Assembly (NCBI GenBank): GCA_029865835.1
Contig: JARXAL010000061.1
Coordinates: 1 to 61,892 of the forward strand
DNA: 61,892 bases
Source of the DNA: Verrucomicrobiaceae bacterium
GTDB taxonomy: Bacteria; Verrucomicrobiota; Verrucomicrobiia; Verrucomicrobiales; Verrucomicrobiaceae
Direction of reading: 5' to 3'
Part shown: positions 1-61,892 of the stretch, in pieces
Layout: each line of letters opens with the position of its first letter
How positions within the stretch are numbered: position 1 is the stretch's first letter
Translations under genes and position numbers: made by a program
Notes under the pieces: model-generated
Told to the model about the DNA's origin: nothing
Database searches by the model: none
What the model saw: the letters and a program-made list of their open reading frames with translations, nothing else

Positions 1-1109
1 GCCATGCCGGTTTTGGGCAGGGCGAGCGTCTTCAGCATGGATTCACGCACGCGCGGCCAACCTTCGCCGGGCGAGGTGAAGTTCGGGAGTTGCACCCACG
101 CGAAGGGCACTTCGTCCTGCCAAAGCGTGCGCCAACTGGTGACGAGCTGCGTGAGTTGCTTGTGGTAGAGGCCGGGATTGCCGGCGTTGCCTTCACCTTG
201 ATACCAAAGCATGCCGCGCAGCGTGTAGGGCACGAGATTGACGACCTTGCCATTGTAGAGGCTCGCCGGGCCACCTTTAAGCTTGTGCATGGCGAGCGGG
301 TCGTTCGGCGCAGGAACGACAAAGGGCGTGCCGTTGACTTTGGCTTTCTCCGACGCGGCTTTCCAAATAGCGAGCTGCTTTTGGTGCAACGCGGGAGCCG
401 TCACAGGATCGAACTTCAAAAAGGCATCAAGCCGCGTGTCGTAGTTCGCTTTCGTCTCAGGATCGGACGACTGCACGTCCGCAGCCACCCAGGATTCGAT
501 GGGCGTGCCACCGACAGAGGTATTAATGAGGCCGACAGGCACGCCGACTTCCCGATGAATCTCACGACCAAAGAAATAAAGCACCGCCGAGAACCCCCCG
601 ACGTTGTCCGGTGTGCAAAGCTGCCACGAGCCTTTGCCCTCGGACTGCGGCTGCTCGGCCGGGCCAGAGCTTTCGCGGAAATGGCGGATATGCGGATACT
701 TCGCTGCCGCTTTCTCGGTATCGAAGTGATAACAACCTGCCACGGTCATCGCCATGTTGGACTGCCCGGAACCGAGCCACACCTCCCCCACCAGCACATC
801 CTTCACTTCAACCTTGTGGCCATCCTTCCCTGTGACGACGAGCGTTCGAGATTCAGCACTCGCAGCGAGCGCATCCAGCTTGAGCGACCACTTGCCATCC
901 GCGCCCGCCACGGCCGACTTTGACTGACCTCCAAAGGCAACCGTCACCGTCTCACCCGCATCCGCCCAACCCCAAACTGCGATCGGCTTCTCCCGCTGAA
1001 GCACCATGTGATCCGAGAGCGCCGAGGCGAGACGGAAGTCAGCGGCATGAAGTGCAGCCAGCGGCACAAGCAGCATGGCGGCGAGGAGCAGAGTGAATCT
1101 ATTTGGCAT
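1..1109 (-). CDS. Sialate O-acetylesterase-like carbohydrate esterase (SASA/DUF303 family); 3' end runs off the left window edge
   Basis: Absent from the ORF track because it is edge-truncated. Manual minus-strand translation from the ATG (plus-strand cat at 1107-1109) gives MPNRFTLLLAAMLLVPLAALHAADF (signal peptide), then LSDHMVLQREKPIAVWGWA and EVWLGSGQSNMAM. GSGQSNM is the serine block typical of SASA esterases. I translated only the first ~55 codons and the GSGQSNM block directly; the rest of the frame was read more loosely and appears open to position 1. The plus-strand ORF 90..923 is an antisense shadow. Confidence 0.8.
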   Translation of the reverse strand, partial: MPNRFTLLLAAMLLVPLAALHAADFRLASALSDHMVLQREKPIAVWGWADAGETVTVAFGGQSKSAVAGADGKWSLKLDALAASAESRTLVVTGKDGHKVEVKDVLVGEVWLGSGQSNMAMTVAGCYHFDTEKAAAKYPHIRHFRESSGPAEQPQSEGKGSWQLCTPDNVGGFSAVLYFFGREIHREVGVPVGLINTSVGGTPIESWVAADVQSSDPETKANYDTRLDAFLKFDPVTAPALHQKQLAIWKAASEKAKVNGTPFVVPAPNDPLAMHKLKGGPASLYNGKVVNLVPYTLRGMLWYQGEGNAGNPGLYHKQLTQLVTSWRTLWQDEVPFAWVQLPNFTSPGEGWPRVRESMLKTLALPKTGM

Positions 1110-1159
1110 CGGGTCAGTGTTTGTTATCACAAGTTAGTGAAACGCGCGGACTGCAGCTG

Positions 1160-1175
1160 GATTTCAGCTGAAATC
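1160..1175. repeat. Perfect 16-bp palindrome GATTTCAGCTGAAATC; candidate operator or intercistronic RNA hairpin
   Basis: Read directly from the sequence. It lies about 50 nt upstream of the esterase start codon (1109, minus strand). Its left flank contributes to the 10-mer TGGATTTCAG (1158-1167), which recurs at 6460-6469. Confidence 0.5.
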
Positions 1176-1412
1176 GGATCCCTGAACGATTGCCCGTTTC
1201 TCGGTGAACCCGAACTTGTCCTTGAGGTGCTGAAGCTTGGCGCCATCCACGGCGGTGAGAACGGGCTCATCAAGCTTTCCGGCTGGATACACGACGCGTG
1301 TGATCTGCAGTTTGGTGCGGGTCATTAGGTCGTCCACCAAGAGTTGCTTTTCTCTCTTTTGAGAGAAGGCGCTGACGGCCGTTTGAGAAAACAAAAAGGG
1401 CTCAAGCAGCAA
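1164..1412 (-). CDS. Hypothetical small protein (82 aa, or 53 aa from an internal Met)
   Basis: It is the only same-strand ORF in the ~350-nt gap between the beta-helix gene and the esterase gene. It has no recognisable motif. Its stop codon lies inside the 16-bp palindrome at 1160-1175. Confidence 0.25.
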   Translation of the reverse strand: MLLEPFLFSQTAVSAFSQKREKQLLVDDLMTRTKLQITRVVYPAGKLDEPVLTAVDGAKLQHLKDKFGFTEKRAIVQGSDFS

Positions 1413-1458
1413 GACACAGCTCAGGCTTATGAGTCTGTTTCCGGCAGAGGAGGGTAAT

Positions 1459-2946
1459 TCATGGCAAATGGGCTTTCTTCATCACGACATTGCCGGTCAG
1501 CACATTGTCCGTGCCTTTGTCGGTGACGGGAGCGGCCGTCACATTTTCGCGGATGATGTTTGCCTTAGCACTAGGGGCGACTTCGAGCGTGCCGTTGACA
1601 TGGGTGTTGCCGGTCCAGATCCAGTTACTTGCTCTCAGCATCATGTTGCCAGCCTGACGCAGCATATTTCCACGTACGACGATATGGCTTGACGTCATCG
1701 TCTCCTGGGGTTCAGAGAGCAGCGCCCCCTCGCAGATATTGTCCGCAAAGACGATGTCCCGGATGGTCGTCTTGCCAGAGGTGCGCACATCGTAAATCTG
1801 CACATCCCCATCGAAGACATTGCCCGACAGGTTTATGCTCTCATACACGCAGGAAAGCGCTTCCGGGCGAGTCACGAACCTTACGGTGCATTTGCCATGG
1901 GTGTGCTGGTTGCGAAAAACATTCCCCGTGACCACCACATCGCTGATTGTCGAGTGCAAGGGCAGCGGCTCCGTGCGGAAGATCAGGCATGGCAGCACCG
2001 CCTTCTTGGACACCTCCGGCATCGGCTCCACATGATTGCCGCTGATGCGGATGTGATGCGAGCCCTCGGTAATGTTGATGCCCGTCCGGGTAAAATGGAC
2101 GATGTTGTCGCGAATCTGCACATTACGGCTGCCAAAGATCACCTGCGGTCCGTCCACCACATTGACGATGTGATTGTCCGCAATGAGGCCGCCATTGCAC
2201 TCGGCCAGTTCGACCGCCTTGTTGCCGCAGGTCTCGATGTAGTTGTGATGTACCTGCCAGTTTTTGAACTGCGTGGCCATGCGGTCAGCGTCGAAGTAAC
2301 CGGTGCGCGTCTTTTCTTGATCGGCTGCCGCCGCCTTTGCCTCCTCGGCAGGGATGACATGCTTGGCTAAATACATGGCGGTGGCCGGCTTGGTGCAGCC
2401 CACCGCCTGCTTGGCATCATAGATCCAGCAATGGTGAACAGTTATGTTGTCGCACGACAATAGGAGCGATTCATTCTCATCCAAACGCGCATTGAAGCCC
2501 ATGATGGAGCCACCGCCGATGGCCGTGTCATGGCCGGTGTAGCGCAGGTGCTCAATGACCACATTATGTGCCGGAACCACTGCCGTGCCGATGCGCACCG
2601 GGAAGTAACGCAGATCATTGGGTGGTGTTTTCGGGTCCAAATAAAGGTGCGTTGCATATCCCTGACCACGCAACGTCACGCCGCTCTTGATCACGACGGT
2701 TTCATCGTCCGAATGGCGCGAAAGCTTGAAGTCCCCCGCACCCAACAGCACCACGCCACCGCCTGCAGATGCAGCCTGATCAATCGCCTGCTGAAGAACC
2801 TCGTCAGCAATGACTTCCGGTCCAGGCGCGGGAACCCGCACTTCAAATCCACCCGTTGCCTGCGCAGTGACTTTTCCGGGATCCACTGGGCCAGCGGCAT
2901 GAGCCTGGACGAAGGAGAAAGTGATGAAGATGAGGACTTGTTTCAT
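1459..2946 (-). CDS. Secreted right-handed parallel beta-helix repeat protein (pectate-lyase-fold glycanase/lyase-like)
   Basis: N-terminal signal peptide MKQVLIFITFSFVQAHAAG. Periodic beta-helix rungs with Asn ladders are visible: NITVHHCWIYD, ADNHIVNVVDG, IRDNIVH, ISGNHVE, VTGNVFRN, LSGNVFDG, FADNICEG, VRGNMLR, WTGNTHVNG, LTGNVVM. The stop is 3 nt from the next gene. Confidence 0.7.
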   Translation of the reverse strand: MKQVLIFITFSFVQAHAAGPVDPGKVTAQATGGFEVRVPAPGPEVIADEVLQQAIDQAASAGGGVVLLGAGDFKLSRHSDDETVVIKSGVTLRGQGYATHLYLDPKTPPNDLRYFPVRIGTAVVPAHNVVIEHLRYTGHDTAIGGGSIMGFNARLDENESLLLSCDNITVHHCWIYDAKQAVGCTKPATAMYLAKHVIPAEEAKAAAADQEKTRTGYFDADRMATQFKNWQVHHNYIETCGNKAVELAECNGGLIADNHIVNVVDGPQVIFGSRNVQIRDNIVHFTRTGINITEGSHHIRISGNHVEPMPEVSKKAVLPCLIFRTEPLPLHSTISDVVVTGNVFRNQHTHGKCTVRFVTRPEALSCVYESINLSGNVFDGDVQIYDVRTSGKTTIRDIVFADNICEGALLSEPQETMTSSHIVVRGNMLRQAGNMMLRASNWIWTGNTHVNGTLEVAPSAKANIIRENVTAAPVTDKGTDNVLTGNVVMKKAHLP

Positions 2947-2949
2947 GAT

Positions 2950-5900
2950 TTACTTGGCTTTCAGATGGTTCCACATCTCCAACAACGCTTCACCTCGTGT
3001 GCGGTCGATTGTCGAGCCGCCTTCTTCATCTGCAGCCTGGACCTTGGCGGCAAGCTCCATCGGATCAAATTCGCTGATTTGCAGTTCTTTGAAAGCCTCC
3101 AACCAAACGCTGTTCATCTTTTGAGTCAAAGGTGCGCCAAGTTTGGCATCGTAGCTTGCAATGAAACCCTTCGTGCCAAAATACTGCGCGGCGGAGACGT
3201 GGGGATCATCGGCGCTGATATCGACATCATTGAAGAAACTGATCAACAGGCGGCTGGCTGCCAGTTTTCGGATCAAAAGGTCGGGATCGAGGTTTGAAGG
3301 CGTTGTTTTTTCCTTCACAGCCAGCGCAGCGGCGTGGCCAGCACTTTCACCGAGCTGCATCCAAGTGGGCTCAAGTCGGATACTGCCCCAGCCAACGTGC
3401 GAGGCGCTGATCGCGACGGGGACAAGAAGGTTCTCGATCTCGTTCGCGAGGATGCTTCGATACGGCACCTGCGCGGGACGAGATTCTTCACCGAGGAAGA
3501 GGATGCCGTCCGTGTTGCCGCCAGGCGCTTTTCGCGGAAGGCAAGCGACTGAATCGACAGGCCAATCGGTCATGGCGATGCTGTCGGGGTGGATCGGTGT
3601 GCGGGCGATGCCTTCGGCGATGACGTTGTCCTGCTCTTTGAAGACGTAGCGCCCGACGAGCCGTCGCGCTTCGCGAACGTAGATTTCATACGGTGCGTGG
3701 TTGTTGTCGGGGAACTCATCGGCAGCGAGTCCGAAGTTCTCGAACTGTTTGCGCTCGCGCTCCGGTGCATCTGGGTCGTTTTGCATCCACCAGAGGCGCA
3801 TGAGCATGGCATCGAGGTAGCGCTTGGAAATCGCCTCGCGCTGGGGCCAGTCGGCAGAGGGATACTCATTCTGAGGACCGATTAGGCGGCCGCCATTCCA
3901 CGCGACCTTGCCGTTTGGCAGGTTTGGCACAAAACCTCCGCCGATGGCTTGCTTAGCGATGACGGGATCGAAGTTCGCAGGCTTTGACAACATGATCTTA
4001 TTCCCTGGATCACGTGTGAGGATGAGCCGGTAGTTGTAGGCCATCACAGAACCATCCGCCTCGCCGCTTTGCGGGCCTTCGACGATGTCGGCGGTGGCGT
4101 GGCTGTTGTAGCGGATGTTCAATGAGCCTTCGTCGGCGGCTTTGGGAAAGCCACGCTGGCCGGGTTCTTTGTGTCGTTCTTGTGTGTAGATGACACCTGC
4201 GTGCTTCTCGCCGTATTGCGCACGGGATTCGCGTCCGATTTGGGTTTTGACTCCTGCAACGGCCATGAGATCCCCTTCATACATGCCATCGGCAAAGACC
4301 TTGCCGATGACGTTGATAGCGCTGTCACCATGCATCGGCTTGAGCGTGACCTTTTTAATCAAAGCGCCCTCACGCTCCGCTTTGGTGACGATGTGACCAA
4401 GCAAGACGGTGAGCGTCTTCTCCTTCTCGACCATCTCATTAAAAAGCATCTCCGCGATGCGAGGCTCGATCTTCGGACGGTCAATGTGCGCTCGGCTGGT
4501 CTTGCTCGGCATTGATGCGAGGTGCTGCGGAGAATTTTCTCCGTAAGTTTTCGCGTAAAACTTCGCAGCGCCGGTGATCATCTCGCCGTAGATCGGCGAG
4601 CGAAGGCCATCATATGGGGCCTCCCAACCGCCCGCGCCGCTCGTGATAAAGCCGCCGAGGTGCTGCGTGTGATTCACCAGTAGCACATTCAAGCCTTCAC
4701 GAGCCGCACGCACCGCGCAAGCGATGCCTCCCGGCGTGCCGCCGATGACGACGAGATCATAGGACTTTCCATCCACGTCCTGCGCTTTCGCGGCGCTCTT
4801 CAGCATCATAGGTGGAGGAATCTTCACCGGCACAGGAGCGGCGCTCCTTTTCACTGGAAAGCCAGGGTCGGCGCGAGTGTTGCGCTCAACGATAGCCTCG
4901 GCCTCGGGCACGATTTGCAGGCCATCGACGACGACATAGCCGTCCGCGCCAACATTGGAGATTTCGATCGTGCCCGTTTTACCCTTCACGAAGGCAAACA
5001 CGCCGAGCGAACGCGGGATACCGTCCTCAAGACATGCTTCACGTTGGTTCTGCATGATCACTTCATCGCCATCGGCACCGCGAATCGTGATCTGTGCCTT
5101 GTGCGCACGATTCGAGGCATGAATATAAAGCAACCGCACCTCGTATTTGCCATCTGCCGGGATCTCAGGCGTGAATTTCGCCAGCGCATCCGACTTCTTC
5201 GCGCGATCATAATGACGATACGACGAACCAACAAGCGGGGTGTGTTTATCGCTCATCTTCCACGCGCCGGTAAATTCCGCTGCTTCGTCATCGAGCACGA
5301 TGCCCGCTGTTTTGCGTTCAGCTGTTGCGTTGCTCGTCTTTTCCGCCTTGTCCGTCTCCGTGATCGTGAAGCGCGTGCTCACCACCGAGTTCTGCTCCAC
5401 ACCGGGGCGATACTTGATGTAAGTCGTTGCAACGATGGTGCCGTCCGGCAACAGTTCAATGCCCGGATAACCGCAATCGCTGCCTTTGTGACTTTGCAGC
5501 AGCTTGATTTTGTATTCGCCACCCTTGCCACTGACGATGTCATCGTAACGACCGACCCATGCTACGAAATGAGTGCGCGTGGGGCTGTCCTCGCCCATGT
5601 CGCGAAAGGCGATGACGAGCCTACCATCAGGTAGATAGACGTGCTTGTGCCGGTCGCCATGCAGCCCCGGAGGCAGCGCCTTCACTATTGACCAAGTCTT
5701 GCCCTCGTCATCGCTCGTGATAAAGTGCGCAGGCTGGCTGCGAATGTTTTCGCGGATGAGGCAGAGCAGTTGCCTCCCATCCGGCGAGCGCAGGACCTCC
5801 GGTTCGCAGGGCTTCAAATCGCCAAGATCAACGAGCACACGCAACGAACTCCACGTCAGTCCGCCGTCGGTCGATTCGCTCTGCGTTACGACGTTGGAGA

Positions 5901-6450
5901 GCCTATCCTTCGTCTCGCCTGGGCGACGGATGTTGGTGAGGCCGATGAGCTTCTTCCCACCCTCCACCGGCATGATCGTGCAGAAGGGCATGACGCACAA
6001 GAGGCCGTTGCTTTGCATCGGCGACCACGTTTTGCCTTCATCGCTGGAGACTGACTGTTGCATCATGCCATCCGGCCCCTGACCAGCGCACACGATGAGC
6101 CGCGACACCCCTATAGGGTCGGTGAGGCGATAAATGGCGGGGCAGTTCTTGACTTTCCACCAGTTCTCCGGCACCGGCAGTTCCTCGCTCCAAGTCTTAC
6201 CGCCATCATCGCTTCTCTTCATCGGCCCCGCCGTGCCACCATGCCCATGCGTCCACACGCAGAACATCGTTTTGCCATCCGGCAGCAGTAGCGTGGTCGG
6301 ATGACCTTGATAGACCCTCTCGGTGCCTTGTGAGATAATGACTTGGCGTGCGGTGTCTTGTGAAAGATCGACAACTGGAAACGGTTCAGCCTGAAGATAT
6401 CCACCAACCACACAGAACAACACAAAGGGCGGGAAAATGCGAGGTTGCAT
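2950..6450 (-). CDS. Fusion protein: BNR/Asp-box sialidase-like beta-propeller + beta-sandwich (CBM-like) module + FAD-dependent oxidoreductase (PF12831-like)
   Basis: Sec-type signal MQPRIFPPFVLFCVVGGYLQA. Four Asp-boxes (SDDGGKTW, SSDEGKTW, STDGGLTW, SDDEGKTW) with no RIP motif. A middle segment of about 130 aa follows. Then comes the dinucleotide-binding motif DLVVIGGTPGGIACAVRAAREG and about 600 aa colinear with the adjacent 558-aa flavoenzyme (shared YEGDLMA and DEF.DN...YVR.ARR blocks). Confidence 0.85.
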   Translation of the reverse strand: MQPRIFPPFVLFCVVGGYLQAEPFPVVDLSQDTARQVIISQGTERVYQGHPTTLLLPDGKTMFCVWTHGHGGTAGPMKRSDDGGKTWSEELPVPENWWKVKNCPAIYRLTDPIGVSRLIVCAGQGPDGMMQQSVSSDEGKTWSPMQSNGLLCVMPFCTIMPVEGGKKLIGLTNIRRPGETKDRLSNVVTQSESTDGGLTWSSLRVLVDLGDLKPCEPEVLRSPDGRQLLCLIRENIRSQPAHFITSDDEGKTWSIVKALPPGLHGDRHKHVYLPDGRLVIAFRDMGEDSPTRTHFVAWVGRYDDIVSGKGGEYKIKLLQSHKGSDCGYPGIELLPDGTIVATTYIKYRPGVEQNSVVSTRFTITETDKAEKTSNATAERKTAGIVLDDEAAEFTGAWKMSDKHTPLVGSSYRHYDRAKKSDALAKFTPEIPADGKYEVRLLYIHASNRAHKAQITIRGADGDEVIMQNQREACLEDGIPRSLGVFAFVKGKTGTIEISNVGADGYVVVDGLQIVPEAEAIVERNTRADPGFPVKRSAAPVPVKIPPPMMLKSAAKAQDVDGKSYDLVVIGGTPGGIACAVRAAREGLNVLLVNHTQHLGGFITSGAGGWEAPYDGLRSPIYGEMITGAAKFYAKTYGENSPQHLASMPSKTSRAHIDRPKIEPRIAEMLFNEMVEKEKTLTVLLGHIVTKAEREGALIKKVTLKPMHGDSAINVIGKVFADGMYEGDLMAVAGVKTQIGRESRAQYGEKHAGVIYTQERHKEPGQRGFPKAADEGSLNIRYNSHATADIVEGPQSGEADGSVMAYNYRLILTRDPGNKIMLSKPANFDPVIAKQAIGGGFVPNLPNGKVAWNGGRLIGPQNEYPSADWPQREAISKRYLDAMLMRLWWMQNDPDAPERERKQFENFGLAADEFPDNNHAPYEIYVREARRLVGRYVFKEQDNVIAEGIARTPIHPDSIAMTDWPVDSVACLPRKAPGGNTDGILFLGEESRPAQVPYRSILANEIENLLVPVAISASHVGWGSIRLEPTWMQLGESAGHAAALAVKEKTTPSNLDPDLLIRKLAASRLLISFFNDVDISADDPHVSAAQYFGTKGFIASYDAKLGAPLTQKMNSVWLEAFKELQISEFDPMELAAKVQAADEEGGSTIDRTRGEALLEMWNHLKAK

Positions 6451-6467
6451 GGATAAAGTTGGATTTC

Positions 6468-6490
6468 AGATTCGATTGCCAATCGAATCT
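6468..6490. repeat. 23-nt perfect inverted repeat AGATTCGATTG-c-CAATCGAATCT in the 38-nt spacer between the two flavoenzyme genes
   Basis: Read directly: 11-bp arms at 6468-6478 and 6480-6490 with a 1-nt centre. It abuts TGGATTTCAG (6460-6469), the same 10-mer found at 1158-1167. Confidence 0.5.
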
Positions 6491-8165
6491 ATTGGGGTGA
6501 CCATTCTAGTATTTGTTTGTGCTTGAGTAGATGGGTTCTGAGAGTTTCATAGTCCAATTCCTGGACTGCTTGATTGTTATCCATAGCGAACACAGCAGCA
6601 GCGGCAGCACTTTGGCTTGTAACCATAAAGACCGGCTCCATGCGGATACTGGCAAAGGCGATGTGGCTGCTGCTCAGGGCGAAGGTAACGAATAGATTCT
6701 CGCATTCGCTCCGCTTTGGCACGATGGAATCGTAACCAACAGCATAAGGTGGCGCACCATCACGACCAGAGGCAACCTTGCCCTCGCGAGCGACCACGCC
6801 GTCCTTCACGATGCGGCGAATCTCATGCACGTCGGTACCATAACTGCCGAGGCCGACAGATTTCGCCACCGGCTGTCGGCCAAAAGTGTGATTTTCGGTC
6901 ATCACAAAGTCACTGACCATGCGCCGTGCCTGGCGCACATAAATTTGGTGTGGCCAGCCGCCGTTGTCGGTGAACTCGTCCTTCGGCAAACCAAAGCGCT
7001 GCATGTCCTTTCGCACCTTTTCCGGTACGCGTGGATCAGTAGCGAGAAAGTGCAGCAGGCCGCGATGGTAATTCTCATGCTCTTTGGCGATTTTTTGGCG
7101 GTCGGTATAGTTCGCCTCCGGCCATCCGTGACTCGTACCGGGCAGATTGCCGCCGAAGGTCGCCGTATTAAAATCCCACTTGTCGTTCGGAAGAGGATCG
7201 TGCTTCGAGAACCAACGCAGATCCATGTCATCGCCGATGGCGAGGCAGGCTTCAATGAAGCGGGCGACAATCTCATAGCGCTTGGGATCGTAATCCGCCG
7301 GGGCCGTGATCGGGATCATATTTGCCGGATTCGTGGAAAGGCAAAGCCGGAAGCAATAGGCCTGTACACCCGGCGCAGGCTCACCCTGTTTGCCTGGATC
7401 GCCTTCGTTGATGAGCGGCAGCAGTCCGCTCTTCGGATCGCCTTTCACCGCATACGGATCGAGCGGGAAATCTCGATCCCAAACGCCCTGCCCTCCCGGC
7501 ACGCGGCCATGCGAACCTGGCTTGAGGTGGTTCGTTCGCGGAAGATATTTCTCAGTGTAGTGAATGCCATTTAGCGTCTCACCATACTTAGCGTTGCCCT
7601 CGCGCATGAGCGTGTAGCTTACGCCTGCCTTCGCCATCAGATCGCCCTCGTAGGTCGTATCGATGAAGACCTTTGCGCGAAAGATGTCGCCGTTTTTCAT
7701 GACAAGTTCAGTGATGCGTGCCCCATCCTTCTCGACCGAAGCCAGCTGCGCTCCGAAATGCACCTTCACACCTGCCTCCTTCGCCATATCGGTAAAAACC
7801 TGCTCCGCCTTGTGTGGTTCGATGGCATAGGCTCCGCCGGTGGCCGGGCCGCCGCCGCCATCACCTTTGAATGCTTGATCCCAAGCGAGGGTCACGCCGA
7901 CTGTGGCAGCCAACTGAGTGAAATACTCCCGGGCAATGCCGCCGATAGAACGCGGATCACCGATGTCCACCGCACTTAGACCGCCGCTCGTCATGCCGCC
8001 GAGATGCATTCCAGGTTCCGCAATCACGACATTCCTGCCCATTCGTGCCGCCTGCACCGCTGCCACAACCCCTCCAGAGGTGCCACCGTAGATGCAGAGA
8101 TCTGTCTGAATGATTTCAGCACGCGCAAGCGAGCTAAAGACGAGGAAGGTGTAAAGTGCTTTCAT
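6489..8165 (-). CDS. Exported FAD-dependent oxidoreductase (PF12831-like; often mislabelled xanthan lyase)
   Basis: Signal peptide MKALYTFLVFSSLARA. Rossmann motif CIYGGTSGGVVAAVQAARMGRNVVIAEPGMHLGGMTSGG. Colinear with the C-terminal half of the 1166-aa fusion. Confidence 0.85.
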   Translation of the reverse strand: MKALYTFLVFSSLARAEIIQTDLCIYGGTSGGVVAAVQAARMGRNVVIAEPGMHLGGMTSGGLSAVDIGDPRSIGGIAREYFTQLAATVGVTLAWDQAFKGDGGGGPATGGAYAIEPHKAEQVFTDMAKEAGVKVHFGAQLASVEKDGARITELVMKNGDIFRAKVFIDTTYEGDLMAKAGVSYTLMREGNAKYGETLNGIHYTEKYLPRTNHLKPGSHGRVPGGQGVWDRDFPLDPYAVKGDPKSGLLPLINEGDPGKQGEPAPGVQAYCFRLCLSTNPANMIPITAPADYDPKRYEIVARFIEACLAIGDDMDLRWFSKHDPLPNDKWDFNTATFGGNLPGTSHGWPEANYTDRQKIAKEHENYHRGLLHFLATDPRVPEKVRKDMQRFGLPKDEFTDNGGWPHQIYVRQARRMVSDFVMTENHTFGRQPVAKSVGLGSYGTDVHEIRRIVKDGVVAREGKVASGRDGAPPYAVGYDSIVPKRSECENLFVTFALSSSHIAFASIRMEPVFMVTSQSAAAAAVFAMDNNQAVQELDYETLRTHLLKHKQILEWSPQ

Positions 8166-8174
8166 GATTCAAAG

Positions 8175-9359
8175 CTAAGGCACGCGGACGGTTACACTAG
8201 GAGGCGATTCATTGCCGCCGGCGTCGATGAAGGTCAGTGAATAACGATGCGCTTCCTTAGATTCATCCACAAGGTTGTGGGTACGCAGTTCCTCAGGTGT
8301 CGAATCGCGGCTGGTGGCGAGAAAGGCGTCTTCATCAATGCCAATCTCTTTCCACAACTTGCCATCGCGATGAAAGCGGATCGCTCGCAAGCCACCTTCC
8401 AAGTTCGGAACGACGCGCCAGTCGAGATGAACTCCAGTCGCGTCGCGTTTGGCTGTGAGCGAAGGTGCGTGAAGAGGCGAAGAATGGGTCTTCAGCGTGC
8501 CATGCTCGGAAAACTCCTTCCACAGCGCGGCGAAGGAGTCGTTGGGCTGCCATGGGACGGTGGCATCGATAGAAGGCTCGGCGCTGGCCCGGCCTGAAAG
8601 AACGGCGTCGAAGAAGTTGATGCTCATCAGCCGAGAATCGTCACAGCCATGCTCGGAGCGTGGATCAATGACGCGGCAGACTTTGCCGCCTTGCTCGCGC
8701 AATTCGCGATACATCGTATTCATCGGCCCCCACGAAACGAAATGGCTCGATGGTGGCGTGGACTCTCGCTTTCCCCAAACGAACAGCAGTGGCAAATCGC
8801 GGGCAATGGGGCCGAACTTGCTACGAAATTCTGGATCGCCGAACTGCTTGTGGCATCCGCCACGAAACGAGGCTGCCAACACGCGCTCCGGATGACGTAC
8901 GATCATCTGCGCAGACCAGCTTGAACCTCCGGAGTGTCCCCAGAGAACCCATGGCGCGTCCTTCATCTCCGCGCGACCGAAGCGGTTCGAAAAGTTCTCC
9001 AGTGCCGTGAAAAGCGCCCGCTCCGAGCCGCTATCGGGGTCGTTCCATTCATCACAGTTCTTCGCCACATGATACATCGGCACCAGCAGCGCAGCGTCGT
9101 GCTTTCGCGCCAGCGCCCGCCAGTGCCAATCGCCTGTAATCGGTGGATGTTTGTCCGGCGCGGCATTGGTGCAGCCGTGCTGATGAATGATGACCGTCTT
9201 GATTGGCTTCGAAGAATCGGCGATCCAGCAGGAAAATTCCGCGTGCTGAAAACGATCTTTCTCTCCAGGTGGCACAATGCGATTGAGCAGCAGGCCGTCA
9301 GCAGCGTTGAGTCTGCTGATCAAAAAAAGAGATAATAGAGCAAGGAAGATTGAACTCAT
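8175..9359 (-). CDS. Secreted alpha/beta-hydrolase esterase with a C-terminal FN3/Ig-like domain
   Basis: Nucleophile elbow GHSGG within WVLWGHSGGSSW. Signal peptide MSSIFLALLSLFLISRLNA from the internal ATG at 9359, preferred because the track start at 9416 would overlap the upstream gene. The C-terminal beta-sandwich-like segment ends YSLTFIDAGGNESPPSVTVRVP. Confidence 0.7.
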   Translation of the reverse strand: MSSIFLALLSLFLISRLNAADGLLLNRIVPPGEKDRFQHAEFSCWIADSSKPIKTVIIHQHGCTNAAPDKHPPITGDWHWRALARKHDAALLVPMYHVAKNCDEWNDPDSGSERALFTALENFSNRFGRAEMKDAPWVLWGHSGGSSWSAQMIVRHPERVLAASFRGGCHKQFGDPEFRSKFGPIARDLPLLFVWGKRESTPPSSHFVSWGPMNTMYRELREQGGKVCRVIDPRSEHGCDDSRLMSINFFDAVLSGRASAEPSIDATVPWQPNDSFAALWKEFSEHGTLKTHSSPLHAPSLTAKRDATGVHLDWRVVPNLEGGLRAIRFHRDGKLWKEIGIDEDAFLATSRDSTPEELRTHNLVDESKEAHRYSLTFIDAGGNESPPSVTVRVP

Positions 9360-9397
9360 CCTCTTGCGTCTCTCCCCTCTCTTGCCGTGCAAAAAAC

Positions 9398-10576
9398 TCA
9401 TGGCGTTGTGATCCATTCAAGATTGAAGCGGGCACAGACGATGCTGGTGTCGGCTTCGTAGAGGCAGAGCACTGTGCCGTCTGGCAGTACGGCGAGGTCG
9501 GAGTAGGCCGCCTTGCCGGGGTCGAGTACCTTATTGATGGGCCAAGTCTTGCCATCGTCGTGACTGAGTTTGATGCAGAGGTTTTCGCGTTTGCCACGAC
9601 CAGCGGGGACTTCTTTGCCGTCCTTGTCGAGCTTGAGCGTGTGCGGATTGGAGTAGATGAGCGTGCCGGGCTTCGAGGAATGCGCGATGATGCTCGCCAT
9701 GCAGACGGGCTCCCAGAGTTGGTCATGGAAGACGGGCGTGGTCCAGTCTGTGGCACCATTAGGGCTGGTCGTGACGATTTTGCGATTTGCCTTCGACACG
9801 CTGCGCGAAACGAGCATCACGCGGCCGTTGGAGAGTTCGGTAACCATGGTCTCATTGGGATTGCCGAAGTCGCCTGCGTTCGGCAGGCAAAGTTCACCAG
9901 CCTGCCAGGTCATACCGTGATCATCGCTGTAGATGGTGCCAGCCGCAGAAGGCGCATGATCGCCTGCCTTGCCATAAGCAAGCCAGATTGGCACGACGAG
10001 ACGACCGCTTCTGATCTGAATGCCGTGCCCTGGTCCGGTTGCGATTACCTTCCAATCATGCTTTTCACGGAAGAGCTCGAATGATGCCGTGATGTCCACA
10101 GGCGCACTCCAGGTGACTCCGTCATCGGTGCTGCGCATGGAGTAACAGCGAGCGTAGTTGATGCAGTAGAGGAACTCAATGGCACCGGTCTCGCGATCCA
10201 CAATGGCGACGGGGTTGTTCACCGTCTGCTCTTTCTCACCGCCTTCAGCCTTTCGCGGGTTTCCCTCCAAACGAGCGCCGTGATGCGCAATTTGGCTACT
10301 TGCCTCCCATGTCTTTCCACCGTTCGTCGAACGACGTAAATGGATCTCGATCTCACCCCAGTCGGAGCTTCCGTTTTTCCGCGCCTCGGCATAGGCTAAC
10401 ACGGTGCCCTTTGGCGTCACAACAACGCCGGGGATCCGATATCGTGCGATGCCATTCAGTTCGGGGGGGAAGACCTCGGATTTCTCGAGAAAGGGCTCGT
10501 CAGCAACCAGTTGCAGTGCCGAAAGAAGGAGTGTGAAAAGGATCGTTTTCATGGAGGACAGTGAGAAGCCATTCAT
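9398..10576 (-). CDS. Exo-alpha-sialidase (GH33-type)
   Basis: RIP motif (ARYRIPGVVV). Asp-boxes STNGGKTW, STDDGVTW, SDDHGMTW, SHDDGKTW. Conserved NETM..EL Glu and an AAYSDL Tyr nucleophile region. Signal peptide present. The start overlaps the upstream stop as ATGA; an alternative ATG at 10552 gives MKTILFTLLL. Confidence 0.85.
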   Translation of the reverse strand: MNGFSLSSMKTILFTLLLSALQLVADEPFLEKSEVFPPELNGIARYRIPGVVVTPKGTVLAYAEARKNGSSDWGEIEIHLRRSTNGGKTWEASSQIAHHGARLEGNPRKAEGGEKEQTVNNPVAIVDRETGAIEFLYCINYARCYSMRSTDDGVTWSAPVDITASFELFREKHDWKVIATGPGHGIQIRSGRLVVPIWLAYGKAGDHAPSAAGTIYSDDHGMTWQAGELCLPNAGDFGNPNETMVTELSNGRVMLVSRSVSKANRKIVTTSPNGATDWTTPVFHDQLWEPVCMASIIAHSSKPGTLIYSNPHTLKLDKDGKEVPAGRGKRENLCIKLSHDDGKTWPINKVLDPGKAAYSDLAVLPDGTVLCLYEADTSIVCARFNLEWITTP

Positions 10577-11787
10577 GGCTTTGTGAGCCAGTCGAGGTTG
10601 AAACGTGCGAGGGTGAGTCGACCACCCGCAAAAGCTGCGACGCCTTTGCTATCGCCGCTGCGACCGTAGAAGCAGAGGATGGTGCCGCTATGAGTAACGG
10701 CGAGATCGGAATACATGCTGGGACCGTCTTCAATGAGTTTGTTGACGGGCCAGGTTTGCGCCTCATCATGGCTCAATTTGACGCTGACGTTCTTGCGGGC
10801 CCGGCTTTTGCCGGGCTCGGGTTTGCCTTTAGTGACATCCAAGTTGTGGGGGTTGGAGAAGAGGATCAAACTTTGGCCTTCGTGTTGGTAGCGCACGATG
10901 CCGCCCATGCAGATGGGTTCGAGCAGGGCATCGTCAAACTTCGGTGTGCTCCAGTTCGTTGAGCCATCTGAACTCGTGGTGACGAGGCGTCGATGGGCTT
11001 TGGATTCGCTGCGCACGTTGAGCATGACACGGCCATCGTTGAGTTCAATGGCGGCGGTTTCGTTCGGGTTGATCCACTCCTCGGTGCATGGAACGGCGAT
11101 ATCGCCTGCGTGCCAGGACTTGCCTGAGTCGTCGCTATAGATGGTGGCGGTGACGCTGGGACGATGCGCGTTGCCGCCGGTGCCGGTGGAAAGCCATACA
11201 GGAACGACGAGTCGGCCCGTTTTGAGCTGGATGCTGTGATTCGGCCCGGTGGCGAGCACCTTCCAATCATAGTCCTTCTTGAAGGCATCGAACGCACTTG
11301 TGATTTCGATGGGTGTGCTGAATGTAAGTCCATCGTCATCGCTGCGCTGATAAAAGACGCGCATGTATTCGAGGCAGAAAAGCATGTGAACCGTGCCGTC
11401 CTTGTCAGCGATGAGGACGGGATTGTTGTAGGTCACGTCATTGGGATCGACGTTCTTCATCTTCAGGGCGAAGGGGTTCTTAGCCTTTGGCCCTGGAACA
11501 TCGGCAACGCTCCTCGCAGTGCTCCAGGTCTTGCCATCATCGGTGCTGCGGCGGAGCAGAATACAGATGTCGTCCCAATCGCTGACGCCGGCGGCACGCT
11601 TACGCGCCTCGCACCAGGTCAGCACCGTACCTTTCGCCGTCACGACGACACCCGGAATGTGATAGAGACTGTAAGCTGGATTGTCACCCACGATAAAGAG
11701 GTCCTGTTTTTCGATAAAAGGCTCGGCGGCATGGATGACACCGATGAGGGCAATGATGAGGGCGGCAATGTGGTTCATGGTTACCAT
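10573..11787 (-). CDS. GH33-type sialidase paralog with a variant first-Arg motif (YHIPG instead of YRIPG)
   Basis: Colinear with the neighbouring sialidase (GTVLTWCEARK, GRLVVPVWL, NPNETAAIELNDGRVML, SMYSDLAV). Asp-boxes STDDGKTW, SDDDGLTF, SDDSGKSW, SHDEAQTW. Codon 43 is CAC (His; plus-strand gtg at 11659-11661) where the paralog has Arg. Confidence 0.8.
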   Translation of the reverse strand: MVTMNHIAALIIALIGVIHAAEPFIEKQDLFIVGDNPAYSLYHIPGVVVTAKGTVLTWCEARKRAAGVSDWDDICILLRRSTDDGKTWSTARSVADVPGPKAKNPFALKMKNVDPNDVTYNNPVLIADKDGTVHMLFCLEYMRVFYQRSDDDGLTFSTPIEITSAFDAFKKDYDWKVLATGPNHSIQLKTGRLVVPVWLSTGTGGNAHRPSVTATIYSDDSGKSWHAGDIAVPCTEEWINPNETAAIELNDGRVMLNVRSESKAHRRLVTTSSDGSTNWSTPKFDDALLEPICMGGIVRYQHEGQSLILFSNPHNLDVTKGKPEPGKSRARKNVSVKLSHDEAQTWPVNKLIEDGPSMYSDLAVTHSGTILCFYGRSGDSKGVAAFAGGRLTLARFNLDWLTKP

Positions 11788-12524
11788 TCTCCTTGGCGTT
11801 GAAACTTCGCTTTGGCATTCTTGCCGAATTGAGCTCCAGCTTCGGCAAGGTTGGCTAGGATTTGATCAGAACTCAGTCCGGCACTGCCACGGGCAGCGGG
11901 GATGACGGTCTGGCATTCGTTGGCATCCATAAAGCGCGCGGCTTCGAGAATGCGCGGCTGAGCTTCTGGTTCGATCACGATGAAACCATGCTTGTCGGCA
12001 TGGATGAGATCGCCAGGAACCACCTTGCGGCCAAAAACCTCGACATCGCAGTTCCATCGCACGGGATGCACATGCGCATGACCGACACAGAGGCGGCGAG
12101 CGAGCGCCTTGAATCCCGCGTTCGTCATTTCATCGACATCACGAATCGCACCATCCACGACGGTGCCGACACAACCGAGAGCGCGATGCATGTTGCTATT
12201 CACCTCGCCCCAAAAAGAGCCAATCGTGCGTGGCTTGTCCAGATCCTGGACGCAGACAATCTTGGGTCCAGAAATGCTGGCGACATATCGGCGATAGTCG
12301 TTCCAAGCATTCTCATTGGCCTCGCGATGCGCCGGGTTGCTCGGTTCGATCACGACCGAGATAGCATAACCTACCATCGGCCCCATCTGTGGCATGAAGT
12401 CTCGGGTTTCTTCGAGGTTGAAACCATCAGCAGCAGGATCCCGCTTGGTGATTTGTTCCCAGCCATTGTAGATCGTGGGCGTATTCCAGCGCTTAAGCTG
12501 AAGAAGTTCGGAGTGAGTGAGCAT
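11781..12524 (-). CDS. RraA-family protein (RraA / class II pyruvate-aldolase fold)
   Basis: Typical RraA-like core: SFWGEVNSNMHRALGCVGTVVDGAIRDVDE...GFKALARRLCVGHAHV...VVPGDLIHADKHGFIV. No signal peptide. 12 nt downstream of the NanA-like gene. Confidence 0.7.
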   Translation of the reverse strand: MLTHSELLQLKRWNTPTIYNGWEQITKRDPAADGFNLEETRDFMPQMGPMVGYAISVVIEPSNPAHREANENAWNDYRRYVASISGPKIVCVQDLDKPRTIGSFWGEVNSNMHRALGCVGTVVDGAIRDVDEMTNAGFKALARRLCVGHAHVHPVRWNCDVEVFGRKVVPGDLIHADKHGFIVIEPEAQPRILEAARFMDANECQTVIPAARGSAGLSSDQILANLAEAGAQFGKNAKAKFQRQGEW

Positions 12525-12536
12525 GACAGCAAAAAC

Positions 12537-13454
12537 CTAAGGTTTGACCCATTCAAAAAAGCCCATCTGCTCCAGGTCGGAGCGCAGCGCTTGAGCTTGA
12601 GCTTCATTCAGACTTCCACAAGGCAGACGCGCAGGGCCGACATCGACACCGAGCATCTTCATCGTCGCTTTGGCAGCTCCCATGTACCCGCGCGCAGCGA
12701 GCTTTTGAATGGTTTGGACGGAGCGCAGCTGCTCCTCTCGTGCTGAGATGAGGTCACCGCAATGGAAGGCCGCGATGAGGCGGTTGTAGATCGGTGCGGC
12801 GAAGTTGAAGGAGCTACCCACGGCACCTGTGGCGCCGAAGGCGAGCGCCCCGAGCATCATCTCATCAAAACCGAACGGGATATCGAATCGGCCACCATGC
12901 GAATCACGGCAGAGCTGATATTCCATGAGGTTGCTGCTGGTGAACTTGATGCCGGCGAGGTTCGGAATGCGATCCGCCGCTTGTGCTAGAAACTCGGACG
13001 GCAACAGCGTCAATCCGGTCATGGTTGGGATCTCGTAATAGTAGAATGGCAACTCAGGCGCGGCAGAGGCAATCTCTGACATGCTTTCGACGAGCGTGGC
13101 GACATTGCCCGGCTTAAAGTACGACGGAGCCAGCGCACTCACAGCTACAGCACCGAGTTCCTGAGCTTGCGCGGCGAGATGGCGCGAATCAGCGAGGCAG
13201 TTCGACCCTACGTGTACGATGACCTTCAGCTCTGCTCCTTGGGTGACTTCAAACCAGCGCACTGCCAGTGCGGTTCGCTCCTGGAGCGTCAACGAACTGC
13301 TCTCCCCCGTGGTGCCTCCAATGAAAGCGTGGCTCACCCCGCTTTTGTGCAGGTGAGCCGCCTGTTCTTCGACGATGTCGAGACGTAGTGTGCCGTCCTG
13401 ATGAAACGGTGTATGGGTTGCGGCGACAAGTCCTTGTATGCGGTGTTTGATCAT
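12537..13454 (-). CDS. nanA: N-acetylneuraminate lyase-like class I aldolase (DHDPS/NanA family)
   Basis: GGTTGES motif, YYYEIP Tyr motif, Schiff-base Lys context AGIKFTS, and the NanA-like GFDEMMLGALAFGATGAVGSSFN block (compare E. coli NanA [23 protein letters not shown], recalled from memory). The start is set at the ATG at 13454 (MIKHRIQGLVAA); the track extension to 13583 looks non-coding. The substrate is inferred mainly from context. Confidence 0.65.
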   Translation of the reverse strand: MIKHRIQGLVAATHTPFHQDGTLRLDIVEEQAAHLHKSGVSHAFIGGTTGESSSLTLQERTALAVRWFEVTQGAELKVIVHVGSNCLADSRHLAAQAQELGAVAVSALAPSYFKPGNVATLVESMSEIASAAPELPFYYYEIPTMTGLTLLPSEFLAQAADRIPNLAGIKFTSSNLMEYQLCRDSHGGRFDIPFGFDEMMLGALAFGATGAVGSSFNFAAPIYNRLIAAFHCGDLISAREEQLRSVQTIQKLAARGYMGAAKATMKMLGVDVGPARLPCGSLNEAQAQALRSDLEQMGFFEWVKP

Positions 13455-13653
13455 AGTGTCACCGCTTAAAACGTCAATTTGTTGGCGATTACGCCATGGA
13501 TTTTGCTGTTTTATTCGAGAACAGGTTATGAACAAGGAAGACTTTGGCCTTGGAAGGCTCAGTTCCTTGGGGTTGTCTCCCAAACAGGGAAACCGATTTC
13601 ATTCTTCGCATTTCGGCTTCTTGCCACCGAGTGGTTAGTGACTATAAGGAGAC

Positions 13654-14874
13654 ATGTCTTTTACCTCCCTTGGAGTGACCTCGCCTCTGATCGGAGCGGT
13701 CAGCCAGTTCGACAAACCCACACCGATACAGACTACAGCCATCCCGCTCATTCTTCAGGGTTGCGACGTGCTGGCCACGGCAGAGACGGGTTCGGGTAAA
13801 ACCATCGCATTCGTGCTTCCGTTGCTTCAGCACTGGCTCGCTAACGCCAGGCAAGATCCACTCACCATTCAAACTTTGATCCTCGTGCCCACTCGCGAAT
13901 TGGCAGCTCAAGTGGCCGCAACGGTTAAGAGGTGCGCGCTTCATCTACCAAGGCGAATGAAAGTCGTATCCGCCGTTGGCGGAGTCTCGATTAATCCTCA
14001 AATGATGGCGCTGCGCGGTGGCGCGGACTTGGTCATCGCAACGCCAGGCCGCTTGTTGGATCTGGTCGACCACAATGCGCTTCAATTATCGAGTGTCACT
14101 TGTTTCGTACTAGATGAAGCCGATCGAATGCTCGATCTGGGCTTCGCAGACGAACTGGGGCGAATACTTTCGCTACTTCCAAAGGTTAGACAGAATCTAC
14201 TGTTTTCCGCAACATTCCCTGATGCCCTCCAATCCCTAGCAAGTAAGTTTCTGCGCAATCCTATTCGAGTTGAGGTCAAAGATTCGCCAAATGCGATTCC
14301 AGTCATCGTGCAACGGGCCATTGAGGTCGACGAGTCGCAGCGCACCCCTTTGTTACGGTATCTGATCAAATCCGAAGGGTGGAATCGGGTGTTAGTGTTT
14401 GTCGCCAAACAATACTCTGCCGAACATGTCGCGGATAAACTTCGGCGGCATGGTATTAGTGCCTTGGCATTCCATGGCGAACTCAGTCAAGGCGCTCGAA
14501 GCCAGGCTTTGACCTCGTTTAAGGATTCGCAGATCCATGTGCTCGTCGCAACGGATCTTGCCAGTCGGGGATTGGACATCATCGAATTACCAGTGGTTGT
14601 GAACTACGATCTGCCTCGATCAGCGGTAGACTACATTCATCGGATTGGTCGGACAGGTCGTGCCGGAAAGACCGGGGTTGCGGTCAGCTTCATTTCGTCC
14701 GAGTCCCATGCGCATTTTTGTCTGATTGAAAAGCGTAACCAACTTGCCCTGCTCCGCGAGCAAATTTCAGGTTTCGAGCCCCAAAATCAAGTCCCGGCAA
14801 CCTCACGGACAGGCGGCATCAAGGGACGACGCAAGAGCAAGAAGGACAGGCTTCGTGAAAACGGATTGCGTTAG
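13654..14874 (+). CDS. rhlE: DEAD-box ATP-dependent RNA helicase (RhlE-like)
   Basis: Q-motif region, AETGSGKT (Walker A), DEAD, SAT, HRIGRTGRAG, and a basic C-terminal tail. AAGGAG Shine-Dalgarno 5 nt upstream of the ATG. Confidence 0.85.
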   Translation: MSFTSLGVTSPLIGAVSQFDKPTPIQTTAIPLILQGCDVLATAETGSGKTIAFVLPLLQHWLANARQDPLTIQTLILVPTRELAAQVAATVKRCALHLPRRMKVVSAVGGVSINPQMMALRGGADLVIATPGRLLDLVDHNALQLSSVTCFVLDEADRMLDLGFADELGRILSLLPKVRQNLLFSATFPDALQSLASKFLRNPIRVEVKDSPNAIPVIVQRAIEVDESQRTPLLRYLIKSEGWNRVLVFVAKQYSAEHVADKLRRHGISALAFHGELSQGARSQALTSFKDSQIHVLVATDLASRGLDIIELPVVVNYDLPRSAVDYIHRIGRTGRAGKTGVAVSFISSESHAHFCLIEKRNQLALLREQISGFEPQNQVPATSRTGGIKGRRKSKKDRLRENGLR

Positions 14875-14922
14875 GTATGCTAGCAAAAAGCTAAAATGCG
14901 AATGCCGCACGACCAAGCTGCC

Positions 14923-15972
14923 TCACTTACGACTTAGCGTCTCTCCCGGCACACTGATGGGCATGATCCGAATCGACTTGCCCGAAAAGGTAGGTCTTGC
15001 CACCAATGAAGCCAGTTTGCTTGCCATGGCTTGCGGATTGCGTCGATAACGTGTCGGCTCCGGGGTGAGCAGCGCAAGGTAGGGCTCATCATCTCGGCAG
15101 ATCACTGATAGCCGTCCAGGCACCGCTATCCCCTGGCGTAATAAAAAGCTAATCGCAGTAACGCAATGCTCCGGATGCAGGATGTAAAGCCCGGTGGGCG
15201 GCTTCGAAGACTGCAGGAGTTGGCCCACTGCGCGAATGACTCCCCGAGGCTCGTTCGGGAATTGGATGTCGCGCACTAGGGCTCCGCGGGCCCCTTCCTG
15301 GAATCCGGCCACACTCTCAGAATCCCCAGCAAAGGCGTCATCTGGACGCAGAATGGCCAAGTCGCGGTGACCATATGCTACGAATTGTCCTGCGGCATGC
15401 CGTGAAACGGCCCTCAAATCAGCATCGACCTGCGGCAAAGTGATACCGATGTGCCGCGATCCGGCCAGCACCGCTCTTAACCCCTGGTCCTGAAACCAAC
15501 GCTGCATGGCCACTGTCGATCGATGCAGAATCCATACCGCTCCCGGTGCCCCAGCCGTCAAGAAGTTGAGGCAAGCGGAAGGACGATTGCGATAGGCAGC
15601 GGGTTCAATGCTCAATTGAAATTGCCAGCCAATGCTCTCCAGTCGGTTCTGTGTCTCTGCGATCCATAAGATCGTTGAGGGGGTGAATTCTCCCACCGGA
15701 CGCGATAGCAATAAGATCACTCGGCGTTTGTTCGAGCCAGTCTTCGATGGCTGGCCGTTGATCGCTCGGCGCCGACCATTCCTTCGACTAAGTCTTCCTT
15801 CACTTTCTAGAATGGCTAAGGCCGAGCGTACCGTGTTACGACCCACCTGCAACTCGGACGCCAACTGAATCTCACCCGGCAAACTCGAATGCCATTCTCC
15901 GCAATCCAAACGCTCCCGCAGGACTGTAGCTGTTTGATCGATTATTGAGACACGCTGGGGAATCATACTCAA
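14923..15972 (-). CDS. GntR-family HTH regulator fused to a LacI/PBP1-like sugar-binding domain
   Basis: N-terminal winged HTH: LPGEIQLASELQVGRNTVRSALAILESEGRLSRRNGRR. It is followed by about 250 aa of periplasmic-binding-protein-like fold. Confidence 0.65.
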   Translation of the reverse strand: MSMIPQRVSIIDQTATVLRERLDCGEWHSSLPGEIQLASELQVGRNTVRSALAILESEGRLSRRNGRRRAINGQPSKTGSNKRRVILLLSRPVGEFTPSTILWIAETQNRLESIGWQFQLSIEPAAYRNRPSACLNFLTAGAPGAVWILHRSTVAMQRWFQDQGLRAVLAGSRHIGITLPQVDADLRAVSRHAAGQFVAYGHRDLAILRPDDAFAGDSESVAGFQEGARGALVRDIQFPNEPRGVIRAVGQLLQSSKPPTGLYILHPEHCVTAISFLLRQGIAVPGRLSVICRDDEPYLALLTPEPTRYRRNPQAMASKLASLVARPTFSGKSIRIMPISVPGETLSRK

Positions 15973-16258
15973 ATCCGGATGAGTGCGCCATCCGCTCCCC
16001 TTTAATACTCGAGTTCTTGGACGTTGTCTCTAAATTGAACAATTCCAATCATGCAGTTCCCGCTCGTGCAAACGAGCGAACGCATCGGCTAACAGCGGCA
16101 TCAAATGGCGCGAAACTTAGATCATTTCGGGTGTGATTTCGGCCCACACTCTGACTGCGCTTTTCCCAACTCTCAGATCCCACTTCGCCCCGTTGATGGC
16201 ACTCAGTTCCACATACTTGAACCCTCATTTCCAATATCCATGTCGCTTCCAAACACCA

Positions 16259-17389
16259 TCATAGCTTCGTAGGTAGCTGCGGAATCCGCTTCAATCCAAC
16301 ATTCAGTGCCCTATGCTGGGAGAGAGCTGCTTCCTGTCCTGATTGAACAAGACATTCTTGAATCTCCCAATGCTTGCAGTCCGCCAAGACATAGTCGATG
16401 CGCATCCAAGGTTTGCCCAAAGCGGACCAATGCGATAAGTCCCCCGGAAAGGTATAACCCAAGCCCTTGCCCGTGACTCGATGCGCGTCCTGGAGTTGCT
16501 TCGTCAATCGCCGATATAGGGGTCCAAAATCGGGAAGATTCCAGTCGCCTAGCACAATCGTTGGCAGCGTTTCCGCCTCGATCCGCTTGAGCAAGCCTTC
16601 AATCACCAGCTTCTGCTCGTCCCAGTAGTGCCCGATCGTCACGCTAGGAGAGACATGAGCCGGAACTCCCAAAAGCGTCCATTTCCACATCTTGAGTGAG
16701 CCATACTTGGACAGTGCATCCCTGGGAGACCGAACATGAACGACGTAAATCGCAACAGGCCCGCCAGGCGCATCCACCTCGAACCGAACTGCAGGCAAGT
16801 ATTGCACTCGAATCGTTGCAGCGGAAGGCATGTCTGGTTTAACGACCTGAGTCCCTTTAAACGGATAGCGACTCGCCAGAGCATGCTCGCCTATGCGCAT
16901 GAGATAGGGTAATCCCCCGATGGCAGGCGCACCAACGGTCAAACTTGGGCCATCTCTTCCGCGCAAATCAGTAAGACCGAGCAAATCTGGGCTTTGCTTG
17001 CCAACCCACTCATTCCATTTCAGTTGGTCTTGATCACCTCGATTGACAAACACAACCCTAAGCGGCACGCCCGAGGTAATCGCCTTTTGCCTCCAAAACC
17101 CACCAAACAACGATGCATGAAACCCGATCCCTGTGGTGATGCATAGGAGCATCAGGCGGCGTCCCCACCACCAGCCAGGAATGCCAATCATCAGCAAAGC
17201 TGGACCCACCAAAATCTGGGGCAAATAGGTCAAGGGAGCTGCGAGCAGATGGGATTGCGCAACGAAGGTGCGTAGGAGCCAAAGAAGCAAAATGCCCGCC
17301 CAAAACGTCCAGGCAAACAATCTCCACCAGCGAATGCAACTTCGCAGGGGTAAGGATTCGTTTTGTTCACGTGTCGTCACAATGCTCAT
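16259..17389 (-). CDS. Membrane-anchored endonuclease/exonuclease/phosphatase (EEP) family protein
   Basis: N-terminal hydrophobic helices (WWRLFAWTFWAGILLLWLL and following). C-terminal EEP signatures IVLGDWNLPDF and WMRIDYVL. The start is placed at the internal ATG at 17389 (MSIVTTRE); the track start is 17449. Confidence 0.65.
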   Translation of the reverse strand: MSIVTTREQNESLPLRSCIRWWRLFAWTFWAGILLLWLLRTFVAQSHLLAAPLTYLPQILVGPALLMIGIPGWWWGRRLMLLCITTGIGFHASLFGGFWRQKAITSGVPLRVVFVNRGDQDQLKWNEWVGKQSPDLLGLTDLRGRDGPSLTVGAPAIGGLPYLMRIGEHALASRYPFKGTQVVKPDMPSAATIRVQYLPAVRFEVDAPGGPVAIYVVHVRSPRDALSKYGSLKMWKWTLLGVPAHVSPSVTIGHYWDEQKLVIEGLLKRIEAETLPTIVLGDWNLPDFGPLYRRLTKQLQDAHRVTGKGLGYTFPGDLSHWSALGKPWMRIDYVLADCKHWEIQECLVQSGQEAALSQHRALNVGLKRIPQLPTKL

Positions 17390-18060
17390 CCTGCCCAGAA
17401 TTCCCTGTCCCGCAATCCATCGGCACTCTTTACCTGCTGACCTTTGCATTTTTGATCACCGGCTGCGGCGATCCAACGCCACCCCAGAAGACGGCCATTT
17501 CCCTCTCAAGCAGGGAATTCAAATCTCAGTGGCAAGCCTCTGGCATCCCAGAACAGGGACCGACCGAGGTCACCGAGGGTGGTTTGAGAATCGGAGAAGG
17601 TTTTCCCATGACGGGCATTCGATTCGTTGGCGATTGGGAAGCACTCAATCTGCCCTGGATCGACTACGCATTGACCTTTGAGGCGCGCCGGGTCGAAGGT
17701 CAGGACTTTTTTGCCACCTGCACCTTTCCAGTTGGAGGCCCCGACCGCTGTGTGTCGCTCGTCGTTGGCGGCTGGGGCGGTGGACTTGTCGGCATCTCCT
17801 GCATTGACCAACTCGATGCCTCGGAAAACAACACCCGAGGGGAAATGGCATTCAATAATGGCACTTGGTATCAATTTCGGATCGAAGTTCGCGAAGACGA
17901 CCTTCAAGTCTGGATCAATGGAGCCCCCATGGTGAATGTTTCAATCAAAGGCCGACAGCTAAGCTTGCGCTCTGGCGAAATCGACACCTGCGTGCCTCTA
18001 GGATTTGCCTCCTGGCGAACCGTTGGCGAGATTCGCTCAATTGTAGTCCAACGCCTTTGA
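17371..18060 (+). CDS. Putative lipoprotein with a concanavalin-like lectin/glucanase (DUF1080-like) fold
   Basis: Lipobox-like FLITGC. Beta-sandwich-like pattern ending WYQFRIEVREDDLQVWINGAPMVNV. GTG start; the N-terminus is uncertain. Confidence 0.45.
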   Translation: MSSQCSSCPEFPVPQSIGTLYLLTFAFLITGCGDPTPPQKTAISLSSREFKSQWQASGIPEQGPTEVTEGGLRIGEGFPMTGIRFVGDWEALNLPWIDYALTFEARRVEGQDFFATCTFPVGGPDRCVSLVVGGWGGGLVGISCIDQLDASENNTRGEMAFNNGTWYQFRIEVREDDLQVWINGAPMVNVSIKGRQLSLRSGEIDTCVPLGFASWRTVGEIRSIVVQRL

Positions 18061-18168
18061 ATGCCTAGCGAGGAAGAAGTCCCTCTCGCCGTAAGTGAAT
18101 GATGGGCGCACATCCGAACTTTCGCTCTCCCTTCTTGGTTGGTCCTATTCCTGCTGTCTTGGCTTTGA

Positions 18169-19596
18169 ATGGAACCTACGCCGACCTACTTTAGACATAC
18201 CAAAATCATAGCCACTCTAGGCCCGGCGACTGAATCCAAGGAAATGCTGGCCGAGTTGATCATCGCTGGTGTTGATATCTTACGCCTAAACATGGCGCAT
18301 GCCTCACATCAATGGGTGGATGATGCCATGTGGTTCATTCGCGAAGCTTCCAACGAAGTGGGTCGCCATGTCGCAGTCATGATGGACGTTAAGGGCCCGG
18401 AAATCCGCACTGGAAAGGTCGACGCTCCCATCGATCTCACCACCGGAAGCCTGTTCGAGTTCCACATTGAATCCGCTGAACCGACTGGTGACGTGCCTTC
18501 TGTCTCGGTAAACTATCCAGGATTGCCCCAAGACCTCGAAATCGGCAAGACAGTCCTCATCGATAGTGGCCTGATTCAGATGCGCGTTGAAACCAAGGAT
18601 GACACCCATATCCGCTGCCGTGTGCTCACTCCAGGAACCCTGGGATCAAAACGCCACATCAACCTCCCAGGCGTTTTCGTCAATCTGCCCTGCCTCACCA
18701 CCAAAGATGAACTGGATCTTCAGGCAGGCGTCCGGGCTGGAATCGATTTTGTGGCTTTGTCTTTTGTTCGTCAGGCCGAGGATGTCCGCACGCTCCGCCG
18801 CTACCTCGATAGCCTCGGCTCTTCCGCCAAGATCATCTCCAAAATCGAAGACCAAGCAGGCGTTCGAAACATGTATGAAATCATCCAGGAGTCGGATGCT
18901 ATCATGGTCGCACGCGGAGATTTGGGTATCGAAATCGACTACCACCGCCTTCCCCTAGTCCAGACCGAACTCGTCTCGATGTGCCAAGCGGAAGGCAAAC
19001 CTGTGATCATCGCCACCCATCTTTTGGAAACGATGATCACCTCCCCAATGCCTACCCGCGCTGAAATCTCCGACGTCTCCAACGCCATCCGAGAGCAAGC
19101 TGATGCCATCATGCTTTCTGGTGAAACCACCGTCGGAAAGTATCCCCTCGAGACCGTTCAGGTGATGAAAAACATTATCGATAGCATCGAACCCTCCGTT
19201 AAAGGAGTCTTGAATCGGGCCATTGAACTGAAGGAACCCAAATCCAAAATGCTTCGTTCCGCCGCTGTCTTAGCTCAAGAGCTAGGCGATTCCGCCATCG
19301 TCGTCTTTACCCGAAGCGGTTTCCTAGCCTATGTCCTCGGAGCCCTGCGCGCGCGTGGCGTGCCTATTTACGCGTTCACCGACGTCGAACCGATCTTCCG
19401 CCAACTGCTTTTACCCTGGGGAGTTGAGCCATTTTTAATGGCCTTCTCCGATGATCCCGAGCAAACGATCGCCAATGCCCTGACAATGCTGAAGCAAAAA
19501 AACTGGTGCAAATCAGGCTCTTGGTTGGTGGTCATCACCAATGCACTCGCTAACGAAAAGGTGATCGATACTCTGCAACTACGCCAGATCGAGTGA
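18169..19596 (+). CDS. pyk: Pyruvate kinase
   Basis: TKIIATLGPATES, ILRLNMAHASH, MVARGDLGIEI, and a typical length of 475 aa. Confidence 0.95.
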   Translation: MEPTPTYFRHTKIIATLGPATESKEMLAELIIAGVDILRLNMAHASHQWVDDAMWFIREASNEVGRHVAVMMDVKGPEIRTGKVDAPIDLTTGSLFEFHIESAEPTGDVPSVSVNYPGLPQDLEIGKTVLIDSGLIQMRVETKDDTHIRCRVLTPGTLGSKRHINLPGVFVNLPCLTTKDELDLQAGVRAGIDFVALSFVRQAEDVRTLRRYLDSLGSSAKIISKIEDQAGVRNMYEIIQESDAIMVARGDLGIEIDYHRLPLVQTELVSMCQAEGKPVIIATHLLETMITSPMPTRAEISDVSNAIREQADAIMLSGETTVGKYPLETVQVMKNIIDSIEPSVKGVLNRAIELKEPKSKMLRSAAVLAQELGDSAIVVFTRSGFLAYVLGALRARGVPIYAFTDVEPIFRQLLLPWGVEPFLMAFSDDPEQTIANALTMLKQKNWCKSGSWLVVITNALANEKVIDTLQLRQIE

Positions 19597-19716
19597 CCAG
19601 AGCGTGACAACCATTAGGTGAGTGGATCCCATAGATCGGATACACTCTAAACAAAAATGGCTTGGCATTGATCAGAACGAGAGGCCACTATTCCGCTGAT
19701 TCCAACTCGTCAATCG

Positions 19717-20922
19717 ATGCTCTACTCCACCTCAATGTCGTTACTCTCCCAAATCAGGTGGGTCATTACAGGGTTCTCCCTTTCGGTTCTCGCATCAGCC
19801 CAAGAGCCCATGCCCGACCCCGTGCCAAGCGATGACCGTCACCAAATCGTTTTTGAAGGTAAAGTTGGAGATAGGGCGGCCGTGCGGGCGGTGATCAACG
19901 TCACTCCTGACCAGAATGGCGGATCGACACTGACGGGCACCTACCATTATGTGAAGCAAGGCAAAGTGATTCATTTGTGGGGCAATCTTGAAGGGGATCG
20001 CGCCTCCCTTGAGGAAAGTGCGCTCCGTTATGGAGAGCCACTATCTGGTCAATTTGATGGCACTTGGACCATTGGGGATTCACCGGGAAAAGCACGCTTT
20101 GAAGGCAGTTGGACTTCGGGAGACGGGCAGAGAAAACTGCCTTTCAGTCTGACGGAGGCAGCGGGATCAGGGAGCCCTGGCCTGGATTTCTACTTCTTCG
20201 CCGAAGAATATGCCCGAAAACAAGGCTCTCAAGTGATGCAACGCGCCCAATCACTCGCATTTCCCCAACTTCGCGGCCAGGGCGAAATCATTGATCGCGT
20301 GAACGGGTTCATTCGTTCGTTGGCCAGGCTTCAAGTAGACTCAGCCGAAGAAAAACCAAAACCGCCAACCCAAGAACCCGCACCTACCTTGAGGGCGCTG
20401 GAAAAAGCCGTGCGCGCCATTTTGCCCACTGATGAAGAACTCAAAGACTTGGAGATCAGCCACTTTGAGTCGCTTACTTTCGAGGAAGATTTTGTGGTCA
20501 TGTTGAACATGTTGGAGGTCTTTTCAATGCGCATGCTACACAGCGAATACACCGGAGGCGCTCACCCAAACTCCAGTGCTGGGCATGTGACTTTTGACCT
20601 GAAAACGGGAGAAGAGCTCACCTTGGATGACCTGTTGAAACCGGGTTGGCGGGACCCTCTCACTGATCTGGCGGAGGCCCAACTACGCACGCAATACAAG
20701 TTGAAAGAAGGCGACGCGCTCAACGACAAAGGCCCCTTGTTTGACAACGTTTTCGAATTAAATGACAACTGGTTCCTCTCCCCCGAGGGGCTGGGCTTCT
20801 CATTCGATCCCTACGAAATCGGCCCCTACGCTGCAGGGTTCATCGAGCCCGTGATCCCCTATTCAAAACTCAAAGATTGGGTCAAGCCAGGCTCCGCGCT
20901 CGAACGAATCGTCGCCCAATAA
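19717..20922 (+). CDS. Secreted DUF4163/DUF3298 (RsiV/PdaC C-terminal-like) domain protein
   Basis: Signal peptide. Characteristic YTGGAHPN motif and C-terminal FLSPEGLGFSFDPYEIGPYAAG. Confidence 0.65.
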   Translation: MLYSTSMSLLSQIRWVITGFSLSVLASAQEPMPDPVPSDDRHQIVFEGKVGDRAAVRAVINVTPDQNGGSTLTGTYHYVKQGKVIHLWGNLEGDRASLEESALRYGEPLSGQFDGTWTIGDSPGKARFEGSWTSGDGQRKLPFSLTEAAGSGSPGLDFYFFAEEYARKQGSQVMQRAQSLAFPQLRGQGEIIDRVNGFIRSLARLQVDSAEEKPKPPTQEPAPTLRALEKAVRAILPTDEELKDLEISHFESLTFEEDFVVMLNMLEVFSMRMLHSEYTGGAHPNSSAGHVTFDLKTGEELTLDDLLKPGWRDPLTDLAEAQLRTQYKLKEGDALNDKGPLFDNVFELNDNWFLSPEGLGFSFDPYEIGPYAAGFIEPVIPYSKLKDWVKPGSALERIVAQ

Positions 20923-20937
20923 GCCGACCAAATCGAG

Positions 20938-21549
20938 TCACTTAGATATCCAAAGGCTTGAACGCAAACGTCCCGCCGCTAGCAGCCCCCTGAAGCGGGA
21001 TTCATCACTTTCCCGGGAATCCGAAACCAAAACATGCTGGTACTTGCTCCAGTGCCGCATCTCGTCTTCGGCATTTTTCATCCGGAGTTCAAAGGTCTCA
21101 GCATCCTCAGTCGCACGCCCCGCAAGGCGCTGGCGCAATTCACTGAGACTGGGTGGCAAGATGAACAAATCCAACAAACACCGACGCACCAGTTCATCCT
21201 GACACGCTCTGATCTGGATGGCACCCTGCACATCAATATCAAGCAACACGTCAATGCCCCGTAGAAGGTTTTCGTTCACATGGCTCTTGAGGGTTCCATA
21301 CCAGCGATCATGAACGCGGGCATGTTCAAAAAGCTCACCCCTCTCAACCCGAGCCAGAAAGTCATCCTCCTCCAAGAAAAAATAGTCCATACCATCAATC
21401 TCACCGGGCCGAGGTTTTCGCGTCGTGCATGACACTGAGAAAACAGCCTCCCCCACATCGCAGACCTTCCGGCACAATGTAGTCTTACCCGTGCCGGAAG
21501 GCCCGGAAACGACAATGAGTTGACCAAGACGCTGGGTGGGAAATGTCAC
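20938..21549 (-). CDS. gmk: Guanylate kinase
   Basis: P-loop SGPSGTGKTT and the GMP-binding signature SVSCTTRKPRPGEIDGMDYFF. Confidence 0.9.
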   Translation of the reverse strand: MTFPTQRLGQLIVVSGPSGTGKTTLCRKVCDVGEAVFSVSCTTRKPRPGEIDGMDYFFLEEDDFLARVERGELFEHARVHDRWYGTLKSHVNENLLRGIDVLLDIDVQGAIQIRACQDELVRRCLLDLFILPPSLSELRQRLAGRATEDAETFELRMKNAEDEMRHWSKYQHVLVSDSRESDESRFRGLLAAGRLRSSLWISK

Positions 21550-21710
21550 ACCTAGGGGTTAGCGGGGCGGGGCCGGGTTGCAAGGGAAACGAGCAGGGGA
21601 AGCGGGTTGCTTCCAGTTTTGGCCCGATTTCCGCTCCTTCCGTCACGCATAGCGGCGGTTGACCAGCCAGTGCGACCCCCGTATGCAGTAGCTGCTACCC
21701 CCCATGCGCC

Positions 21711-23243
21711 ATGTTTGAAATTCCCCGTTCCAGCGGCATTCTGCTGCATCCTTCCTCTCTCCCAGGTCGATTCGGAATCGGCGAAATCGGACCCGAGGCG
21801 CTTCGCTGGCTTGAAACCCTGGCTTCCATGGGTCAGCGACTCTGGCAAACGCTGCCCCTCGGCCCAACCGGCTATGGCAATTCACCCTACCAGAGCCTTT
21901 CGAGCTTCGCTGGGAACCCCATGCTCATCAGCTTCGAATCATTGGCCATGGATGGCGTGTTACTGCCGCAGGACCTCATCATGATACCCTCTTTCCCCGA
22001 AGGAAATGTCGATTTCGGAGGTGTCATCGAGGTCCGCACCGCCTTCCTCAAACTCGCCGCACGGCGCTTCATCGTTCAATGCAACAAAAGCCCCCTCTTG
22101 CGACGGGCATTTGACGTATTCTGTGATCGAGAAGCCTCCTGGCTGGATGACTTCGCTCTGTTCGTTGCGCTGAAGGAGGAAAACCGCCACCGCGCTTGGG
22201 TCGAATGGGCACCAGCCTTGGCACTGCGCGACCCTGCAGCCATGGCAGAGGCCATGGTCCGCCTAGAACCCGAGGTGGAGGAATGCAAAGTCCTCCAATT
22301 CTTCTTCCATCGGCAGTGGCAAAAGGTTCGCCTTCGGGCCAAAGAATTGGGCATCACCATCATCGGCGATATTCCCATTTTTACTGCCCATGACAGTGCT
22401 GACGTCTGGGCCGCCCCAGAATTGTTCGAGTTGGATGACAAAGGCAACCCTGTCGTCGTCGCCGGTGTTCCGCCGGACTACTTCAGCGCAACCGGTCAGC
22501 GCTGGGGCAACCCTCTCTACAAATGGGAGGCCCACCAGGCAACAGGCTTTGCCTGGTGGAAAGAACGGATGAAAAAGGTCTTCGAACTCGTCGATGTCGT
22601 GCGAATCGATCATTTTCGGGGTTTCGCCGCCTATTGGGAAATCCCAGGCACAGAACCCACCGCCATCCATGGGCGATGGGTCGAAGCTCCCGGCGACGCG
22701 CTTTTTGATGCTCTTCGCACCGAACTTGGTGACGTTGCCGTGATAGCTGAAGATTTGGGGATCATCACACCAGATGTCGTCGCCTTGCGAGAACGCCAAG
22801 GTTTTCCCGGGATGAAGGTTATGCAGTTCGCCTTCGGAGCAGACTCCCTGGCAGAAGAATACATTCCAGAAAACTACCCTGACGAATGCGTCGCCTACAC
22901 GGGAACCCATGACAATGATACCGTCCTCGGGCTTTTCCGCAGCGAAGCGGGAGGGGACAGCACACGCACCCAGGAACAAGTGGACGCAGAACGTCGAACC
23001 ATTTTGGGCTACACCGGTACTGACGGAAGTGAACTGAACTGGGATTACATCCAGCGCGTTTGGCAATCCCAAGCCCGACTGGCCATCGCTCCGCTCCAGG
23101 ACGTGATCGGTCTGGGCAGCGAAGCCAGGATGAACGCCCCTGGAAAGGTAGGCGATTTTTGGACCTGGCGATTCTCCTGGGAGGCCCTGACCGAGATCGC
23201 CCAAAATCGCCTCAAAGGTGTCACTTCAGCCTCGGGACGCTAA
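21711..23243 (+). CDS. malQ: 4-alpha-glucanotransferase (amylomaltase, GH77)
   Basis: SSGILLHPSSLPGRFGIGEIG, GYGNSPYQSLSSFAGNPMLIS, RIDHFRGF, YTGTHDNDT. Confidence 0.9.
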   Translation: MFEIPRSSGILLHPSSLPGRFGIGEIGPEALRWLETLASMGQRLWQTLPLGPTGYGNSPYQSLSSFAGNPMLISFESLAMDGVLLPQDLIMIPSFPEGNVDFGGVIEVRTAFLKLAARRFIVQCNKSPLLRRAFDVFCDREASWLDDFALFVALKEENRHRAWVEWAPALALRDPAAMAEAMVRLEPEVEECKVLQFFFHRQWQKVRLRAKELGITIIGDIPIFTAHDSADVWAAPELFELDDKGNPVVVAGVPPDYFSATGQRWGNPLYKWEAHQATGFAWWKERMKKVFELVDVVRIDHFRGFAAYWEIPGTEPTAIHGRWVEAPGDALFDALRTELGDVAVIAEDLGIITPDVVALRERQGFPGMKVMQFAFGADSLAEEYIPENYPDECVAYTGTHDNDTVLGLFRSEAGGDSTRTQEQVDAERRTILGYTGTDGSELNWDYIQRVWQSQARLAIAPLQDVIGLGSEARMNAPGKVGDFWTWRFSWEALTEIAQNRLKGVTSASGR

Positions 23244-23310
23244 AAACATACTTTTTACATTATCAATCTTTCCATAACCACTGTAATTTGCTATTTTGTG
23301 ACTGTCGGCT

Positions 23311-23691
23311 ATGAACATCGTCTATCTCCTCTTCGCTTCCACCTTCGTGGCTGCTGCGTTTTCCCTTCATAAGGAAGACGAAAGCAAGCTCGTAGGGTCC
23401 TGGACGGACGGAGAAGTCAAGGTGGCGGTTTACGAGGAAAATCCCGAGTCGCGATACCCCCACCGGCTTGTCGTCGAATCCGACGGAAACGCGATCCGGA
23501 AGTGGGGACGCTGGGAAGCTGGCTCATTCTACGGAGCAGCTATTGGGACCATCCCCAATCCAATGAGTGGCGAGTCTGAACTCGTCAGCACCGAGAGACC
23601 CAGAGGACGCATGACCTGCCTTGCTCTCCACGCTCACGGCGTTCCAGTTGATTTGGAGCTCAACTACGAGATGGATTTCCGAAAGCGCTGA
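23311..23691 (+). CDS. Hypothetical secreted protein
   Basis: ATG preceded by an AT-rich spacer. N-terminal hydrophobic signal MNIVYLLFASTFVAAAFS. No recognisable domain. Confidence 0.4.
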   Translation: MNIVYLLFASTFVAAAFSLHKEDESKLVGSWTDGEVKVAVYEENPESRYPHRLVVESDGNAIRKWGRWEAGSFYGAAIGTIPNPMSGESELVSTERPRGRMTCLALHAHGVPVDLELNYEMDFRKR

Positions 23692-23702
23692 CTTCACGGG
23701 CG

Positions 23703-24818
23703 CTAAAAGGTGATCCGGCGATTGCGAGCCGTAATCGGCCAAACATCAGCCACCCGTCCATCTCGGACAACAATCGCTTCCCCATGCAACGCCACCGTGG
23801 GGCAAACATGTCTCGGCACCCCATGTAGCACCTGTCCAATGCGGAAACCCTTGGACTGCCCCACATCCAAAACCAAATGCTCCTCGCTCTGCATCACCAC
23901 TGGCACATCGCCCTCAAACTCCGTAAATCGCACACGCGGATGTGGATTCTCAGCTGCCACTGATTTGTATCCCAAATCGACCGTAATCTGAGTGTCACTG
24001 GGCTTGGATATAACTCGTGTGAGCAAAACCACCGCTGGCAAAAAACACAGATCACCGGAATACTTGTCCGAGTAACCAAAATCCCAAAGCACGGTGGTGC
24101 CGGGACTCAGCGTGCGATCACCATATCTCGCATGAATGCCAAAGGTTGGCGATCCCCCGCACAGGAATTCCTTCACCGGCAGCCCACTCTCCTGCAATTC
24201 AGCAACCAAAGCCTCAATCCCCTCAAACTCGCTCATGCATCTTGCTTCTCGATCCGCCAAACTGGCATCATGAATGTGCCCATCGTAGGCATGCACCCCA
24301 ACAAACTGCAGCCCCGGAGTGTCCTGGATGGTTTTCGCCAAAACAAGCGCCTCACCTCCCGGACGAATTCCCGTTCGGCCCATACCACAGTCAATGTCGA
24401 TGAAAACGCCCAACGTTACCTTTCTCTGCTCCGCCGCATCCGCGAGAAAACGAACCGTCTCCTGACAATCCGCAATCGCAGAAACCGCGACCCCAGAAAA
24501 ATGCGACGCCAAAGCTGCCAGTCGGCCCGCATTCGCCTCGCCGGCACACGGCATCGCCAGCAAGACATCCTTCGCCCCAGCAGTCGCGCACATTTCCACC
24601 TCGGCGATGGTCGAACACTTGAATCGGGTAATCCCCAGCTCCAATTGCCGATGTATCAATGGGGCCATCTTGTGAGTCTTGACGTGCGGACGTAACCTTT
24701 CTGGCCCGCCCGCCATTCGGAGCATCAACGCAAGATTCGACTCAATGCGATCCGCAAAAAGCAAAAGAAACGGACTGGGCAAAGCCTCCTCGCCTTCAAC
24801 ATGGAACCAGGGTCTCAT
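23703..24818 (-). CDS. D-TA family PLP-dependent enzyme (D-threonine aldolase / D-serine dehydratase-like, alanine-racemase fold)
   Basis: PLP-Lys context RPHVKTHKM, an alanine-racemase N-terminal-like TIM barrel, and a C-terminal beta domain. Confidence 0.7.
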   Translation of the reverse strand: MRPWFHVEGEEALPSPFLLLFADRIESNLALMLRMAGGPERLRPHVKTHKMAPLIHRQLELGITRFKCSTIAEVEMCATAGAKDVLLAMPCAGEANAGRLAALASHFSGVAVSAIADCQETVRFLADAAEQRKVTLGVFIDIDCGMGRTGIRPGGEALVLAKTIQDTPGLQFVGVHAYDGHIHDASLADREARCMSEFEGIEALVAELQESGLPVKEFLCGGSPTFGIHARYGDRTLSPGTTVLWDFGYSDKYSGDLCFLPAVVLLTRVISKPSDTQITVDLGYKSVAAENPHPRVRFTEFEGDVPVVMQSEEHLVLDVGQSKGFRIGQVLHGVPRHVCPTVALHGEAIVVRDGRVADVWPITARNRRITF

Positions 24819-24868
24819 AAAAACTCGAGCCTGCCCGTCCTATTCATGCACTCAACAATTCACCAAAA

Positions 24869-25984
24869 TCAAACGTTGAAACGCCACTCGACGACATCGC
24901 CGTCCTTCATCACATATTCCTTGCCTTCGATCCGCAGTTTGCCCACCTCACGCGCCTTCGCCTCGGATCCGTAGGTGATCAAATCGTCAAAATGCACAAT
25001 CTGGGCAGCAATAAATCCACGCTCAAAATCCCCGTGAATCACCCCCGCGGCTTGCGGTGCTTTCGTCCCCTTCGTGATCGTCCATGCCCGCGTCTCTTTC
25101 TCGCCCGTGGTCAAATACGTCTGCAAACCAAGCAAATCATAGACGCTCTTGATCAGCCGGGAAACCCCGCTGTCAGACACCCCCAGATCCTTCAAGTACT
25201 CAGCCGCCTCTTCGGCATCAAGATCCGTCAACTCACTTTCAATGTTCGCACTGATCACCACCGCCGATGTCCCATAAGCCTGAGCAGCATAGGCTCGCAC
25301 TTTACTGACCAGCGCATGATGGTCCGGATCATTCGTCGCAGACGCCAGCTCACTTTCCGACACGTTGCAGGCGTAAATACAAGGCTTCGCACTCAGCAGA
25401 AAGAAGCCCTTTAGAATCTTCTTCTCGTCATCGCTCAGATCCATCGTGATCGCAGGCCGACCATCATCAAAATGGGGAATCAACTTCTCACACAGTGCAA
25501 TCTCAGCCTTGGCCTCTTTGTCGTTCTGTTTCGCCTTCTTTTCACCTCTTTCCTTCCGGCGGGTCACCGCCTCAAGGTCCGCCAGAATAAGCTCCGTATT
25601 GATGACTTCGATGTCACGAATCGGATCAATACTCCCCTCCACATGGTGAATGTCCGAATTTTCAAAACAACGCACCACATGCACAATCGCATCCACCTCG
25701 CGAATATGACTCAAAAACTGGTTCCCCAGCCCCTCACCCTTGCTCGCCCCCTTCACCAACCCGGCGATATCCACAAACTCAATCGCCGCCGGAATCAGCT
25801 TCTGCGAACCTGAAAGCTTCGAAAGCGCCTGCAATCGCTCATCCGGAACGGTCACCATGCCCTGATTGGGCTCGATCGTGCAAAAGGGATAATTCGCCGC
25901 CTCCGCCTTGCGAGTGCGAGTGACGGCGTTGAACAGAGTGGATTTTCCGACGTTGGGGAGGCCTACGATGCCAGCAGTGAGCAT
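24869..25984 (-). CDS. ychF: Redox-regulated ribosome-binding ATPase YchF
   Basis: GIVGLPNVGKSTLFNA, DIAGLVKGAS, and a C-terminal TGS-like end KDGDVVEWRFNV. Confidence 0.95.
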   Translation of the reverse strand: MLTAGIVGLPNVGKSTLFNAVTRTRKAEAANYPFCTIEPNQGMVTVPDERLQALSKLSGSQKLIPAAIEFVDIAGLVKGASKGEGLGNQFLSHIREVDAIVHVVRCFENSDIHHVEGSIDPIRDIEVINTELILADLEAVTRRKERGEKKAKQNDKEAKAEIALCEKLIPHFDDGRPAITMDLSDDEKKILKGFFLLSAKPCIYACNVSESELASATNDPDHHALVSKVRAYAAQAYGTSAVVISANIESELTDLDAEEAAEYLKDLGVSDSGVSRLIKSVYDLLGLQTYLTTGEKETRAWTITKGTKAPQAAGVIHGDFERGFIAAQIVHFDDLITYGSEAKAREVGKLRIEGKEYVMKDGDVVEWRFNV

Positions 25985-26144
25985 AAGGCGGGCACCCTAG
26001 CGGGGTATCGGCGGGGCGCATCTGGAAAATGCAAACCCAGCCGAAGAAGAATCACCCTGCCCCACCCAAAAACTCCCAAGACAGATCACGCCTCAGGCCA
26101 CGTTGAATCCCTTTCTCCCAAGCCACCCCTAGTCCCACCCCCTC

Positions 26145-27644
26145 ATGAAGCACATCCTCCTTCTGCTCATACTCTGCCTTCTGATCCCGCTGCCAAACAA
26201 GGCAGCCGAGGCCAAAAGACCGAACATCCTGTTCATTCTCGTCGATGACCAATCCCCCTTCGACCTCAAGGCCTATGACCCAAAATCACCGCTGGACTCC
26301 CCCAATCTCGATCGCCTCGCCGCCGAGGGCATGGTGTTCGAAGGCGCCTATCACATGGGATCCTTCAGTGGCGCCGTATGCACGCCATCCCGCCACATGA
26401 TCATGAGCGGACGAACCGTTTGGCACCTCCCCATCGCCCCCTGGGGGAAAAAAACCTGCCCACCCAACTTGGAGCAAAACACCATCCCCGCCGTCTTCAA
26501 TCGGGCCGGTTACGCCACCATGCGCACCTGCAAACAAGGAAACAGCTACGAAGCCGCCAACAGACTTTTCACCGTCCGCCATGACGCCTCCAAACGCGGC
26601 GGCGATGATCAATCCGGCAGCACCTGGCATGGCGACCGCGTCATGGACTACCTCAATACCCGTGAGACCTCCAAGGACACCAAACCCTTCCTGATCTACT
26701 ACGGCTTCTCCCACCCGCATGACACCCGTGACGGTCGCCCCGAACTTCTCGCCAAATACGGCGCCACTAACCACTCCGACCCCAATAGCCTCCCTTCTCT
26801 CCACAGCAAACAGCCGCCTCTCCCCGCCAACTACCTCTCCTCCCATCCCTTCGACACTACCCATTCAGATGTCCGGGACGAAATGCAGGTCAGCGGTGTT
26901 TGGAACAAACGCGACGAAGCCAGCATCCGCAACGAACTCGGTCGCGAAATGGCCTGCTCCGAAAACATCGACATCCAAATCGGCCGCGTCCTAGAAAAAC
27001 TCGAACAGACTGGCGAACTGGACAATACCTACATCTTCTACACCGCCGATCACGGCATCTCCATTGGCCGCCATGGTCTCATGGGCAAACAAAACCTCTA
27101 CCAGCACACCTGGCGAGTGCCCTTCATCGTCAAAGGACCAGGCATCAAGCCCGGATCTCGAATCGAAGGCAACATCTACCTCCTCGACGTCCTCGCCACC
27201 CTCTGCGACCTCGCAGGAATCACCCCACCGGAGACCAACGAAGGCCTCAGCTTCAAACCCGTCCTCGAAGGCCAAAAATCTACCGTGCGCGACACCCTCT
27301 ACGGTGCCTATTCCGGTGGCAGCAAGCCCGGCATGAGGTCGGTCAAAAACGGCGATTGGAAACTCATCCAATACGAAGCCCCGGACCGCAACGTCATGGA
27401 AACCCAACTCTTCGACCTCTCAAAAAACCCGGACGAACTGCTCCCTGAGCACGGCCACCCCAACCTCGCCAAAGACCCTGCCCAAGCCGCCAAACTATCC
27501 GAGATGCAAGGCCTACTCCTCGCCGAAATGCGCCGCCTGGAAGACCCGTGGCGATTCTCCAACCAGCCCTCCGACAACCTCCCTCCACCCCCCCCAGCGT
27601 CCTCCAAGCAGGGCAAAGGCAAAACCAAAAAGACACCCAAATAA
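26145..27644 (+). CDS. Sulfatase (Cys-type, formylglycine-dependent)
   Basis: Signal peptide, NILFILVDDQ, CTPSRHMIMSGR (C-x-P-x-R). Lys-rich C-terminal tail SSKQGKGKTKKTPK. Confidence 0.9.
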   Translation: MKHILLLLILCLLIPLPNKAAEAKRPNILFILVDDQSPFDLKAYDPKSPLDSPNLDRLAAEGMVFEGAYHMGSFSGAVCTPSRHMIMSGRTVWHLPIAPWGKKTCPPNLEQNTIPAVFNRAGYATMRTCKQGNSYEAANRLFTVRHDASKRGGDDQSGSTWHGDRVMDYLNTRETSKDTKPFLIYYGFSHPHDTRDGRPELLAKYGATNHSDPNSLPSLHSKQPPLPANYLSSHPFDTTHSDVRDEMQVSGVWNKRDEASIRNELGREMACSENIDIQIGRVLEKLEQTGELDNTYIFYTADHGISIGRHGLMGKQNLYQHTWRVPFIVKGPGIKPGSRIEGNIYLLDVLATLCDLAGITPPETNEGLSFKPVLEGQKSTVRDTLYGAYSGGSKPGMRSVKNGDWKLIQYEAPDRNVMETQLFDLSKNPDELLPEHGHPNLAKDPAQAAKLSEMQGLLLAEMRRLEDPWRFSNQPSDNLPPPPPASSKQGKGKTKKTPK

Positions 27645-27650
27645 CCGTTC

Positions 27651-29159
27651 ATGCCCTCTCGCTTCTACGCCCTCGCCCTCGGAACGCTTCTCCTGACGCT
27701 TCCCCCTTCCCTGCGCAGCGCCGACCAGCCCAACATCATCCTCATGATGGGCGACGATCACGGCTGGGAGGAAACCGGTTACAACGGCCATCCTCATGTC
27801 AAAACCCCCGTCCTGGACGACATGGCCGCCACCGGCCTGAAGATGAATCGCTTCTATGCCGCCCACTCCAGTTGTTCACCCACCCGCGCCAGCTTCCTGA
27901 CCGGACGTCATCCCAACCGTATGGGCACCTTCGCTCCCGGTTGGTCCTTTCGCCCCGAAGAAATCACCATCGCACACCTGCTCAACCAAGCCGGATACCA
28001 CTGCGCTCACTTCGGTAAATGGCACGTCGGAGCTGTCAAAGCCGATTCTCCCACCAACCCGGGCGCCATGGGCTTCCACGAATGGCTCTCGCACGACAAC
28101 TTCTTCGAACTCAACCCTTCCCTCTCCCGCAGCGGCGGCCCACCCGAAGTCCTCAAAGGCGAAAGCTCCGCCATCCTCATCAACGAAGCCATCCAGTCCA
28201 TCGAACGCGCCCGAAAATCCGGTAACCCCTTCTTCCAAATCATCTGGTTCGGCTCACCACATGAGCCCTACAGCGGCCTGCCCGATGACCTCGCTCTCTA
28301 CGATGACCTCCCCGCCAAATACGCCGATAAAAAAGTCAAACTCACCTCCAATGAAACCGGCGGCCAGGTAACCCGTCCCCAAGGCGACGTCCTCCGCGAA
28401 CGCTACGCCGAAATCACCGCCATGGACCGCGCCATCGGCCAACTGCGCAAACACCTCGCTAACAGCGGCCTGCGCGACAACACCCTACTCTTTTATTGCG
28501 GCGACAACGGCACTTCCGGTGACGCATCACTCGCCTCACCCCACCGCGGCAAAAAGGGCGACTTTTATGAAGGCGGCACCCTCGTCCCCGGCCTCATCGA
28601 ATGGCCCGCCCGCATTCCCAAACCTCGCAGCACCGACTTCCGCGCCACCACTAGCGATCTCCTGCCAACCCTCTGCGCGCTCACCCATCAACCGCTTCCC
28701 AAACGCCCCCTGGACGGCATCGATCTAACCCCCATGCTGGACCACCAAACCAGCACACGCCCCACCGCCTTGCACTTTTGGGAATTCAATGTCGGCACTG
28801 AAAAAGGCTCAACTCGCGAGCCCTACATCGACCCGAAACTCCAGGAAGGCACCACCCCGCTCACCAAAAAATCAGGGGGCAAAGCCACACGCGACTTCAC
28901 CAACTTTCGTCACCCCGTGATCACCGACGCCGACTATCTCGGCACCCGCACCATCATCGACGGTCATCACAAACTCCTCATCCACCAAAGCAAAAAAGCC
29001 GTCTCCAACCTCGAGCTTTTCGACCTTCAAACCGACCCAGCCGAGACAACCAACATCATCGACAAACAGCCCGGTCTCGCCAAAAAACTCCAATCCAACC
29101 TCCGCCAATGGCAGGACTCTGTCTTGAAAAGCCTCACAGGCGCGGACTACCCGAACTGA
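27651..29159 (+). CDS. Sulfatase (Cys-type)
   Basis: Signal peptide, NIILMMGDDHG, CSPTRASFLTGR. Starts 6 nt after the previous sulfatase. Confidence 0.9.
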   Translation: MPSRFYALALGTLLLTLPPSLRSADQPNIILMMGDDHGWEETGYNGHPHVKTPVLDDMAATGLKMNRFYAAHSSCSPTRASFLTGRHPNRMGTFAPGWSFRPEEITIAHLLNQAGYHCAHFGKWHVGAVKADSPTNPGAMGFHEWLSHDNFFELNPSLSRSGGPPEVLKGESSAILINEAIQSIERARKSGNPFFQIIWFGSPHEPYSGLPDDLALYDDLPAKYADKKVKLTSNETGGQVTRPQGDVLRERYAEITAMDRAIGQLRKHLANSGLRDNTLLFYCGDNGTSGDASLASPHRGKKGDFYEGGTLVPGLIEWPARIPKPRSTDFRATTSDLLPTLCALTHQPLPKRPLDGIDLTPMLDHQTSTRPTALHFWEFNVGTEKGSTREPYIDPKLQEGTTPLTKKSGGKATRDFTNFRHPVITDADYLGTRTIIDGHHKLLIHQSKKAVSNLELFDLQTDPAETTNIIDKQPGLAKKLQSNLRQWQDSVLKSLTGADYPN

Positions 29160-29312
29160 CTCATACCAAACGTCATCCCACTCATTGCTCTCCAAACATC
29201 GTGTCACACCCGGGTTTCCAGCCTGATCGCCAAAACACTCCCCGGAAAACAAATCGCAAGAAAGGCCATCGCTGAGCGACTTCTGAAACCCGACTTGTCA
29301 AAACGCCCAAAC

Positions 29313-32300
29313 ATGAAGTTCCACCTCCTCCTCACCCTCTTCACCACAGCTGCGTTCGCCCAGCCGCGCGACGTTTTCGACTACACTGGCCAAAACAATC
29401 CCCCTCAGGGCACAACACGACTGGTGTTCATCGCGGCGAAGGACACGCATGGGGGCGGTGGGCAGCATGAGTTTTTCGCGGGGGCTTCGTATCTGGCGCG
29501 GCGGATCAACGAGACGTTTCCGCAGGCTTTTGCGGTAGTCTATCCGGAGAACAACTGGCCGAAGGACCTCACGAAGGCCGATGCGATCATCGTGCTGCTG
29601 AATCACGGCGGCAAGGCAGCGGACGATGCGAACATCAAAGCGGCCTGTGATCGCGGGGCGGGCTTCGCGGCGATTCATTATGGCGTGGAGGCGAAGATCG
29701 GCTCTCAGGGGAAAAACTACCTCGACTGGATGGGCGGCTTCTTTGAAACGTTTTACTCGGTGAACCCGACTTGGGACGCGAGCGTGCAGCCGGGCAAACA
29801 TCCGGTGGCGAATGGCGTGAAGGCCTTTTCCGCGAAGGATGAATGGTATTACCACATGCGCTTCGTGCCGGAGATGAAGGGCGTGACGCCGGTGCTCAGC
29901 GCTATCGCGCCGCTGAACACGGTGAAGTTCAAAGAGGGCGACAAGCCGAGTCCGCATGGTGGAAACCCAGACGCATTCGCAGATGTGAAAGCGGGCAAAC
30001 CGCAGCACCTCGCGTGGGCGTTTGATCGGCCGAAGGGTGGTCGCGGCTTTGGCTTCACGGGTTTCCACTTCTTCGCGAACATGACGAATGACAGCTTCCG
30101 CACGACGATGCTAAACGGCGTGGCGTGGGTGAGCGGTTTGGAGATTCCGGCGGGCGGCATCGCTTCGAAAACACCGACGCAGGCCGAGCTGGATGCGATG
30201 ATGACCGAGGCTCGCGGTGCGGGTGCGATGCCTGCGGGCAATGCGAAGCCGGTCTTTGAGACGCCGCTCATGACGGCGAAGAATCCAAAGCAGCGCCTCA
30301 TCGAGATCGACGTGGCGATCAAGAACGCGAAGGAGATGTACCTCGTCGCTTCGGATCAAGGTGCGATCTCCTGCGATTGGGCCTCGTGGATCGAGCCCCG
30401 TCTTATCCTGGCGGATGGCAAGAGCATCGACCTTACCACCTTGAAATGGAAGGGCGAGGAGCGTGGTTATGGCCGCACGCAGATCGGCAAAAACAATGCC
30501 GGCGGCCCGATCCAGGTGGATGGCAAGGTGTATGCGAATGGCATCGGCACGCATGCGTCATCGACCATCGCGTATGATTTGCCGGCTGGCGTGGAGCGCT
30601 TCACCGCGAAGGTGGCGATCGATGACGGCGGCATGGTCCGCGCTGGCAAGCCGAGCGATGCGGCGATGCGCTTTCACATCTACACCGCGCTGCCTTCGAA
30701 GCTCCAGCAGGGCGACTTGAATGCCGGGCCGCCACTGGTGCCTGCGGAGATGTTTAATGTGCCCGAGGGGCTGGAAGTCACCGTGTGGGCCGCCTCGCCG
30801 ATGCTCTACAATCCGACGAACATCGACTTCGATGCGCAGGGTCGGATGTATGTGGCGGAAGGCGTGAACTATCGCGGCAAAGGCAATCGCCGGGCGGAGG
30901 GAGATCGCATCGTGATCCTCGAAGACACGGACCACGATGGCAAAGCGGACAAGAGCAGCGTGTTCGTGCAGGAAAAGGGTCTCGCTGCGCCGCTTGGTGT
31001 CGCCGTGCTCGATGATAAGGTCGTCGTGTCGCAGCCGCCGGACCTGCTCGTTTACACTGATACCAATGGCGACCGCATTCCCGACAAGCGCGAGGTTTTG
31101 CTCACCGGTTTCAATGGTCGCCAGCATGATCACAGCCTGCACAGCCTCATCGCCGGACCGGACGGGCAGTGGTATTTCAATCAAGGCAACACCGGTGCCG
31201 AGTTCACCGATCGCAGCGGCAAAACTTTCCGCATGGGCAGCCCTTACATGCTGCAAAACATCGCCGGCCTGAAGAGCGATGACGGCCATGTGTGGATCGG
31301 TGGCTTCAGCGTGCGTATGAATCCCGATGGCACGAACGTGAACGTCATCGGGCACAACTACCGCAACAGCTACGAGCAGGCGCTCACGAGCTACGGCGAT
31401 CTATTCCAGAGCGACAACGACGACCCGCCTGCCTGTCGCGTGAGTCATGTGCTGGAGGGCGGCAATGCCGGATTCGCCAGCGCCGATGGCAAACGCAGTT
31501 GGGGTGCGGACAAGCGCCCAGGGCAGGACACACCGACCGCCGAGTGGCGTCAGGAAGACCCCGGCACCATGCCCGCAGGCGATGTCTATGGCGGCGGCTC
31601 GCCCACTGGCGTGGCCTTCTATGAAAATGGTGCACTCGGTGAAAAATGGCGCGGTTTGTTGCTCGCCTGTGAAGCGGGCAAGAATGTCGTCTTCGGCTAT
31701 CTGCCGAAAGCCGATGGAGCGGGCTTCAAGCTGGAGCGCATGGACTTCCTCACCTCCAACAAAGAGAAGGAATGGGCCGGCAGCGATTTCCTCGGCGGCC
31801 GACCCACGGGCGAGCTGAAGACGAAGTTCCGCCCCAGCGATGTCTGCGTCGGACCCGATGGCGCTTTGTATGTCGCCGACTGGTTTGACCCCGGTGTCGG
31901 CGGTCACGGCACGCGTGACGACGGCTACACCGGAGCCATCTACCGCATCGCGCCGAAGGGTTTCAAGAGTGTGGTGCCCAAACTCGATCTGAACACCGTC
32001 GAAGGTCAGATCGCGGCCCTGAAGAGCCCAGCGAACAACGTGCGCAACAGCGGCTTCACCCGCTTGAAAGCCGCTGGTGCCAAAGCGGTGCCTGCGGTGG
32101 CTGAGTTGCTTGCCGACAAGGATTCCTTCATCGCCGCCCGTGCCGCGTGGTTGTTGGCGCAGATGGGTGATGAAGGCATCGCGAAGGTGAAGCCATGGCT
32201 GGAGTCGAAGGATGCCACGCAGCGACTCGTCGCGTATCGGGCGCTGCGTCGTGCGAATCATGATGTGCTCGCCATGGCTGCGAAAATGGCGTCCGATACG

Positions 32301-33260
32301 GATGCAGCCGTGCGTCGCGAAGTAGCGCTCACTTTGCGCGATGTCCCTGCTGAAAAAAGCGTGCCTATTCTCGTGAAGATTGCGCAGCAGTTCGATGGCA
32401 AGGATCGCACCTATCTCGAAGCCCTCGGTCTCGGTAGCGAAGGCAAGGAACGCGAAGTTTATGCCGCGCTGAGGCCAGCCTGGGATGACGCATTTGCCCA
32501 AATCGCCTGGCGTTTGCATCCCGCTGAAGCTGTGAGCGACTTCAAAGCCCGTGCGCTCAATGAGAAGCTCACGCCCGATCAGCGCAAGCTCATGCTCACC
32601 GCCATCGCTTTCGCTCCCGGACGCGAAGCCGCCGGTACCATGCTCGAACTCGCCCACACCAAGGGCTTCCCCATGCAGGACCTCGCCAAGTGGTGGCTGA
32701 TGAATCGCAAAGGCAATGATTGGAAGGCCTACGACATCGACGGCAGCATGAAGGCCCTCGGCATTTATGATCCCGACAAAGTGAAGCTCGTCGCCTCACC
32801 CATGCCGCCGCCTCCCGCCAATGCGCCAAAGCTCGACCTCGCCGAGATCGCAACCTTGAAGGGCGATGCCAAACGCGGTGCCACCGCCATCGCCACCTGC
32901 TACACCTGCCACCGCATCGGCACCGCCGGCGTGGACTTCGGCCCCGATCTCACCACCTACGGCAAGCAACAAACCGCCGACATCCTCATCCAGGCCATCG
33001 CCCAGCCCAGCCACACGATTTCCCATGGCTACGAAGGCAGCGAGATCAAAACCAGCGACGGCCTCGTCATCACCGGCATGGTCCTCTCCGACAGCGATCC
33101 TCTCATCATCAAATGCATGGGCGGCGTCGTCCAGACCATCCCCCAGAGCCGCATCGCCACCCGCAACAAGCTGAAAACCTCCCTCATGTATGAGCCCAGC
33201 ATGCTTGGCCTCACCCCTCAAAGCATCGCGGACATCGTGGCGTATTTGAAGAGCCTTTGA
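29313..33260 (+). CDS. PVC-type membrane-bound-dehydrogenase-domain protein: ThuA-like + NPCBM-like + beta-propeller + HEAT repeats + C-terminal cytochrome c
   Basis: Signal [18 protein letters not shown] (ATG at 29313; the track start 29295 is TTG). ThuA-like block [18 protein letters not shown]...AIHYG. NPCBM-like block [22 protein letters not shown]. Propeller entry [33 protein letters not shown]. Heme motif CYTCH at 32898-32912, matching the Pirellula/Verrucomicrobium heme-binding domain type. Confidence 0.85.
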
Positions 33261-33310
33261 TCGCAAGAAACACCCGTCATCCTCATTTTAGTCATTCTGA
33301 TTTTCCAACC

Positions 33311-36300
33311 ATGAAACACACCCTCCTTACTCTACTCTCCCTCGCCACCTTCGCAACGGCTGCTCCTCTTGTTTATGAAGGCACCGAAGGGCCGGGCAAA
33401 GGCAAGCACATCGTCTTCATGGCGGATGACCACGAGTATCGCTCCGAGGAGTCGCTGCCTCAGTTGGCTCGTATCTTGGCGAAGCATCATGGTTTTAAAT
33501 GCACGGTACTGTTTGGCATCGATCCCGAATCCGGCGAGATCGTCGGTGGTGACAAGTCGAACATGCCAGGCATCGAAGCGCTGGACAGCGCGGATCTCGC
33601 GGTGGTGTTTCTGCGCTTCCAGAACTTCCCGCCGGAGCAAATGAAACATTTTGATGCCTATCTGAATCGCGGCGGTCCCGTGATCGGCATGCGCACGGCG
33701 ACACATGGCTTTAAAATGCCAAAGGATGCTCCCTTCGCGAAATACTCGTATGATTACAAAGGCAGCGATTACGAGCTCGGTTTCGGACATCAAGTGCTCG
33801 GCCAGACTTGGGTTGGTCATTATGGCAAAAATCACTCACAGAGCACACGCATCGCCATCGTGGATGCGATGAAACAACACCCGATCCTGCGCGGAGTGAA
33901 GGACATTTGGGTGCAGGCAGGTGGTTACGTCGGCAAACCGACCGATGGTGAGATTCTGACAATGGCTCAGCCTCTTGATGGCATGACACAGGATTCCCCT
34001 GCATCCAAGACACAGCCTCCGCAGCCGAGCGAGTGGACCCGCTCCTATAAAAGCGCTTCGGGCAAAGCAGGCCGCGTTTTCACGTCTCTGTATGGCACCT
34101 CCGAAGACATCACAAATGAAGGCTATCGCCGCATGATGGTGAACGCAGTGTTCTGGGCTGTGGGTCTGGAAGACGCGATCAAAGCGGATCTAAACGTCGC
34201 CTTCGTAGGTGCAGGCAAGCCAAACACCTTCGGTGGTGGCACCTATGCTCGCGGCATCAAACCAGAGATGTATGCCGGCTTTGAAAGCCCGATACCCGCA
34301 AACAACAACACGAAGAAGCCTGAGAAGCCGAAGAAGGAAGAAAAACTAGCCGCGAAAGCCGATGCTTCTGCCAAGCCCACCATCGCCACCGGCAAACCTG
34401 CACGCTTTGTCCGCATCGAAATCCCCGGTGACAAAAAATGCCTTCAAATCGCCGAGATTGAAATCCTCAGCGCTGGCAAAAACATCGCCAATGGCGGCAA
34501 AGCCACGCAATCGACCACCGGTCACGGCGGCGACGCGAATCGTGCGATGGATGGCGACAAGAACCCAAACTACGGCAAGGGCATGACGCACACCATCGAG
34601 AACAAGCCAAATCCGTGGTGGGAGATCGATCTCGGTTCCGCACAGCAACTGGATGCGATCAGCCTGTGGAGCCGTCGGGGCTTCCCGGATCGTCTCGGCG
34701 ATTTCACGCTGCAACTGCTCGATGAAGGGCGCAAAGCCGTGTTCGAACTGAAGAATGTGGCCGCTGGCGATTCGCTCACGATTGATGTCAAAGGAGGCGG
34801 AAAGCTCGCTTATCTCGACTTTGATGGAAAACCGGGCAAACCAGCGGTGAAGGGTAGCGGCGGTGGTGCCGGCAAACCTGCGGCCCCGGAGCCTGCGCTC
34901 GTCGAAGTGCCTGCAGACTACAAGGACACACTGCCCTTCGCTTTTAGCAAAGGCGACACCGTAGCGATCCTCGGCAACGGCCTGCCGGACCGCATGCAGC
35001 ATGATGGCTGGATGGAGACCGTCCTGCAAAGCGCCCTGCCAGAGCAGAACGTACGCTTCCGCAACATGAGCGCCAGCGGTGACCGCCCAAACGCCTTCCC
35101 GCGCAGCAACGGCCACATGCACATGACGGATTACCTCCGCCAAGTGAAGCCGAATGTCGTGTTCGCCTTCTTCGGCTACAACGAGTCCTTCGAGAACAAG
35201 CCGGACGACTTCAAAAAGCAGCTCGTTGATTTCGTGAAGTATGTGCGCGGCACAAAGCCCAATGGAAAAACCTTCCCGCGCATCGTGCTCTTCAGCCCCA
35301 TCGCGCATGAGGACACGAAAAACCCGAACGTGCCGGACGGCGCGGAGCACAATCCGCAGCTCGAAGCCTACACGAAGGCCACCGAAGCCGCCGCAAAGGA
35401 AGCGGGCGTGGGTTTTGTCGATCTCTTCCATCCCTCGCTCGACCTTTTCAAAGCTGCCCACGAACCGCTCACCCTCAACGGCGTGCATCTCACCGCCGAA
35501 GGCAATCGCCAACTGGCTGAAGTCATCGCGAAGGCCCTGCTCGGCAAACAAATGACTGCCTCCGCCTCCCTCGAAGAACTACGCGAGGCCGTGCTGGACA
35601 AGGACCTGCACTGGAACGCCCGCTACCGTGCCCGCGATGGCAATGACGTCTGGGGCGGCCGCTCGACGCTCTCTTTCACCGATGGTCAAACCAACGCCGT
35701 GGTGCTCCAGCACGAGCTGACCATGCTCGATGTAATGACCGGCAATCGCGACCCCAAAATCTGGGCGCGCGCCAAAGGCGACGACCTCAAAGTCGATGAC
35801 AGCAACGTGCCGCCGCCCGTGCCGGTGATTTCCAATGTCGGTGGCAAGTCGAAGTCCTCCAACGCTCAAAAAGAAGGCCGCACGGAATACATCAGCGGCC
35901 AGGAAGCCATCAAGCACATGGCCTTTGATCCGCGCTTTGAAGTGAGTCTGTTTGCCGATGAAGCGCAGTTCCCGCAGCTCGTGAATCCCGTGCAGATGCA
36001 AGTGGATACCAAAGGCCGCCTCTGGGCCGCCGTGTGGCACACCTACCCGATGTGGGAGCCTCTCAAGGAGATGAAGGACGCCCTCGTCATCTGCCACGAC
36101 GACAACAAAGACGGCGAAGCGGATCGCATCACCGAGTTTGCCCGTGTGCAGAATCCGCTCGGCTTTGAGTTCTGGAATGGCGGTGTCATCGTCACCTGCG
36201 CCCCGGACATAATCTTCCTCAAAGACACCGATGGCGACGACGTGGCCGACGTGCGCACCATCATGCTGCAAGGCGTCGATTTCGCCGACACCCATCACGG

Positions 36301-37774
36301 CGCGAACAATCTCGTCATGGGCCCCGATGGCGGCATCTACTGGCAGAGCGGCGTCTTCATGGTGCACAATCACGAGCATCCGTGGGGTCCGTCGCTGCAG
36401 ACCGGCACCAGCGCCATGTATCGCTTTGATCCGCGCCGCTTCACCATCGCGAAGCACGCCGACAACTCGCCGAACCCACACGGCATCGCCTTCGACACCT
36501 GGGGCTATCTCTATGCCACCGACGGCACTGGCGGTCGTGCGTATCAGGTCCGCCCTGAGGGCAACGGCTTCAAAATGCACGAGCTACTCAAGAAGGAAGT
36601 GCGCCCCGTCACCGCCAGCGAAGTCGTCAGCAGCACCCACTTCCCCGAAGACATGCAGGGCGACTTCCTCATCTGCAACGTCATCGGCTTCCTCGGCATC
36701 AAGCACTACGACCTCGCCCGCAATGCCGAGGACGGATCGGTCTGGGGCGAGCCTGCTGGCGCAGACCTCACCGTCAAAGTTACTCAAGCCGATGGCAGCG
36801 TCACCGAAGACAAATCCCGCGGCCTTCTCATGAGCGGCGACAAGAATTTCCGCCCCAGCGATGCCGTCTTCGGCGAAGACGGTGCCCTCTACATTGCCGA
36901 CTGGCACAACGTCATCATCGGCCACATGCAGCACAACGTCCGCGACCCCAACCGCGACAACAAACATGGCCGTATCTACCGCATGACCGCCAAAGGCCGC
37001 GAGTTGCAGAAACCCGTCGCCATCGACGGTCAGCCCATCCCCGCGCTGCTAGAGAACCTCAAGCATCCCGCCGATGGCGTGCGCCATCGCACCCGCGTCG
37101 AACTCAGCGAGCGCCCCACCACCGAGGTCATCGCCGCCACGAAGGAATGGATCAAGCAATTCGACGCCACCAAGAAAGAAGACGCTCATCACCTTCTCGA
37201 AGCCCTCTGGCTCCACCAGCAGCACAACGTCCGCGACACCGCGTTGCTCGCCAAACTGCAAACCAGCCCCGAACTGCACGCCCGCAACGCCGCCAACGTC
37301 GTGCAGCAGCTTTGGTTCAACGTCGAAGCCAGCACCAGAGGCGGTGTCATTGCCGGAGAAGCCGAGGAGAAGGTCCAAAAATCCGGCATCCTCAGCGACA
37401 CCGCCGATCTGACCACCATCCGTATCGCCACCATCCGCGAGCGCCTCATGTATGATGTGAAGGAGCTCAACGTGAAGGCCGGCAAGAAGATCAAGCTCAC
37501 CTTCGCCAACACCGACGTGATGCCGCACAACCTCCTCGTCACCAAGCCCGGCAAAGCCGACGCCATCATGAACGCCGCCATCGTCATGGGCGCCGCCGGC
37601 TTCGAAAAAGGCTTCATCCCCGCGGGTGAAGACGTCCTGCATCACACCCAACTCCTCGACGGAGGCAAAGAAGAAGTCCTCGAATTCACTCTCCCCACCG
37701 CCGGAGACTACCCCTTCGTCTGCTCCTTCCCCGGCCACGGCATCATCATGCGCGGCGTGCTGAAGGCGAAGTAA
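33311..37774 (+). CDS. PVC-type membrane-bound-dehydrogenase-domain protein: ThuA-like + F5/8 type C (discoidin) + degenerate SGNH + beta-propeller + HEAT repeats + C-terminal cupredoxin
   Basis: Signal [19 protein letters not shown] (ATG at 33311). Discoidin-like block [22 protein letters not shown]...[11 protein letters not shown]-like segment with GNG in place of GDS. Propeller entry [32 protein letters not shown]. Type-1 copper ligand pattern MPHN...[14 protein letters not shown] at the C-terminus. Confidence 0.85.
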
Positions 37775-37843
37775 CCAACCTGAAGGGCATACCCTCCTTG
37801 TTAAGCGTAAGCTTTACTGTCTTAGCGCGTTCCATAGGTGCCC

Positions 37844-39220
37844 ATGAAACTGCTTCTGCCGCTGATCCTGCTCGGCCTGTCGCTCAATGCCGCGCCACCC
37901 AATGTCGTGCTCGTCGTCAGCGACGACCTGGGCTACCCCGATCTCGGCTGCATCGGCAGCAAACCCATTCAAACCCCTAACCTCGACCGCCTCGCCGCCG
38001 AAGGAACACGCGCCACGAACTTCTACGTCACCTGGCCCGCCTGCACCCCCTCACGCGGCAGCATCCTCACAGGCCGCTACCCCCAGCGGAACGGACTCTA
38101 CGACATGGTCCGCAATGACATGGTCAACTACGGCCACCGCTTCTCCGCCGAGGAATACGCGGTATCGCCCGAAATGACCTTGGGCCTCGACCCCAAAGAA
38201 ATCAACCTCGGCGACATGCTCCGCACCGCTGGCTACATCAATGGCGTCGTAGGCAAATGGGACATGGGGCAAGCCAAACGTTACCTGCCCCTGCAACGCG
38301 GCTTCGATTTCTTCTACGGTCACGGCAACAACGGCATCGACTACTACACCCACGAACGCTACGGCATTCCCTCTCTCTTCCGAGGCAACGCCCGCACCAC
38401 TGAGCACAAGGGCCAGTACATCACGGATGTGTTCGGTCGCGAGGCCCTCAACTTCTTGCGCGAGCACCTCGGTAAAAAACCCGTATTCCTCTACCTCCCC
38501 TTCAACGCCCCCCACAGCGCCTCGACCCTAGCCGAAGACAATGGAGGCGAAAAACCGGGCGTCCAAGTCCCTGAAGCCTACACCAAAAAATACAGGGGTC
38601 TCGTAAAAGACGAGAAACTGGCGCACTACTATGGAGCCGTCACCCGGATGGACGAAGTCATCGGCGATGTCATGATTGCGCTCGATCAAGTCGGTCAAAC
38701 CGACAACACCGTCGTCCTGTTCATGTCCGACAACGGCGGCAGCGGCAACGGTGGCAATGCACCGCTCAAAGGCGGCAAAAGCACCATGTGGGAGGGCGGT
38801 CTTCGAGTGCCCTTCGTCATCCGTTGGCCTGGAAAAGTCCCAGCCGGAAAAGTCACGGGCGAGTTCCTCACATCCCTCGAGATCGTGCCTACCCTGCTTT
38901 CAGCTGCGGGTGCTCAAGCCCCAACTGGCATCGCCCTTGACGGCTTCGATATGCTTCCCGTTTTGCGAGGTGAAAAGCCCTCACCCCGCACCGAAATGTT
39001 TTGGCAACGCCGCGCTGACAAAGCTGCTAGGGTCGGCAATTGGAAATGGATTGACTCCCAAAAAGGCAAGGGTCTCTATGATCTCGCAAACGACATCGGC
39101 GAATCCAAAGATCTCTCAAAGGAGCACCCAGATATCGTCGAACGCCTTCAAAGTCGATTTGCTGCTTGGAGGAAAGAAATGGATCAAACCGATCCCCGTG
39201 GTCCGTTTCGTGACTATTGA
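37844..39220 (+). CDS. Sulfatase (Cys-type)
   Basis: Signal MKLLLPLILLGLSLNA (ATG at 37844; the track GTG is at 37838). NVVLVVSDDLG and CTPSRGSILTGR. Confidence 0.9.
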   Translation: MKLLLPLILLGLSLNAAPPNVVLVVSDDLGYPDLGCIGSKPIQTPNLDRLAAEGTRATNFYVTWPACTPSRGSILTGRYPQRNGLYDMVRNDMVNYGHRFSAEEYAVSPEMTLGLDPKEINLGDMLRTAGYINGVVGKWDMGQAKRYLPLQRGFDFFYGHGNNGIDYYTHERYGIPSLFRGNARTTEHKGQYITDVFGREALNFLREHLGKKPVFLYLPFNAPHSASTLAEDNGGEKPGVQVPEAYTKKYRGLVKDEKLAHYYGAVTRMDEVIGDVMIALDQVGQTDNTVVLFMSDNGGSGNGGNAPLKGGKSTMWEGGLRVPFVIRWPGKVPAGKVTGEFLTSLEIVPTLLSAAGAQAPTGIALDGFDMLPVLRGEKPSPRTEMFWQRRADKAARVGNWKWIDSQKGKGLYDLANDIGESKDLSKEHPDIVERLQSRFAAWRKEMDQTDPRGPFRDY

Positions 39221-39260
39221 CAGTCCGCCTCCTTCTCAATCCCAATCTTCATTCCATCAT

Positions 39261-39965
39261 ATGAAACCTCATCTCGTGGTCGCTCTAATCCTGAATTCAA
39301 TCTCGCTTCATGCCGAAGAACCCGTTCGCGCATTCATGGATGACACCCAGCCAGGCTTCCGCGCTCTTACCGCCGTCGATTTCGCTAAGGTCAACAGCGC
39401 AGACGACACCTGGAGTTGGAAGGACGGCGTACTGCAATGTACTGGCCAGCCCGTTAGCGTCATGCGCACGGTGAAGGAATACAAAAACTTCGAATTGATC
39501 GTCGAATGGAGTCATCAAAAGCCTGCAGGCAACTCAGGCGTCTTTCTTTGGGCGACCCCTTCCTCCATCGAAAAACTCACCACTGCGGGCAAACCAGGCC
39601 TCCCCGATGGCATTGAAGTTCAAATCCTCGACCATGCCTTCACCGAGAAAATGGCTGCGGCAGGTAAAAAGACAGACTGGTTCGGCACCAACGGAGATGT
39701 CTTCCCGGTTCGTGTCAAAATGACCCCATTCCCTCCTCTATCCCCGGATGGCACCCGAAGCTTCCCTCGCAAGCACCTCGCCAAAGGCCACGGCGAATGG
39801 AATCACTACTACATTCGCGCCATCAACGGTGAAGTCCGCCTTTGGGTCAATGGCGAAGAGGTTTCTGGCGGAACGGCTTGCGATCCATCCCAAGGATTCC
39901 TCTGTCTCGAAAGCGAAGGCTCGCCCATTCACTTCCGCAAGATCCGCATCCGCGAACTCCCATGA
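39261..39965 (+). CDS. DUF1080 (3-keto-disaccharide hydrolase family, PF06439) secreted protein
   Basis: Signal MKPHLVVALILNSISLHA. Family hallmarks YKNFELIVEWSHQKPAGNSGVFLW, GIEVQILD, EWNHYYIRAINGEVRLWVNGEEV, and a C-terminal FRKIRIREL. The long upstream part of track ORF 38676..39965 overlaps the sulfatase and is rejected. Confidence 0.8.
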   Translation: MKPHLVVALILNSISLHAEEPVRAFMDDTQPGFRALTAVDFAKVNSADDTWSWKDGVLQCTGQPVSVMRTVKEYKNFELIVEWSHQKPAGNSGVFLWATPSSIEKLTTAGKPGLPDGIEVQILDHAFTEKMAAAGKKTDWFGTNGDVFPVRVKMTPFPPLSPDGTRSFPRKHLAKGHGEWNHYYIRAINGEVRLWVNGEEVSGGTACDPSQGFLCLESEGSPIHFRKIRIRELP

Positions 39966-41332
39966 TGGCAACGTTCAGATTGCTCGCACTCTCACTTCTG
40001 AGTGTTTCAGCCTCAGAAGCGGTCACCCCTCTCACCACCTCAACTCGGCCTAACGTGATTCTGATCATGGCCGACGACTTCGGCTATGAGTGCGTCACAG
40101 CCAACGGCGGCCAGACATACCAGACGCCCAACCTAGACCGACTCGCCGCAGACGGCCTTCGCTTTGAAAATTGCCACGTCCAGCCCCTATGCACCCCGAC
40201 ACGAGTGCAACTCATGACGGGCCGCTACAACATTCGCAACTACCTCAACTTCGGCACCCTTCCCCGCACCGAGACCACCTTCGGGCAATTGCTCAAAAAG
40301 GCCGGTTACGCCACGGGCATCTCCGGCAAGTGGCAATTGGGTCACGAAATCGACTCACCCCAGCATTTCGGATTCGACAAGTCTTGCCTCTGGCAGCAAA
40401 CGCGCCGCCCCCCGCGATATGCAAATGCCGATCTCGAATTCAACGGCATCGAAAAGGACTTCAACAATGGCGAATACGGCCCCGAGCTGGTCAATAACTT
40501 TGCCTTGGAATTCATCACCGAAAAAAAGGAAAAGCCCTTCTTCCTTTACTACCCGATGATCCTAACGCACAACCCCTTCCAGCCCACGCCGGAAAGTCCG
40601 GAGTGGGACCCGAAGACGGACGGCGAGGACAAGCAGCAAAGCCCGAAGTATTTCGCCGATATGACTGCCTACATGGACAAAATGGTTGGCCGTGTCGTCG
40701 CAAAGCTCAATCAACTTGGTATTCGGGATAACACACTGCTGATTTTCTTGGGCGATAACGGCACAAATACAGGCATCACAAGCCGCTTCAAAGGCGCGGA
40801 CTACAAAGGCGGCAAGGGATCGACCGCAGCCCACGGAACGCACGTTCCACTCATTGTGAGCTGGCCAGAAGTGATTAAAGAGGGACGCGTCTGTGCTGAT
40901 CTCATCAGCAGCACCGACTTCCTGCCCACCCTTTGTGCGGCTGCCGAGGTCGAAGTACCCACAACAGTCGACGGTGTCAGTTTCCTGCCACAGCTACGCG
41001 GTGAGGTCGGCACACCTCGTGAATGGCTCTACACTTGGTATTCGCCACGTCAAAAGGCAGACCTGACCATCCGCGAGTGTGCCTTCGACCAGCACTACAA
41101 ACTCTACCGTGATGGCCGTTTCTTCGACATCGCACGCGATCCCTTGGAAAAAGAACCAATCCCTCTTTCAGACATGACCGCCTCAGTTGCCAAAGCCTCG
41201 GAGAAGCTGCAACAGGTGCTAGACCAATTCACCAAGGCCCGCCCTGCCGCACTCGACGAGGCTTTCAGAAAATCCACCCCGGAATTGAAGCCACAGGGAA
41301 AGCGCAAAGGTAAGAGTAAGGTCAAACAATAA
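39962..41332 (+). CDS. Sulfatase (Cys-type)
   Basis: ATG at 39962 overlaps the DUF1080 stop as ATGA. Signal MMATFRLLALSLLSVSA. NVILIMADDFG and CTPTRVQLMTGR. Lys-rich C-terminal tail KPQGKRKGKSKVKQ. Confidence 0.9.
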   Translation: MMATFRLLALSLLSVSASEAVTPLTTSTRPNVILIMADDFGYECVTANGGQTYQTPNLDRLAADGLRFENCHVQPLCTPTRVQLMTGRYNIRNYLNFGTLPRTETTFGQLLKKAGYATGISGKWQLGHEIDSPQHFGFDKSCLWQQTRRPPRYANADLEFNGIEKDFNNGEYGPELVNNFALEFITEKKEKPFFLYYPMILTHNPFQPTPESPEWDPKTDGEDKQQSPKYFADMTAYMDKMVGRVVAKLNQLGIRDNTLLIFLGDNGTNTGITSRFKGADYKGGKGSTAAHGTHVPLIVSWPEVIKEGRVCADLISSTDFLPTLCAAAEVEVPTTVDGVSFLPQLRGEVGTPREWLYTWYSPRQKADLTIRECAFDQHYKLYRDGRFFDIARDPLEKEPIPLSDMTASVAKASEKLQQVLDQFTKARPAALDEAFRKSTPELKPQGKRKGKSKVKQ

Positions 41333-41375
41333 GGGGTCGGAAACACTCCATCTTCTCCGCAATCCGCAGGCGTCA

Positions 41376-42092
41376 TCAATCACGAGCATCGCCAGCGCGA
41401 CTAGGTGGCGCATAAATCGGCCGAGGCAACACCCCCATGCCTGAATCACCATGGGCCGCTTGATCCCGAATCGCACGAGCAATCGCTTCGGCAAGCCGCT
41501 CCCGATACCCCGCCGAGGCAATCAAGGAAGCTTCGCGAGCGTTTGTCAGGTAACCGCACTCTACCAAAATGCATGGTATCGTCGGATTCCGCGTCAACCG
41601 CAGACGGCGTCGCACCAAACCCGCATTCCCTGACTCGTTTGGAATGACCGCACTCAGTTGCAACTGAACCCGTCTCGCCAGCGAGTAACTGTCCGTTCTC
41701 CAGTAAAAGGTCTCGGGCCCGGAAGTCGAGCGATTTCCGTAATTCAGGTGGATGCTGACCAGCACAGCGTCTCCATACCGGCTCGCCAGACGCACGCGTT
41801 CATCCAACTCGATGAATCGATCATCACTCCGTAACTGAACCACCTTGAACCCAGGGGTCAACGCTGCACGCAGCCTTTTCGAAATGTCTAGAGCCAGATG
41901 CTTCTCCATCAGACCGCGCACATGAGCTCCAGAATCTTTGCCTCCGTGTCCAGCATCGATCACCACCGCATTGAATCCCTTGGGTCCAGGTCGATCTCCA
42001 TAAGCACTTCGCCCGGCACCCCCGGATGGCGACTGACAAGACACCATCCCGAATGCAAGCAGGACCCCAGCAATGGCACGAAACGCGTTCAT
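41376..42092 (-). CDS. N-acetylmuramoyl-L-alanine amidase (Amidase_3), lipoprotein
   Basis: VVIDAGHGGKDSGA, LVSIHLN, and a lipobox FGMVSC after the ATG at 42092 (the track TTG start is at 42110). Confidence 0.8.
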   Translation of the reverse strand: MNAFRAIAGVLLAFGMVSCQSPSGGAGRSAYGDRPGPKGFNAVVIDAGHGGKDSGAHVRGLMEKHLALDISKRLRAALTPGFKVVQLRSDDRFIELDERVRLASRYGDAVLVSIHLNYGNRSTSGPETFYWRTDSYSLARRVQLQLSAVIPNESGNAGLVRRRLRLTRNPTIPCILVECGYLTNAREASLIASAGYRERLAEAIARAIRDQAAHGDSGMGVLPRPIYAPPSRAGDARD

Positions 42093-42149
42093 CGGGAACT
42101 GATGAAGCAAGAACCACGCCGCAGCAACACGTGATGACTCGCCTCACAC

Positions 42150-43316
42150 TCAGAGAAAAGTACGCTGGGCAAACCACCAGAGCCCCATGGCAGCGATGAC
42201 AATCGAGCAAGGTATGACGACATAGCGCCTGTATCTTCCATTGTCTTTCATCCCGTACGTCGCCATCAATGCAAAGGCTATGATCGCCAACTGACCAAAC
42301 TCAACACCAACATTGAAGCCCAGTAGTCCCACGATCAACGAACTCATAGGCAGATCCAATTCACTCAGCGCCCCCGCAAAACCCAGTCCATGAACGAGCC
42401 CAAACCCAAAAACAATCAACAGCCGCCAAGGCGTGTACCGTGGGTGGAAGATGTTCTCCAATGCTACGACTACGATACTCAACGCAATGACCGGTTCCAC
42501 CACCTCGGCAGGAGCTTTCACCCATCCCATCGTGGCAAGGCCAAGCGTTAGTGTGTGAGCCAAGGTGAAACAGGTCACCTGATAGATCAGCGGCTTCAAT
42601 TCGCGACTCAAAAGAAACAAGCCCAGCACGAAGAGAATATGATCCATCCCCATCGGCAAAACATGAACGAACCCTTGGCGCATGAACGTCACAAAGCTTT
42701 GCCACCAGCCTGAATCACCCGCTTTTACCGCTCCAGGAGCACTGTCTGCTGCTTTCGTCGAAACCAAACCGGCCAAATCCAGCGTGAAACTTTGCTCCCC
42801 TGGAAATAGCACCTGAATTCGTTCCACAGCCTGGCCCCTGACTTCGTTGAGAAACTGAACGCTCAGATTGCCCGCCTCCAGGGCTTTGATCCGATAACCC
42901 GAAATCCCAGCCGGAATGGTCGTTTCCCAAGTCCCAGAAATCACCATCACTTCTTCTCCCTGATCTTCAGTCTCATCGGTGCCTTTTTGCACATGAAAGT
43001 CGTACACGAACGCCGGCGTCACCTGCCCCAAAGGCTCCAAAAACACTGCCACCCGGGTCTTCACATGCTCTGCCGCTTGAATCTTCAGCGCCTCCTTTTG
43101 ATCTGCTGTCAGCTTGTCAAAATCAGGTTTCAGCATCGACGGCGCCTTCGTGGGATCCGCATCAAAACACCTCGGATTGACTTCCACGACGACCTTTCCC
43201 GCGCCACCTTCAGAAAAAGAGCCTCGAACTGGAATGTCCGGAATCGGGTGGGCCTGGACCAATGACCAAGACAAAAAGATCGCCAACAAAGCGGAATAAA
43301 AAGCGGAGCGAGGCAT
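42150..43316 (-). CDS. HupE/UreJ_2-type membrane protein with an ~200-aa periplasmic N-terminal domain
   Basis: Signal MPRSAFYSALLAIFLSWSLVQAHP from the ATG at 43316. C-terminal polytopic region with MDHILFVLGLFLL, FTLAHTLTLG, GLVHGLGFAGAL, GVEFGQL. Confidence 0.7.
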   Translation of the reverse strand: MPRSAFYSALLAIFLSWSLVQAHPIPDIPVRGSFSEGGAGKVVVEVNPRCFDADPTKAPSMLKPDFDKLTADQKEALKIQAAEHVKTRVAVFLEPLGQVTPAFVYDFHVQKGTDETEDQGEEVMVISGTWETTIPAGISGYRIKALEAGNLSVQFLNEVRGQAVERIQVLFPGEQSFTLDLAGLVSTKAADSAPGAVKAGDSGWWQSFVTFMRQGFVHVLPMGMDHILFVLGLFLLSRELKPLIYQVTCFTLAHTLTLGLATMGWVKAPAEVVEPVIALSIVVVALENIFHPRYTPWRLLIVFGFGLVHGLGFAGALSELDLPMSSLIVGLLGFNVGVEFGQLAIIAFALMATYGMKDNGRYRRYVVIPCSIVIAAMGLWWFAQRTFL

Positions 43317-43384
43317 GATTGACAACCATGAAGGGAACGTGGGCAGACATCCAACTCTTTTTGGGGTCCGTATTTTATCTTGCA

Positions 43385-43409
43385 ATTAACGCCAGAATCT
43401 GTCGTTAAT
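43385..43409. promoter_or_regulatory. Inverted repeat ATTAACG-N11-CGTTAAT in a divergent promoter region; candidate operator
   Basis: Read directly from the sequence. It sits between the HupE-like gene start (43316, minus strand) and the small secreted protein gene start (43473, plus strand). Confidence 0.3.
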
Positions 43410-43472
43410 AGGCAGTTGTCTTCGAGGATCCTTCCGGAAGACTCCCAGTTAAAGTTCAATCGTCACAAATCT

Positions 43473-43739
43473 ATGAAATCCATCCTCTGCACCCTCGCTC
43501 TCATCAGTCTCTCCGTCGCCTCCAGCCAGGCTGGCTGCGGCAAAACCGTCACCGACACCGGCAAACTTAAGTCTTTCGACAAAGACAGCAAAGCCCTAGT
43601 CATCGAAGTGGACGGAAAAGAAGTGAAGCGCACCTTGACCCCTACCAGCGCCGGCGCTGAAGACGTTGAGAAGCTTGTCGGCAAAGACGTCGTTGTCGTC
43701 AGCGGCCACAACAAAGTCGAGTCCGTTAAGAAGGGCTAG
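43473..43739 (+). CDS. Small secreted protein or lipoprotein (88 aa), unknown function
   Basis: Signal MKSILCTLALISLSVASSQAGC, followed by a charged ~65-aa body. A strong intrinsic terminator follows 35 nt downstream. Confidence 0.5.
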   Translation: MKSILCTLALISLSVASSQAGCGKTVTDTGKLKSFDKDSKALVIEVDGKEVKRTLTPTSAGAEDVEKLVGKDVVVVSGHNKVESVKKG

Positions 43740-44512
43740 TCTCCAGCTGGTGCCTCGCACCCGCAATTCCCAGCCCGGATTTCGCCCTGCGGAATCCGGG
43801 TTTTTTGTGTCCCCAACATACTTGCGACCTCTAGAGACGTCAGATACCTCCAATCACCCGGAGCAAGTTCTGATGGCAAAACCAAAGCTCCAATCGACTC
43901 CCGATGCAAGCTGGAGACCCGGTTGCCAACCCGGTGAAACATGCGCTTGATCTGATGATAACGCCCCTCCCAGAGAGTTACCCGCGCCTCCATCTCTCCC
44001 ACTATGATCAACTTTGCAGGCTGGGTCACAAGATCCTCAGTATGAAAGTAGAATCCATCAGCGAAGGCCTTCACCGCGTCAGGTGAAATCGGTTCAACCG
44101 TCGTAACTCGATAAACCTTCGGCATCTTGAAAACCGGTTCGGTGATCTTCTTCGACCAAACCCCATCGTTCGTTAACAACACCAATCCGGTCGATGCCCG
44201 GTCCAATCGACCTGCCAAATGCAACTCCGTTCGATCAGGATCGTCTATCAAGTCCAACACCGTTGGATGCTCCGCATCAATCGTCGCAGAAACATAACCC
44301 GCAGGCTTATGAAGCATGACGTAAACAGCGCGTCTTCCCGATTGAACAACAATCTCTTCTTTTGTCACCCGATCAAACCGAGTCACCTCAAAGTCACCAT
44401 TCACGACAGGCTGTCCATTCACTTGAATCAAGCCGGCACCGATCCATGCCTGCGCACGACTCCGGCCTATCGACTCGTATTTCGCCAAGAGACGGTTCAG
44501 TTTCATTTCCAA
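43736..44512 (-). CDS. rsuA: Pseudouridine synthase, RsuA/RluB/RluE family (S4 domain + catalytic domain)
   Basis: S4 domain MKLNRLLAKYESIGRSRAQAWI..G.I.VNG. Catalytic Asp motif HLAGRLDRASTGLVLLTNDG, and GRYHQIKRMF. Starts 3 nt after priA. Confidence 0.8.
   Translation of the reverse strand: MEMKLNRLLAKYESIGRSRAQAWIGAGLIQVNGQPVVNGDFEVTRFDRVTKEEIVVQSGRRAVYVMLHKPAGYVSATIDAEHPTVLDLIDDPDRTELHLAGRLDRASTGLVLLTNDGVWSKKITEPVFKMPKVYRVTTVEPISPDAVKAFADGFYFHTEDLVTQPAKLIIVGEMEARVTLWEGRYHQIKRMFHRVGNRVSSLHRESIGALVLPSELAPGDWRYLTSLEVASMLGTQKTRIPQGEIRAGNCGCEAPAGD
43774..43806 (+). terminator. Rho-independent terminator
   Basis: 8-bp stem CCCGGATT/AATCCGGG with an 11-nt loop, followed by TTTTTT (43801-43806). 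It lies inside the 3' coding tail of the convergent rsuA-like gene. Confidence 0.65.
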
Positions 44513-44515
44513 CGA

Positions 44516-46864
44516 TCAGCCCAAGTTCATCGGATCCACATCCCAGGTCACCGTCACATCCGCAGGCAATCCCAACGACTTTACCACGCCCTGTACATGT
44601 CGCGACAGGGACCGAATTGCCTTGGCTCGCATCAATAGTTGAAACCGGTATTGACCATGCGCCTTCGCTAGTGGGGATGGGCAAGGCTCGCCCATGATCA
44701 CACCCTCGGGCAAACCCTCCTTGAGCCTACGCGCCACGGTCTGCAACGCAAACTCAGCCTGCGCCTGATGTTTGCCTCGACTCGTGATCAACAACACATG
44801 AGCAAAAGGTGGATAATCAAACTGTCGTCGAAATTCGAGCTCCTGTGAAGCATAACCCTCATAGTCGTTATGCCGAGCAAACTGAATCGCGGGACTGTGC
44901 GGCGTGAATGTCTGAATCAATACCTCACCCAAAATATCCCCTCGCCCGGCCCGCCCAGCCACCTGCACCAGCAACTGAAACGTCCGCTCCGCCGCACGAA
45001 AGTCCGGCAAATTCAGCGCCAAATCCGCATTCAAAACGCCAACCAGCGTGACATTCGGAAAATCCAATCCTTTGGCGATCATTTGCGTGCCAATCAGCAA
45101 ATCCAACTTCTGCGCTCGGAAATCGCGTAGCGTATCTCTCAGCTGATTCTTCCGCTGCATCGTGTCCGTATCCACCCTCGCAATCCGGGCCTGAGGAAAC
45201 ACCTCCCTCACAATGGCCTCCACCCTCTCCGTACCAAATCCTCCAAATTTAATCCCTGGATCATTGCAGGCCGGGCACTTTTGTGGCGGCAATCGTCGCG
45301 CCCCGCAAACATGACAAATGAGACGGTTCTCTGAACGATGCAGCGTCATCGGAATGCTGCACTCTTGGCATTGCACCACCTCCCCGCAGGAAGTACACGC
45401 CAATGACGAGTGAAATCCCCTTCGATTGAGAAACAAAATCGTCTGCTCCCTCTTCTCCAATCGATCCGTGATCGCGTGGCGCAGTTTCTCAGACAAACAA
45501 CCCGCATCCTGAACCTTCACTCCAGTACCCTTGCGCCTTACCAACCTCAAATCCACCACCCTCACCAAAGGCAGGCTCTTCCCATCCGTCCTTCGCTCCA
45601 TCCGCAGCAGTTCATACTTCCCTCGGCACGCATTCTCCCAGGATTCCAAGCTCGGCGTCGCACTTCCCAGCAGCACCACACAGCTCTCCAACTTGCCTCG
45701 CACCACAGCCACATCACGCGCCTGATAACGCGGTGTCTCCTCTTGTTTGTAAGACGGCTCATGCTCCTCATCCACAATGATGATCCCCAATCGATCGAGC
45801 GGCGCAAACACCGCACTTCGCGCCCCAATCACAATGTTCGCCCTGCCCTCGTGAATCTTAAACCACTCATCATGACGCTCACCATCACTCAGATGACTGT
45901 GCAACACCGCCACACGATCTTTGTGATCTGAAAACCGTGCCTTAAATCTTTCAATCGTCTGTGGCGTCAGACTGATCTCCGGCACCAACACCAAGGCCGT
46001 ACCCCCGGACTCCAAAACGGTCGCGATCGCCTGCAAATAGACCTCCGTCTTGCCACTGCCCGTGACTCCATGAAGCAGAATCGGGCGTGCTGTCGCCGGC
46101 GACTTCAAGGCCGCATGAACACACTCAAGCACCGCGGTCTGCTCCTGAGTCAAAGTCAGCGCAGTACTCGGCAAGAACTCCTCATCTTGAAACGGATCTC
46201 GCTCCACTCGAACCTCACTCTTGGAAATCCATCCCGCAGCCAATAGCGGCTTCAGCAGGGCGCTCGCCCGAGGCAACTCTCGGCGCAACTCACTCAGAGA
46301 CGCTGAACCACCCTTCTCATGAAGCGCCTCCAACACCCTCGCCTGCATCGGAGCCCGTTTGCTCAATTTCTCAAGTGCCTCCCCGTCGCACGGAATCATC
46401 AGAGTCAAATGACTGTCCGTGATGAATTTCTCCGTTCGATTCCTCACTGCCTCCGGCAGCATCGTTCTCAGTACTTGCCTCACAGGCACCACATAATAAT
46501 CTGCGATCCACTGCGCCAATTTCAGCATTGCGGCCGAAAACATTGGCCTCGAACCAACAATTTTGATGACTGGTTTCAGTCTTGCTTGAAAAGGAGACTC
46601 ATTCAACAAATGCAGTACCACTGCCTGCATCTGCCGTCTCTGCAATGGCACCAATACCCGCGATCCAATCGCTATCTTCCCCTCCAACTCCGAAGGCACC
46701 AGATAATCCAACTCCATCGCCGCCGAGTCCTCCAACTGCACCCGAACCACCGCCGCTCCACCATTCGAAAGAGCCACAATTCCCCCTTCCCGCCCTGATT
46801 CGCATGCAGGCGGAACTAGCTCGTCAGCAAAAAGATCTGGCAGACTAGTGGTGTCGTTTTTCAA
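44516..46864 (-). CDS. priA: Primosomal protein N' (replication restart helicase PriA)
   Basis: LLHGVTGSGKTEVY (Walker A), VDEEHE, and the Cys-rich zinc module CTSCGEVVQCQECSIPMTLH...CHVCG...CPAC. Confidence 0.9.
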   Translation of the reverse strand: MKNDTTSLPDLFADELVPPACESGREGGIVALSNGGAAVVRVQLEDSAAMELDYLVPSELEGKIAIGSRVLVPLQRRQMQAVVLHLLNESPFQARLKPVIKIVGSRPMFSAAMLKLAQWIADYYVVPVRQVLRTMLPEAVRNRTEKFITDSHLTLMIPCDGEALEKLSKRAPMQARVLEALHEKGGSASLSELRRELPRASALLKPLLAAGWISKSEVRVERDPFQDEEFLPSTALTLTQEQTAVLECVHAALKSPATARPILLHGVTGSGKTEVYLQAIATVLESGGTALVLVPEISLTPQTIERFKARFSDHKDRVAVLHSHLSDGERHDEWFKIHEGRANIVIGARSAVFAPLDRLGIIIVDEEHEPSYKQEETPRYQARDVAVVRGKLESCVVLLGSATPSLESWENACRGKYELLRMERRTDGKSLPLVRVVDLRLVRRKGTGVKVQDAGCLSEKLRHAITDRLEKREQTILFLNRRGFHSSLACTSCGEVVQCQECSIPMTLHRSENRLICHVCGARRLPPQKCPACNDPGIKFGGFGTERVEAIVREVFPQARIARVDTDTMQRKNQLRDTLRDFRAQKLDLLIGTQMIAKGLDFPNVTLVGVLNADLALNLPDFRAAERTFQLLVQVAGRAGRGDILGEVLIQTFTPHSPAIQFARHNDYEGYASQELEFRRQFDYPPFAHVLLITSRGKHQAQAEFALQTVARRLKEGLPEGVIMGEPCPSPLAKAHGQYRFQLLMRAKAIRSLSRHVQGVVKSLGLPADVTVTWDVDPMNLG

Positions 46865-46957
46865 AATGTCCGTGAGATAATGGCTTTCAGACTGCTTCCA
46901 GAATCACACCTTTTAGCAGGATAACCAATGTGGAAGCGGAAAAGCCGCGCTAGGCAC

Positions 46958-46988
46958 AAAAAAACCTTCCAGTGCGAGCACTGGAAGG
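46958..46988 (-). terminator. Rho-independent terminator of the outer-membrane protein gene
   Basis: On the minus strand: 10-bp stem CCTTCCAGTG/CACTGGAAGG, a 4-nt loop, then TTTTTTT. It lies about 30 nt downstream of the stop at 47020. Confidence 0.7.
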
Positions 46989-47019
46989 TTGGTGAAGAAA
47001 GGACTAGCCTTTCAACAAA

Positions 47020-47817
47020 TTAGAAAGCGACGCTCAGCTTAACGCCACCGAAGATCGCAGCCTCTTCGCCTGCGTCATCAAGAGCATCGATCGGAAGGTT
47101 ACCAGCCACGTATGGGGACAGTGTCGCATACTTCGTGAGCTTGATCGGCAGAGCGAGGCTCAGGTTCACGGCGGTAAAGCCGGAAGTCTGGGCGCCAATC
47201 ACGTGCCAGCTGTAGTCTTGTGCGTAACCGATGGAAACGCCAGGAACCAAGCTGATCGACTCAGTGATTTCGATGACACTGTTCACAGCCGCTTGGAAGT
47301 ACCAGCCTTCGATCGCGAAGTCATAGTAGCCACCCAGGCCGAAGTTCAAAGGCCCGGCGGTTGTCGCCAAGGTCAAACCCACTTCATGACCGTCTTCCAA
47401 AACGTTGGAAAGGTCACCTTGGTGATTGTAGTAACGATAGCCAGCACCTAACTCAACGGCTCCAAGGTCAACGGACAGTCCGCCATTGAGCTCAAGACGC
47501 TGATAGGACACACCACTCAACAAGTCTGCGACCGCATTGTCGTCAGCGGAAACGCCATAGGTGGCGCCACCAACGAAGGAAATGTTGTCGACCAGCGGGA
47601 TATCGAGAGCAACACCACCGGAAATCCAGTGTTCCGCAAACTCAACGCCGCGGAAGATGAAGTTCGTGTCATAACCGAGGCTGGCAGTGATGCCAAGATC
47701 GGAGGAGGGTTCTTCCACGACTTGGGGAGCGACCACTTTGCCGGAGGAGCCGGCGAGAGCAGGTGAAGCGGCCAAGGCCAGGAAGCCAGCTGTTTTCAGC
47801 AATGCATTCAGTTTCAT
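47020..47817 (-). CDS. Outer-membrane beta-barrel (porin-like) protein
   Basis: Signal MKLNALLKTAGFLALAASPALA. Alternating amphipathic strands rich in G/Y, a YDTNFIFRGV motif reminiscent of Gcw_chp/TorF-type porins, and a C-terminal aromatic residue (LSVAF). Confidence 0.7.
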   Translation of the reverse strand: MKLNALLKTAGFLALAASPALAGSSGKVVAPQVVEEPSSDLGITASLGYDTNFIFRGVEFAEHWISGGVALDIPLVDNISFVGGATYGVSADDNAVADLLSGVSYQRLELNGGLSVDLGAVELGAGYRYYNHQGDLSNVLEDGHEVGLTLATTAGPLNFGLGGYYDFAIEGWYFQAAVNSVIEITESISLVPGVSIGYAQDYSWHVIGAQTSGFTAVNLSLALPIKLTKYATLSPYVAGNLPIDALDDAGEEAAIFGGVKLSVAF

Positions 47818-47818
47818 A

Positions 47819-47855
47819 GGTTGGTTGGTTGGGATCGTTGGTTGGTTGGTTGGTT
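47819..47855 (-). repeat. (CCAA)n tetranucleotide tract forming the 5' leader immediately upstream of the porin ATG
   Basis: The minus strand reads CAAACCAACCAACCAACCAACGATCCCAACCAACCAACCT-ATG. That is four CCAA units plus three, separated by CGATC. Confidence 0.85.
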
Positions 47856-48097
47856 TGTCTCAACCACAAGACCCCCGCTCTGAACCCCTCTAATTTACAG
47901 GACTCAAGGCAGTGGCCGTCTGGTTGGACGGGCCTAGTTAACAGCTTGCCGAAAAGCTGCCAAGGTTTTTTCACACTTTTTCGACCATCTTGGCCCCAAG
48001 ACTGCTAAAATAGGCACTTTTGCCCCGATCGGTGGCGTTCTGTCTTCAACCTCAGCCTCGACAACTCGTTCGGGATGCAGTATCAGAGAACTCTCGT

Positions 48098-48826
48098 ATG
48101 TCTCGCCTAAAAAAGCGCCTTTTCCCTCTACTAGCGTCCTGTTGGCTCTCCTTGAGCGCCTCCATCTTAGCCGCTGAGCCTGGCTGGCTTGTCTACGAAC
48201 TCAAATTCACCCCCGACGTCGTTGGCAACGTCAATTTCCAATTCTACACCGGAGCTTATATTGTCGCTCCTGTCATTGGTGGCCCTTCCTCACTGATCCT
48301 GACCACCGAGGAAAACGGTCGCCTCTACACACTGGCTCCCAACGCCGCCCGCATCTTCACCGTCGCCAGCCCCGCTTCGCGCAAGACCGTCCTCTCCGCC
48401 ATCGCACTGAACGGCTCCGCACAAGCCTCCTACATGGCCACAGGTGACATCAATAAGACTGTCTCTCTCCCCGGTGCCAAAGGCATCCGCTCTTTCCGAG
48501 TCGCCGCCGGCCTCCGCGGCACCCTGATCGCTAACGATGACGACTCCGAAGCCCGTGCGGTGTCTCCCGATGGAACCCTCGGCATGGTCGGCAGCGCCAT
48601 CATTGAAGGAACGCTTCGCGAAGACCTCACCTACAATGCCAGCCAGCACGCCACCCAATCCGACGCCCTCCTCTACCTTGCCGGACTGCTGGAACGCTAC
48701 GGCTACACCGCCGAAGGCGCTCAACCTGCCACTCCTGAAACCATCGAAGGAAGCTCCTCTCTCGAAGGCACCGACGCTTCCCTTTTCCCTGCAGACAGCG
48801 CCGTCGAAAAGCCTGCCAAACGCTAA
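48098..48826 (+). CDS. Hypothetical secreted protein preceding gspE
   Basis: Signal MSRLKKRLFPLLASCWLSLSASILAA from the ATG at 48098. No recognisable domain. The stop is 9 nt before gspE. Confidence 0.5.
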   Translation: MSRLKKRLFPLLASCWLSLSASILAAEPGWLVYELKFTPDVVGNVNFQFYTGAYIVAPVIGGPSSLILTTEENGRLYTLAPNAARIFTVASPASRKTVLSAIALNGSAQASYMATGDINKTVSLPGAKGIRSFRVAAGLRGTLIANDDDSEARAVSPDGTLGMVGSAIIEGTLREDLTYNASQHATQSDALLYLAGLLERYGYTAEGAQPATPETIEGSSSLEGTDASLFPADSAVEKPAKR

Positions 48827-48835
48827 TTTCTCCTC

Positions 48836-50560
48836 ATGAAAAGTGTCCGACAGGCCCTCACCCAATGCCTGGAGGCATCCGGTGGCAGTGGCGTTTCTCT
48901 TCCCTCAGCCACCCCTAGCGTGTCCGTCATCGGACAAGTCCTGGACCACAGCAAAGTCAATGAGGAAACCTTCCTCGCCAATCTCGCTAACCGCCTGAAC
49001 ATGCCTTGGGTGGACATGCCCATCCCTGACTCTGCCGACGGCCCCGAACTCAAACGCCTCCTGCCTCCCCGGGTCGCCCTGCGTCATCAACTCCTCCCCC
49101 TCTCTGTCGAAGAAACGCCCCCACCCGCCGAAGCTGCCGAGGGCACCCCTCCCCTTCGCAAGCTCGTCCTCGCCACCAACGACCCCTTCAACCTCATCGC
49201 CCGCCAAGCCGTCGCCCGCGAAGTCACCGTCCCCGTCCGCTGGTGCCTCGCCCCAAAAAAGCGGCTCTTCAATGCCCTTCGCGACTTCTACGGCGTCGGT
49301 GCCGACACCTTCGAAGAAATCCTCAAGGGTCGCGATGTCGATTCCGCCGACCTGGAACAGCGCGACGAAGCCAACATCATCGACGCCGACGACGAGGAGG
49401 CCTCCGTCGTCAAATTCGTGAACCAAATCATCCGCGAGGCTCTCGAACAGCACGCCACCGACATCCACGTCGAACCCATGGAGGAAAAACTCCGCATGCG
49501 CTACCGCATCGACGGTCGCCTCCGCGAAGTCCCGGTTCCCGAAAACATCAAGCAACTCCAGCAGTCCGTGCTCGCCCGCCTCAAGGTCATGGCCAAACTG
49601 GACATCGCCGAACGCCGTCTTCCCCAAGATGGACGGATCAACCTCCAAATCGGCGGCCAATTCATCGACGTCCGCGTCGCCACCATCCCCTCCGTCGAAG
49701 GCGAAAGCATCTCCCTGCGTCTTCTCGGCCAGGAAAAATTCAACCTCGACCGCCTCCAGTTCGAACCCGACCTGCGCCGCGAAACCGAAGCCCTCCTGAA
49801 AAAACCCAACGGCATCATCCTCGTCACCGGCCCCACCGGCTCCGGCAAATCGACCACCCTCTACACCTTCCTCTCCCAGCTCAATACCGAGCACCGCCGC
49901 ATTGTTACCATCGAAGACCCCGTCGAGAACAAACTCCCCGGTGTCGTCCAAATCGCCGTCCGCCCTGAAATCAACCTCACCTTCGCCACCGGCCTCCGCT
50001 CCATTCTCCGTGGTGACCCCAACATCGTCATGATCGGGGAAATGCGCGACCTCGAAACGGCAGAAATCGCTATCCGCGCCGCCCTCACCGGCCACTTAGT
50101 CTTCAGCACCCTGCACACCAACGACGCCATCGGCGGCATCATGCGTCTCGTCGACATGGGCGTCGAGCCCTTCCTCGTCTCCTCCTCCGTCCGAGCCTTC
50201 TTCGCCCAGCGCCTCGTTCGCGTCCTGTGCCCGGAGTGCAAGCAACTCGATCCCCACGCCGAAGAAAAACTCCGCGAATTCGGTTACACCGGCCCCATGG
50301 ACCGCCCCGTCTTTGCCGCCCGCGAAGGCGGCTGTGAAGCCTGCCGTCACACCGGCTACCGCGGCCGAATGTCCATCTACGAACTCGTCCGCCTCACCCC
50401 TGCCATGGGCGAACTTGTCACCGCCCGCGCCGGCGCTAAAGCCCTCGCCGAACAGGCCGTCAAAGACGGCTACCGACCCATGCGCGAATACGGCATCCGC
50501 AAAGTCCTTGAGGGCATCACCACCGTCGAGGAAGTCATCAGCGTCACTGTCGCCGACTGA
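48836..50560 (+). CDS. gspE: Type II secretion ATPase GspE
   Basis: T2SSE N-terminal domain, Walker A GPTGSGKSTTLY, Asp/His boxes, and the tetracysteine motif CPEC...CEAC. Confidence 0.9.
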   Translation: MKSVRQALTQCLEASGGSGVSLPSATPSVSVIGQVLDHSKVNEETFLANLANRLNMPWVDMPIPDSADGPELKRLLPPRVALRHQLLPLSVEETPPPAEAAEGTPPLRKLVLATNDPFNLIARQAVAREVTVPVRWCLAPKKRLFNALRDFYGVGADTFEEILKGRDVDSADLEQRDEANIIDADDEEASVVKFVNQIIREALEQHATDIHVEPMEEKLRMRYRIDGRLREVPVPENIKQLQQSVLARLKVMAKLDIAERRLPQDGRINLQIGGQFIDVRVATIPSVEGESISLRLLGQEKFNLDRLQFEPDLRRETEALLKKPNGIILVTGPTGSGKSTTLYTFLSQLNTEHRRIVTIEDPVENKLPGVVQIAVRPEINLTFATGLRSILRGDPNIVMIGEMRDLETAEIAIRAALTGHLVFSTLHTNDAIGGIMRLVDMGVEPFLVSSSVRAFFAQRLVRVLCPECKQLDPHAEEKLREFGYTGPMDRPVFAAREGGCEACRHTGYRGRMSIYELVRLTPAMGELVTARAGAKALAEQAVKDGYRPMREYGIRKVLEGITTVEEVISVTVAD

Positions 50561-50622
50561 TCCCAAAACGAAAGCCCTCTCCACCGGCGTTACTTCCCAG
50601 CACCCATTCGTCGCTCCCTCCC

Positions 50623-51903
50623 ATGCCCGCATTCACCTACCAGGCCACTGACCCCACCGGACGCACGGTGAACGGCACCCTGGAAGCGACCGACCGCGGT
50701 ACCGCCGTCCGCCTCCTCAGCGGCAAAGGCCTGCAACCCTTTCAAGTCAAAGAACACGGCACCCCCGCCACCGCAGCCAAGACTGCCCCGGCTCCAGCCA
50801 AAACCCCTGCCACCAGCAGCAAAAAAACCACCGCCCACACTGGCGCCGATGGTCGCGTCAAACTCAGCACCGGACAGGTGCAAACCTTCGTTGAAGAACT
50901 CGCCGAACTGCTCGGCGCCGGCATGCGCCTCGAGCCCGCCTTAAAACTCATGGAAGGCCGTGGCGAAGCCGTCACCGCCCACCGCCAGGCCGCCCGCCGC
51001 ATCGGCAACCTCGTCCGCGAAGGTCACCCCTTCAGCAACGCCCTGCGCCAGGCCTCCCCCTCCTTCGGCGAACTCTTCTGCGCCGTCGCCGCCGCAGGCG
51101 AAGCTGGCGGCTCCCTCGCCGAGTCCATGCAACGCCAAGCCGCCTACCTCGCCAGCGCCCGCGAAATCCGTGCCCGCGTCAGCGTCGCCCTCATCTACCC
51201 CAGCTTCCTCCTCTTCGCCGCCCTTGCCGTCTCCATCCTGTTCGGCACCTTTTTGATCCCCCAACTCACCCAGATGGTTCAATCCATCAGCGGCAGCCTG
51301 CCAAAAGGCATCCAGGTCATCCTCTCCGTCACCAATTTCCTCAAAGCCTGGTGGCCCGCCCTGATTCTTGGCCTTATCGGCATCATCATCTTGTTCACCC
51401 TCTGGGCGCGCAGCACCGCAGGCAAGCCCGTCTGGGACCGTGTTCAACTCCGCCTCCCCCTCGCAGGCCCCGTCCTCCAGGCCAGCTTCCACAGCCAGTT
51501 CCTCGAAACCCTTGCCAGCCTCACCCTCGGCGGTCTTCCCCTGCTCAAAGGCCTCGATCTCGCCGCCGGTGTCAGCAGCAATCTCTACATCCGTCGCGAA
51601 GTCAAACGCGCCGTCGATCTCGTCCGCGACGGCGGCTCCCTCTCCCGCGCCCTCGAACGCACCAACCTCTTCCCCACCAACCTCCTCGAAATGGTCCGCA
51701 TCGGCGAACACACCGGCGAACTCGGCGATGCCCTCCGCCGCTCCGCCGACCGCTGCGCCCGCGACCTCGGCAAAAAACTCGAAACCGCCGTCGCCATGAT
51801 GCAGCCCCTCATCATCCTCCTCATGGCAGGCCTCGTCGGCGTCATGGCCTACACCATGATCTCCGTCGTCTTCGAAACCATGAACGCCGTCCGCGCCAGG
51901 TAG
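50623..51903 (+). CDS. gspF: Type II secretion inner-membrane platform protein GspF
   Basis: Typical N-terminus MPAFTYQATDPTGRTVNGTLEA, two T2SSF repeats, and three TM segments. Confidence 0.9.
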   Translation: MPAFTYQATDPTGRTVNGTLEATDRGTAVRLLSGKGLQPFQVKEHGTPATAAKTAPAPAKTPATSSKKTTAHTGADGRVKLSTGQVQTFVEELAELLGAGMRLEPALKLMEGRGEAVTAHRQAARRIGNLVREGHPFSNALRQASPSFGELFCAVAAAGEAGGSLAESMQRQAAYLASAREIRARVSVALIYPSFLLFAALAVSILFGTFLIPQLTQMVQSISGSLPKGIQVILSVTNFLKAWWPALILGLIGIIILFTLWARSTAGKPVWDRVQLRLPLAGPVLQASFHSQFLETLASLTLGGLPLLKGLDLAAGVSSNLYIRREVKRAVDLVRDGGSLSRALERTNLFPTNLLEMVRIGEHTGELGDALRRSADRCARDLGKKLETAVAMMQPLIILLMAGLVGVMAYTMISVVFETMNAVRAR

Positions 51904-51911
51904 TCGCCGTC

Positions 51912-53525
51912 TCACTCGCGCACGGACTCAGACGCGCAACGATGCCGGGTCACTTGCTCAAACGCATACGCATACGCCAGCAACTCAGCATCCGCTCCCG
52001 CCTTCCCAATGAAGGTCACCCCATTCGGCGCGCCTTCCCCGTTCAAACCCAGCGGCACCGTGATCGCCGGATACCCTGCCGTCGCATACAATGCGGAGTG
52101 CACATTGCTCAAACTCACCAGCACCTCCACGCCGCTTTCCGCAAAAGCCTTGTCCAGCAAAGCCCTCGCCTCACTCCTAACTTCCATCGCCGCCTCCTCA
52201 TACACCCCCTTGAAATCGCCCTCAGCCACTCCAGTCTGTTTTTCAATCGCCGCCAAAACCTGAGTAGCCGCCTCAAGAATATTCTGTCCCCGTGGCGCCC
52301 GCGTCTCCCGTCGCGCCTCATTGTAAGCCTTCAACTCCTCCACCGTCCGAACCTCCGCCCCAGTCCCCGCGATGTAACCCAGCGTATCCACCGAAAGCCC
52401 AAGGCAAATCACCGGAAACAGCCCAGGCTTCCCCTCAAAACTCTCACCCACATCCCGGCAAACCGCCTTCGCACGACTCAACCCCTCGTCGATTCGCCTC
52501 AACCACTCTCCCTCTTCCCCTCCCTCCCCTTTCGCCTTGATTCCTGCCCGCAGCACCCCCACCACCACCCCCTCCAAAGCATCCGCCTTCAACCCCTCCA
52601 CATAATCTTCCTCCCCACCATCCATGGCCCCCAGCAGCACCGCCGCATCCGCCACCCATCGCCCCACCGGTCCCGCCGAATCCTGAAACCGAATCAACGG
52701 CACCACCCCCTCCCCACTCACCATCCCCAAACTCGGCTTCATCGCCACCACCCCGTTCATTGATGCCGGAGAAATCAGCGACCCCGACGTCTCCGTCCCC
52801 ACACTCACCACCGCCAACCCCGCACTCGTCGCAATCGCCGAACCACTGCTCGACCCCGATACGGGAAACCTTTCCCCATAAGGATTCACCCCGATCCCAC
52901 TCACCGCATTGTAACCCGCAGGTTCCGTCGTCAAAACCCCCGCCAACTCCGACAATGCCGCCTTCCCGAGCACCACCGCACCAGCCGCCTTCAGCTTCGT
53001 CACTAAGACCGCATCCTTCGCCGGTGAATGATCCAACAAAATCTCCGCCCCCGCCGTCGTGTGCATCGGCGCCATCGTTCCGATGTTGTCCTTCAAACTC
53101 AGAGGAATCCCATGCAAAGGCCCCAACCAGCGACCCCCCACCCGCTCTCGATCCGAAGTCCGCGCCTCCTCCAAACACCCCGGATTCAACTCAATGTAGC
53201 TGCGCAACCGACCATCATACCGCCGGATCCGATCCAGCAAAACCAGCGTCAACTCCTCCGAAGTCACCTCCTTCGCCTGCAAAGCCGCCTGCACTTGCAG
53301 CACCGTCGAGGCCTCAATCAACGTCGTCACCCGCCTCACACTCTCCGAACTCAGCCGCCCCAGCGCCGCCTCAAACGGCGTGAAATCCAACTCCCTCAAC
53401 CTCGGCACCTTGCCCTCCAACACCTCGCTCAAAACCTCCCCTCCCTGACGCCGGCACCCACTACCCACCACCAAAAACATCCCCACCCAAAAGAGTCGCA
53501 GGCAAAAGGCCGCTTTGCATTTCAT
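51912..53525 (-). CDS. Amidase-signature family amidase, probable lipoprotein
   Basis: LKDNIGT (catalytic Lys), GSSSGSA, and GTETSGSL. The signal or lipobox MKCKAAFCLRLFWVGMFLVVGSGC starts at the ATG at 53525; the track start is 53570. Confidence 0.85.
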   Translation of the reverse strand: MKCKAAFCLRLFWVGMFLVVGSGCRRQGGEVLSEVLEGKVPRLRELDFTPFEAALGRLSSESVRRVTTLIEASTVLQVQAALQAKEVTSEELTLVLLDRIRRYDGRLRSYIELNPGCLEEARTSDRERVGGRWLGPLHGIPLSLKDNIGTMAPMHTTAGAEILLDHSPAKDAVLVTKLKAAGAVVLGKAALSELAGVLTTEPAGYNAVSGIGVNPYGERFPVSGSSSGSAIATSAGLAVVSVGTETSGSLISPASMNGVVAMKPSLGMVSGEGVVPLIRFQDSAGPVGRWVADAAVLLGAMDGGEEDYVEGLKADALEGVVVGVLRAGIKAKGEGGEEGEWLRRIDEGLSRAKAVCRDVGESFEGKPGLFPVICLGLSVDTLGYIAGTGAEVRTVEELKAYNEARRETRAPRGQNILEAATQVLAAIEKQTGVAEGDFKGVYEEAAMEVRSEARALLDKAFAESGVEVLVSLSNVHSALYATAGYPAITVPLGLNGEGAPNGVTFIGKAGADAELLAYAYAFEQVTRHRCASESVRE

Positions 53526-53625
53526 CTGTGGTAAAATTAGGATTCCCATCGCCGCCCGTTTGCGTTTCAATCAATTGGTCGCTTCCCCAATGGAAACACC
53601 CCGCACTCCAAATCAATCCTCAATC

Positions 53626-54018
53626 ATGAAAAAAAGAACACTCCCCCTCGCTCTCCTCGCCCTAACCAGTGCCGTGCTCCCCAGTTGCGTCATCGACCCG
53701 CAAGCCCTCGATGCCCTCGCCAACTCCAGCCGCCCCACCTACTACCCACCTCCCCAAGTCCATCCTTATCGCTCCTCCTCAGACTACTACAGCTCCGGCT
53801 ACTACCCCTACTCAACGCCCCCAAAAACAGCCTCCACCTCCAGCCAAAAAGCACACACCTATGACGTCGCCTACCGCGTCGGACAGGACGACTTCCACCA
53901 CAACCGCCCCAAACACATGGATCAGCACAAAAACCTGTTCGACGCCACCACCCACGACTCCTTCCGCAGCGGTTACGAAGCCGGCTACGACGCCGCCCGC
54001 AGAAACGCCAAACGCTAA
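53626..54018 (+). CDS. Tyr/Pro/Ser-rich lipoprotein, unknown function
   Basis: Signal plus lipobox MKKRTLPLALLALTSAVLPSC. A low-complexity YYPPPQVHPYRSSSDYYSSGYYPYS segment. Followed by an intrinsic terminator. Confidence 0.5.
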   Translation: MKKRTLPLALLALTSAVLPSCVIDPQALDALANSSRPTYYPPPQVHPYRSSSDYYSSGYYPYSTPPKTASTSSQKAHTYDVAYRVGQDDFHHNRPKHMDQHKNLFDATTHDSFRSGYEAGYDAARRNAKR

Positions 54019-54044
54019 ACCACCTCTCCTCTAACACCTCCTCA

Positions 54045-54079
54045 CCCCCACCCCGACTCCGCTCGAGGTGGGGGTTTTT
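54045..54079 (+). terminator. Rho-independent terminator
   Basis: 8-bp GC-rich stem CCCCCACC/GGTGGGGG with a 14-nt loop, followed by TTTTT. Confidence 0.6.
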
Positions 54080-54395
54080 CATGAACCCGAATTCCGCGAT
54101 TCGAAGTGGCTCAGGCGCTGCCTTGCTTGCCGTTCCAAGGCGTTGCGGCTCGCAGTCCCTGTATCTTGACGATACTGGGCAAGAGCTGCGGAGTCTTGGA
54201 ACCGCAATGAAGGTGGCGAATGGGCCGCTTCCAATGGCGGAGTTCGGGATGAATCCCCCTCACCCCTCCACTCCCCTTTTGCAAACACCCCCAAACAGCG
54301 CTAAACACCCCTCAAACAAAAATCCCTCCCAGCGGCGTTGACCTCATGAACACTTGATTGTTGATACCCACGTTCCACCCGCCAACCTTCCCCCC

Positions 54396-54821
54396 ATGAA
54401 ACACACCCGCCCCCTCCTCGCCCCCCGCCAAGCGGGCTTCACCCTCATGGAAATGATGCTCGTCCTCGGCATCATCGGCATCCTCGTCGGCATCTCCGCC
54501 GTCGCCCTCAGCGGCACCATGGGTGACGCCGAAGAAACCAAGGCCAAAACCCAGGTCCGCAACATCCAGATGCACCTGCTCCGCTTCAAAACCCACTCCG
54601 GCGGTCTCCTCCCCACCAAACTCGACGGGCTCGTCACCAAACCTTCCGGCATGCAGGGCAAACCCTGGAAAAAATTCGCTGATGAAAAAGACATCGTCGA
54701 CCCCTGGGGCAGCCCATTCGTCTTCCGCAACCCCGGCAAAAAAAATGCCGCCGGTTACGATGTCTTCTCGGTAGGGCCGGACAAAAAGGAAGGCACCGAC
54801 GATGACATCTGGATCGACTAA
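54396..54821 (+). CDS. gspG: Type II secretion major pseudopilin GspG
   Basis: Prepilin leader ending QAG|FTLMEMMLVLGIIGIL. C-terminal DPWGSPFVFRNPG...YDVFSVGPDKKEGTDDDI. Confidence 0.9.
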   Translation: MKHTRPLLAPRQAGFTLMEMMLVLGIIGILVGISAVALSGTMGDAEETKAKTQVRNIQMHLLRFKTHSGGLLPTKLDGLVTKPSGMQGKPWKKFADEKDIVDPWGSPFVFRNPGKKNAAGYDVFSVGPDKKEGTDDDIWID

Positions 54822-55290
54822 CCGACTCCGCCCGACTCCAGCCGGATTCACCATCCTCGAAGTGATCGTCGTCATGGCGATCATGATCATGATGATCGGC
54901 GTCGCCGCCTTCGCTATTCGTCAGGACGACCCCGAACCCTCCGTCCGCAAACCCGCCGACGACCTCATCCGCCTCGCCAAAACCGCCGTTCGCGGCTCCG
55001 CCGTCCAAGGCCGCAGCTTCTCCGTCCTCTTCGAAAAAAAAGGCTTCGCCCTATTCGGATCCGACGACGGCCAGCGCGACCACATCTCCCTCCCCACCGG
55101 CATGAAAATGTTCGTCAAACGCTGGGGCGCGCGCTCCTGGGAACCCGCTGAAGGCTTCCGCTGGACCTTCGGCATGCAGGGCCTTTGCGAGCCCATCGCC
55201 GTTCGCCTCGCCGCCAAAGACGCTGTCCTCGAAATGAAATTCAACCCCCTCACCGGCAGCCCCAGCGACGAACTCATCGAAACCTTCTGA
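54802..55290 (+). CDS. Minor pseudopilin, GspH-like
   Basis: Prepilin N-terminal methylation motif PAG|FTILEVIVVMAIM. The size and its position after gspG fit GspH. Confidence 0.6.
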   Translation: MTSGSTNRLRPTPAGFTILEVIVVMAIMIMMIGVAAFAIRQDDPEPSVRKPADDLIRLAKTAVRGSAVQGRSFSVLFEKKGFALFGSDDGQRDHISLPTGMKMFVKRWGARSWEPAEGFRWTFGMQGLCEPIAVRLAAKDAVLEMKFNPLTGSPSDELIETF

Positions 55291-55712
55291 TGCACCCACC
55301 CCGCCACACGCCCAGAAACCGCGGCATGAGCCTCTTTGAGGTCATCATCGCCCTCGGCGTGTTCGGCATCGCTGCCCTCGCCCTCGTCAAAACCATGCAC
55401 GTCATGGGCGAGACCACCCTCGAAGCTCGCACCATCCGGGAAGTCACCCAGGGCCTCGAATCCATCATCGACGAATACGGCAAAGTACCCGCCCTCCAGG
55501 AACTCGACGAAGAAATCACAGCCGAAAAAACCGGTGTCACCTACCAGGTCCTCATTCGCCCCCTCGAAGGCCTCCGCAACAAAGAGGGCCGCGAACTCCA
55601 GGGCTTCTTCACCATCCGCGCCATCGCCAAATGGAAAAGCAACGGCCAGCCCATGGAACTCCAGGCCGAAACCATCCGCTTCGTCAACGCCTTCGTTCCC
55701 ATCGGCGGCTAG
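55290..55712 (+). CDS. Minor pseudopilin, GspI-like
   Basis: The ATG overlaps the previous TGA stop. Leader MHPPRHTPRNRG|MSLFEVIIALGVFGIAALALV. Confidence 0.6.
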   Translation: MHPPRHTPRNRGMSLFEVIIALGVFGIAALALVKTMHVMGETTLEARTIREVTQGLESIIDEYGKVPALQELDEEITAEKTGVTYQVLIRPLEGLRNKEGRELQGFFTIRAIAKWKSNGQPMELQAETIRFVNAFVPIGG

Positions 55713-55722
55713 CCGCATCCCC

Positions 55723-56469
55723 ATGTCCCCTCATCGCCTATCCACGTCCAGCCTCCATCGCAGCGCCTTCACGCTCATGGAAATGGTCATCGCCATGGGC
55801 GTCCTCGGCCTCCTCATGGCCGGCATCTTCGGCGTCGCCAAAAGCACCATGGAACTCAGCAGCGACCTCGCCTCCAGCCAGGAGCGCGCCATGCTGCGCC
55901 AAAACCTCATCGACTACCTCCGCCGCTCCTTCCGCAGCCTCCCGGGCAACGCCGAAATCCGCCTCCAAAACCGCTCCGTCAGCGGCACCTACATCCCCAG
56001 CCTCACCATCGTCAACGGCGGCAACAGCTTCTCCCCCGGCGACGCCCTCCCTCCGGAGACCGGCCTCGAACTCACCGCCGAACAGCGCCCCGGTGGCTAC
56101 CTCCGCGTCCTCCTCCGCTTCCTCGACGACCAGCAAACCCTCGCCCTCCGCTCCGGCCAAAACATGCGCGCCTCCAAAAACGATTCCCCGCTCACGCTCA
56201 TGGATCAAGTCAGCCAGTTCGAATGGAAGTTTTACGATCCAAACACCCAGCGCTGGGAAAACACCTGGAAAGACCCCCGCCGCCCCCTCATGGCCGAAAT
56301 GGTCGTGCAACTCGACGACGGCAAATCCATGCGCGCCGTTTTCTGGATCCCCCCCGTCGTCCCCGTTCAAAATCCCGTCGCGCCCGCCCTCAATCCAGCA
56401 GGAGGCCCCGGCGGAGCCGCTCCCCCACCCCCTGGCACCGTCCCCCCGCCCCCTCCGGCCAATCCATAA
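55723..56469 (+). CDS. Minor pseudopilin, GspJ-like
   Basis: N-terminal AFTLMEMVIAMGVLGLLMAG. The -1 residue is not Gly (HRS|AFTLME). Pro-rich C-terminus. Confidence 0.55.
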   Translation: MSPHRLSTSSLHRSAFTLMEMVIAMGVLGLLMAGIFGVAKSTMELSSDLASSQERAMLRQNLIDYLRRSFRSLPGNAEIRLQNRSVSGTYIPSLTIVNGGNSFSPGDALPPETGLELTAEQRPGGYLRVLLRFLDDQQTLALRSGQNMRASKNDSPLTLMDQVSQFEWKFYDPNTQRWENTWKDPRRPLMAEMVVQLDDGKSMRAVFWIPPVVPVQNPVAPALNPAGGPGGAAPPPPGTVPPPPPANP

Positions 56470-56481
56470 GCCCAAACCCAC

Positions 56482-57405
56482 ATGCTTCCCCCCGCTCAAC
56501 CCTCTCAGAACCAAGGCGCCGCCCTCATGGCCGTGCTCTGGATCATCGGGTTGCTCATCGCCCTCGTCACCACCACCGCCCTCCTCGTCCTCCAGGACTC
56601 CGAGTTCGACGCCACCCGCTCCCAAATCTTCCGTGCCCGCCTCCTCGCCGAAACCGGCGTCTCCCTGGCCATGCACCCCGACATCCGACCCGACGATCCC
56701 CTCCTCCATCAGATTCTCTCAGACGATGAAGAATTCAAAGTCGAAGTCACCGGAGAAGACGGCCTCATCAATCCCAACATCCTCCTCCAGCGCGAAGATC
56801 GCGACACCTGGCGCCGCATCCTCAGCTTCTGGGGCATCAAAGACCTCCAAGCCTCCGATGCCATCATCAACGCCCTCATGGACTGGGTCGACCCCGACGT
56901 CTTCGAACGCAGCCCCGGCGCCGAAGCCCGCGCCTATGGCCGCCCCGGCTTCCCCTTCAACCGCCCCTTCCGCTCCGTCGAAGAAATGTCCATGGTCAAA
57001 GGCATGCAACTCGTCGAACAAGCCTTCCCCGCATGGCGCACCTGGTTCAGCACCCACGCAAGCGGTGTCCTCGATGTCAACGAAGCCCAACCCGAATTGA
57101 TCAGCGCCCTCACCGGAGCCGACATCACCCTCGCCCGCCAGTTCCGCACCCGCCGCCTCGGCCCCGACGGCATCGCCAACACCAAAGACGACCTCCCCGC
57201 CCCCGACCTCGCCATCGCCATAAGCCGCCTCGGCATCAACGGCAACCCCCAACAACTCGCCACCCTCCTCTCCGTCACCAGCGGCACCCGCCGCATCATC
57301 TCCTCCGCCCGCGTCGGCAACCTCACCCGCCAACTCGGCATCGTCGTCCAAGGCGCTCCTGGCCAAACCGGCGTCGGCGCCATCCTCTGGATGGCCGAGC
57401 GCTAA
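56482..57405 (+). CDS. gspK: Type II secretion minor pseudopilin GspK
   Basis: N-terminus GAALMAVLWIIGLLIAL lacking Glu5, as in GspK. HhH-like VLDVNEAQPELISALTG. 307 aa. Confidence 0.7.
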   Translation: MLPPAQPSQNQGAALMAVLWIIGLLIALVTTTALLVLQDSEFDATRSQIFRARLLAETGVSLAMHPDIRPDDPLLHQILSDDEEFKVEVTGEDGLINPNILLQREDRDTWRRILSFWGIKDLQASDAIINALMDWVDPDVFERSPGAEARAYGRPGFPFNRPFRSVEEMSMVKGMQLVEQAFPAWRTWFSTHASGVLDVNEAQPELISALTGADITLARQFRTRRLGPDGIANTKDDLPAPDLAIAISRLGINGNPQQLATLLSVTSGTRRIISSARVGNLTRQLGIVVQGAPGQTGVGAILWMAER

Positions 57406-57457
57406 CGCCCGCCACCCTGACTCCCGGTGAAAGCCGGTGCACTGCAGCCTACTCGGT

Positions 57458-57513
<56 letters not shown>

Positions 57514-57549
57514 CCCTGAAACCCAAGTCAAAGGCCCGACCCCAGGCAC

Positions 57550-57582
57550 AAAAAAAGCCGCGCCCTCTTACAAGGACACGGC
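57550..57582 (-). terminator. Possible weak intrinsic terminator of the HU gene
   Basis: On the minus strand: 6-bp stem GCCGTG/CGCGGC (one G-U pair), a 14-nt loop, then TTTTTTT. It lies about 30 nt downstream of the HU stop. Confidence 0.35.
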
Positions 57583-57612
57583 TCAGATTGCTTCAAAAAG
57601 CGACCGCTGGAA

Positions 57613-57891
57613 TTACAGCGAGCCTTTAAGCGCCGAGGAGGCGACGAAACGCACGGACTTGGAAGCCTTGATCTTCAGAGCTTCGCCAGTCTTTGGGTTA
57701 CGGCCAGTGCGGGCAGCGCGCTTGGCGACTTTGAACGTACCGAATCCGATCAGTTGAACCACGCCGTCTTTTTTGACAGCTTTGGCGATGGAGTCGAGCA
57801 CGGCTTCAAGAGCTTCACCAGCGGAACGCTTGGTGGCTTCTGCGCCGAGGCTTTTTTGGACGAGTTCGAGGAGTTCTGCTTTGTTTGCCAT
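57613..57891 (-). CDS. hup: HU-family DNA-binding protein
   Basis: MANKAELLELV...GFGTFKVAKRAARTGRNPKTGEALKIKASK, 92 aa from the ATG at 57891. Confidence 0.9.
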   Translation of the reverse strand: MANKAELLELVQKSLGAEATKRSAGEALEAVLDSIAKAVKKDGVVQLIGFGTFKVAKRAARTGRNPKTGEALKIKASKSVRFVASSALKGSL

Positions 57892-58035
57892 AATGTTGGA
57901 TGTGTTGTTGGTTGTTCGTTGTGGTGTTGAGACCTTCCGCAACAGTGAAACCGCGGAATTACGCTGGATTTAGAAGCCATACGCCGACATACGTCAAACC
58001 AAAAAACGCCGAAACCCTCGTAAACATTGGATTTT

Positions 58036-58599
58036 ATGATCGCCGATTCACTAATTAATTTCTTGCTTCCAGAGAAAACCCCCTCTGTAGGAAGCCAAGT
58101 ATTCATCGCTCAAGGTGCCGTGGTCGTCGGTGATGTGACCCTTCACACCCAATCCAGCATCTGGTATGGCGCTGTTCTTCGTGGCGATATCAACTCCATC
58201 CATGTCGGCTCCCGCACCAACATTCAAGACGGCGCCGTCGTCCATGTCAGTGACGACCACGCCGCCATCATTGGCGACGACGTCACCGTCGGCCACCGCG
58301 CCATCGTGCATGCCTGCAGGGTCGAAAATGAAGTCCTCGTCGGCATGGGTGCCATCCTCCTCGATGGCTGTCACATCGGCCCGGGCAGCATCATCGCTGC
58401 AGGTGCCCTCGTGCCCAAAGGCATGATCGTCCCCGAAGGCTCCCTCGTCGTCGGAACCCCCGGCCGCATCATCCGCTCTCTCACCGAAGACGAACGCGCT
58501 GCCAACCTCAAGCTCGCCGCCAAATACGTCGAAGTCTCCCGCCGCTTCACCGCCGCAGGCTACCATTCCGGCCCCCTCGTCCCCGTCTCCGCCCCCTGA
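58036..58599 (+). CDS. Gamma-carbonic-anhydrase-like hexapeptide-repeat protein (YrdA/PaaY family)
   Basis: Left-handed beta-helix hexapeptides and family motifs SIWYGAVLRGD, VGSRTNIQDGAVVH, TVGHRAIVHAC. ATG at 58036; the track TTG start is at 58027. Confidence 0.85.
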   Translation: MIADSLINFLLPEKTPSVGSQVFIAQGAVVVGDVTLHTQSSIWYGAVLRGDINSIHVGSRTNIQDGAVVHVSDDHAAIIGDDVTVGHRAIVHACRVENEVLVGMGAILLDGCHIGPGSIIAAGALVPKGMIVPEGSLVVGTPGRIIRSLTEDERAANLKLAAKYVEVSRRFTAAGYHSGPLVPVSAP

Positions 58600-58674
58600 C
58601 GAAACGCGCGCGTGTTGAAAAACTCGACACGCTCTTGCTGTTGCCATTCCTTCAGCCCCGTTTTAACTCCCGCC

Positions 58675-59382
58675 ATGAACAATGACGTCATCGAAGTCCG
58701 GGTGCGCGCCGTCCTTCCTCTCGAAGGCAGCTTCGCCGTGTTCCTCGGCACCGAAGAAAAGATCTTCGTCATTTACGTCGACGAAAGCGTCGGCACCGCC
58801 ATCTCCATGTTCATGCGCGGCGTCTCCAAAGAACGCCCCCTCACTCACGACCTCATCGGCCACCTGCTCCTCGCCTTCGGCGCCAAAGTCGACCGCGTCG
58901 TCATCAACTACCTCGAAAGCGGCGTCTTCCATGCCCGCCTCATCCTCTCCGCCGAAAATCAATTGCACGCCCGCAAGCTGATCGAAATCGACGCCCGCCC
59001 CAGCGACAGCATCGCCCTCGCCACCCACGCCGCCGCCCCCATCCTCGTCGCCCGCGAAGTCTGGGACGCCGTCGAAGATGTCTCCCATACCCTCGCCAAA
59101 ATCGAAGCCCAAGGCGCCCTCCAACCCTCCGACCTTGCTCACACCTCTCCTGACAGCGACGAGGACGACGAAGACGATCTGGATGATGACGACGAGGATG
59201 AAGACGATCTCGACGCCGAACTCTTCCCTGATGACGATGAAGACGACGACGATCTCTTCTCCGATGAGGACGACGATGACGACTTCGACGAGGATGATGC
59301 TGAGGACGAAGACGACGACTCCGACAATCCCTTCAACTTCGGTCCCGATGACGACGAAGGTGAGGAGTGGAAAAAGCAGTAG
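58675..59382 (+). CDS. Bifunctional nuclease (BFN/DUF151) domain protein with a long acidic C-terminal tail
   Basis: BFN-domain blocks [43 protein letters not shown]. The last ~75 residues are mostly Asp/Glu. Confidence 0.8.
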
Positions 59383-59428
59383 CCCCTCTCCAGTTGCCAG
59401 CACGCCCCCGCTCGCTATCCATTGCCAC

Positions 59429-60682
59429 ATGGACCGCCGCCACTTCCTCGCCACCTCTCTCGTCTCCGCCATTGCTGGCTCACTAAGCGCCGCCGGTGGC
59501 CCCCGCCGCTTGATCCTGCGTTCCTCCTGGCAGACCGTTAACATCGGCGACATCGCCCACACCCCGGGTGTCCTCGCCCTGCTCGAAAAACACCTCCCAG
59601 ACGTCGAAGTCCGCCTCTGGCCCAGCAAAATCAACAACGGCGTCGAGGAAATGCTCCGTGCCCGCTTCCCCAAGCTCATCATCATCCAATCCGCCGCTGA
59701 CCTCAAAGCCGCCTTCGCCGAGTGCCCCTTCCTCCTCCACGGCTCAGGCCCCTCGCTCGTCGCCCAAAAAGACGTCGAACGCTGGCACACCGAAACCGGC
59801 AAACCCTACGGCATCTACGGCATCACCTTCTCCTCCCAAGGCTCCACCTCCACCCAGTCCGCCTCAGACGCCTCCATCGCCCAAACCATCCAAGTCCTCA
59901 GCGGCGCCAAGTTCGCCTTCTTCCGCGACTCTCATTCCCTCGCCCTCGCCAAAGAACGCGGCTGCACCAGCCCCCTCATGGCTTTCGGCCCGGACGGCGC
60001 CTTCGCCACCGACCTCCGCGATGACGCCGCCGCCACCGCCTTCCTCTCCCAGCACCGCCTCACCGAAGGCCAATTCCTCTGCTGCATCCCCCGCCTGCGC
60101 TACACGCCCTACTGGGTCATCCCCGAAAAAAAAGCCGCCGTCGACCCTGTCAAACACGCCCGCAACGAGGCCATGAAAGAGCACGACCACGCTCCCCTTC
60201 GTGAAGCCATCATCCGCATCACCCGCGAGACCAGCATGAAAGTCCTAGTCTGCCCGGAAGATCAAACCCAAATGGCCGTCGGCAAGGAACTCCTCATCGA
60301 CACCCTCCCTGATGACGTCAAAAAGAAGGTCGTCTGGCGCCCCAACTACTGGCTCACCGGCGAAGCCCTCAGCACCTACGTCCGCAGCGCTGGCCTCTTC
60401 GGCAACGAAATGCACAGCCCCATCATGTGCATCGGCAACGGCATCCCCGCCATCGTCTGCCGCTGGAAGGAACAAACCACCAAAGGCTACATGTGGGATG
60501 ACATCGGCCTCGGCGACTGGCTCTTCGACATGGATGACGAAGACCAAATCAAACGCATCGTCCCCACCGTCCTCACCCTCGCCACCGATCCCGCCGCCGC
60601 CCGCGCCAAAGCCGCCCAAGGCCGCGCCAACGTCGAAAAATTCCAGCGCGAAACCATGGCCGTCGTCGGACAAAACGTCTGA
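59429..60682 (+). CDS. Tat-signal polysaccharide pyruvyl transferase-family (PF04230-like) protein
   Basis: Twin-arginine leader [24 protein letters not shown]-terminal NIGDIAH motif resembling the pyruvyl-transferase N.GD signature. About 390-aa mature protein. The family call rests on motif memory only. Confidence 0.55.
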
Positions 60683-60724
60683 TTTCTTCGCACGTTCCGC
60701 ATGTCCATCGGCGTTCTCTAGCCC

Positions 60725-61892
60725 ATGAGAATCCTGCTCGCGCTCATCGCCTCTCTCACCACCTGCCTCCAGGCCGCCCCACCCAACATCATCTTCATCA
60801 TCGCCGATGACCTCGGCTGGGCCGACGTGTCCTTCCACGGCGGCAACGCCCCCACCCCCAACCTCGACAAACTCGCCGCCGAAGGCCTCGAACTCACCCA
60901 CCACTACGTCGCCCCCGTCTGCACCCCCACCCGCGCCGGCCTCATGACCGGCCGCTACTGGAGCCGCTTCGGCATCACCTCCCCCCAGTCCGAACGCGGC
61001 CTCCCCATCGACACCGTCACCCTCCCTCGAGCCCTCAAACAAATCGGCTACGATACCTGCCTCACCGGCAAATGGCACCTCGGCTCCAAACCCGAATGGG
61101 GCCCCAACCACTACGGCTTCGACCACGCCTACGGCTCCCTCGGCGGCGGCGTCGCCCCCTACAATCACCGCTACAAAGAAGGCCCCTACTCCCCCACCTG
61201 GCATCGCAATGGCGAGTTGATCGAAGAACAAGGCCACGTCACCGACCTCATCACCACCGAAGCCATCCAATGGATCGAAGCTCGCAAAAAAGACACCCCA
61301 TTCTTCCTCTACCTCCCCTTCACCGCCATCCACCTCCCCCTCAAAGAACCCCAACCCTGGCTCGACCAAGTCCCCGCCTCCATCCAGGGAGACGTCGCTC
61401 GCCACTACGCCGCCAGCATCATGCATCTCGACGACAGCATCGGCCGCCTCCTCACCACCCTCGAAAAAGCCAGGCGCCGCCAGAACACCTTCATCATCTT
61501 CACCAGCGACAACGGCGGCAGCACCGCCGAAAACAACGACCCCAAATACCCCGCCGACGACTACCCCACCGGCAAACTCACCGCCAGCAATCACCCCCTC
61601 AGAGGCCAGAAAGGCCAACTCTACGAAGGCGGCATCCGCGTCCCCACCCTCCTCAGTTGGCCCGCCGAACTCAAACCCGGCCAAATCGACACCCCCGCCC
61701 ACATCACCGACTGGATGCCCACCCTCACCGCCATCGCCGGCTGGGCACCCCCAAAGGACAAACCCCTCAAATGGGATGGCCGCAACCTCCTCCCCGTCCT
61801 CACCCTCAAAATCCAACCCGGCCCCCGCCCCCTCTACTGGGCCGCCCCCGGCTTCCGCGCCCGCGCCCTCCGCTTTGGCGACCACAAACTCA
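60725..61892 (+). CDS. Sulfatase (Cys-type); 3' end runs off the right window edge
   Basis: Absent from the ORF track because it is edge-truncated. The ATG at 60725 gives MRILLALIASLTTCLQAAPPNIIFIIADDLGWADV...CTPTRAGLMTGR. The frame appears open to 61892 (I did not translate the whole span). The 546-aa minus ORF 60245..61885 is its antisense shadow. Confidence 0.9.
   Translation, partial: MRILLALIASLTTCLQAAPPNIIFIIADDLGWADVSFHGGNAPTPNLDKLAAEGLELTHHYVAPVCTPTRAGLMTGRYWSRFGITSPQSERGLPIDTVTLPRALKQIGYDTCLTGKWHLGSKPEWGPNHYGFDHAYGSLGGGVAPYNHRYKEGPYSPTWHRNGELIEEQGHVTDLITTEAIQWIEARKKDTPFFLYLPFTAIHLPLKEPQPWLDQVPASIQGDVARHYAASIMHLDDSIGRLLTTLEKARRRQNTFIIFTSDNGGSTAENNDPKYPADDYPTGKLTASNHPLRGQKGQLYEGGIRVPTLLSWPAELKPGQIDTPAHITDWMPTLTAIAGWAPPKDKPLKWDGRNLLPVLTLKIQPGPRPLYWAAPGFRARALRFGDHKL

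Follow-up and report, generated by a model that had tools for sequence, protein, structure and literature searches.

Seven co-directional genes in the window (the whole stretch of 61,892 nucleotides analysed here, from a freshwater Verrucomicrobiaceae bacterium) form an island of 15.2 kb, at positions 26145-41332 of the + strand, which we read, about as firmly as we doubt it, as an exported sulfated-glycan locus with two lectin-targeted, quinoprotein-like dehydrogenases at its centre, whose electrons enter the respiratory chain. In the proposed scheme, Cys-type exo-sulfatases would strip sulfate esters off galactose-, GalNAc- or fucose-rich glycans; the giant proteins g3 and g4 would attach to the glycan, or to fragments of it, by their binding modules (CBM51-like in g3, F-type fucolectin-like in g4); the propeller site would oxidise one hydroxyl of the sugar, homology making the anomeric C1-OH at reducing ends the most probable target; and electrons would pass to the fused heme (g3) or copper (g4) domain and on to an aerobic respiratory chain. 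Pfam and NCBIfam searches agree with the seven gene families named in an earlier sequence-only reading of this DNA, HEAT repeats in g4 excepted:

26145-27644, + strand: g1, 499 aa, Cys-type S1 sulfatase, predicted exported
27651-29159, + strand: g2, 502 aa, Cys-type S1 sulfatase, predicted exported
29313-33260, + strand: g3, 1315 aa, multidomain protein with C-terminal cytochrome c, predicted exported
33311-37774, + strand: g4, 1487 aa, multidomain protein with C-terminal cupredoxin, predicted exported
37844-39220, + strand: g5, 458 aa, Cys-type S1 sulfatase, S1_19-like, predicted exported
39261-39965, + strand: g6, 234 aa, DUF1080 protein of a divergent 'LESEG' subfamily, predicted exported
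39962-41332, + strand: g7, 456 aa, Cys-type S1 sulfatase, S1_16-like, predicted exported

The intergenic gaps from g1 to g7 measure 6, 153, 50, 69, 40 and -4 nt, which confirms the 6-nt junction as well as the ATGA overlap described earlier (the g7 start overlapping the g6 stop). Signal-peptide-like N-termini occur in all seven proteins. Promoter and terminator scans yielded little information, the latter placing no terminator-like site on the + strand between island genes. The island is flanked by housekeeping genes of the opposite strand, which encode YchF and, at the other end, an AmiC-like amidase. Sulfatase ORFs number 20 in 1.29 Mb of related loci, or about one per 64 kb; against this background a Poisson estimate gives a chance of ~1e-4 for at least four in 15.2 kb, and the clustering of four thus exceeds chance. 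None was seen among ORFs scanned across the remaining window. No transporter or regulator gene was found among island genes by Pfam search, nor does the island hold a Gfo/Idh/MocA, GMC/FAD or TIM-barrel lyase partner. The reported lack of a formylglycine-generating enzyme gene is borne out, with neither FGE nor anSME among the scanned ORFs of ~200 aa or more in the window; such genes usually sit elsewhere in the genome, and their absence is therefore unremarkable.

Modular architecture of the giant proteins

Both giant proteins place a ThuA-like module and a carbohydrate-binding module ahead of a DUF7133/TIGR02604 propeller and a C-terminal electron carrier, as delimited by Pfam and NCBIfam (including HEAT_2 in g3, and GDSL_2 and Copper-bind in g4):

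29562..30131, + strand: g3 ThuA-like module, aa 84-273 (PF06283, 48.4 bits; cut-off 33.4)
30429..30731, + strand: g3 NPCBM/NEW2 module, CBM51-like, aa 373-473 (PF08305, 3e-23)
30747..31961, + strand: g3 six-bladed propeller, DUF7133/TIGR02604, aa 479-883, sGDH/AA12-like putative quinoprotein dehydrogenase domain
31986..32567, + strand: g3 HEAT-repeat linker, about aa 892-1085 (PF13646, 3e-9)
32862..33254, + strand: g3 class I c-type cytochrome domain, aa 1184-1314 (TIGR02603, 2e-39)
33575..34159, + strand: g4 ThuA-like module, aa 89-283 (PF06283, 37.7 bits; cut-off 33.4)
34478..34801, + strand: g4 F5/8 type C module, about aa 390-497, most like F-type fucose-binding lectins (CBM47)
34799..35524, + strand: g4 SGNH-like module, aa 497-738 (PF13472, 2e-12)
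35900..36997, + strand: g4 propeller, DUF7133/TIGR02604, aa 864-1229 (PF23500, 2e-58; TIGR02604, 170 bits)
37412..37765, + strand: g4 type-1 copper cupredoxin, azurin/auracyanin-like, aa 1368-1485 (PF00127, 2e-11)

Assignment of the propellers to the TIGR02604 putative membrane-bound dehydrogenase type is upheld by scores of 472 bits (g3) and 170 bits (g4) against a cut-off of 122. The g3 propeller models as the six-bladed fold of sGDH/AA12-type PQQ sugar dehydrogenases (AF2 pTM 0.80, with moderate confidence at pLDDT 72), and its top Foldseek matches in the PDB are sGDH itself (1cru/1c9u; E 2e-11, TM 0.57), the AA12 enzymes CcPDH (6jt5) and that of T. reesei, and Asd (2g8s), with E-values of 1e-11 to 1e-8 overall; PON1 and virginiamycin B lyase rank lower. 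At sequence level the connection to sGDH is marginal: the profile alignment has E 0.05, and in it g3 His607 falls on the catalytic His144 and Arg684-Asn685 on Arg228-Asn229. No PF07995 match was returned for the propellers by Pfam search, and the full nine-residue PQQ signature could not be mapped onto the domain; the cofactor would be PQQ or another. The g4 propeller, 27-29% identical to that of g3, aligns His996 with the catalytic His column and has SPN in place of the Arg-Asn pair, the Arg of which is missing from g4 and other DUF7133 members. An FRPSD motif is common to g3, g4 and the propeller protein of a related locus (L081), and near-invariance of the SDNDDPP loop is confined to g3 orthologs.

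The carbohydrate-binding modules attributed to the giant proteins do resemble galactose- and fucose-binding modules. That of g3 matches C. perfringens CBM51 structures (2vmh/2vmg) weakly, and that of g4 matches FBP32 (3cqo, 3e-21), Sm-hPAF (4gwi, 4e-15) and a fucolectin-related protein (2j1r, 1e-13); the strict canonical fucolectin motif is unmatched in g4, and the His of its THT motif and two Arg are kept in eight orthologs. The ThuA modules are 25% identical to each other. That of g3 has a GATase1-like fold (AF2 pLDDT 82) whose top Foldseek matches are uncharacterised ThuA-like proteins (4e5v, 1t0b, 4jqs), and it is merely 33-36% identical in distant long-form orthologs. The SGNH-like domain proposed in g4 is present; its catalytic Ser and Asp are missing, with GNG for GDS in block I and NGVH for DxxH in block V, both changes being kept in eight orthologs, and the module is probably not a classical esterase.

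The built-in electron carriers noted earlier have intact site motifs. In g3, a HEAT linker matching alphaRep/HEAT structures (up to 3e-11) leads to a cytochrome resembling the second domain of the high-potential diheme cytochrome 7zs0 (3e-11); its one CxxCH is CYTCH at 1196, and an SLM motif conserved at 1290 supplies a candidate Met ligand. HEAT repeats had also been claimed for g4; they went undetected there at E <= 0.01, in place of which lies a linker of ~150 aa (residues 1229-1377) that has no Pfam match. The g4 cupredoxin, which matches auracyanin A (2aan, 2e-14), keeps the complete copper ligand set (His1406, Cys1471, His1476, Met1480). In the ortholog at locus L013 a CxxCH cytochrome replaces the cupredoxin, and orthologs of ~1700 aa (listed at 1685-1741 aa) retain the cupredoxin, most adding a cytochrome c domain. 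The C-terminus of g4 orthologs thus carries cupredoxin, cytochrome c or both, which identifies it as an interchangeable electron-transfer module.

Conservation of the sulfatases and the DUF1080 protein

All four sulfatases match PF00884 (E 1e-38 to 6e-63) and contain a Cys-type FGly motif. As a set they come closest to S1_19, S1_16 and related Gal/GalNAc sulfatases. For g1 (1e-38, with SGSH_C; CTPSR at residue 79) the closest solved structures are a GlcNAc-6-sulfatase (5g2v; 2e-34, partial) and an ulvan sulfatase (6hr5); for g2 (8e-50; CSPTR at residue 75) they are the S1_19 kappa-carrageenan 4S sulfatase 6prm (6e-41) and the GalNAc-6-sulfatase 7stt. The match of g5 (6e-63; CTPSR at residue 67) to the exo-4S-kappa-carrageenan sulfatase 6prm is full-length (2e-70), and g7 (1e-55; CTPTR at residue 77) is best matched by the S1_16 kappa-carrageenan sulfatase 9fo1 (1e-55).

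Orthologs of g3 (55-97% identical) extend across Verrucomicrobiota and some Planctomycetota, the majority being ~1036 aa long and devoid of the ThuA module. Those of g4 (70-90% identical) occur in many Verrucomicrobiota, among them the cultured Prosthecobacter vanneervenii, Brevifollis gellanilyticus and Verrucomicrobium sp. BvORR106. The two are adjacent in 12 loci, and about 10 loci have a sulfatase as the immediate upstream neighbour of g3. In Prosthecobacter, orthologs of g2 lie directly upstream of g4 orthologs (75% identical in L087 and L092), and others lie upstream of g3 in L001 and L004; g2 is the sulfatase conserved together with the giant genes. Those of g1 adjoin g3 in only L001 (98%) and L005 (80%). 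The island arrangement recurs only as g1-g2-g3, seen in a single relative (L001, 96% identical), the contig of which stops shortly behind g3. No ortholog of g5, g6 or g7 was found beside g3 or g4 orthologs in the other loci examined with downstream sequence (e.g. L007, L012, L013, L018, L022). Synteny, which the earlier reading offered as a check, accordingly sustains a conserved core of the g2 sulfatase with g3/g4 and not the association with g5-g7. Across 57 g3 loci the most frequent neighbours are PSCyt2/PSD1 (35) and DUF1501 (22), ahead of S1 sulfatases (10) and DUF1080 (6); this, like the limited recurrence of the arrangement, counts against the preferred reading. Viewed by family, the trio of a DUF1080, a sulfatase and a DUF7133 protein does reappear elsewhere. 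In L087 and L092, DUF1080 genes of the canonical 'LQxH' kind come right before the g2-ortholog/g4-ortholog pair, on its upstream side, and L089 has a DUF1080-family gene at a distance of ~4 kb upstream from a g4 ortholog. In L081/L082, DUF1080 is fused to proteins that combine GDSL, DUF7133, HEAT and cytochrome c.

The DUF1080 protein g6 (PF06439, 8e-30) has more than 7500 relatives, the best 120 listed being 75-97% identical. This family, earlier named as 3-keto-disaccharide hydrolases, is now described as 3-keto-glycoside lyases/hydratases. Relative to the characterised lyase/hydratase BT2157 (8tda), g6 retains Asn134 (N91), Glu164 (E119) and Gln166 (Q121) but changes three active-site residues (Tyr190 to F148, Gln273 to E217, His275 to E219) and is missing the Glu103 loop. 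Its orthologs usually stand between PSCyt and DUF1501 genes; other contexts vary widely, with Gfo/Idh/MocA neighbours (two such genes in L085) or nothing. The role of g6 is the least secure part of the model: it may process a keto-sugar product or, alternatively, may partner an adjacent sulfatase-superfamily enzyme, as ortholog contexts suggest.

Alternative readings of the locus

The sequence-only reading joined these genes into one oxidise-then-cleave pathway, of which the cluster, its predicted export and the sugar-dehydrogenase fold stand, while C3 oxidation and cleavage by g6 are weakened. In that account g3 and g4 would be glycoside 3-dehydrogenases acting on bound sugars after desulfation, and the DUF1080 protein would cleave the 3-keto-glycoside by elimination and hydration; if true, glycan cleavage here would be non-hydrolytic and coupled to respiration. 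Such a route is, in our estimate, rather unlikely. BT2157-type DUF1080 enzymes act on 3-keto-glycosides, and the DUF1080 fusions and the DUF1080 genes close to g2/g4-ortholog pairs or a g4 ortholog favour the route, as do Gfo/Idh/MocA pairs beside a g6 ortholog (L085) and after a g4 ortholog (L093); yet g6 itself carries Phe, Glu and Glu in the altered positions and lacks the Glu103 loop, its orthologs are mostly not beside dehydrogenases, and DUF1080 occurs in only 6 of the 57 g3 neighbourhoods. The invoked link through ThuA has a genetic basis in the literature, where ThuA is tied to 3-keto-disaccharide formation, but the module is absent from most g3 orthologs. For the sGDH, Asd and AA12 fold family, moreover, the reaction on record is reducing-end oxidation at C1, with no member known to oxidise C3, and known 3-dehydrogenases are of FAD/GMC or Gfo/Idh/MocA type, neither of which is in the island.

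That the propellers are instead non-redox carbohydrate-active enzymes, a new beta-propeller glycoside hydrolase or lyase whose heme and copper serve sensing, stability or an unrelated function, we consider highly improbable, despite one direct observation. The claim that these giant proteins are without an experimental substrate overlooked a relative, Lac161_ORF7 (TIGR02604, HEAT and cytochrome c), which when purified released glucose from lactose (Km 1.8 mM) and was reported as a beta-galactosidase (PMC5342196), a result that counts against the dehydrogenase reading. Planctomycete genome papers count TIGR02604 and DUF1080 among putative families of glycoside hydrolases, endo-xanthanase/lichenase activity has been reported for one DUF1080 protein, and six-bladed propellers include lactonases and lyases such as the lower-ranked Foldseek matches. 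However, every one of the top fold matches is a PQQ dehydrogenase, both the catalytic His and the Arg-Asn pair persist in g3, and retention of a fused carrier while heme c and copper swap among orthologs is hard to explain without redox catalysis. The lactose assay was read out by glucose oxidase/peroxidase (PMC5342196), which a redox enzyme could disturb, and the absence of any follow-up of that result in the literature searched also counts against the non-redox reading; oxidative cleavage by the 3-keto route could, on the other hand, reconcile the lactose-cleaving activity with a dehydrogenase-like architecture. It is, finally, decidedly unlikely that the island is no single functional unit and that a g2-g3-g4 module merely stands beside unrelated sulfatase and DUF1080 genes in a genome with very many of them. 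The failure of g5-g7 orthologs to accompany g3/g4 elsewhere, a 92%-identical g3 ortholog with wholly different neighbours (L086), the varied g6-ortholog contexts and the want of a transporter or regulator gene all point that way, against which stand the tight, co-directional spacing with its ATGA overlap, the lack of a + strand terminator-like site between genes in the scan, the excess of sulfatases over background and the family-level recurrence of the trio.

Relation to known sugar-oxidising systems

The preferred reading, of quinoprotein-like dehydrogenases acting among sulfatases, has counterparts among known systems. AA12 enzymes oxidise L-fucose and L-galactose, and the build of binding module, propeller and carrier in g3 and g4 resembles that of the fungal CcPDH (CBM1-AA12-cytochrome). 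A 2026 preprint describes six-bladed PQQ propellers, some heme-fused, within CAZyme clusters holding sulfatases and proposes reducing-end oxidation for them; the association of such propellers with sulfatase-containing CAZyme clusters has already been reported there.

The island and its surroundings

The seven co-directional genes that the sequence-only reading had placed at 26145-41332 were recovered as seven open reading frames on the plus strand, here called g1 to g7.

Genes of the island (coordinates, strand, product)
26145-27644, +, g1, S1 sulfatase, 499 aa
27651-29159, +, g2, S1 sulfatase, 502 aa
29313-33260, +, g3, giant ThuA/NPCBM/propeller/HEAT/cytochrome c protein, 1315 aa
33311-37774, +, g4, giant ThuA/F5/8 type C/SGNH-like/propeller/cupredoxin protein, 1487 aa
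37844-39220, +, g5, S1 sulfatase, 458 aa
39261-39965, +, g6, DUF1080 protein, 234 aa
39962-41332, +, g7, S1 sulfatase, 456 aa

Successive genes are separated, in order from g1 to g7, by 6, 153, 50, 69, 40 and -4 nt, and all seven products carry, by inspection, a hydrophobic signal-peptide-like N-terminus. The domains named from sequence were all matched with Pfam and NCBIfam, save that HEAT repeats went undetected in g4. The island is bordered by housekeeping genes on the opposite strand, comprising YchF and a D-Ser-dehydratase-like gene upstream, and genes for an AmiC-like amidase and HupE/UreJ downstream. A promoter and terminator scan of 25800-41600 returned 2 promoter-like and 15 terminator-like sites, counts not above those in shuffled sequence, and does not inform operon structure, since no site was usefully placed between genes; Rfam and tRNA scans of the whole window gave no match. 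The closest relatives of g3, at 91-97% identity, are encoded by freshwater Verrucomicrobiaceae MAGs related to Prosthecobacter.

Each of the four sulfatases exceeds the curated cut-off of PF00884 (134-213 bits versus 25). The motif sought in them was C/S-x-P/A-x-R, the formylglycine (FGly) motif, followed by xxxx[TS]G, and the Cys-type form occurs in 4/4 (CTPSR at 79 in g1, CSPTR at 75 in g2, CTPSR at 67 in g5 and CTPTR at 77 in g7). The nearest solved structures, which serve here as proxies and not as SulfAtlas subfamily assignments, are an S1_19 exo-4S-kappa-carrageenan sulfatase for g5 (2e-70, full length), an S1_16 kappa-carrageenan sulfatase for g7 (1e-55), and S1_19 enzymes together with GalNAc-6-sulfatases (7stt) for g2 (about 1e-40), while g1 gave weak matches to the GlcNAc-6-sulfatase 5g2v and the ulvan sulfatase 6hr5. 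Four sulfatases in a 15.2 kb island, set against 20 in 1.29 Mb of related-genome sequence, correspond to a Poisson probability of about 1e-4, and no sulfatase was found among the ORFs scanned elsewhere in the window. The earlier observation that the window holds no formylglycine-generating enzyme gene was borne out, neither FGE nor anSME being present among the window ORFs scanned; such a lack is ordinary.

Two other regions of the window were also recorded. A separate glycan locus on the minus strand (1459-13583 and 14923-15972) encodes a beta-helix protein, a 1166-aa fusion of BNR, Golvesin_C and FAD_oxidored domains, a second FAD_oxidored protein, two BNR sialidase-like proteins, an RraA-like aldolase and a DHDPS/NanA-like lyase, with a GntR/LacI-type regulator nearby. 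Type II secretion genes (T2SS E, F, J-like and K-like) occupy 48836-57405, a stretch of higher GC content (60-65%) where the GC skew is strongly negative and many ORFs overlap.

Propellers, electron carriers and accessory modules of g3 and g4

Both giant proteins contain the propeller domain of the DUF7133/TIGR02604 family, a family of about 9,900 clusters at 50% identity, with scores of 472 bits (g3) and 170 bits (g4) for TIGR02604 against a cut-off of 122, and of 196 and 199 bits, respectively, for PF23500 (DUF7133) against 27. Searches of the PDB with full-length g3 and g4 by phmmer found no soluble glucose dehydrogenase (sGDH) and nothing at all for the propeller, matching just the HEAT, cytochrome, lectin and cupredoxin parts, and PF07995 (GSDH) was unmatched by either protein at E <= 0.01. 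Identification of the propeller required an AF2 model (g3 residues 470-895; pLDDT 72, pTM 0.80) and Foldseek. The best PDB match of the model was the PQQ-dependent sGDH (E 2e-11, TM 0.57), with other leading matches to the PQQ domain of the fungal pyranose dehydrogenase AA12, T. reesei AA12, Thermus and Pyrobaculum PQQ sugar dehydrogenases and E. coli Asd. These and related sugar dehydrogenases made up 14 of the top 15 matches and 17 of the top 20, the remainder being the HHIP ectodomain, over a range of E from 2e-11 to 7e-8 and with TM-scores mostly of 0.5 to 0.57. As modelled, the g3 propeller has the six-bladed fold of the sGDH type. The NHL-like repeats of teneurin-like proteins, which were the top profile matches in the PDB, were discounted as repeat-motif similarity.

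A profile of the propeller family aligned a 14-residue stretch of g3 with the sGDH segment 'SSKDHQSGRL..GPDQ', placing g3 His607 opposite the sGDH catalytic base His144, and Arg684-Asn685 opposite Arg228-Asn229, the pair that contacts the PQQ quinone; the match is marginal (E 0.05) and is to be read jointly with the fold result. The propellers of g3 and g4 are 27-29% identical and have an FRPSD motif in common, and His996 of g4 falls in the same alignment column as His607. At the Arg-Asn position g4 has Pro-Asn, and a homolog at locus L081 in another genome has His-Asn. A loop of sequence SDNDDPP (g3 residues 700-706, window ~31410-31430), near-invariant in g3 orthologs, aligns with the Gln246-Gly247-Pro248 loop of sGDH, which binds the active-site Ca2+ in that enzyme; the richness of the g3 loop in Asp may point to another metal, perhaps a lanthanide.

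The proteins end in dissimilar redox modules. In g3, TIGR02603 scores 135 bits (cut-off 68), with a single heme site of CxxCH type (CYTCH at 1196) and, at 1290, a conserved SLM motif; the domain resembles one found in an anammox diheme cytochrome of +350 mV. This heme domain is absent from g4, and in its place is a C-terminal cupredoxin (PF00127, 44.7 bits against a cut-off of 21.2) with a complete set of type-1 copper ligands (His1406, Cys1471, His1476 and Met1480) that is conserved in the 7 cupredoxin-bearing orthologs aligned. Orthologs of g4 at 70-90% identity are found in many Verrucomicrobiota, including the cultured strains Prosthecobacter vanneervenii, Brevifollis gellanilyticus and Verrucomicrobium sp. 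BvORR106, and take three forms: cupredoxin only, at about 1490 aa; cytochrome c replacing the cupredoxin, at 71-80% identity (for example at L013, 4441-8952, with CVTCH at 1382); and a tandem of cupredoxin and cytochrome c, at about 1700-1740 aa. Ortholog proteins of the second or third form include P0294, P0296 and P0340. Retention of a carrier while its chemistry is swapped argues strongly that the propeller would perform redox catalysis and export electrons; the exchange itself constitutes a natural experiment in electron-carrier modularity.

Of the accessory modules, the ThuA-like domain (PF06283; 48.4 bits in g3 and 37.7 in g4, cut-off 33.4) was modelled in g3 with pLDDT 82, and its top Foldseek matches were the uncharacterised ThuA-like proteins 4e5v, 1t0b and 4jqs, along with GATase1-fold domains. 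Most g3 orthologs are without it, being about 1036 aa long and beginning with the NPCBM module. No PF01408 gene that could provide a ThuB-type Gfo/Idh/MocA partner, as in a thuAB-like pairing, occurs in the island, and a literature search combining ThuA-like proteins, cytochrome c and planctomycetes returned nothing useful. The NPCBM module of g3 shows weak likeness to CBM51. The discoidin module of g4 (aa ~390-497) is most like F-type fucose-binding lectins (3cqo, 3e-21), with the His of a THT motif and two Arg conserved and the strict pattern H-x(20-30)-R-x-D-x(3-5)-[RK] unmatched. The adjoining SGNH-like module (aa 497-738) matches its family HMM and nevertheless reads GNG for GDS in block I and NGVH for DxxH in block V, in g4 and seven orthologs alike. 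With the catalytic Ser and Asp absent, an active carbohydrate esterase was rejected as its role, and a classical esterase is unlikely on these residues. No GMC/FAD domain was found in g1-g7, and a LacABC-type FAD glucoside 3-dehydrogenase with a cytochrome c subunit was rejected on that ground.

The DUF1080 protein and neighbourhoods in other genomes

The g6 product scores 104.6 bits for PF06439 (cut-off 26.8). Characterised proteins of this family, BT2157/AL2, are a 3-keto-alpha-glucoside 1,2-lyase and 3-keto-2-hydroxyglucal hydratase of an oxidative glycoside pathway in Bacteroides and Alistipes, with an active site (BT2157 type) formed by Glu103, Asn134, Glu164, Gln166, Tyr190, Lys245, Gln273 and His275. 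These positions, all but Lys245, were mapped by aligning the DUF1080 profile to 8tda, 3osd and 8rr2, with a multiple alignment of family members (the 8tda chain index is the published numbering minus 9). Like BT2157/AL2, g6 has a signal-peptide-like N-terminus and a typical single-domain size, and it retains Asn134, Glu164 and Gln166 as N91, E119 and Q121. It differs in having Phe148, Glu217 and Glu219 at Tyr190, Gln273 and His275, so that the C-terminal 'LQxHG' motif reads 'LESEG', and in deletion of the Glu103 loop. The same changes are present in 3/3 orthologs aligned (P0139, P0190, P0215), and the 'LESEG' subfamily is large and tightly conserved (>7500 matches, the best 120 at 75-97% identity). 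By HMM g6 is a DUF1080 member, yet, as aligned, it does not carry the intact active site of the characterised enzyme type.

Its surroundings differ as well from those of BT2157/AL2. No 3-dehydrogenase (Gfo/Idh/MocA or LacABC-type) or TIM-barrel lyase was found among the window ORFs scanned, beside g6 or elsewhere, and orthologs of g6 usually lie between PSCyt and DUF1501 genes: at four loci (L081-L083 and L094) they are 82-85% identical to it, directly after a PSCyt1/PSCyt2/PSD1 cytochrome gene and just before DUF1501. One further ortholog stands alone (L084), and another follows two Gfo/Idh/MocA genes (L085). DUF1501 presumably belongs to the sulfatase superfamily (Pfam clan), and its order after the g6 ortholog parallels that of g6 directly before the g7 sulfatase. 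L081 also encodes (13593-17237, minus strand) a 1214-aa fusion of DUF1080, SGNH-like, DUF7133, HEAT and cytochrome c domains, which links DUF1080 to the propeller family; its DUF1080 domain has a canonical LQIHG motif and its SGNH-like module is without the catalytic Ser. A second, weak DUF1080-like ORF in the window (17371-18060, plus strand; PF06439 2.4e-7, partial match) has a lipoprotein-like N-terminus (…FLITGCGD…), lies just upstream of pyruvate kinase and overlaps the end of a minus-strand ORF (16259-17449).

Synteny was surveyed in 80 loci around g3 orthologs, searched by tblastn and jackhmmer. With g6 as query, tblastn missed all DUF1080 genes in this set owing to low sensitivity, and jackhmmer with several seeds recovered seven.

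Genes near g3 orthologs at the 57 loci flanked by at least 10 kb of sequence (counts not phylogenetically independent)
PSCyt2/PSD1 protein, 35/57
Second DUF7133-like propeller protein, 31/57
Second propeller protein of DUF6797 type, 22/57
Second propeller protein of g4 type, 6/57
DUF1501, 22/57
S1 sulfatase, 10/57
DUF1080, 6/57

Adjacency of g3 and g4 was seen in 12/80 loci, a count that includes short-flank loci outside the 57; in some (L009, L022) a PSCyt2/PSD1 and DUF1501 pair lies between the two. A sulfatase is directly upstream of g3 in about 10 long-form loci, the order g1-g2-g3 is repeated in a single locus of the 80 (L001), and one g3 ortholog of 92% identity (L086) has quite different neighbours. 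Around g4 orthologs, two Prosthecobacter loci show the order DUF1080 (canonical LQxH), sulfatase, g4 and a second GDSL + DUF7133 + cupredoxin protein, the sulfatase being a g2 ortholog at 75% identity. A large co-directional cluster (L089) sets a g4 ortholog among two sulfatases, a DUF1080, an esterase, a deacetylase, proteins resembling GH99 and chondroitinase B, and another DUF7133-cytochrome protein. At the other g4-ortholog loci there are PSCyt/DUF1501 or Gfo/Idh/MocA genes, or no related gene. Short-form g3 orthologs stand in a conserved block at L046 and about 20 further Opitutae loci (L051-L067 among them), in which a minus-strand esterase, DUF1501 and PSCyt1/PSCyt2/PSD1 are followed by g3, then by a protein of ~765 aa with DUF6797 and a propeller, and by an AraC-PBP regulator; the PSCyt/DUF1501 genes of this block are enigmatic pairs of PVC bacteria. 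At the level of orthologs, conservation extends to g2-g3-g4 only, and g5-g6-g7 were downstream of g4 in 0/80 loci. At the family level, association of DUF7133 with sulfatase-superfamily enzymes and DUF1080 is recurrent.

Interpretation and relation to known systems

We favour, at about even confidence, the reading that the island is a sulfated-glycan locus of exported proteins, centred on two sGDH-like dehydrogenases that are lectin-targeted and each bring an electron carrier. Given the homology of the propeller to sGDH-type enzymes, the default chemistry of g3 and g4 would be C1 oxidation at the reducing end. The pathway first proposed for the island, in which desulfation is followed by C3 oxidation by g3 and g4 and cleavage of the 3-keto-glycoside by the DUF1080 protein g6, is encouraged by DUF1080 fusions and neighbourhoods in other genomes and weakened by the known regiochemistry of the fold, the altered active site of g6 and its unstable context; we judge it unlikely. 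That the genes are accidental neighbours, a reading that applies mainly to g5-g7, seems to us less likely still.

The propellers might instead be non-redox hydrolases, and planctomycete genome papers do place TIGR02604 and DUF1080 among the putative families of glycoside hydrolases. The only family member with reported activity that we found is Lac161_ORF7 (GenBank AGW45552; TIGR02604 + HEAT + cytochrome c), encoded on a Chthoniobacter-like cosmid from soil. After purification from S. meliloti it freed glucose from lactose (Km 1.8 mM), as read out with a glucose oxidase/peroxidase kit; the activity was reported as beta-galactosidase, and no redox assay was included (PMC5342196). By domain description it has the core architecture of g3 and comes from the same phylum, differing in that no NPCBM or ThuA module is listed. 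In our own interpretation, S. meliloti as the source would be in keeping with a requirement for PQQ and for maturation of cytochrome c. The hydrolase reading, which rests on a single assay, possibly confounded, appears very unlikely. Literature searches with PDB codes, 'DUF7133' and 'PVC-type heme-binding' yielded little beyond this report (PMC5342196) and the paper on the anammox diheme cytochrome.

A more far-reaching interpretation, to which we attach little probability, would make g3 and g4 the founders of a new class of glycoside dehydrogenases, periplasmic, quinoprotein-like and targeted by lectin modules, that oxidise a non-anomeric position of sugars within sulfated fucose- or galactose-rich polymers and, with DUF1080 lyase/hydratases, achieve respiration-coupled, non-hydrolytic depolymerisation, electrons leaving through interchangeable fused modules of heme c or type-1 copper. 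If true, it would give a function to a propeller family that counts about 10,000 sequence clusters in PVC bacteria, and possibly to its frequent PSCyt/DUF1501 partners too.

In Verrucomicrobiota and Planctomycetota, proteins with DUF7133/TIGR02604 rank with the largest and most numerous exported proteins still uncharacterised. Were they carbohydrate dehydrogenases wired directly to the respiratory chain, PVC bacteria of freshwater, soil and sea would draw energy from part of the glycan carbon while it is in the periplasm and not yet taken up, and the tie to sulfatases would suggest that sulfated glycans of algae or hosts are the fuel. The large size of the family and the existence of orthologs in cultured strains make the question of function directly testable, and the window offers a compact example.

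Among known systems, CcPDH of Coprinopsis cinerea, a PQQ-dependent enzyme composed of a CAZy AA12 propeller, an AA8 cytochrome b and CBM1, resembles g3 and g4 both in its six-bladed sGDH-like propeller (6jt5 was the third-ranked Foldseek match of the g3 model) and in that a single secreted polypeptide joins a module for carbohydrate binding to a dehydrogenase domain and a fused cytochrome. It oxidises and prefers L-fucose and L-galactose, probably at C1, a taste that fits the fucolectin-like and CBM51-like modules of g4 and g3. The island proteins differ in being bacterial and putatively periplasmic, in using heme c (CxxCH) or type-1 copper where CcPDH has heme b, in their extra ThuA-like, HEAT and pseudo-SGNH modules, and in sequence (about 15% identity, with the Arg of the Arg-Asn pair lacking in g4). 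The best fold matches to the g3 propeller, sGDH of Acinetobacter calcoaceticus and Asd/YliI of E. coli, are single-domain proteins with no fused carrier or binding module, unlike g3 and g4, and are without the large conserved insertions of the g3 propeller, which include SDNDDPP and another 10-residue stretch.

A July 2026 preprint describes about 22,000 bacterial six-bladed PQQ propellers, including some of Verrucomicrobia and Planctomycetes, that bind Ca or lanthanides and in some cases have fused heme domains; in 400 genomes they occur in CAZyme clusters that include sulfatases, and the authors propose periplasmic oxidation of reducing ends with transfer of electrons to cytochromes (bioRxiv 10.64898/2026.07.10.737718). 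Membership of that set is defined by nine PQQ residues, the CcPDH-type signature, and the g3 propeller resembles its members in fold class; the terms 'cupredoxin', 'ThuA', 'DUF1080' and 'carbohydrate-binding' are absent from the main text (bioRxiv 10.64898/2026.07.10.737718). Already on record are these protein families, how abundant they are in PVC bacteria, and the idea that glycan loci hold six-bladed PQQ dehydrogenases. We found no description of the architecture of ThuA, lectin, propeller and cupredoxin or cytochrome, of the swapping of carriers among orthologs, of the conserved g2-g4 pairing or of the divergent 'LESEG' subfamily of DUF1080.

Electron transfer from quinoproteins to cupredoxins is established for methylamine dehydrogenase with amicyanin and for quinohemoprotein alcohol dehydrogenase with azurin, where a dehydrogenase with a quinone cofactor passes single electrons to a type-1 copper protein and thence to c-type cytochromes. 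The tandems of cupredoxin and cytochrome c in g4 orthologs mimic this chain. The island proteins differ from these systems in that the carrier is covalently fused to the dehydrogenase, and in fold, a six-bladed propeller taking the place of the TTQ enzyme fold or the eight-bladed propeller.
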